A stretch of 31,612 nucleotides of DNA. Origin: a virus. Lineage: Duplodnaviria > Caudoviricetes. The position numbers and the translations under genes were made by a program. Location: positions 1 to 31,612 of the IMG/VR virus record IMGVR_UViG_3300034190_003036; one strand, given 5' to 3'. Shown here in pieces: positions 1-31,612 of the stretch (within the stretch, counting starts at the first letter, position 1; the number at the start of each line of letters is the position of its first letter). Below the pieces are notes generated by a model, which was not told where the DNA came from, ran no database searches, and saw only the letters and a list, made by a program, of their open reading frames with translations.

Positions 1-3000
1 CGCTTTTTCACCACCACCTCTACATCTTCCTTGTGGATTTTGTAAAGCGGTTTGACAGAATAAATCTTTATCTGGATCTTCAGAATCACAAGATATGTTA
101 ACTTCATCTGCATTGAACACAACATCTTTTATACAGTCAAGACACCAGTAGTCGTTGACACCATCATCATTGTCATCACAACAGTTCAATCCGTCCTCGA
201 CTTGACCACCGCAACAATTAGCAGAGGGACCGTGTTCACCCGCTGGTAAACCATGACCACAAGGATCTTGTGATGAATCCTCGGACCAACTTTGGAACGC
301 TGCGTTTATATCACTAGCACGTTGAATACAATCATTCTCTGTAATTCCATTCGTGCATTCACTAAAATTACATGAATCAACTACATTTCCGAGACAACAC
401 CTACCAACAGGATCGCCAGGAATATTACATGGATTACCAGCACATGTCGCAGGATATGGTGTAAACACATCATTTACACCTGTGCAGTCACTCTGTGGAA
501 CAACATCACAAGATTCACATGCACCACCGTTGTTGCAGTTTCTACAGCATCTACCCACATCAGGTATACATGGGTTTTCATTACAAAGAGTATTTGGTTT
601 AAAGTCACCACCAACAGAAATACACTCAGTCTGTGTTCTGTTTTGACAATCAAAGAATCCATTTCCAAGATCGACACAGCAAGCATAAGTAGGTGCATAA
701 CAACCAGCCTGTTCACAATCTTGAATACCAACCGCTCCACCCTGACCACCTTCGGATGCAGGACCGTACCATGTTCCTCCAGTAGAGATACCATTAGTCA
801 GTGCTTCACATTCAGATTTTGTTCTTTGGGTACACTCTCCAAAATCAATTTCTCCATTACCGTTCGCATCAAAACAACACGCATATCTGTCTAAATCAAA
901 GTTACAAATTCCTTCGAGTAGTTCTCCGTTTGTGTCATTCCAAGATCCACCAATATTATCACATTCACATTTAGGTATGAGTGAAGATGTTCGTGTTGAG
1001 TTTTGACAACATGTTCCTCTTTCGAGTGATCGATCAAAGTAATTAAAGTTTGAATCATAGTTCTCAAGAAGTGATGAGCAACTGTAGAAGAAAGGATTGA
1101 TTCCGTAAGGTGTGCTTGTTCTCAATTGACATGTTGCACCAGTAATAAGATATTGGAAATTACCAATTGAACTTAACCAACCATCAAATCCGATAACACC
1201 AAAATTATCACCCTTCCATCTTTTTGGAGTTATAGGTGTGTCATCTGCAACAGGGGGAGAAAAAGGCCATCTACTATTTCGATGAAGACAAGAATACTGG
1301 TTTTGCGTTTCGTTGCATGAACCACAAGAGCAACACGGTCCCGTAGGTAATGCTGTTGAACAAACAACATTACCTTCTTGAATTCCATCAATCGCATCTC
1401 CACCGTCAGGCTCAGTCACGATTGGATCACTAGCAGTTCCTAGTATTGGAGAGCAGCCTGGTGTAAACTTACCAACGTACATAATTCGGAAACCACCGAT
1501 ATTATAATAATTACCCTCAACGAATGATTGATTTGCTTCGTTTTGTATGTCGAACAGTCTAAGTGTAAATAACGCACTCGCGTTCACATCTTTTTGCTCA
1601 GTCAATCCATCCTGTAATATATGACCTTTATATGATCTAACACTACCCACATCACCTGTCTCGATGTTTTGATAGAATATTTCATTAGTTGACATATTAC
1701 CCTTCGACACAGAAGAGGACCAAATATTACCTTGTAAGAATGAAGTATTATTAGCGATCAATCCAAATCGTTTTCTTTGCAGTGCAAAGAAGTGAAGTTC
1801 TTCTTTCGATGGAACATAAAAATTATTTCCAGATCCGATGGGTTTCACTAGTCCTGAGGGATCTACAGCATGACCAGGCGGAGTGTTGTGTTGTAATACA
1901 ACATCATATACTTCATTAACTTGTTGTAGTTTCTTCCACAAATTATTTTGTTCATTCGTTGGATCATAACGATCTGTGATTGATACGATTGATGGGTAAA
2001 GACCTCCAGACGCTAAATAACCGTTTGCAATTCGTCCTTCACTTTGCACGTTGTCCCAGTAACCTTCTAAAACACCACCAAAATATTCAGTTGCTGGTGT
2101 TTCTGGACTATTACTTCCTGATGAAATTAATCCAACGTAATTTAGCGGACCTGCTTTTGTTTGAACTGTAGAACCATATCCCCAGTCCCACTCTGCTTCT
2201 GCACCATCTGGATCAACATTATAATCAAACGACCAATACCAACCATGAGTATTATAGTAACCATCATTTTGTCGTGTCACTGCATGAATGACTTGTTCTG
2301 GTGCTTCCGTTGCAAAATCTAAACCACCCCAATAGTAAGGACCATCATCGAAAACTTGCTCTGCAACAGGATCACCTTCGACGTTAAACATAAACATATG
2401 CCAAGAGGTTCTATTTTCAATCTCAGGACAGTTGCTTTGGGTGCAATCAGGATCACAACCACCAATAAGTGTATGACATGTATCGCCTGGATAGAACTGA
2501 CAATTAGAACAAAGAATACTTTCTTGATCTGGTGGTCCGAAAGTATCGTTTCTTAACGAACATTCAAGTTGAGTGATTCCGTGTACGCAACCACATCCAT
2601 CGCAACAACATGCTCCAGTTGGTAAATCACCATCATGCTCGCAGCAGTCAATATCAAAGTCAGTGCAATTTTTACCAACACCTTGGAATACACCACCTTC
2701 TTCATAACATTGTGTAGGACCATAATCATCACGACACACTTGACCGAAACAACACGGACCCCTCAGTTGATCGCAGCAGTCTCCTGACCAATCAAAATCA
2801 GGATCGGGAACTCCGCACAATGTACCGTCTCCTTGATACTCACCGTTGAGAGCATCGCACTCTGCACTATCTGTGTAAACACAAACACCAGACAAACAAC
2901 AAGCACCTTTACCTGTGCAGTCAATACAACCAGCGATATCATCGGGAGGATTGATGTTACAACCAACACCTTCAGCACAGTTGAATCCTAATTCCTGCGG

Positions 3001-5292
3001 TGTACCTTGTTGCCAGTTATCTTCACTTCCTGTGATTTCCACACAACTCTTTTTATCATAAGGCCACAAGTAGTCACATCCAAGACCCGCTTCATCTTGA
3101 ATACGATATGGGAAGCAGCAAGTTCCCATGATCTCTGCTTCAATCTGTTGTGCTTGTGCTTGACAGTCGCAACTACAGGTTGGATTACTACAGATCGCCT
3201 CAGAGACTGAATCATAATTTTCACCAGTCACGGGATCAGTTGCAAATCCAGTGATCCACGCTTGAGGATATGGATCAACTTCTCTGTTCCAACGAATCAA
3301 GTTTGCACAAAGATCAGAGTCTTTGTTAGCGTTATCGATCAGTTGTTGAATCTCATCTTGATCACCGATTTCCCACTGAATGATACCAGAGTCTTTGTCA
3401 CACCATGCACCGATCCAAATCTCTCCCTGCGGGTATGCATTACCACAACAAGTTGTATCATCTCCAAAGTATCTACCATCAATTAAGACATTATCACAAA
3501 TGTAGTCACTTGTTTCACTACAGATGGTAACGAATGAATCATTAGGGTCTTTCGAGCAACACGATCCAGTCGGACAGTATGGTTCTGGACATGGATTTTG
3601 CAGACATGAGGAATCTAAACCATTAAAGTTTCCGCCTAAGTCAGCACACTGTTGTTCAGACAACTCGATACAACTGTTACACAAGTTCACGGGATCGTAG
3701 AAACAACATGCTCCCTTCGGTAAGATTGGTTCATCACACGGATAACCATTACAATCAAGTCCCTCTGTGTCGCAGTTTACGCCTGGTATAAAGTAACCAC
3801 CAACGAGATCGCATTCTGTAGCGTTACTTCGAACACAAGTTCCCATCGTGCAGCAAGCGCCCTCAAAAGTTTCACACTCTGCATCTTTACATAGAGTTTC
3901 CTCAGAGAACGCTGTTCGAATCGCATCGGTATTTTTATCTTGACACTCCGCACGAGTTGTATATTCTTCGCATCTTATAAAACTACCATCACTAATTAAG
4001 AATTCACAACACGATCCTAATTGATTTTCATCCAGACCTAATCTTGAGTCTCCTGTGTAACCAAGACTTGGATTGAGTGGTCGCCACTTAAACAGTCCAT
4101 TTTCTTTCACACGATTAAACGTAAAGATGTCAACACCATCAGAGAACTCAAACTCCTCCCACGGTGTTGGGGTTAAACTGTCTGGGTCGCTTGCATAACC
4201 TTCACCCCAACTAAATTTCTCAGATGTTCTTGCCTCAAAAATATCAATACTATTTGAAAGTGGATTCAGATCTAAGTTTGGATTACCAGCAACAAGTCCA
4301 GCGTTTTTACCACCCTGAACAATCACCGTTAAGTTATCGATAATGTCATGAGTTGCACCACTAGGTGTTTCTGCACTAGGCAATCTAATATAGCCTGTTG
4401 TTGCACCACAGTGAACTTTGTGAATATTTCCTTCATTGATGTCTATGTTTACATCAGTTAAGGTATCTTCAGCGTGTCCGACTGCATAAACAGTAAAACC
4501 TCTAACATTACCATGACGACGAATAATCTCTCTTTGTTCACCAATTCGTAAAGATAAACTTTCGTGATAGGCAGAAGCACCCTCGACAGGTGTATATGAT
4601 AAAGAACTCGAATGGAAGAATGTTCCACTCGCACCATCAGCGTATGAACCACCCAGTGTTGACATGAATAATAACTCACCAGTGAGTCCCATGTCAATTC
4701 CATCAGGAGCGTTTGCTGCAATACCTTGTAAGAAAATCGTATCATTAACGATTTGAATCTCTACGTCACCACCTTCAGATATGGTTTTAAAGAAAGCAGT
4801 TGCACCAGTCACACCAGCAACGATAGATACACCATCACCTACGGTGATAATTTTTAGTCCACCTGTTGTTCCTGTTGTGCCTGTAGGACCACGAATGTCA
4901 GCAGCGACACCGTTATAAATGCCACGGTTGTATAAACCTGGCACAGTAAATGTGAAACCACCACCTGTCGTTCCTGTCTCACCAAAGAAAACTAAAGAGT
5001 GTTGTTGAGGACTACCACATATTCCAACAAATCTATAGGTTTTAAAATCATAAGTGCGAGATCCCTCTGGTGCAGTGGGACCACAGTATCCTAGACCAAA
5101 ACCTCTTGGTCCTTGTGGTCCAGTCGCACCAGTTGGACCAGACGCACCTGTAGATCCCTTTGGACCTGTACCAGCAGATAAAGTAATACCACCAACAGAA
5201 CTACCACCAGTACCACCAGTTGGTCCAAAGACTGGAACCGCACTACTGCTTAAACTTGAAGAGACATTTTGTGGATTACCTATGTAGTTCAC
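1..5292 (-). CDS. Giant Cys-rich virion/fibre protein, partial (>1764 aa, 3' end outside window): collagen-like N-terminus, fibre module, ~14 GACC-type repeats, internal DUF1566/Lcl-like domain
   Basis: Not in the ORF track because it has no stop in the window. Manual translation from GTG at 5292 (SD GAGAGGA at 5297-5303): MNYIGNPQNV...GPKGSTGASGPTGATGPQGPRG...GACCFYDPVNLCNSCIELSEQQCADLGGNFNGLDSSC...FYVPSKEEL...IWSSS...; no in-frame stop found down to position 1. Confidence 0.9.
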   Translation of the reverse strand, partial: MNYIGNPQNVSSSLSSSAVPVFGPTGGTGGSSVGGITLSAGTGPKGSTGASGPTGATGPQGPRGFGLGYCGPTAPEGSRTYDFKTYRFVGICGSPQQHSLVFFGETGTTGGGFTFTVPGLYNRGIYNGVAADIRGPTGTTGTTGGLKIITVGDGVSIVAGVTGATAFFKTISEGGDVEIQIVNDTIFLQGIAANAPDGIDMGLTGELLFMSTLGGSYADGASGTFFHSSSLSYTPVEGASAYHESLSLRIGEQREIIRRHGNVRGFTVYAVGHAEDTLTDVNIDINEGNIHKVHCGATTGYIRLPSAETPSGATHDIIDNLTVIVQGGKNAGLVAGNPNLDLNPLSNSIDIFEARTSEKFSWGEGYASDPDSLTPTPWEEFEFSDGVDIFTFNRVKENGLFKWRPLNPSLGYTGDSRLGLDENQLGSCCEFLISDGSFIRCEEYTTRAECQDKNTDAIRTAFSEETLCKDAECETFEGACCTMGTCVRSNATECDLVGGYFIPGVNCDTEGLDCNGYPCDEPILPKGACCFYDPVNLCNSCIELSEQQCADLGGNFNGLDSSCLQNPCPEPYCPTGSCCSKDPNDSFVTICSETSDYICDNVLIDGRYFGDDTTCCGNAYPQGEIWIGAWCDKDSGIIQWEIGDQDEIQQLIDNANKDSDLCANLIRWNREVDPYPQAWITGFATDPVTGENYDSVSEAICSNPTCSCDCQAQAQQIEAEIMGTCCFPYRIQDEAGLGCDYLWPYDKKSCVEITGSEDNWQQGTPQELGFNCAEGVGCNINPPDDIAGCIDCTGKGACCLSGVCVYTDSAECDALNGEYQGDGTLCGVPDPDFDWSGDCCDQLRGPCCFGQVCRDDYGPTQCYEEGGVFQGVGKNCTDFDIDCCEHDGDLPTGACCCDGCGCVHGITQLECSLRNDTFGPPDQESILCSNCQFYPGDTCHTLIGGCDPDCTQSNCPEIENRTSWHMFMFNVEGDPVAEQVFDDGPYYWGGLDFATEAPEQVIHAVTRQNDGYYNTHGWYWSFDYNVDPDGAEAEWDWGYGSTVQTKAGPLNYVGLISSGSNSPETPATEYFGGVLEGYWDNVQSEGRIANGYLASGGLYPSIVSITDRYDPTNEQNNLWKKLQQVNEVYDVVLQHNTPPGHAVDPSGLVKPIGSGNNFYVPSKEELHFFALQRKRFGLIANNTSFLQGNIWSSSVSKGNMSTNEIFYQNIETGDVGSVRSYKGHILQDGLTEQKDVNASALFTLRLFDIQNEANQSFVEGNYYNIGGFRIMYVGKFTPGCSPILGTASDPIVTEPDGGDAIDGIQEGNVVCSTALPTGPCCSCGSCNETQNQYSCLHRNSRWPFSPPVADDTPITPKRWKGDNFGVIGFDGWLSSIGNFQYLITGATCQLRTSTPYGINPFFYSCSSLLENYDSNFNYFDRSLERGTCCQNSTRTSSLIPKCECDNIGGSWNDTNGELLEGICNFDLDRYACCFDANGNGEIDFGECTQRTKSECEALTNGISTGGTWYGPASEGGQGGAVGIQDCEQAGCYAPTYACCVDLGNGFFDCQNRTQTECISVGGDFKPNTLCNENPCIPDVGRCCRNCNNGGACESCDVVPQSDCTGVNDVFTPYPATCAGNPCNIPGDPVGRCCLGNVVDSCNFSECTNGITENDCIQRASDINAAFQSWSEDSSQDPCGHGLPAGEHGPSANCCGGQVEDGLNCCDDNDDGVNDYWCLDCIKDVVFNADEVNISCDSEDPDKDLFCQTALQNPQGRCRGGGEKA

Positions 5293-5304
5293 TGTGTCCT
5301 CTCG

Positions 5305-6441
5305 TTAGTTGGTTTCTCTAAATGGATTGTTAATCGCTGACGCATAAATACCGTACCACTCTGTTTTTTCTGTTAGATCATCTTTTGTTCCAATAGTTAA
5401 GAACTGTATAATATCTATGCCGTCATGAGGAACAGGATTACCATTCCTTGGAAATTTCCAGTTACTTGGGAAAGTTGTTTGTGAAAATGTAATTCTCTCT
5501 CCAGCAGATTGATTACAATAATCTGGAACTGTTCTCTCGCCTCTATTACCTTTTAATAATACGACGGTGAATGCGTACGATGTTGAATCTCCAAAAAAGA
5601 ACTTCCAATCATCGTCGTAGGGTTGCGACGTATCAACGATTCTCACGAAAGGTATATTATCTGTATCATCCGATCCAGTTAAATCAAAGAAGTCTTTTTC
5701 TGGGTCGATCTCAATCGTATGACCAAAACTCTTACTATCTCTCGCCGCGTTCAACGTGAATAAATCATTTGGATTTATTTTATAAATTAAAGTATGAGAA
5801 GAACAGTCATATTCAGACGGTCTAATTCTACCCATGACTTCTTTTGTTTTAAATCCTGTATAATCTAGAGCAAATGTTGGACCTGCATGATAATGAGTCA
5901 ATGTCGCACCAGACAAACCAGTTGATCCGACAGAGTTTTGATTAAAGAAAACTAATTGTCCGAACTCACCACCTGCATTGACAGCGTTGAAAGTTTTAAA
6001 TGCAACTCGAATCGTATCGCCTTCATCGATAACCTTAACGCCACCACCACCAGTGATACTCTTCAGAATCAACTCACCGTTAGTAGAGTCTTGGAAGAAA
6101 GCACCTCCCGTTGCGTATCCTACGTTCTCACCTTTCAACCAGTAATTGGTTGCACCCGTTGGACCACGATAGTAACCACCATCCGTAGTAACACCATTTG
6201 AATAAATTAAAGTTAAATGATATGGTTTACCACCAAAAGGCGCTGCACCAAAAGTGCTAGAGTATGTGATACCAATTAAACGCACACCCTGTGGACCTGT
6301 TGGACCACTTGCACCTTGATTACCTGTTGCACCAGTGATTCCCTTCGCACCAATGATAACCTCAGGTGTTCCAGTTACACCTGTGGGTCCACGAACACCG
6401 ATGTTCAGAGGATGGGCGCTTGTGCTATAAAAATAACTCAT
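5305..6441 (-). CDS. Collagen-like (Gly-X-Y) tail fibre/virion protein, paralogous to the N-terminal ~420 aa of the downstream giant protein
   Basis: GAKGITGATGNQGASGPTGPQG repeat; C-terminal FTVVL...W..P...DGIDIIQF...WYG module; position in fibre cluster. Confidence 0.7.
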   Translation of the reverse strand: MSYFYSTSAHPLNIGVRGPTGVTGTPEVIIGAKGITGATGNQGASGPTGPQGVRLIGITYSSTFGAAPFGGKPYHLTLIYSNGVTTDGGYYRGPTGATNYWLKGENVGYATGGAFFQDSTNGELILKSITGGGGVKVIDEGDTIRVAFKTFNAVNAGGEFGQLVFFNQNSVGSTGLSGATLTHYHAGPTFALDYTGFKTKEVMGRIRPSEYDCSSHTLIYKINPNDLFTLNAARDSKSFGHTIEIDPEKDFFDLTGSDDTDNIPFVRIVDTSQPYDDDWKFFFGDSTSYAFTVVLLKGNRGERTVPDYCNQSAGERITFSQTTFPSNWKFPRNGNPVPHDGIDIIQFLTIGTKDDLTEKTEWYGIYASAINNPFRETN

Positions 6442-6450
6442 AGCCTATCC

Positions 6451-7818
6451 TTATGTTACGATTTTCAATGTTCCGCTGTCTTGGAATACAGTATTGGTAA
6501 CTGAACCACTACCTGTGGTTGGTAAGTTAGTCAAACGTAAGTTCTTAATCTCTAGCGTATCAATAATTGCAGCACTAGCAGATGGATCAACTCTAATAAT
6601 ATAATTCATAGACACATAAGGTTGAAGATTCGATAAGTGTGTAAATCCGCTTTGACCTGATAATAGTCCTTGGGATTCACCCTGTGAAACAATAACATTT
6701 CTACCATCACCACCAACACGACCTCTTAGATCACTGCTTGATTCGCCCAGAGGAACACGCTCTCGCATATCGGGGGTGAGTGCAGTAAACACACCAGTTT
6801 TACTACTTGTATCACTCAGAATTTGAATCGCTGGTCCACCGACAATAGTTGCGTTACCCTGTTCGAACTCACTCAATACACCAACTGGTCTTACGAATTG
6901 AGCAACACTATTTTCTCCCTGTGTGTTTGAGTCAAACTCTTCGACAGTTTCGAAGTTTTGATTGGTGTTATCAGTATTGGTTCTGATCGACTGCTCTACA
7001 AAGATATACTTACCACCATTCTCTACACCACCAGAGATACCAACAACGAGTCCATCAATCGATTTTGTATTGTTTTCAACATCTTGTTGGATTCTTTGAC
7101 CCACAACGATACCTGCACTGTCTACCTTAAGACATTCGACCCATCCGTAACGCTTTCCTACAGTCTCATAGTAAAATGGATATGTTGTTACGTTAATACC
7201 AGGCACACCAAACTGATCGACATAACCATCTCCGTTACAGTAAGCCCATCCAGTGGGAACTTTGTCTGCTGAACCAGCAAAAGCGTGAACCACTCCAGCA
7301 GGAACAATTTCACCTAAAGAAACAGCAACACTACCACCTAGTAAACTACCAACGTAATTAGTAACAGAACCAAAAATGTCACCATCAGAATTTTCTGCGA
7401 TGCGAGTGATCACAGGTTTTGCAACCCAGCCTGGTGTTGTGGGTCTACGGTTATCTAACCATCCAGCAGTGTATCCACCTAAGAAGTAAACGTCGTCCGC
7501 TGTAGCACCTTCATTTATAGATCCTGTTGTATTACTAAAGAAGTCATTCATCTTCACAACACCGCTTGTGCAAAGTTCAAACGAGTTAGCATCTAACTTT
7601 TGCGAGACGATACCAACAACCTCAGCATTATAGGCGTTGTTCGCTTGTGCTGCTCTATACTCTGCTGTCGTACCATCTATACCACTATTCCATCTGACTG
7701 CGGTTCCCGCTGAGAATCCGTGGTTATTCTGAACAACAGTTATAGCAATCTTAGAGCCTATACCTCCAACGCCTTGAACACAAATATTAGGATTTAGTGC
7801 GGAATTGTTACAAGTCAT
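6451..7818 (-). CDS. Tail-collar-domain protein (short-fibre/baseplate type) with N-terminal decoration-like beta domain
   Basis: VPAGVVHAFAG...PTGWAYCNG...YP....VG..YG, PDMRERVPLG and NLQPYVSMNYIIR are phage tail collar motifs; N-terminal HGFSAGTAVR...AQA...AEVVGIV...VYFL...KPV module. Confidence 0.75.
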   Translation of the reverse strand: MTCNNSALNPNICVQGVGGIGSKIAITVVQNNHGFSAGTAVRWNSGIDGTTAEYRAAQANNAYNAEVVGIVSQKLDANSFELCTSGVVKMNDFFSNTTGSINEGATADDVYFLGGYTAGWLDNRRPTTPGWVAKPVITRIAENSDGDIFGSVTNYVGSLLGGSVAVSLGEIVPAGVVHAFAGSADKVPTGWAYCNGDGYVDQFGVPGINVTTYPFYYETVGKRYGWVECLKVDSAGIVVGQRIQQDVENNTKSIDGLVVGISGGVENGGKYIFVEQSIRTNTDNTNQNFETVEEFDSNTQGENSVAQFVRPVGVLSEFEQGNATIVGGPAIQILSDTSSKTGVFTALTPDMRERVPLGESSSDLRGRVGGDGRNVIVSQGESQGLLSGQSGFTHLSNLQPYVSMNYIIRVDPSASAAIIDTLEIKNLRLTNLPTTGSGSVTNTVFQDSGTLKIVT

Positions 7819-7821
7819 TTA

Positions 7822-10800
7822 TTACCTTTCTACTGGACCATCGGGTAGGTCTTTATTCAACTCTGCCTCTGCGAAGTAGTGTACCGTAATCGAGTCAAGT
7901 TTCGACGCACCTCTAATCACTCGGATTTCTAAACCAGATTCTCTGTCCGTGAACACTGACAGATTTTCTGAGTTACCTTGAGTCGTTCTCATTTCACCAA
8001 GTGAACTGATTGTACCCGATGTAAATCTCATGTCCTTACCAGCGTCTCTATTGAAACCTTCGTTAACAATACCAGTGGGAGATATGATTCCAACCGTAGG
8101 GACTGCACGCATACTTACGGGGAACTTCACAACGTGTAAGAAATTACCTGTAACTACAAACGTCTCACCACGAATATCAGGTTGCAATTCTGTTCTCATC
8201 GTATTCTGACCAGTGTTATCACCTAAGTCATAACTGTGCTGATAGAATCTTTGAACCTTTCTAAACTCCGAGTCGAGATCTTTTGTTTCTATAAACGTTG
8301 ATACGTTACCTTGTTCCAGTTTCACCTGAGCGAGACTGACTTCTCCACCATAATTAATATTCTTATGAGTTCCATCAGGCAAACTAGTCAACTGCGTAAA
8401 GAATGAGATTGCTGCGTAGTGTTCAGCGGTCGGTCCTCTAGACAGATTGGTAAACACTTCACCAGATGCTCCATCAGCGTCCGAAACTTCTGGTACGAAG
8501 AATGAGTAGGCGTATCGTGACCAATCAGTTCCGAGTCTAAAGTCTGTGATCGGAGTGAGTTTCTGACTCGCTGTAGGACCGACACCAGCAGATGGACCAA
8601 AGATGCCACCACCAGTTGTTGCGCCTGGGGTTGGTCCAGTAGAACCACCTGCATAGTTTTGTAACCATGCTAGGTGCATATCACCAGTCACACTACCTTT
8701 CGCATAGAACGATGCAGTCATGACTTGTCCTGCGAACGAAGTCACATCAGGAATTCGTTGCTCAACTTTATAATATTCATTGTTATTGGTTCCACCAGCA
8801 TAAGTAATAGCACCCTTAATGACTGAGTAGAAGTTTGGATGACCCTCTACTTTTACTTGCTTCTTATCAAACTTTTCTCTCTTGAGTTTGTAATCTAAGA
8901 CTCTGTGCGTTCCACTTGACTTACCTGTGTATGGATTGTTTCCGAAGAAACCTCCTGTTCCCGTTTGTGATACGCGAATCCATCGGTCAGCAAAGAATGT
9001 ATGTGATGTTCCAGTATAACCATTTACCGCTGTAACACCGACACCTCTTTGCCAGAAGTCAAAACTACCATTGATAAGTTGATTTTCATTTACTCTAAGA
9101 ACATTATCATAAGTGTATCCTGTAGAACCAGTCGCACTTCGTATGTTTAGGGTTTGACCAGGCGCTGCTTCGTCTGATCCACGCACCTCATAACTACCTG
9201 CACCAGTATCAGCCTGACTATTTACAGATGCGTTTTGTATATTGACAACAAACGTATTGGGTGCAATTGCATCTAAAATTTTAATTGCTTTCGGTGGTGG
9301 AACGAAACTAAGTGATCCGTCCTCACCAAGATAATAAGTTCCTGTGCTAGATACAATGTTCTCACGAAGAGATAAATAACCACCAGTCATAATATCTACA
9401 AGACCTGTGGTAGTGTTGACTTCTACGACCACACCCAAAGGCTGTGATAAGTTTCCTGACTTAGTATAATCTGCGAGTCTCAGACCACTTGGCCTAGAAG
9501 GATCGAATGCGACGACCTGACCAACCGAGAATGACTCACTCGACGTATCAAAACCTTTCGAGAAGATTGTAGCATCATTACCACTCGCTCCACCATAGTT
9601 TGCATCAGTTGAACCACCGTTACTGCTACTGCAACCAGTTTGACCAAGAACTTGTCCTGTCATTGGTAAGAACACACCCGTGGTAACACCAGTTGCGATC
9701 ATCACTGGTTTCGATACAAGTCCAACAACACCAGGCTGTTCTTTCTGAATCTTACCTCTTTGTGATCCTCCATACACGGAGCAGTAGTAAACACAGCCTG
9801 GTGAAAGACTGTTACCACCGACTATAACTTTCTTCCAATTAGTGTCGGTGGTTGATACTTCACCTAAGAATGTTAAATCAAAACTATCTTTATTCGGAAC
9901 ATTCGAAACCATACCAACAACTTCAGATGCGTTGATACTGTCACCGTGTGTCTCAGAGTAACCCATCGCAGAGGCGAATGTAAACCCAACATCGGTTCCT
10001 TCATTTCTGTAGCGAAGAACATTACCAACTTTGAAGTTGTGGTTGGTTTTATTAATTCGTTTACTATTTGCACCACGAAGAATGCGGGTGAACCCAACTC
10101 CGAAGTCACTTGTTGCATAATTTGTATCAAACTCTACAAGCGGACCATCAGAGTTACTGATGACAAGAGCGCCTTCTTTACCACCAGTTGCTCTTGTTCC
10201 AAATGGAGTGTACCATGCATCACCAGTTCCACCATACACACCATTACGACCATCAAAGTCAAGATAGATGTTTGATGAGAGTGTAGGTCCAAAGAACACT
10301 CGTGATACACCACCCTCTGCACTAGTGCTATATGTTAAACCACAACCAGTGTAACCGTATGGTGCAAACGGATAGTCTTCACCAGTGGAACCAGCAAGCG
10401 TACGTCCTGAGTAAATTGAACTATGATTAAGTTTACCCTCTAACCATAGACCCTCTTTCGTTCTCCACATGTTATCTTTGTGTAACATGTAGGGTCGATC
10501 AAACACAAAGTGATCTGCGCCTGGACCACCGTTTGGACTATTGAACACTGAGTCTGGGTTTGGTCCTGTTACTCCACCACCTACAATAAATCCAGCGAAA
10601 TCACAACCAACGTGATCATCTTGATTATTCAACACTAAGATATTTTGGTCAAAGTTATAACCTATTGTAAATCCTTGTGTGCTGTTACCGTCTTCTCCGA
10701 GGTCTGCTCCACCGATCAGTTTACCGTTCACTCGAAGAGACTTGCCAACACTAACATTATTACAGAACGTAGTATGTGTTCTTAAAACATTACCGCTAAA

Positions 10801-11145
10801 CGCAAATGCAAGCGTACCACCAGTGGAACTGGCGTGCATCATGCCGTCACCAGCAGTCGCACCGTAAACTTTCAGCCTATTTAATTTACCGATGATGTCA
10901 GTATTTGTTCGAACTCTCCAAGTTTCAAAGGTATCGTTTAGTGATACGTCTGGAATCTTATAGTTTCGGAAAGCAGTTGATAGCGTGTAACCTTGAGCGC
11001 CACTATTTGTAAAATCAAATTCGTGTTTACCATACTCACTTGGGAAAATGCTCCCCGTACCACCAGGCAGCGCCCACGGTGCAGTGTATCCTGCGATACC
11101 GTAAGCGTAAGTGTAACCTGTGCAACCTCCGAAGTAACCTGACAT
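7822..11145 (-). CDS. Multi-domain tail fibre / receptor-binding protein
   Basis: N-terminal V.LNDTFETWRVRTN motif seen in T4-like fibre proteins; two internal decoration-like modules; C-terminal NQLINGSFDFWQRG...ADRW...EQRI...TASFYAK...QVKLEQG...QRFY carbohydrate-binding-like domain. Confidence 0.75.
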   Translation of the reverse strand: MSGYFGGCTGYTYAYGIAGYTAPWALPGGTGSIFPSEYGKHEFDFTNSGAQGYTLSTAFRNYKIPDVSLNDTFETWRVRTNTDIIGKLNRLKVYGATAGDGMMHASSTGGTLAFAFSGNVLRTHTTFCNNVSVGKSLRVNGKLIGGADLGEDGNSTQGFTIGYNFDQNILVLNNQDDHVGCDFAGFIVGGGVTGPNPDSVFNSPNGGPGADHFVFDRPYMLHKDNMWRTKEGLWLEGKLNHSSIYSGRTLAGSTGEDYPFAPYGYTGCGLTYSTSAEGGVSRVFFGPTLSSNIYLDFDGRNGVYGGTGDAWYTPFGTRATGGKEGALVISNSDGPLVEFDTNYATSDFGVGFTRILRGANSKRINKTNHNFKVGNVLRYRNEGTDVGFTFASAMGYSETHGDSINASEVVGMVSNVPNKDSFDLTFLGEVSTTDTNWKKVIVGGNSLSPGCVYYCSVYGGSQRGKIQKEQPGVVGLVSKPVMIATGVTTGVFLPMTGQVLGQTGCSSSNGGSTDANYGGASGNDATIFSKGFDTSSESFSVGQVVAFDPSRPSGLRLADYTKSGNLSQPLGVVVEVNTTTGLVDIMTGGYLSLRENIVSSTGTYYLGEDGSLSFVPPPKAIKILDAIAPNTFVVNIQNASVNSQADTGAGSYEVRGSDEAAPGQTLNIRSATGSTGYTYDNVLRVNENQLINGSFDFWQRGVGVTAVNGYTGTSHTFFADRWIRVSQTGTGGFFGNNPYTGKSSGTHRVLDYKLKREKFDKKQVKVEGHPNFYSVIKGAITYAGGTNNNEYYKVEQRIPDVTSFAGQVMTASFYAKGSVTGDMHLAWLQNYAGGSTGPTPGATTGGGIFGPSAGVGPTASQKLTPITDFRLGTDWSRYAYSFFVPEVSDADGASGEVFTNLSRGPTAEHYAAISFFTQLTSLPDGTHKNINYGGEVSLAQVKLEQGNVSTFIETKDLDSEFRKVQRFYQHSYDLGDNTGQNTMRTELQPDIRGETFVVTGNFLHVVKFPVSMRAVPTVGIISPTGIVNEGFNRDAGKDMRFTSGTISSLGEMRTTQGNSENLSVFTDRESGLEIRVIRGASKLDSITVHYFAEAELNKDLPDGPVER

Positions 11146-11156
11146 CTATTTCTCCG

Positions 11157-11801
11157 TTATCCTAGTGATACTGGTGTGCCATTCATAAAGTAAGGCACAT
11201 GATTAGCAAAATAAATTATGTTTACGATACCTGTGGGAATAGATCCCTCTGATGCTGTGTAAGCACCCATATTCAACACCTCCATTTTATAGCGAGATGC
11301 GCCTGGTGCTGACGAGTTGTAGTATCCTTGAGCGTTATCTAACAGTGTGGGATCAACCTCAACATTCGCAAAACCATCTTGTGCTTCAAACTCTCCACCA
11401 TCTGGATTCACCTGTGTTTCTCTATACTGAAGATAAACAAAAGGCTGACCCTCTGAAGTTGAAACTGTAAATGTTTTTTGTGAGTCCACATAAACAGCAT
11501 AACCCAACTCTTTGTCTTGGGGTCGAATCAAAACATAGCCTGGATTCAAGGTAACATCAAAAGTGCTGGGAGAACCCGCTGAGCCCGTAAGTCTACGAAC
11601 ACTTAATGGTGCATCTAAAATACCACTGTCTCCAACGACTTTTCTTGCTAGTGCATAGAACTGAGCCTGAAGTAATGTTTGCATTTGGGTCAGTTCTCTT
11701 GCTTGAATAGCAAAGCCTGGACGGAATCCCATCTGCAAAAAGTTTTTTGTTTTATTGTAATCATCAAGACCTGAATCTTGAAATTCAAAAAATACTGCCA
11801 T
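11157..11801 (-). CDS. DUF4815/VrlC-type virion structural protein, N-terminal domain only
   Basis: DDYNKTKNF...FRPGFAIQARELTQMQTLLQ and DPTLLDNAQG..N..APGASRYK motifs; sits directly after gp8 as in marine T4-like phages. Confidence 0.8.
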   Translation of the reverse strand: MAVFFEFQDSGLDDYNKTKNFLQMGFRPGFAIQARELTQMQTLLQAQFYALARKVVGDSGILDAPLSVRRLTGSAGSPSTFDVTLNPGYVLIRPQDKELGYAVYVDSQKTFTVSTSEGQPFVYLQYRETQVNPDGGEFEAQDGFANVEVDPTLLDNAQGYYNSSAPGASRYKMEVLNMGAYTASEGSIPTGIVNIIYFANHVPYFMNGTPVSLG

Positions 11802-11820
11802 GGTTGCTTCCTTACTCTTA

Positions 11821-11828
11821 TATGTATA
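11821..11828 (-). promoter_or_regulatory. Candidate late promoter variant TATACATA
   Basis: One mismatch from T4 late consensus TATAAATA, in the 27-nt gap ahead of the AAGGA SD and ATG at 11801. Confidence 0.55.
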
Positions 11829-13460
11829 TCAGATTTGTGTCACACCGTCACCACCGATGATCGCTCTAAACACAATTCCTTGAGATTGTGTTATAGCATC
11901 TGACGCTCCTAATTTATTTGTGTAGAGAGGTATCGTGTCCGTTCCAAATCTACCCTCTCCCTCATCAAGACTCGATGTAGCATTCGCTTGAATGATACTT
12001 GCATCTGCACCAATTTCCGTACTGATCGTGTCTGTTGTTCCAACAGCGAATCCCAAAGTTGGAACTTCTGAACTAGAGAATACTGAAAGATCTGATCTTG
12101 CTGCTTTGACACTTGTATTAAGTTTTTTCTGAGTTCCCGAATCAGTAGTATAATTAATTTTATAAAGTCTATCCAGATTATTAATTTTATGATCACCCCT
12201 AGTTAACTCAACTTTTTTTTCTGTTACATCGATGGCTGCTATTTTATTTCCTGTGCTTCTCGTCCCACCCGATAGGTTTGAAGCATTCAGGGTATCACCC
12301 ACCGCTAAACCCGTAGTCGTCGATAACGTAACTTGATCTGACATTCTGAAGGCGGTGTTTTTACCCAAAACCGTTTCAATGTTTTCTCCACTTGAGTGCT
12401 TTAAGTTTTGAACAAGAGATACAGAATCAAAATTAGTTACATTTGACACCTTTTGTATTTCGGAGGAATCAATATGTGCGACGAACATACCTTTGTCAGA
12501 ATTTAAGATACTTGGAAAATCTAAATTACCTAAAGTAATAATTGGTTTGATAAGAGGACCAAACTTACCTAAACCAGTGATAAATTTAGACCCCACTATT
12601 TGGTCAACGTCAAGATTATAAGTTCCATTTTTATCAGGATCACTGCTTAACTTGAGATTGTTTACTGATGTGGTATAACCCGAACCACCATCTAAAATTA
12701 TAATGTCTCGTAATGAATAGCCTCTACGAGTGGTCACAGCATTGTCGCTGTCGAAATCAAAAGCAAAGTTAACATTTGCTTCATCTCCTGTAATTTGTTT
12801 AAAGTTAAATGATGGTTTTTCGTCCCATCTAAGTTCTTTGATCGCTGGATCTATATCAAACCGAATAATTCTACCTTTTAAATCATTCCAGTAAGATAAA
12901 GTAGAGTTGCTCAACTTGAGAGAACTTGTCGATGGTGCATTGTCAATATCATCTTTTGAAGGAACAGGTATGTGTGATGATGTCAAAAACTTAAAAAACT
13001 TACCAGTAATATTGTATAACCGAAGCCATCTATATCCATCATCTGATGATATGATTGTTCCAAAGTTACCATCAGGTCTAACCGTACTGATTGATCCTTT
13101 TTGATAAGCATCACCATTTTCAATACAAAGATAGACTGATAAAGTATTATCAGGGGATGTAACGAGAGCGTAGTGATTTGAGTTTTCTCTGCTTGGATCA
13201 TAAGCGTTAAATACTTTACCACTTCTCCAGTCATTTCTTTCAGCGACTAAAGCAAAACTATCTTCACCGTCTATAGTTTTTCCTACTACAGCACCACCTA
13301 GTGTTTGTTTTGCCTCATCAGAGTTTACTGACTCATCTCCCTCAGCAGAAAACCTACCAACCACAAAAGTGATAGGATTAACCTTAGACTCATCTACGAA
13401 AGTCTTCGCAAAAGTTTTGTTTATTAACTGAACTATACCAGCGTTTGCTTTCGAAGCCAT
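11829..13460 (-). CDS. gp8: Baseplate wedge subunit gp8-like
   Basis: R.DW.SGK.F.AYD, VYLCIENG, STVRP, SDDGYRWL.LY, FLTSSHIPVP motifs; synteny gp25-gp6-gp7-gp8. Confidence 0.85.
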   Translation of the reverse strand: MASKANAGIVQLINKTFAKTFVDESKVNPITFVVGRFSAEGDESVNSDEAKQTLGGAVVGKTIDGEDSFALVAERNDWRSGKVFNAYDPSRENSNHYALVTSPDNTLSVYLCIENGDAYQKGSISTVRPDGNFGTIISSDDGYRWLRLYNITGKFFKFLTSSHIPVPSKDDIDNAPSTSSLKLSNSTLSYWNDLKGRIIRFDIDPAIKELRWDEKPSFNFKQITGDEANVNFAFDFDSDNAVTTRRGYSLRDIIILDGGSGYTTSVNNLKLSSDPDKNGTYNLDVDQIVGSKFITGLGKFGPLIKPIITLGNLDFPSILNSDKGMFVAHIDSSEIQKVSNVTNFDSVSLVQNLKHSSGENIETVLGKNTAFRMSDQVTLSTTTGLAVGDTLNASNLSGGTRSTGNKIAAIDVTEKKVELTRGDHKINNLDRLYKINYTTDSGTQKKLNTSVKAARSDLSVFSSSEVPTLGFAVGTTDTISTEIGADASIIQANATSSLDEGEGRFGTDTIPLYTNKLGASDAITQSQGIVFRAIIGGDGVTQI

Positions 13461-13461
13461 T

Positions 13462-14877
13462 TTATCCTCCTATTGACCCACAACCCGCAGTCGATTCTGT
13501 CGCATTGTTCGGTGAACCTACGTTAGTATTTATAGCAGACAGAAACAAGAAAGCGCCTAGAGATATGTTTTTCATTTCTGTTGCTGACTGCACCGTGACT
13601 GACCACGAATTCGGATGATGGAATATTCTGAACCCATTGATACCAATTTGTGCTGCCTCTTCACCCCCAGTAAATCCTGTTCCACCGATACCAGCCCAAG
13701 GGTGATCTGCACCGCATATGCCTAACGGGAATCCCATAGAGAATCCCTTATTCAATGCACCAAACCCACCTACTTGATGTGCGGTTGTACCAGCCTCGTC
13801 TTTATACCACAGTCCACCCGTATCTTGAAAGTGCTGACTCGTATATGAAATACCTGACGCTGCGACATACGGATTATATCCACATGGGTACAAGTCCGCT
13901 CCACTTGCATTATCTCTCAAGTTTGTAGACGTTGAAAAACGATATGGTGTGTAGTTACCGATGACGGGAATCTCAATCGGGACTGTTGTACCAGTTGTGC
14001 CTGGTTGATCAAAGATGTCTGTAAGAACGTAATTACCCGCGATAAACATACCAGCAGGGTGTAATACTTCTTTTACATAATCCTTATATGAGTCCCAATT
14101 AATATCTGTATCGATTAGATAAGAATAGTTTTGGTAATACTTGTTGTCATGGATTCTAGAAAATCCACTGATCAATCCCTGTTCATTTCCATAGTAGACA
14201 CCGCATACTGAGCCTGGTGCAGCAGGTTTACCAGCAGCATTGAACTCAGAACATGCTTCATAAGTTGCTCCTGCTGGACCAGTGTATCCTGCGGACGCTC
14301 CCAGAAACGATCCCTCCGAGCATACATGTAATAATTTTTTAGGATAATCAATCTTTACATCGGTTGCATAAAAAGTCTTGAAGAAAAAGTCATATGCCTC
14401 TTCTGTGCTTTTTAATTGGTAAAAGTTTTTTACATATCTCAAAAAGTTACGAACATTAACCGAGGAGTTTGCAGGGTCGTCAAAGTTTACGACGTTTACG
14501 GACTCGCCCTGCTCATCTTGTTTAAATGTTTTATTGGGAAGTCCTGTAGCGTAGATGTTTTTAAATATCTTAAGCATCTCATTCGGACACTCATCGATGT
14601 CTTTCAGTAATGCTACTCCACCGATGCCCTGTTGTAGTTCTAACCATTTATAGAAGAGTGCTACAAACTGAGTAAACTTATCGTATAATTCTGTAACGTG
14701 ACTAGGTAATCTATCGATAGCATAAAAATTAAAATCACTTGATGGTTTTGTCTCTTGTAATTCTTCAGAAAACGCAATCTGAGCATCTACAGCCTTCGCC
14801 CATGAGTCTAAGAACTCACTAGGTGATCGAGCGGTATCTCCGTCCCCAGATGCGCCTCCTTCAAGAAAAAATGTCAT
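13462..14877 (-). CDS. gp7: Baseplate wedge initiator gp7-like (compact)
   Basis: LP..V...Y.KF.QFV..FYKWLE, FY..KST..AY.FFF...Y...V.I.YP, RIHDNKYYQNYSY and VK.VLHPAGM motifs; ATGA overlap with gp6. Confidence 0.8.
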   Translation of the reverse strand: MTFFLEGGASGDGDTARSPSEFLDSWAKAVDAQIAFSEELQETKPSSDFNFYAIDRLPSHVTELYDKFTQFVALFYKWLELQQGIGGVALLKDIDECPNEMLKIFKNIYATGLPNKTFKQDEQGESVNVVNFDDPANSSVNVRNFLRYVKNFYQLKSTEEAYDFFFKTFYATDVKIDYPKKLLHVCSEGSFLGASAGYTGPAGATYEACSEFNAAGKPAAPGSVCGVYYGNEQGLISGFSRIHDNKYYQNYSYLIDTDINWDSYKDYVKEVLHPAGMFIAGNYVLTDIFDQPGTTGTTVPIEIPVIGNYTPYRFSTSTNLRDNASGADLYPCGYNPYVAASGISYTSQHFQDTGGLWYKDEAGTTAHQVGGFGALNKGFSMGFPLGICGADHPWAGIGGTGFTGGEEAAQIGINGFRIFHHPNSWSVTVQSATEMKNISLGAFLFLSAINTNVGSPNNATESTAGCGSIGG

Positions 14878-16553
14878 GACGAAAGAACTTCCAAGTCACC
14901 GACTTTAGTTGAGAACAAAACCGCTCCCTGTGCTAAAACAGTATTTGATCTAGGTCTTGCTCTAATCTTAAACTCATCAGTATTTTGAATATCGTTAAGT
15001 TGAATCAAACCAGTTTCATAATTTACTGATCCTACATTTTTTATAAAAGTTGCATCCTGAGCGGAGAACATTTTTATAATTCCTCTACCATCATCGAAGA
15101 CGTAAACTAGAGGGAATGACCCGTTTATATTCGCTAGGAAGTTAGTCGATCTAACTACGCCTGGTAGATTTGTTCTCTGTAACTGGTTACGGAGAGGGAT
15201 GGTATCAGATATAGAGCCTTCTTCAACTGTTCTCTCCATATAAACCTCTAGTGTGTCTCCAATGATCCCATCATCTAAACTTGTTAAACCTACAGAGAAT
15301 ATTGGATAGTTGAATGCAACATCAAATGCTCCTCTCTGGTAACCGTTTATGTAATCTACAATATTTGACGTAACAACATCTAGACTTGTACCAGAACGAG
15401 TTGCATCCCAGAAAACGTTACCCTCTATAACTAAGTCTACAGGAATTGGTTCAACGAAAGTAGGAAGTATTGTTACCACTCCCTTATCTTTCATAAGACT
15501 CAACACGTTACTTTTTTGTCCAGAGGTCAATGGACCACCATCTACACCAACAGCACTCACATAAACTCGTCCGTAATTAGGAGGTTGATTTTCCTCACCA
15601 CCCCACACATTAGCACGAATTCCAGATTGACTGATTCCTGCTAAGTGATCGGATGCTGTCACATATCTACCCTGTGTTTGAAAGAACAGTGGGGCGTTCG
15701 TACGCACACTTTCAATATCTTCTACTTCTGATCCACCCACACCTGCTACAGTGGTTGTGATTACTGATACACCAGATGTATTGCTCACAAACTGAGCGAT
15801 GTTATTACCATTTGGACCAGCGGTTTCAAAGTATTCGAATCGAACCAATGCTTGATTGTTAGGTTTTTTACCTACAAAGTTATCACCGAAGTAAACTGCG
15901 TACTTGCCTCGTGTGCTTGTTGTTAAGTAATAAATTTTAGATTCAGCGGTGACACCAGCGATACTGCCTGGTAAGTCCGTAATATTCGTATATTCACTCT
16001 CTTGTCCGTTACCATTATCAACATAAACTCTTAAAGTATTTGTATCAACATTCTGTGACGGAATTTCAAATTTTTGATGATTTATAGATGAATCGTACTG
16101 ATAGAATCTATCATTTATCTGTTGACCTTGATATAACTCAATCTCTGTATCACCCGATACGCCGTATGATCTAACTGGGGTCCACTTTAGTCCACCACCA
16201 ATGAAGAGATCGCCTGGTTTGAGATTTGTTGTTCCTCGCACAATAACTTGCGCCCTTGCACCTTTTGTCGATGCAGGAAGATATGACAAAGGTTTTGCAT
16301 GGGAAAAAACGGATTCTGCTCTTTGTGCTGTATCGAGGAACCCTTCGTTCGCAATCATGTTTGCGTAATAACCATAGAGTGTAGAGTTATATGCTAACAA
16401 GTCCAGCAGTGCGGACATCGCAGATCCCTCGAAGTCATAATCATTGAATATTCCAGAACCTTGTAAATAATTTCCAAGGTCGGTTCTCAATTGACCAAAC
16501 TCAAGATCTCCTAGTTTAATGAAAGGGCGATCCCCTTCGTATATCTCAACCAT
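14874..16553 (-). CDS. gp6: Baseplate wedge subunit gp6
   Basis: DYDFEGSAMSALLDLLAYN, NE.FLDTAQR, FGD...GKKP, AP.FF.TQGRYVTASD, VWGGEENQPPNYGRVY, G.VNYETG motifs. Confidence 0.93.
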   Translation of the reverse strand: MVEIYEGDRPFIKLGDLEFGQLRTDLGNYLQGSGIFNDYDFEGSAMSALLDLLAYNSTLYGYYANMIANEGFLDTAQRAESVFSHAKPLSYLPASTKGARAQVIVRGTTNLKPGDLFIGGGLKWTPVRSYGVSGDTEIELYQGQQINDRFYQYDSSINHQKFEIPSQNVDTNTLRVYVDNGNGQESEYTNITDLPGSIAGVTAESKIYYLTTSTRGKYAVYFGDNFVGKKPNNQALVRFEYFETAGPNGNNIAQFVSNTSGVSVITTTVAGVGGSEVEDIESVRTNAPLFFQTQGRYVTASDHLAGISQSGIRANVWGGEENQPPNYGRVYVSAVGVDGGPLTSGQKSNVLSLMKDKGVVTILPTFVEPIPVDLVIEGNVFWDATRSGTSLDVVTSNIVDYINGYQRGAFDVAFNYPIFSVGLTSLDDGIIGDTLEVYMERTVEEGSISDTIPLRNQLQRTNLPGVVRSTNFLANINGSFPLVYVFDDGRGIIKMFSAQDATFIKNVGSVNYETGLIQLNDIQNTDEFKIRARPRSNTVLAQGAVLFSTKVGDLEVLSS

Positions 16554-17041
16554 TACCCTACCCTCTCTGTGACTATTTTAATATCAACAGTTTCTACTGC
16601 TGATGAAGTTACTGATTTTAGACGATATAAAATTCTAACGTTTAGTGTATTTTCATCTCTAGTATCTAGAACTGAAACCTCATCAACAATAATTCGTGGT
16701 TCAAATAAATCGAGTTGTTCTTTTATCTCTTCCTCTAGTTGAAACATACCCACACCAGGCAAGTTAGATTCAAATGGATCAAAAAGAAAATTTCTTACAC
16801 CTACACCGAAGTTAGTGTTAAATGGTTTTTCAAATTTGTTTGTAAGCACGATAGTCCTAACAGATTGTCTAATAGAGTCTGAGTCGAACACCCTAAGAAC
16901 ATCACCACTCAAACCCTGACTGACGTAAAACGGAGACGGTTTGAAAAAGAAGTTTAAGTCAGAATATAGTTTATCCTCAGTTGAACTTTTCGTTGCAACT
17001 TCACTACCCGTAAACCCTGAGTTTCTGACGTATACTGACAT
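16553..17041 (-). CDS. gp25: Baseplate wedge subunit gp25 (GPW/gp25 family)
   Basis: YSDL.F.F, SIRQSVR.IVLTN.FEKPF..NFG, FEPRI motifs; TAATG overlap with gp6. Confidence 0.92.
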   Translation of the reverse strand: MSVYVRNSGFTGSEVATKSSTEDKLYSDLNFFFKPSPFYVSQGLSGDVLRVFDSDSIRQSVRTIVLTNKFEKPFNTNFGVGVRNFLFDPFESNLPGVGMFQLEEEIKEQLDLFEPRIIVDEVSVLDTRDENTLNVRILYRLKSVTSSAVETVDIKIVTERVG

Positions 17042-17057
17042 GGCTGATTCCTCTACT

Positions 17058-17065
17058 TATTTATA
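17058..17065 (-). promoter_or_regulatory. T4-type late promoter TATAAATA
   Basis: Exact consensus in the intergenic gap upstream of the GAGGA SD and gp25 ATG. Confidence 0.8.
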
Positions 17066-17068
17066 TTC

Positions 17069-18487
17069 TTAAGATTGAACATATAAACCATCTCTTACAC
17101 AAGTCATAATATTCGTGTGTCTTCCTCCCTTTTGGAAAGTATGCTTGATACCAACAATTAACCACTTACCATCTAAAATTGAGTATGCATCCGCACCAGG
17201 CTCTCGTCCAGTGATTCCCTCAATATTTACTGATGGTGCGTTTTTTAATTCAATAATCATACCAACCTCTAATCCAAAATCGCCTGGAACAGTAATCATT
17301 ATCTCAGATGATCTTAATTGTGTTTCCTGTGCTTTTCGCAGCAGTGGAGTATTCAGGGGGGTGTTCCAAAAACGAACGTCTTTACTTGCAACATACTCCA
17401 GATACTCTGGATACTTTTCACCATAGTTTGGGAAGTTGCACTCAGTAACGTATTTAGGAAGAGTTTTTAATATTATATCAGGATCTACACAACCACAAAC
17501 ATCAGATGTAAACCCACCATCTGGCGGAATGACCAATCCAGTTTCTTCATCTACATCAGCCTCAGCACCGCAGACATATGATCCTGCAACATCTTGGTAG
17601 GGAGGTCTAGCATAATGATCCTTCACCGTAAAATCAGCAGGAGAGAATGTTACTCCCTGTTGTCCATGATCGATATCCATGAATTCTCTTTTATCGAATA
17701 GATCATCGTCTAACCAACCTTCCCACCACCATGTGTCTAGATCAGTTCCAACATACTCTTCTCCGAGTCTTTCACGAATTAATTCACATTCAAGTTTTAG
17801 ATTTTCATTTATCTCAGTTCTTAAAAATTCACATATTGCTTTTGTATCGTCGCAACCATCCTCACTAATTTCTGTAATAGAACGAGTCTCACCCTCAAGA
17901 TCTATAAATGTAGGAGGGGGACCAAAATCTGGTGGTGTAAAGTCCTCTTCATTATTCTCTGCTATTTTTTGTAAAGTATCAGTGATGTAATTTCTATACC
18001 TACACTCTCGATAGGCATCTTGAATTGATTTTATAAATTTTATTTGCTCTATAAGTTCATTTCTTAGTTCTTCGATTATGCGAAACTGATCTATATCTAA
18101 GTCTGTGTATGAATACCACGCATGTTTTGAATTACCTAAACCAAGATTAGCGGTGTATCGAAAACCATAACTGTCAAAATCATCTGTCAATACAGATGGT
18201 TCAGGTATCATAGGGTCGTCAAAATCCTCTTCTATAGAAACTGGAGGGTAATCTTCAACATGCTTAGTCTTACCCCAATCTTCTCGAATATCATAAGTTG
18301 CTCCTTGGGTTACAAACTTATCTTCGAGATCGTATCGATTGGTGCTATATTTTACATGCGGGACTCTATAAGATACGGGTTCGAGATCGTAATGACACTC
18401 CGCACGAACGGTTTCAAACGGTCGCTGTCTTTCGAGTGTAACATCATCGAGTCTGGTTTTTGATTCTTCTAATTCTTCGTATCCCAT
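17069..18487 (-). CDS. Acidic protein ending in the C-terminal part of a gp27-like baseplate hub
   Basis: Last ~80 aa ITVPGDFGLEVGMIIEL...DGKWLIVGIKHTF...TNIMTCVRD match the final barrel segment of gp27/gpD/VgrG-type hubs; the first ~380 aa are not recognised. Confidence 0.75.
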   Translation of the reverse strand: MGYEELEESKTRLDDVTLERQRPFETVRAECHYDLEPVSYRVPHVKYSTNRYDLEDKFVTQGATYDIREDWGKTKHVEDYPPVSIEEDFDDPMIPEPSVLTDDFDSYGFRYTANLGLGNSKHAWYSYTDLDIDQFRIIEELRNELIEQIKFIKSIQDAYRECRYRNYITDTLQKIAENNEEDFTPPDFGPPPTFIDLEGETRSITEISEDGCDDTKAICEFLRTEINENLKLECELIRERLGEEYVGTDLDTWWWEGWLDDDLFDKREFMDIDHGQQGVTFSPADFTVKDHYARPPYQDVAGSYVCGAEADVDEETGLVIPPDGGFTSDVCGCVDPDIILKTLPKYVTECNFPNYGEKYPEYLEYVASKDVRFWNTPLNTPLLRKAQETQLRSSEIMITVPGDFGLEVGMIIELKNAPSVNIEGITGREPGADAYSILDGKWLIVGIKHTFQKGGRHTNIMTCVRDGLYVQS

Positions 18488-18496
18488 AGTTGCTCC

Positions 18497-18508
18497 TATT
18501 TATTTATG
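18497..18508 (-). promoter_or_regulatory. Candidate late promoter (overlapping CATAAATA/AATAAATA)
   Basis: ATAAATA twice, immediately upstream of the AGGAG SD and ATG at 18487. Confidence 0.6.
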
Positions 18509-21500
18509 GTTCTCTTGGTCGTCCGCCATTATAGGGATTGCAAATTGATTCTTGACAATCTTCTGGTGGAGCATTCTCGTTTGCTTCGGGATAGTCTCTC
18601 CCTCGAACACAATGCGTTCCCCGATAGTGTCTCTCTGACAGGTCGATCTGACTTGTCATGTAATCAAATAATCCAAGACCTTCGGGTGATTGGATATCAG
18701 TGAATGCTGCAAGTCGTTCTTGATTTTGACCTCTACACGATGGATATTCATTATCCCAACCATCGGATTGCTGTATGGGCCACCCATCTTCTTCTGATGG
18801 TCCTGTGATACCATAGCGATTTAAGAATACTCTGTTACAACTGTTGGCTAACCACTCTCCCTCATCAAGAGGATAATATTCATTACTTGCCAGAGGTAGA
18901 TCCTTTGATGGTAATGATGACACATAAAATTTTGTAAAGGCAACTTGCTCGTCTAAGTCATAATATAAAGGTTGACCAGTTTCCTCGTCAATAATAGGTT
19001 CTCCTTCTTCGTCTGTTATTGAATCGTATTCGTCTCGTATTTTTTCATACAAATTTCTCAAGACATATTCCCACGGAGGATATACACCTATATCATCACT
19101 GTAGTTACCGTGTGTGGGATCAAAGGAGAAATATATTTGTGCTGGATATGGATTGATCTTACCCGATGGTAATCTTTGTGGACCAAATCTTTCAACTATT
19201 TTATCAAACAAGTATTGAGTGATACCATCGTTTCTCTCTTCGAAATGATTCCAGTAAAAAGCAGGAGCATCTGGACTTTCTAGTTCTTCTTTGCTTAATT
19301 TTTTCCATCCTACAAAAGGCTCACTGTAACAATTTCTATCCTCTGTGCATAAAGGCTCTAGTTCTACAATCTGACACTCATCTTCGTCAGGACTTACTCC
19401 GTTTACGCACTCGATGTCATTCGCTGTGTAAACATGTTCAAACGGTAAATCAAAACATTGAGGAGGTTTTGGTGGACACGCTCTTGGTAAATCATCTAAT
19501 CCACTTCCTAATCGACCATCCAAATCATTACAGTGTGAAAATCCTACTGGACCATCTGGTGCAGGGGTAACGTCGTTAGGTTCTCCATCGTCACCGATAA
19601 ATTCATACTCAACACACTTTGCGATACATCTGTGACAATCACATTGACAAGTATCGGGTTCATATTCGTCATCTACACATGGCTTATCCACATCCACTTC
19701 GAAACCACAAGTATGATATTCACTACACCTCCATCCTGAGATTGGTCCAAAACCGAAACTGTTGTAAAAGGGACTCTGTATAAGATCTATATCTTCTGGT
19801 ACTACATCACCTCCTACAGAATAAGGTTGACACGGGCCCTCACCTGCTTCACCATCACAAACTCTATATCGTTCAAACTCATCTCCAACACTCACCTTTC
19901 CCTCGTCAAGATACTCCTCTAAATTATAGAATCCCTCAGTTGGAAACTTCACAACGTAACTTGGTCTGCATAAACTTCTTGCTAAAAATTTTGCTGGATC
20001 TTCCCGTGGATCAACAATCGGAGGTGGATCAAAAGGATTGAAGACACTTGGATATAAGTCTTCATAGTCGTAAGCACAACAAAATTCTTTTTTCTTTTCT
20101 AAGAATGATTTAATATATTCTAAGACATACTCATTGACTTGTGTTTGATCTTCGAATACATCCTCTTCGTCTACATCGGAACCTCCTATGTCAATAGGAA
20201 AATCAATTCCTAATGACTCAAACAATTGTTGCCGATAACTAAAGATTAATTCATTAGTAACAGGATCTAGTATTACAGAAGCGAATATCCCCCCGAAGGA
20301 ATATGATATAAAATCATCACAAAGGGGATAGTCTGTTGATGGACAATAAGGTGTCGGATAGAATGCTCTGCTTTTTCTGCAAGCACAACTATCACTACTC
20401 CACATTCCTCCTTCGGGGGAATCTACCTCATAACTATCGAGACTTATAATCCCACTGCTTAAATCACATAAATCTCCATATGTGTCACTATTTTCGCCTG
20501 GAGTTAAATTATCACAATCAATACAGTCACACATTCTTACGTTATCATTACACTCTCCATTTTTGCAGCATGAACCATAAGGATTGTATGGCTCAGGATC
20601 TCCACATACTGACTCCCCGTTTTGATGTCGCTCACCACACGGAAGATTTTTATAAACACCTCCAAATCTCCCACAACATGATTCTGGTATTGAATGGGCG
20701 CAACGTCCATTTATACAACATGTCCCACCTAACGATGGATCACCACCCTCTTCTGGGTCGGGTGGATTACAAATACTACTTATGTCGAAACAGTCATAAT
20801 TTACGCAATCTGAATTGAAATAATCAAAAATACTTGAAGGCCCCTCAGGTCCAGTATAACAACAATCCCAGTTGTCAGGTTTTAAACAAGGGAGACTCCC
20901 TGGCGTTCCACAACCATCCCCGTAATCTCCTGGCCATGGGATTGTGTTGCAGTAAGTACCTACCCCTCCATATATCGTTCCACCTTGGTAGTTTTCGGCG
21001 GCTAATTGCAATCCTAACGATTCACATCCACTCTGTGACATAACTGAACAATATGTGACATTTTCCGATTCATACTCTGGTTTATAAAACGCACAACACC
21101 CGCCTGGACAAACCGTACAATGATCTCCACCAACTGTCAGACATGGCGCTAGTACGTTGCTTACGTCACAACCTTCTTGTATGGCTGCTGCATATTTCTC
21201 CGCATAAGATCTGCTGCATGCCGATCCTGAAGCACTAAAATCACAAACATCTTCTTCTTCTTCATCACATCTACAATCTACGTCCTCACATACAGTGTTA
21301 TCTCCCTGCCATCTACCACCTATATCATCACAACTTAATGTTGCTGGGTTTGAGTCAGATTTTGTACGCTCACTACATCCACCCACTGTGCAGCATGCAC
21401 CATAGATAGGATCTTCGCATCTTTCTTGACAAGGATCATCTTCGCACGATAGATCAACATCACAGAAAACATTACAAATCGACTCTGTTTGAGGCTCGTA

Positions 21501-22037
21501 TTCTGGTGGATCTGAGCCTGGGATTATCTGCTCAATAAGTTCACCGTCTGGAGTTCTTCTATTTGTTCTTCTTTGATCTCCACAATTAGTGTCTTCTCCC
21601 TGAAACTCACCACCTAATTCATTACACTCTAATTCTGACGTATCATCTACGCAAAAGTCAGGAACATTCACTGGACTGTTACAGAAACAACAAGCACCCT
21701 CTTCATCGTTTGAAGATTCATCAATACATTCTGAATTACAAACCTCTAAATTCTGTGTGCAAACGTAATCCGTAACTGGTTGAACAAAAACCTCAAGTCC
21801 TACACGCACCAAACCCGTTTCTTCATCAACAAAATCATTATCGATAAAATATTTTTCAGCGTTAACTTTAGGATGTATTTCATCCTCGTCCTGAAGACAA
21901 AACGGTGAACAGGGTGTAGCGTAATTTTCTATAATAGGAACATCTGCGACAAGACTGGGAGGAATACCAGTCGGACCATAATGTATAAATGCTGCGACAC
22001 CAATATCGTCACAACAGCACATGCGATGCATACTCAT
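18504..22037 (-). CDS. Large acidic Cys-rich protein with GACC-type repeats, probable tail-tip/hub-associated structural protein
   Basis: Begins MSMHRMCCC; GACC, GACC, GGCC, GTCC, GSCC units such as GACCTVGGCSERT...CDDIGGRWQGDNTVCEDVDC; very D/E-rich; GAGG SD; lies between the two hub halves. Confidence 0.7.
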   Translation of the reverse strand: MSMHRMCCCDDIGVAAFIHYGPTGIPPSLVADVPIIENYATPCSPFCLQDEDEIHPKVNAEKYFIDNDFVDEETGLVRVGLEVFVQPVTDYVCTQNLEVCNSECIDESSNDEEGACCFCNSPVNVPDFCVDDTSELECNELGGEFQGEDTNCGDQRRTNRRTPDGELIEQIIPGSDPPEYEPQTESICNVFCDVDLSCEDDPCQERCEDPIYGACCTVGGCSERTKSDSNPATLSCDDIGGRWQGDNTVCEDVDCRCDEEEEDVCDFSASGSACSRSYAEKYAAAIQEGCDVSNVLAPCLTVGGDHCTVCPGGCCAFYKPEYESENVTYCSVMSQSGCESLGLQLAAENYQGGTIYGGVGTYCNTIPWPGDYGDGCGTPGSLPCLKPDNWDCCYTGPEGPSSIFDYFNSDCVNYDCFDISSICNPPDPEEGGDPSLGGTCCINGRCAHSIPESCCGRFGGVYKNLPCGERHQNGESVCGDPEPYNPYGSCCKNGECNDNVRMCDCIDCDNLTPGENSDTYGDLCDLSSGIISLDSYEVDSPEGGMWSSDSCACRKSRAFYPTPYCPSTDYPLCDDFISYSFGGIFASVILDPVTNELIFSYRQQLFESLGIDFPIDIGGSDVDEEDVFEDQTQVNEYVLEYIKSFLEKKKEFCCAYDYEDLYPSVFNPFDPPPIVDPREDPAKFLARSLCRPSYVVKFPTEGFYNLEEYLDEGKVSVGDEFERYRVCDGEAGEGPCQPYSVGGDVVPEDIDLIQSPFYNSFGFGPISGWRCSEYHTCGFEVDVDKPCVDDEYEPDTCQCDCHRCIAKCVEYEFIGDDGEPNDVTPAPDGPVGFSHCNDLDGRLGSGLDDLPRACPPKPPQCFDLPFEHVYTANDIECVNGVSPDEDECQIVELEPLCTEDRNCYSEPFVGWKKLSKEELESPDAPAFYWNHFEERNDGITQYLFDKIVERFGPQRLPSGKINPYPAQIYFSFDPTHGNYSDDIGVYPPWEYVLRNLYEKIRDEYDSITDEEGEPIIDEETGQPLYYDLDEQVAFTKFYVSSLPSKDLPLASNEYYPLDEGEWLANSCNRVFLNRYGITGPSEEDGWPIQQSDGWDNEYPSCRGQNQERLAAFTDIQSPEGLGLFDYMTSQIDLSERHYRGTHCVRGRDYPEANENAPPEDCQESICNPYNGGRPREP

Positions 22038-22040
22038 ATA

Positions 22041-23747
22041 TTATTCCTCTTCAGCGCCTTCTCGCGTTGTCTCATCCTTACAATCCTCGGTAGACTCACC
22101 ATCACCACCTTCAACATCCTCTTCATCACACTCTCCATCCACTGCGTTCTCAGCAGTAAAGAAGTAATGAGGTTGATTATCTTCTGCGAAGTATACTTTC
22201 ATATCAACGATAGGGAAAGACCCCAACACAGGAAAATCATCTAAATCTGTGGTTACACTTTCGAAAGTATCAAAACACTTCGCCCATTGTTCGATGACAT
22301 TGTTTTTCATCGCAGGTTCATCACCACTTGGAGTGATTGGTTCACTTACTTCCAGTCCATCCTCATCTTGTTGCTCACGATTCACAACACGACAGAAAGA
22401 GCCTCGGATTGGTTGTATCTTCATACAACTATCTTCCCAAATTTCAGTGTCCAGTCGATAGCCTGGTGCTTCCCATCCTCTACGTTCCTCGTAATCATAG
22501 TAAGCATCATTACCTTGTTCCATAGTATTAAAGGCTGGTCGAGCAAAAATATTAACGTCACTGTACGGACCATTTAAAACAAAAGGATAAACACGAGTAT
22601 CGTCCTCGTCATCAGGATCTTTTTCGTGAACGACCCATGATCGCAACCCACCACGTTCAATCGGTTTTACCAACCAGTTAGGTCTGTTTTTCTCATAATC
22701 AAAAGCAAGATAGACTTCGACCCATGCGTATCTCCACTCAGCAAATCCTTTTTCTATTTGTTGAAATCCGAAGATTGCAGCAGGAAAGTGATCTTTTTGT
22801 CTACAATTGATTCTAAAATAAACTGTTCCAATAGAATCACGATACCACCTTTTATACTTCTCAGCATCGGGTCGGGGTCTGTAAAACTTCATGGTATTTA
22901 CTAAAGCACCAGAATTTTTTAATCTTAATGTATCTGTGTGTCGGATGACACTAAGATTTATAATTCTTCTTTTTTGATTTTCAGCAGTTGAGGTAACTCC
23001 ACCTTTAAAAGTTGCAACAGGTTCTCCATCACCAATAAGTGACTCGATTGACTTAAAGTTATATGCACCATACTTATCTTGATAAAAGTAAAAGTTTACT
23101 GCGTTTGGATTCTCGCTGTGAATAGAATTTTCTGCAAGTTGAAACAACAACTCAAACGGTTTCTGTTCATCGTCTTTTCTAATGACAGGATATGCACCCT
23201 GAGCAGGTTTATAATAAACGCTATTACCTGTCTCTTCAATATTAGGTGTCTCGAAACCTAGTTGTGCCGCCTCGGTGACCTTCTCAACAAGTTCGCTAAT
23301 TTTACCCTTAAAGTATGGATCTCCTTCTTCACCTGTAATTTCAAGATGTTGTGTAGTCTCATTATTCTCTAAGTAAGCGACATCAGCGAAAGACAAAGCA
23401 TACGCTCTACCTTGAACTACACCGCCCTCATCACCGCTTAAATCAATCGGAAGTATGGAGTATATGCGAAAGTTACAGCAAAGATTTTTAACCCCATCGC
23501 CTACTGACTCAGGTGTTTCAAAAGTAAGTGAAATATACACTGGACCTTTATCAAGTTGCAGTTCTTCCGCCCATCCAGTGACATCAATAACTGATGCTGC
23601 ACCACTTAAACAAGGATCGAACATATTTTCAAACAGTGATAAAGCATCTAAGGCTCCGTGTTTCAATAGGTCGTATTGACCTACATCGGTGAGTATGGAC
23701 GCATCTGTTATATTTACATCAAATTGAGATACAATTTCTTCTGCCAT
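22041..23747 (-). CDS. N-terminal part of a gp27-like baseplate hub fused to an extra C-terminal domain
   Basis: LSLFENMFDPCLSG...IDV and NFYFYQDKYGAYNFKSIESL are hub motifs of marine T4-like phages; follows gp53; C-terminal WRYAWVEV...PAFN..E..N...QPI...YFF..ENAVDGEC domain is not hub-like. Confidence 0.75.
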   Translation of the reverse strand: MAEEIVSQFDVNITDASILTDVGQYDLLKHGALDALSLFENMFDPCLSGAASVIDVTGWAEELQLDKGPVYISLTFETPESVGDGVKNLCCNFRIYSILPIDLSGDEGGVVQGRAYALSFADVAYLENNETTQHLEITGEEGDPYFKGKISELVEKVTEAAQLGFETPNIEETGNSVYYKPAQGAYPVIRKDDEQKPFELLFQLAENSIHSENPNAVNFYFYQDKYGAYNFKSIESLIGDGEPVATFKGGVTSTAENQKRRIINLSVIRHTDTLRLKNSGALVNTMKFYRPRPDAEKYKRWYRDSIGTVYFRINCRQKDHFPAAIFGFQQIEKGFAEWRYAWVEVYLAFDYEKNRPNWLVKPIERGGLRSWVVHEKDPDDEDDTRVYPFVLNGPYSDVNIFARPAFNTMEQGNDAYYDYEERRGWEAPGYRLDTEIWEDSCMKIQPIRGSFCRVVNREQQDEDGLEVSEPITPSGDEPAMKNNVIEQWAKCFDTFESVTTDLDDFPVLGSFPIVDMKVYFAEDNQPHYFFTAENAVDGECDEEDVEGGDGESTEDCKDETTREGAEEE

Positions 23748-23748
23748 A

Positions 23749-24876
23749 TTAAAGAACTATTCTATTATCTACGGGGTTGATTGGAACTGCAAAACGACGA
23801 TCCCTCACATCTTGGAATCTAGTGCTAAACTCTTTGATTGAATACTTATCTGAATTCAAGGCATCTCTAAACAATTTAAAAGCCTCAGACTTGAACTGAG
23901 GATCTAATAATCTTAACTTACCTCTGCTAATTGGAGATTCGAATCCTGTTTGAATATACACATCATCATTTACATCATCATTAGTAGTTGGATTATTTGT
24001 AGACGGAGGTGTGTAATAAACTGCTGCGTAGTCTTGGTCATAGGTGCTACCTACATCCGAACCTAAAAATCCATTTATGATTGTATTTGTATAATTGATT
24101 GGGTTCACGATGGGATCTCCGTTTGATCTTTTCACTGCACCTTCATTCGCTGACGCTCCAGCGATTTTAGTAGTTTTAATATTATACAAAGGAGATATCG
24201 GAAAACCAGTCTTTTTTGATTGGAATCCAACGAGTTTTTGATCTTCGGGTTGTTCGACTCTCTTTATCTTACCGATGACTTGGTTTGATCCTTGATTATC
24301 AAATGTCAAAACATGTTGATTTCCACGCAGTAAACTCTTAGCATTTGCATTGTTTGGAATTACTGTTGCTTTACGAAGTGTCTGATCCCACCGAGTAATT
24401 TTGTATACTGAATATTCACCATTATTTAATACGGGTTTGGGTAATTTTCTTACTTCACCAGATCGCACATAATCTTCAAAGGGTACACCTGCTGATGATG
24501 CAAGAATTAAAAAATCACCCTCTTTAAAATCCTGTGTTTCAGTTCCGCCAGTTTTTTCGAGATACACAGTCAGTTGTGATCCATAAAGATCTTCTATACC
24601 TCTGTCAAATCCAGTTCTTGGAAATTCACTAAAAGGATTGATTGTATTGGTAAACAAACAAACTAACCACCAATAGTCTTCAGTACCATAAACTTTTTTT
24701 GCGATAATATCTGGTGTGTCTCCGAACTCTATAAAATAATCGAAAGTTGGTCTATTCGTTTCCGCATAAGGTTGGAACAAAAAAGATACTCTACGAAATA
24801 CGTCCAACATTTCGACACCATAGATATCCTCAAAAGGAAAGTCGTAATTAAGTTTTGGGAATTGTTCAAAAAACAT
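23749..24876 (-). CDS. gp53: Baseplate wedge subunit gp53 (LysM-like)
   Basis: MFFEQFPKLNY, DVFRRV, YFIEFGDTPDIIAKKVYG..DYWWLV.LF...INPF.EFP, LRLL.P motifs. Confidence 0.88.
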   Translation of the reverse strand: MFFEQFPKLNYDFPFEDIYGVEMLDVFRRVSFLFQPYAETNRPTFDYFIEFGDTPDIIAKKVYGTEDYWWLVCLFTNTINPFSEFPRTGFDRGIEDLYGSQLTVYLEKTGGTETQDFKEGDFLILASSAGVPFEDYVRSGEVRKLPKPVLNNGEYSVYKITRWDQTLRKATVIPNNANAKSLLRGNQHVLTFDNQGSNQVIGKIKRVEQPEDQKLVGFQSKKTGFPISPLYNIKTTKIAGASANEGAVKRSNGDPIVNPINYTNTIINGFLGSDVGSTYDQDYAAVYYTPPSTNNPTTNDDVNDDVYIQTGFESPISRGKLRLLDPQFKSEAFKLFRDALNSDKYSIKEFSTRFQDVRDRRFAVPINPVDNRIVL

Positions 24877-24884
24877 ATGTTTCC

Positions 24885-25625
24885 TTAATTTAAAGCCTCA
24901 TGTCTTTGGTGTAAGAGATTTGTTTCGGTAAATGTCAAGTCTAAGTTTACAAAAGCAGGTTTTCCGTTTTTATACATGACAGGTTTTCCTGCACCACTAA
25001 AATTAACATTGAATCCAGTTAAAACACATTTTGCGGGAACACCCACACCCACAACCCTACCTTCTTTACCCTTTTGAAGAAAAGTTATTTTAAACTGATT
25101 CGGAACCGTAAATCGTGTGGACAATTCAGCACCCTCAAATATTTCCGAAGGATATGAATTCTTTCGAAAGGTGTTTACAATATTGTCTAATGCAACTGCA
25201 TCAGAATTACTTGTTGCTGCTAACTCATATGAAAAACTATGAGTTCTAAAATTAGGAGCCTGGTACAGTTGCTCCTCCTGTGGATTTTGTACGGTTTGTG
25301 ATATGATACCCATAGCGTTTTCAACCGCACTAGGTAATACATTTTCAGCGATTTGTGCAAGTCCACCAAAAATATCCGCAATTGATGTCGTGTCGCTCAC
25401 ATTTGAAATTGCGGCGATAATGCGACCATTTACAACTTTATACCTATGAGAGTTTCCCTCTTGAATTTGATTTGGTGCGTGAAGAAATATTTCATCAATT
25501 AGATCACCAAATCTATCTTTTGATTGAGTTTCATTTAATAGGTTACTAACAGGTCTAAAAATTTGAAACCTGACATACAATTCATTAGTGCTAAACTCTT
25601 CAATTGGAAAGTGGTATCTAGACAT
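24885..25625 (-). CDS. gp48: Baseplate tail tube cap gp48-like
   Basis: NP.EEQLYQAPNFRTHSFSY, IV..FR..SYP, P..F.I.F, CVLT...VNF, LDLTFTE motifs; upstream of gp53. Confidence 0.85.
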   Translation of the reverse strand: MSRYHFPIEEFSTNELYVRFQIFRPVSNLLNETQSKDRFGDLIDEIFLHAPNQIQEGNSHRYKVVNGRIIAAISNVSDTTSIADIFGGLAQIAENVLPSAVENAMGIISQTVQNPQEEQLYQAPNFRTHSFSYELAATSNSDAVALDNIVNTFRKNSYPSEIFEGAELSTRFTVPNQFKITFLQKGKEGRVVGVGVPAKCVLTGFNVNFSGAGKPVMYKNGKPAFVNLDLTFTETNLLHQRHEALN

Positions 25626-25637
25626 ATTCGTTCTCCA

Positions 25638-25649
25638 TACTATATATTA
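25638..25649. promoter_or_regulatory. Candidate bidirectional late promoter (CTATATA on +, ATATATA on -)
   Basis: Only AT element in the 28-nt gap between divergent gp48 and gp4 starts; resembles the late consensus with a variable centre. Confidence 0.5.
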
Positions 25650-25653
25650 CGTC

Positions 25654-26094
25654 ATGGCTTACAAATCTAGATACAGACCTCAGAACGTTAACAAATACAT
25701 GGGTGATCCACATAAAATTATCTGTAGATCCATGTGGGAGAGAAAGGTTTGTAAATACCTCGACTCAAATAAGAACATACTTCGCTGGTCGAGTGAAGAA
25801 ATATCAATACCTTACTATTCAACTGTAGATCGAAAAATGAGAAGATACTACCCCGACTTTCTCATAGAAAAGAAGGGTAAGGAGAACGAAATCGATACGA
25901 TTCTTATAGAAGTTAAACCGCTCAAGCAAACCATAAGACCAAAGCGAGGAAAGAAAACAAAAAAGTCATATCTAAACGAATGCATGACTTATGAAACTAA
26001 CCTAGCAAAGTGGAAATATGCGAGAGAGTATTGTAAACAACGAGGCTGGAAATTCTTAATTCTTACAGAAAAGGATATCTTTAGTAATAAATAA
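25654..26094 (+). CDS. gp4: Head completion protein gp4 (TnsA-like endonuclease fold)
   Basis: MAYKSRYRPQN..KY.GD...I..RS.WE, W.SEEI.IPY, RYYPDF, IEVKP.KQT, N.AKW..A, F.ILTE; start moved from the track's 25588 to the ATG of MAYK. Confidence 0.93.
   Translation: MAYKSRYRPQNVNKYMGDPHKIICRSMWERKVCKYLDSNKNILRWSSEEISIPYYSTVDRKMRRYYPDFLIEKKGKENEIDTILIEVKPLKQTIRPKRGKKTKKSYLNECMTYETNLAKWKYAREYCKQRGWKFLILTEKDIFSNK
26086..26093 (+). promoter_or_regulatory. Candidate late promoter AATAAATA
   Basis: Overlaps gp4 stop, upstream of the GGGAG SD of the tube-like gene. Confidence 0.6.
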
Positions 26095-26108
26095 AGTAGG
26101 GAGATGAT

Positions 26109-26669
26109 ATGACCACCGATCTGAGAACCATCACGGATAGAATCAATCAGTTTCAACTTGCAAGTCCTAGCAAGTTTAAGGTGCAGTTTTTTGGTGGACC
26201 CTCTGGGGTTAACCTTGGTTTTGACGGAGGAGATGCGAGCATCATCGTCGAAGACGTAACGATGCCTGGTAGAACTTTATCAACGGTCGAGAGAAGATCC
26301 TTCGGACCTGTTCAGGAATTACCTTACGAAAGAACATTTGGTGGAGATATTGAGGTCGTGTTCAAATTGATGGGATCAAGTAATGATTCTTTTAATATAA
26401 GAGTCGCTATGGAAAAATGGATGGATGAGATTATCGGTGGAGGTCTTAGAGATACAAATACGGGTATGATCATGCAAGACAGAAAACAATATGTCTGCGA
26501 TATGAGGATTCAAGTATTTTCACAGGACTTTAAAACTCCGTCATTATCCCTGAGATGTTTTGAAGTTTTTCCAAAAACAATAAACTCCATATCATTGAGT
26601 GATAATACAACAGACTCATATGTACGACAGTCGGTCAACTTCTCTTATAGAGATTATGAAATAGAATGA
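26109..26669 (+). CDS. Tail tube-like protein (gp54/gp19 family baseplate tube initiator)
   Basis: A.P.KF.V, V.MPGRTL.T, PY...F..I...F, EKWMD.I, EVFPK.I..I.L, V.FSYR motifs; synteny before gp26. Confidence 0.8.
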   Translation: MTTDLRTITDRINQFQLASPSKFKVQFFGGPSGVNLGFDGGDASIIVEDVTMPGRTLSTVERRSFGPVQELPYERTFGGDIEVVFKLMGSSNDSFNIRVAMEKWMDEIIGGGLRDTNTGMIMQDRKQYVCDMRIQVFSQDFKTPSLSLRCFEVFPKTINSISLSDNTTDSYVRQSVNFSYRDYEIE

Positions 26670-26682
26670 AAGGCAAATCATT

Positions 26683-27411
26683 ATGAAATTATCAGGTTTA
26701 TTAAAATCAGAAACACCCACCTATAGTTTAACGTTACCCATAACTCAACAAAAAGTAACCTACAGACCGTTTAGGGTGAAAGAGGAAAAGATATTACTTC
26801 TTGCCTTAGAGGAGGGGTCAGAGGAATCTTTACTTCGTGCAGGTATAAACTTGTTAGAATCCGTATGTGATAATATAGAGTCAGTCGGAGATTTACCCAT
26901 TTGTGACTTCGAATATTTGTTTTTGAATATTCGTGCAAAATCGGTCGGAGAAGTTTGTGAACCAGCGATCAACTGTCCGCACACGGGTAAAAAATCGAAA
27001 GCAAAAGTTAATCTTCTTGAAATTAAGCCTCCAGACACTTCTAAAATTAAAGACCGTAAACTTAAGTTATCTGATAATGTTGGAATTACCATGAAATATC
27101 CGTGTATAAACTCGCTCCTAAATTCTGATAAGGTTGATACGCAAACTGATAAGTTAATTCAAACAATAGCACAGACCATTGAAGAAGTATGGACACCAGA
27201 TGCATCATACAAAAGTGATGAGCATTCTCTTGAGGACATTGTTGAATTTGTAGAAGAGATGTCCACCGAAGACTTAACACAAATTATGGAATTTTGTGAA
27301 TCAGTACCGTCCCTAACTCACACCGTAAAATACTTCATCATAGATGAGGAAAAACATACAAAGGAGGAATACGAGATTACGCTACGCGGACTGAAAGATT
27401 TTTTCAGTTAA
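26683..27411 (+). CDS. gp26: Baseplate hub assembly protein gp26-like
   Basis: PTY.LTLP, YRPF.VKEEKILLLALE, D.EYLFL.IRAKSVGE, CP, MKYP, L.GL.DFF motifs. Confidence 0.92.
   Translation: MKLSGLLKSETPTYSLTLPITQQKVTYRPFRVKEEKILLLALEEGSEESLLRAGINLLESVCDNIESVGDLPICDFEYLFLNIRAKSVGEVCEPAINCPHTGKKSKAKVNLLEIKPPDTSKIKDRKLKLSDNVGITMKYPCINSLLNSDKVDTQTDKLIQTIAQTIEEVWTPDASYKSDEHSLEDIVEFVEEMSTEDLTQIMEFCESVPSLTHTVKYFIIDEEKHTKEEYEITLRGLKDFFS
27399..27405 (+). other. Candidate -1 ribosomal slippery heptamer T TTT TTC
   Basis: X XXY YYZ pattern, in frame, two codons before the gp26 stop; the -1 frame is the gp51 frame. Confidence 0.65.
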
Positions 27412-27602
27412 CCCTTTCTCACGCATCTCTGAGAACTCATTACGTTCTCAACTTTCAACTGATGCAGCATCATAACTGGTCACTTGAAGAAATAGAATCT
27501 ATGATGCCATGGGAAAGGGAAGTTTATATTCTTCAATTGCAAAAATGGTTAGAAGATGAAAAGAAAAGAATTGAAGCAAGAAACTCTCGTATGAAACGAT
27601 AA
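27399..27602 (+). CDS. gp51: gp51-like baseplate hub assembly segment (frameshift extension of gp26, or 46-aa ORF from ATG 27462)
   Basis: Manual translation FFQLTLSHASLRTHYVLNFQLMQHHNWSLEEIESMMPWEREVYILQLQKWLEDEKKRIEARNSRMKR*, matching the NF.LMQHH.YSL.E.E.M.PWEREVY motif; absent from ORF track; TAATG overlap with next gene. Confidence 0.85.
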   Translation, partial: FFQLTLSHASLRTHYVLNFQLMQHHNWSLEEIESMMPWEREVYILQLQKWLEDEKKRIEARNSRMKR

Positions 27603-29659
27603 TGGCAAAAAAGGTAAAAAAGTCTACATTTAAAATACACGCCTTTGTAGAACTAGGTGAGGGACGTATCAGTGCTGAAAACGCTGGTTTGTTTGATGAC
27701 TTACTTGTTGTTGATAGCGTAAGACGTTTTGATGAGGAAAAAAGTAAGGTTATTTTTAAAACAACCAAACCAATGTCAAGAAAACAAGTTGACGAAATCG
27801 CTCAACGTTTTCTTGATGCGGGTGATGTCATAGAGATTGAAAAAATCGTTGACACAAAAGATTCTGTATTAAAAAGAACAAGAGATATTATTAGAAAAGG
27901 TGTGAAAGAAAGTATTGTTGGTCAGTTTAGAGCAATACCAGGCGTATCTTCTTTTCTTGAGGCAAAAAAACAAAGAGCAGAAGAAGAAAAATTCAAGCCC
28001 CGTACACCCGATGATGAGGGTGAAGCAGACGCTGATGGTGTTGGAGGTGGAGCCGTAGGGAATATAGGTGAAATTTCTAATATTCTACAAGATGGATTTT
28101 CAACTACACTTGATGCGATGATAGATGAGATACTTCCTCCAATTGTTCACATTGATGAACTATTAACTGACTACTTTGCGGGATTACCCACATCAGCAGA
28201 GGAAGCAGAAGAGAGAAGAGAGGCTAAAAGATTATCGAAAAAAGAAAGTGACGATAGAGAGGATGAATTAACGGCAGCGATGGGACTTGCAGGCGCAGGC
28301 GATGGTGATAGTAACACACTCGTTGAGGCATTAGGAGACGCAGCAGGAAGTATACTGGAGGGAACTCTTGTTGATGACGCGATTGCTGCTAGAATCGCTA
28401 CCCGTGGACTTGGTAGGGGTGCTGCTGGTGCTGCTGCTAGGGGTGCTGCTGCTAGAGGTGCTGGTGCTGTCGCTGCTGGTGCTGCTGGAAGTGCTGCTGG
28501 AAGTGCGGCTGGTACTGCGGCATCTGCGGCTGGTGGTGCTGCTGCTGGATCAAGAGCCAGAGCAGCAGGCGCGGCAGTCAGAGCAGGTTTAACGTCATTC
28601 ATGACTTTGATGGGAACCTCTGTTGGTGCTGCATCAATCGCTACTGTTGCTGGAACCGTTCTCGCTGGAGCAGGAATAGGCTATATTTTAGGCACAGCAA
28701 TATTTGATAATGTAATCAGTCCTGCGATGGATAAAAAATTTGAAAGGGATCTTGCTCGGATGAACAGATCATCAGCAAGAAGCATGGGTGTTGCACAAAC
28801 AGAGACAGGCGAAGATGCATTTATAATAACTGATGAAACTGGTAAAGAAAGAATAGTGGGTCGTAGCGAAGTCACTGATGAAATGATTGAGTCTGGTGAG
28901 GCGCGAGCCGCAACGTTCTTTACTGATCCTAATACGGGTCAAAGAATAGGCGGTGCATTCGGTGAAACTGTTCAAACTGGTGATGTAGGACCATCCGTAG
29001 CAGAACAGGTTCAAGCAGAAGATCCAGCAGCAAGAGCATTATCAGCGAGATACATTACTCCTCTTCGTATTTTAGAGGGAAGAATGGCAGCGATTGCAGA
29101 TCAAATTGTAAATGAGTCGGACGAGGGAAAGAAAACACAACTCAAAGAAACTTTTAGGGATCTTGCAAAAGAGTATTATACTAAGGTCGAACAATTAGAA
29201 GATGATTCTCTAATTAAGAGAGACTTAGGACCAGATAGATTCAATCAAGAACTTGAAAATTTAAAATCAACCATGTTTTATAAAATGGGTGATAAGATGA
29301 CAGGTGGGTTTCTTGGTCTTGGAGCATCATTATCTCCTCGTATGGGTTTCGGTAGTTTTCATGAGGCGCTTCAAGAAATCGCTTCGGGTAATGTCGTTGG
29401 TGTTGATGATACAACCACTAGTTTAGGCGCAAATACTGGGGGGTCATTAACAACCACTGTTATAAATGCGAATAATGATGTTGAAAATGCTAGAGGATCT
29501 GAAACGACACAAAATAATAGTGTAGGTATGGTAAATAATACTCAGTCTAGTATAAACTCAGTTCAAAATACGACTGTTTCTGGAGCGTCCACTCAGACAC
29601 AAAACGGATCATTTAGAGCATCTGCATCTGAGTCGATGCGAGGACAACTGCTTGCGTAA
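27602..29659 (+). CDS. Probable tape measure / gp29-like protein
   Basis: Follows gp26-gp51; helical charged segments, Ala/Gly-rich tract, hydrophobic GAASIATVAGTVLAGAGIGYILGTAIF stretch, N/S/T-rich C-terminus. Assignment is by synteny and composition. Confidence 0.6.
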   Translation: MAKKVKKSTFKIHAFVELGEGRISAENAGLFDDLLVVDSVRRFDEEKSKVIFKTTKPMSRKQVDEIAQRFLDAGDVIEIEKIVDTKDSVLKRTRDIIRKGVKESIVGQFRAIPGVSSFLEAKKQRAEEEKFKPRTPDDEGEADADGVGGGAVGNIGEISNILQDGFSTTLDAMIDEILPPIVHIDELLTDYFAGLPTSAEEAEERREAKRLSKKESDDREDELTAAMGLAGAGDGDSNTLVEALGDAAGSILEGTLVDDAIAARIATRGLGRGAAGAAARGAAARGAGAVAAGAAGSAAGSAAGTAASAAGGAAAGSRARAAGAAVRAGLTSFMTLMGTSVGAASIATVAGTVLAGAGIGYILGTAIFDNVISPAMDKKFERDLARMNRSSARSMGVAQTETGEDAFIITDETGKERIVGRSEVTDEMIESGEARAATFFTDPNTGQRIGGAFGETVQTGDVGPSVAEQVQAEDPAARALSARYITPLRILEGRMAAIADQIVNESDEGKKTQLKETFRDLAKEYYTKVEQLEDDSLIKRDLGPDRFNQELENLKSTMFYKMGDKMTGGFLGLGASLSPRMGFGSFHEALQEIASGNVVGVDDTTTSLGANTGGSLTTTVINANNDVENARGSETTQNNSVGMVNNTQSSINSVQNTTVSGASTQTQNGSFRASASESMRGQLLA
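28412..28585 (+). repeat. Degenerate coding microrepeat (GGTGCTGCT / GCT) encoding an Ala-Gly-Arg tract
   Basis: ggtgctgctggtgctgctgctaggggtgctgctgctagaggtgct...ggaagtgctgctggaagtgcggct. Confidence 0.8.
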
Positions 29660-29660
29660 T

Positions 29661-29687
29661 AAAAAAGAGGGCCCCGAAGGGCCCTCT
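29661..29687 (-). terminator. Rho-independent terminator with C(UUCG)G tetraloop
   Basis: Minus strand AGAGGGCCC-TTCG-GGGCCCTCT followed by a T run, downstream of gp32, between convergent genes. Confidence 0.92.
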
Positions 29688-29709
29688 GAGAGAGAAGAAT
29701 AGCGTAGTA

Positions 29710-30597
29710 TCAACTATTCTCGTTCATCAAATCCTCAAAATAATCCATAGTGGATTGCTTATCACTTGAACCGCTCTCTGTTGAATCACTCACACTCTCG
29801 GAAGGTGTGGGTTGAACATCCTCAATCGTTTTCTCCTTTACAGGAGCAGAGGCGCGGATATCAGTACCAACGACTGCATCAAGTTTTTCTTTCAATTCAT
29901 CATATGACTTGAAAGTTTCAGGATTAACAAACTCTCCGAGTTTGTGTTGTTGATTCCAGACACGCTCCAAAGCGGAGTCATCACCCTCAAACAATTCTGT
30001 CGATGGAGCAAACTCAGACTTGTCGTAGTTTACATAACCACCAACTTTACGAATCTTCAATTTGAAGTCCGCACCACCCCAGAAGTCGAATGGGTTGAGC
30101 GGTTCTTCATCTTGAAACTCAGGTTGCATCGCTTCTTGGATCTTATTGAAGATCTTTGGACCAAAACGATAGAGGAAAACTTTACCCTCGTTATCAGGGT
30201 TTGCAGGATCAGAGACAACCATGATGTTAGACACATACCGTGTTTGACGCTTACGGGCGCGAGCGATATCTTTGTCAGACTCAACACCGCTGTTCCAAAG
30301 ACGACTGTTCATTTCAGAAACAGGATCTTTTTCATTCAGTGTCGTGCGAGACTTTTCGATGTACCAACCGCCTGGACCTTGGAAAGTATGCTCGTAATAC
30401 TTAGCCCACGGAAGTTCCTCTCCCTCACAAGCAGGAAGAAAACGAATCACTGCGTATCCGTTACCAGATTGATCTCGTTGAGGCATCCAGAAGCGATCAT
30501 CCTTGTAGGACTCCTTCTTATTCATTTGTTCTAACTTCGCAGTTAGATCCCCGATGCTACTCTTTGAACGCTTTTTAAAATCAGAAAATGAACCCAT
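29710..30597 (-). CDS. gp32: Single-stranded DNA-binding protein gp32
   Basis: DDRFW, GNGYAVIRFLP, H.FQGPGGWYIE, DPVSE, NEGKVFLY.FG.KIF.KI, NPFDFW.GADFKLKIRKV.GY.NYDKSEF, acidic tail. Confidence 0.97.
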   Translation of the reverse strand: MGSFSDFKKRSKSSIGDLTAKLEQMNKKESYKDDRFWMPQRDQSGNGYAVIRFLPACEGEELPWAKYYEHTFQGPGGWYIEKSRTTLNEKDPVSEMNSRLWNSGVESDKDIARARKRQTRYVSNIMVVSDPANPDNEGKVFLYRFGPKIFNKIQEAMQPEFQDEEPLNPFDFWGGADFKLKIRKVGGYVNYDKSEFAPSTELFEGDDSALERVWNQQHKLGEFVNPETFKSYDELKEKLDAVVGTDIRASAPVKEKTIEDVQPTPSESVSDSTESGSSDKQSTMDYFEDLMNENS

Positions 30598-30612
30598 ATT
30601 TTTATCCTTTCC

Positions 30613-30654
30613 GCGAGGAACTCCCCCGCACTAAACTTCGCGGGAACTCCCCGC
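30613..30654 (-). promoter_or_regulatory. Two tandem hairpins with identical GAGUU loops in the gp32 5' leader
   Basis: GCGGG-GAGTT-CCCGC (30654-30640) and GCGGGG-GAGTT-CCTCGC (30629-30613), GC-rich in an AT-rich gap, just upstream of the AAGGA SD. Confidence 0.75.
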
Positions 30655-30661
30655 TTCGATG

Positions 30662-30692
30662 TATTTATACCATAAACGAAAAACGATGTCAA
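30662..30692 (-). promoter_or_regulatory. Composite promoter for gp32: sigma70-type TTGACA-17-TATAAA overlapping late TATAAATA
   Basis: Minus strand TTGACA TCGTTTTTCGTTTATGG TATAAATA; perfect -35, 17-nt spacer, TG extension. Confidence 0.85.
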
Positions 30693-30693
30693 C

Positions 30694-30915
30694 TTAAAAA
30701 GGTAGTTTTGGTTTCTTTGAACGGATTAAGTTTAAGTCTCTGCCTTCTATTTCAAGTTTTTCTTTAATAGGCTTTGTAAGAAACTTACCTATTACCTCGA
30801 TGTCAATCTCGTTCTCTTCCGCCACTTTAACAACAGCGTCTATATAAGATGTCTTGAAGTTTCTTGCATGACTCTCGACTTTTTCCGATACGTCTTTTAA
30901 TTCTGGTATACCCAT
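30694..30915 (-). CDS. gp33: Late-promoter transcription coactivator gp33
   Basis: SYIDAVV..AEENEIDIE.I.K.L.KPIKEKL..E...LNL motif, 73 aa, LPF C-terminus, AAGGAG SD, adjacent to gp32. Confidence 0.9.
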   Translation of the reverse strand: MGIPELKDVSEKVESHARNFKTSYIDAVVKVAEENEIDIEVIGKFLTKPIKEKLEIEGRDLNLIRSKKPKLPF

Positions 30916-30933
30916 ATCAACTCCTTTTGTTGA

Positions 30934-30961
30934 ATTATAAGGTGTGTCAGATTCAGGTCAA
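30934..30961 (-). promoter_or_regulatory. Sigma70-type promoter for gp33 (TTGACC-16-TATAAT)
   Basis: Minus strand TTGACC TGAATCTGACACACCT TATAAT upstream of the SD. Confidence 0.7.
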
Positions 30962-31003
30962 CTATTTTTCCTATATATTTATGTTACTTACAGGAGATAT
31001 CAA

Positions 31004-31612
31004 ATGGGATTCGAACCATACCTAGCGTCAGGTCAAACAGGTGATAATGTTATTATTGGTGGTGCTACTTATACAATCGCAACTGACTTTGGTGCAGGTG
31101 GTGGAACAGGTTTTACAGGCGCACACGTTCAAATCGTGAAACCTGCTTGGGGTGATACTGATACAGTTAATCGTGTATCTAGGATTAAACCACTCCCCGT
31201 TCAAATCATGGGATCTTCGAACTCCCACACAGGGTATACGGGTGCGATTATCGATGCAGCATCCGAGGCTCTAAAAGTAACTGGTGGTGTTCGTCTTGAG
31301 AACGAAAGAATCAAGATCGGTGATATGGGTAATCATAACGCCAGAACAAACGTTACGGTTACATCTATAATTCAAGTTGTTGGTCCTACGTTTGGTAAGA
31401 GCGGTCCTACCGCTTACGGTCCTGGCAGAATCAGTGAAACGCACTTTGCTCCAGTGAAAGTTACTGGTAGCGTTCAAAGTGTGGGAGCAGACATGGTTCC
31501 GTTTAGCATCACCTTTGGTTCGAAGTCTGCAAAACCAGAGATTCGTAGTCTGTACGCTGGTCCTCTGGGTTACACGGGAGCAACTGGTTATAAATTAACA
31601 ACCGAAAACAGA
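31004..31612 (+). CDS. Gly/Thr-rich virion structural protein, partial (runs off right edge)
   Basis: Not in ORF track. AGGAG SD, ATG at 31004, open to window end: MGFEPYLASGQTGDNVIIGGATYTIATDFGAGGGTGFTGAHVQIVKPAWGDTDTVNRVSRIKPLPV...; CTATATA late-like element at 30971-30977. Confidence 0.8.
   Translation, partial: MGFEPYLASGQTGDNVIIGGATYTIATDFGAGGGTGFTGAHVQIVKPAWGDTDTVNRVSRIKPLPVQIMGSSNSHTGYTGAIIDAASEALKVTGGVRLENERIKIGDMGNHNARTNVTVTSIIQVVGPTFGKSGPTAYGPGRISETHFAPVKVTGSVQSVGADMVPFSITFGSKSAKPEIRSLYAGPLGYTGATGYKLTTENR

Follow-up and report, generated by a model that had tools for sequence, protein, structure and literature searches.

A gp27-type hub divided over two genes, with a candidate OB-fold spike base and a Cys-rich gene between the halves, in an uncultured marine T4-like phage

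Described hub and spike complexes

The closest described counterpart of the locus studied here is the gp27-gp5-gp5.4 complex of T4, together with the PHROG 350 hub (a 'tail protein' of ~420-475 aa) and gp5 of cyanophage-like T4 relatives. Previous studies described the hub-spike complex as essential and the spike as an OB-fold plus a beta-helix, and some beta-helix spikes were reported to carry an HxH iron tip. In VgrG, a gp27-gp5 fusion, hub and OB domain share one chain. For Francisella, PdpA was proposed to contain hub and OB domain, and a further short protein to form the spike (PMC5924787). Phage lambda distributes its hub over two chains: gpL provides HDI and gpJ HDII-IV, a loop of HDIV carrying an OB domain (PMC11101478). 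In RB43, a non-PAAR gene (orf205w) is described at the spike tip locus, and in the gp37-gp38 adhesin a monomer caps a trimer.

The locus lies in a stretch of 31,612 nucleotides (the window) from an uncultured marine T4-like phage. It shares with the T4-type reference the gp27 fold, the homology to PHROG 350 and the gp53-hub-gp25-gp6-gp7-gp8 synteny, and an OB domain under the hub is probably common to both. Unlike in T4, the hub is in two chains and the OB domain is on the N-chain, without detectable sequence likeness to gp5; no beta-helix, lysozyme or PAAR was detected, a ~300-aa insertion is present and a variable gene with a CCC motif lies within the hub locus. The N-chain resembles VgrG in carrying both hub and OB domain, but differs from VgrG and PdpA-VgrG in that the OB domain joins partway along the hub, a second gene encodes what remains of the hub, and the partner is a Cys-rich protein, not a beta-helix. 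Lambda gpL and gpJ are similar in that two chains with an OB domain share the hub, but the lambda tail is non-contractile, the cut falls between HDI and HDII instead of inside the second barrel, and the central fibre is fused to gpJ. RB43 and gp37-gp38 offer the likeness of a non-PAAR gene at the tip locus and of a monomer on a trimer, whereas in RB43 gp5 is retained and the hub is intact. In the main texts of the open-access literature, no description of the layout was found.

The divided hub

The three genes of the hub locus are all on the minus strand: the N-chain gene (22041..23747, 568 aa), comprising hub core, linker, domain X and an acidic tail; the middle gene (18504..22037, 1177 aa); and the C-chain gene (17069..18487, 472 aa). 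They are flanked upstream by the gene for the baseplate wedge protein gp53 (23749..24876, minus strand; PF11246, phrog_232) and directly downstream of the C-chain gene, with no gp5 slot between, by that for the wedge protein gp25 (16553..17041, minus strand; PF04965, E 4e-13). The ORFs, and the position of gp25 directly after them, agree with the sequence-only reading. T4-like contractile-tail genes in the window included gp53, gp25, gp6, gp7, gp8, tube and gp26. A tail sheath gene gave no match in the 51.7-kb record of the window's phage, which is ~24% complete, and was present in three of the four other clade records searched (3/5 counting the window's phage); all clade records were less than 90% complete.

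Positions 34-277 of the PHROG 350 profile matched the first ORF at aa 32-293 (E 9e-13) and positions 349-427 the third ORF at aa 384-467 (E 7e-10), and the hub C-terminal motifs ITVPGD / GKWLIVGIKHTF / RD were confirmed in the sequence. In hhalign, the N-chain aligned to canonical hub residues 4-268 (99.8%); its hub core (aa 1-292; 22872..23747, minus strand) covers the first barrel, the second domain and the first strands of the second barrel. C-chain aa 375-470 (17078..17365, minus strand) corresponded to the second half of the second barrel (canonical 322-411; 98%). The strand that comes right after the break in unsplit hubs (canonical 273-290) was located at C-chain aa 61-78 (18254..18307, minus strand), where hhalign gave a weak match when only canonical hubs were compared (E 0.37), and one of 95% to the contiguous piece of one-gene relatives. 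In alignment, the hub pieces 4-268, 273-290 and 322-411 are complementary over the two ORFs. Since a hub piece is found at aa 61-78, the break is a clean cut, and the block at aa 79-374 (17366..18253, minus strand; hhalign) an insertion within the C-chain, specific to the clade and replacing ~30 aa of the canonical hub. The ~380 aa formerly taken as unrecognised consist in part of this ~300-aa insertion, for which an Atlas search found no family (best score 0.88), but they also contain the hub piece.

The second beta-barrel of T4 gp27 is formed by residues 207-239 and 307-368 (PMC3004832). Here, it is present in sequence and divided between two ORFs whose stop codons were confirmed, so that the hub, unlike others of the gp27 type, is not encoded as a single polypeptide. 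The N-chain model contained the first barrel and second domain of a gp27-type hub and superposed over aa 4-243 on 9f4a_BE 2-206 (VIA; Z 12.0, rmsd 3.5, 194 aligned), and the top Foldseek matches were T4 gp27. The proposal of a gp27-like hub in two chains was supported, as PHROG 350 and hhalign cover complementary parts and the N-half, compared with T4 gp27 by predicted structure, has the gp27 fold. PDB sequence searches with alignments A1, A2 and A6 returned nothing under E 0.25. The two chains are predicted to complete one trimeric hub; with the break at the hairpin that starts the distal insert domain, the second barrel would be completed across both chains. Cys315, near the end of the hub part (22803..22805, minus strand), was invariant in the sub-clade of the window's phage (28/28 in A1). 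Together with C31 of the C-chain it forms a pair, each Cys by one of the two new ends, that occurs in this sub-clade only and may staple the chains.

The split is genuine, and an assembly artefact is excluded. Contigs of all four runs, from four studies any of which could be the window's source, spanned 16900-23900 with zero substitutions, gaps and joints, and three IMG/VR contigs encoded 100% identical proteins. An assembly error or pseudogene, or a rejoining of the chains through readthrough or through splicing of RNA or protein, could be suggested by ORFs 1 and 2, which are in frame and separated by TAA plus one codon. However, the third ORF is out of frame with the preceding ones and has its own AGGAG ribosome-binding-like site upstream, no Rfam match (introns or RNA elements) occurred inside the window, the matches listed for domain X, whose model is an OB-fold, include no intein, and the layout is kept at 30-61% identity with varying spacers. 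These explanations are very improbable and were largely refuted.

Domain X and the missing needle

The earlier observation that the usual slot holds no recognisable gp5 or PAAR stood: neither family matched among the 20 longest ORFs of the window, nor were they found in partial relatives. The clade records searched for them were all partial (17-68% complete). The gp5-OB domain, searched with Pfam in G001-4 and G006-10 and with our own profile in G001-4, G006-8 and G011, was not found in these 10 records, five of them 49-68% complete, and was matched in the controls G005 and G012. PAAR (PF05488) was found in 0/9 records, the controls being cellular genomes. For the beta-helix, a search with PF06715 (Gp5_C) and an octapeptide count both missed their phage positive controls.

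Domain X (N-chain aa 317-540; 22128..22799, minus strand) is a predicted OB-fold, likely of the spike-base type, as judged from alignment A6, hhalign, the model of a stand-alone member and a fold search. It ends in Y-x-F-x3-N-x2-D-G-x-C, and the beta-helix that should follow the OB domain of a spike is missing; in the window, the last cysteine is followed by only 28 acidic residues to the ORF end, and of 119 loci with the motif, 117 had it at most 40 aa from an ORF end. The residues Y62, N92, E95 and V132, which were not used for selection, were invariant (47/47 in A6). Profile comparison newly placed this 'extra domain' in a family with stand-alone members (genes of 160-190 aa). These genes are situated behind tape-measure-like genes, where unrelated phages have their tail-tip genes, with a CCC-type start at most 1 kb downstream in 11/14 loci. 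The window's X aligned with the stand-alone X at 86.8% (hhalign) with the selection motif left out; directly against X' of the two-gene type it was not significant (2.5%), and the two were joined solely via the stand-alone family. The membership in this family is established and the OB-fold of X is predicted.

The model of the window's own X was poor (pLDDT mostly 30-75), and a stand-alone member, 31% identical to it in A6, gave an OB-fold model (pLDDT 82) whose strong matches were all OB-folds. In VIA, eight of the top nine were chains with the name or size of a spike, from baseplate entries of phages or injection systems. Baseplate or spike entries of phages or injection systems made up 16 of the top 50 rows, T4 gp5 being absent from these 50. 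The nearest structural matches were the P2 gpV (Z 5.2, rmsd 3.8, 75 aligned), Mu gp45, phi92 (Z 4.8) and R2 pyocin (Z 4.8) spikes, which run on into a beta-helix whereas X stops at D-G-x-C; the Z scores for baseplate entries (4.8-5.3) are middling, and unrelated OB-folds tie at 4.6-4.8. No sequence similarity was found between X and gp5-OB (hhalign profile <1%), comparison with Pfam and PHROGs gave nothing meaningful, and scans of GTDB genomes found no relative of X and thus pointed to no host. Among GenBank phages, Shewanella phage MSO-5 (best E 0.09) was rejected as a relative, the match extending across two genes of the head-tail region.

Judging from these models, a gp5-like OB base has probably been retained as a fusion at the end of the N-half, and the beta-helix needle and PAAR appear to be gone. 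The earlier suggestion that the canonical spike was replaced is thus retained for needle and PAAR but not for the OB base; the 'extra domain' was real, but probably represents an OB-fold of the spike type. Below the hub, three X domains would take the site of the gp5 OB in T4. The cassette could instead merely decorate a split hub, with a normal or very divergent gp5/PAAR pair elsewhere in the genome, since genes 5 and 27 are kept apart in T4 and the record of the window's phage is far from complete. The spike complex was also described as essential to baseplate assembly (10.1101/2025.08.28.672839). Such a pair is nevertheless improbable, given the gp5-OB and PAAR searches above and the fact that X would take the gp5-OB site.

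We lean slightly towards a two-chain hub with a needle-less, spike-type OB base and a Cys-rich tip docked on its three OB domains. If true, this T4-like clade would indicate that a contractile tail can function without the canonical piercing device, and X and the CCC protein, a large pair of phage genes so far uncharacterised, would gain a likely role.

Relatives, the insertion and the Cys-rich protein

Of 16 same-type rows, 14 had the complete three-gene layout and two were cut by locus ends. In relatives without gp5, the number of hub genes ranged from one to three, and the hub was broken at either of two points. A gp5-OB gene was next in 24/30 ordinary-hub rows versus 0/62 rows with the insertion, 14 of the gp5s in that count having served to train the profile, and the insertion-bearing hubs formed one side of a branch against the gp5-bearing hubs (support 98/93). 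Fused long forms were recovered by locus search; the protein search, which was weak, found none among 5830 candidates of 1323-3775 aa. On the question raised earlier, whether related phages encode the three ORFs as one polypeptide, the answer was yes for N, Ia, Ib and C, which form a single chain of 1560-1664 aa in the one-gene relatives, but not for X and the Cys-rich gene, which these forms lack (X matches in G002 = 0); a ~1000-aa block occupies the slot held by X in the two-gene forms. In the two-gene forms, no CCC gene adjoined the hub in 18 rows. Given these two groups, the combination of X and CCC protein is dispensable in the clade, and the Cys-rich gene does not hold as a universal replacement.

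The insertion, composed of a long helix-like segment (Ia) and a Cys-rich segment (Ib), was kept in every gp5-less form with a visible C-part, and would be a collar or stalk around the tip protein. It might itself be the true needle substitute, a trimeric axial stalk, with X and the CCC protein as accessory cargo, e.g., three lateral fibres with one CCC per X. This is consistent with the occurrence of Ia and Ib in all four gp5-less layouts when X is missing from the one-gene forms, and the two positions of X, before or after Ia, would suit flexible cargo. On the other hand, the one-gene forms were nested among X-bearing forms (support 100/99, 96/91, 99/93) and therefore X looks ancestral to the clade; moreover, the nearest folds of X are axial spike domains, and stand-alone X lies in the tail-tip slot of unrelated phages. 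We consider the stalk doubtful as the needle substitute. Possible, though only tentatively put forward, is a broader form of the OB-docked tip: a widespread clade of contractile-tail phages discarded the membrane-piercing beta-helix and PAAR, and a single variable Cys-rich adhesin is caught by the needle-less OB trimer via a covalent or metal link from CCC to three Cys. The adaptor/tip pair, also in unrelated small phages, would have entered the hub gene or changed place inside it on more than one occasion, which would suggest that these phages share a group of hosts with an envelope that does not call for a needle.

The middle protein (1177 aa, 7.4% Cys, 19.5% Asp+Glu), with an N-terminal CCC motif and G-x-C-C repeats, had no Pfam or PHROG match. 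Its earlier assignment as a likely appendage was supported, and it is a candidate tip or receptor-binding appendage. The middle gene opened with a Cys cluster in 16/16 same-layout rows, where its length varied from 339 to 1429 aa, and Cys7-Cys8-Cys9 (22011..22019, minus strand), invariant in 8/8 of A8, is a candidate anchor on the X trimer. The three OB domains are the likely docking site of the protein, which would be the exchangeable tip of the tail and would bind the receptor there. Its CCC would bind three symmetry-related C-terminal cysteines of X via disulfides or a shared metal, and this link would act as a one-to-three adaptor replacing needle plus PAAR. In uncultured aquatic phages, the hypervariable CCC gene probably acts as a determinant of host range. 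A von Willebrand A adhesin was unsupported for the window's middle protein, which is not among the five of 17 middle proteins with a D-x-[ST]-G-S motif; PF11775 matched in one locus only (L153, E 0.043), and VWA reached 1.4% in hhalign. The G-x-C-C repeat is common to the middle protein and the giant fibre gene.

A hub divided between two chains

Along its minus strand the window, a 31.6-kb virus record, encodes a baseplate operon of T4-like type, with gp48 first, then gp53, ORFs of 568, 1177 and 472 aa, gp25, gp6, gp7, gp8 and fibre genes. The sequence-only reading had seen a split gp27-like hub here, and this observation was confirmed: the N-terminal part of the 568-aa ORF (22041-23747 (-); N-chain) and the C-terminal part of the 472-aa ORF (17069-18487 (-); C-chain), on either side of the Cys-rich middle gene (18504-22037 (-)), matched complementary pieces of PHROG 350 (profile 34-277 and 349-427), and the hub stretch was identical in contigs from all four of four runs in four studies, among which the window's own source may be. 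At the protein level, the same three proteins were matched at 100% in three IMG/VR contigs; the 19 main holders of the stretch are metagenomes from seawater, marine, estuary and biofilm samples. That the split is an artefact, or a matter of readthrough or splicing, is extremely improbable.

Compared with a canonical reference of 17 unsplit hubs from the fetched loci, N-chain residues 5-292 corresponded to positions 4-268 (99.8%), C-chain residues 375-470 to 322-411 (98%) and, weakly, C-chain residues 61-78 to 273-290; the last segment also aligned with the contiguous region of one-gene relatives (at 95%). Because these pieces flank that point, the cut was placed between canonical positions 268 and 273. 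The N-chain model, reliable only over residues ~10-240 (mean pLDDT 58), had T4-type gp27 as its best match, with residues 4-243 aligned to 2-206 (Z 12.0, rmsd 3.5). Since the second barrel of T4 gp27 is described as residues 207-239 plus 307-368 (PMC3004832), the two chains would jointly complete the second hub barrel, and their reassembly is predicted with high confidence.

Hub layouts among relatives

Profile annotation of every locus with a hub N-part gave 92 distinct rows, near-copies counted, in five layouts. Layout K (30 rows) has an ordinary hub of 415-567 aa, with a gp5-OB gene directly next in 24, according to a profile trained on 14 gp5s; four of the remaining six stop at the locus edge. 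Loci L067 (5720-7114) and L068 have a hub of ordinary size with no gp5-OB gene next in the locus. Among the next genes in view, none of the 62 rows of layouts A-D had a gp5-OB gene. Layout A (13 rows, three broken, possibly through sequence errors) encodes 1560-1664 aa in one gene ordered N-Ia-~1000 aa-Ib-C, in which Ia (helix-like) and Ib (Cys-rich) are the segments of the ~300-aa insertion at C-chain residues 79-374. Relatives do have a one-gene hub, as had been asked of the three ORFs, with a chain that lacks X, the extra domain at N-chain residues 317-540. One-gene hubs of ~1560-1730 aa at L043-L061 and L069 share a conserved ~1000-aa insertion and have neither X nor gp5. Layout B is N-Ia-X / Ib-C (18 rows; Ia undetected in two, the C gene in one), and layout C is N-Ia-X / Cys-rich / Ib-C (15 rows, only four reaching the C gene with flanks of 3 kb). 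Layout D, the window's type, is N-X / Cys-rich / Ia-Ib-C. Of its 16 rows 14 are complete, and the middle gene has 339-1429 aa and 5-18% Cys.

Only layout D has an invariant Cys at both new chain ends: C315 in 28 of 28 N-chains, and C31 in all 11 covering C-chain rows (15 of 17 by pattern). In non-D proteins the corresponding junction was Cys-free in all 10 that were locatable by pattern (16 tried). A maximum-likelihood tree of 69 N-parts separated K from A-D (98/93) and recovered D as a single clade (98/92), with A nested among the X-bearing B and C. Under an assumed root on the K branch, the gp5-less clade would have had X from the start, and the one-gene form would be derived. The D break point differs from that of B and C, which implies that X either entered twice or changed position.

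Domain X and the Cys-rich protein

In an Atlas search, N-chain residues 300-545 resembled unnamed viral proteins of 131-161 aa, and a motif scan of viral contigs placed the X motif in at least 119 loci. Among the loci listed, the motif lay within 40 aa of the ORF end in 117 of 119. The ORFs concerned are hub N-chains, stand-alone proteins or, in another phage group, proteins of ~457 aa. The ~457-aa proteins (L154 1019-2389, L172 1753-3126 and similar), with two X-like segments, the motif at the end and a conserved 214-aa gene next, form a third context for X. Stand-alone X, mostly of 160-190 aa, occurs in unrelated phages of 45-66% G+C (L157, L158, L161, L166, L169, L170, L178, L181, L188, L201, L211, L220, L221, L229) after a gene called tape-measure-like from its size and sequence look and a ~260-320-aa gene, and is usually followed by a gene with the Cys7-Cys8-Cys9 (CCC) start of the middle protein and by a small Cys protein. 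Of the 14 stand-alone loci among those listed, 11 had a CCC-type start no further than 1 kb downstream; the other three were one cut, one with a shorter Cys start and one doubtful. The tested genes of these loci had no meaningful PHROG match, and the set looks like an undescribed tail-tip module.

The stand-alone profile matched the window's X (86.8%, E 4e-6) even without the selection motif, and an alignment of 47 members showed invariant residues outside it. With the model of one stand-alone member (pLDDT 82), Foldseek returned weak rows only, many of them OB-fold proteins. VIA-align against 48,161 chains gave a best Z of 5.3; phage or injection-system baseplate or spike entries supplied 8 of the first 9 rows and 16 of the best 50. 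P2 gpV and the spikes of R2 pyocin and phi92 are identified by name, and the remaining baseplate matches we take as spikes from chain size and range. X is thus very probably an OB-fold, as modelled. Its spike lineage is probable only, because OB-folds of unrelated proteins reached Z 4.6-4.8 and X had no sequence similarity to gp5-OB. The N-chain ORF stops 28 acidic residues past Cys540, with no beta-helix after X.

The middle protein, which had no match in Pfam or PHROG, begins with the invariant CCC and a conserved ~90-aa module, and also contains a conserved ERFG...INP segment. Its G-x-C-C repeats belong to one family with the repeats of the phage's fibre gene (12 of the 13 fibre repeats matched at E < 0.001, both sets picked by the same short pattern). 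This fibre ORF is open-ended in the window (1-5292 (-)) and reaches 3771 aa in a longer record of this phage (L133 1752-13067 (-)); besides its 13 G-x-C-C repeats, which resemble the middle protein's, it has collagen-like GPTG stretches and no Pfam match. Great variability together with a fixed N-terminal anchor fits a receptor-binding tip, and we infer such a role for the middle protein. A VWA-like motif, present in some relatives' middle proteins, was absent from the window's; short CCC middle genes at L153 3101-3985 and L164 1351-2145 carry it as LDYSGSM (PF11775, E 0.043 in L153). One genome with a two-gene hub (record G003) has a CCC-start gene of 771 aa away from the hub (L142 near 11856 (+)), possibly a relocated tip gene. 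The CCC and G-x-C-C style may point to Planctomycetota hosts; no relative of X was found in GTDB genomes.

A candidate tip in place of gp5

Pfam Gp5_OB and PAAR were each found in none of nine clade records (control G005 positive for Gp5_OB), and a purpose-built gp5-OB profile had no match in the window, G001-G004, G006-8 or G011 (control G012 positive); G007 and G008 were placed in the clade mainly on the X motif. A sheath gene was found in three of five records searched, and not in the window's partial phage. Since completeness ranges from 17 to 68% among the searched records, with 24% for the phage of the window, the absence of gp5 from genomes of the clade is graded as likely only; a gp5 encoded elsewhere in the genome is rather improbable. 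Clade member G006 also carries a UDP-glucose/GDP-mannose dehydrogenase domain (C1:9825-10118 (-); PF00984, E 4e-25).

The earlier proposal that a Cys-rich appendage replaces the needle was supported in part, and refined by the predicted OB-fold. The hub would be a trimer of two-chain units; beneath it three X domains would occupy the place of gp5-OB, and the Cys-rich protein would cap this trio through CCC, substituting for needle and PAAR. This arrangement as a whole, with putative interfaces, is somewhat favoured; docking of the CCC protein on X is rather likely, and a role of X as the spike base is predicted with fair confidence. Alternatively, the Ia/Ib insertion could be the axial structure and X and the CCC protein cargo: the insertion is common to all gp5-less layouts, and one-gene forms do without X. 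This main rival is considered doubtful.

In the openly accessible literature, a T4-like hub cut inside its second barrel together with a needle-less OB was not found; precedents exist for each part of the arrangement. The lambda hub is shared by two chains, gpL and gpJ, with an OB domain attached in a hub loop (PMC11101478). Hub and OB are fused in VgrG, and Francisella PdpA was proposed as a hub and OB carrier with a separate spike (both as described in PMC5924787). For RB43, a paper that defines the spike as OB plus beta-helix describes a non-PAAR gene within the tip locus (10.1101/2025.08.28.672839). In the window, an Ala/Gly-rich 685-aa ORF after gp26 (27602-29659 (+)), with no family match, probably encodes the tape measure protein, to judge from its position.
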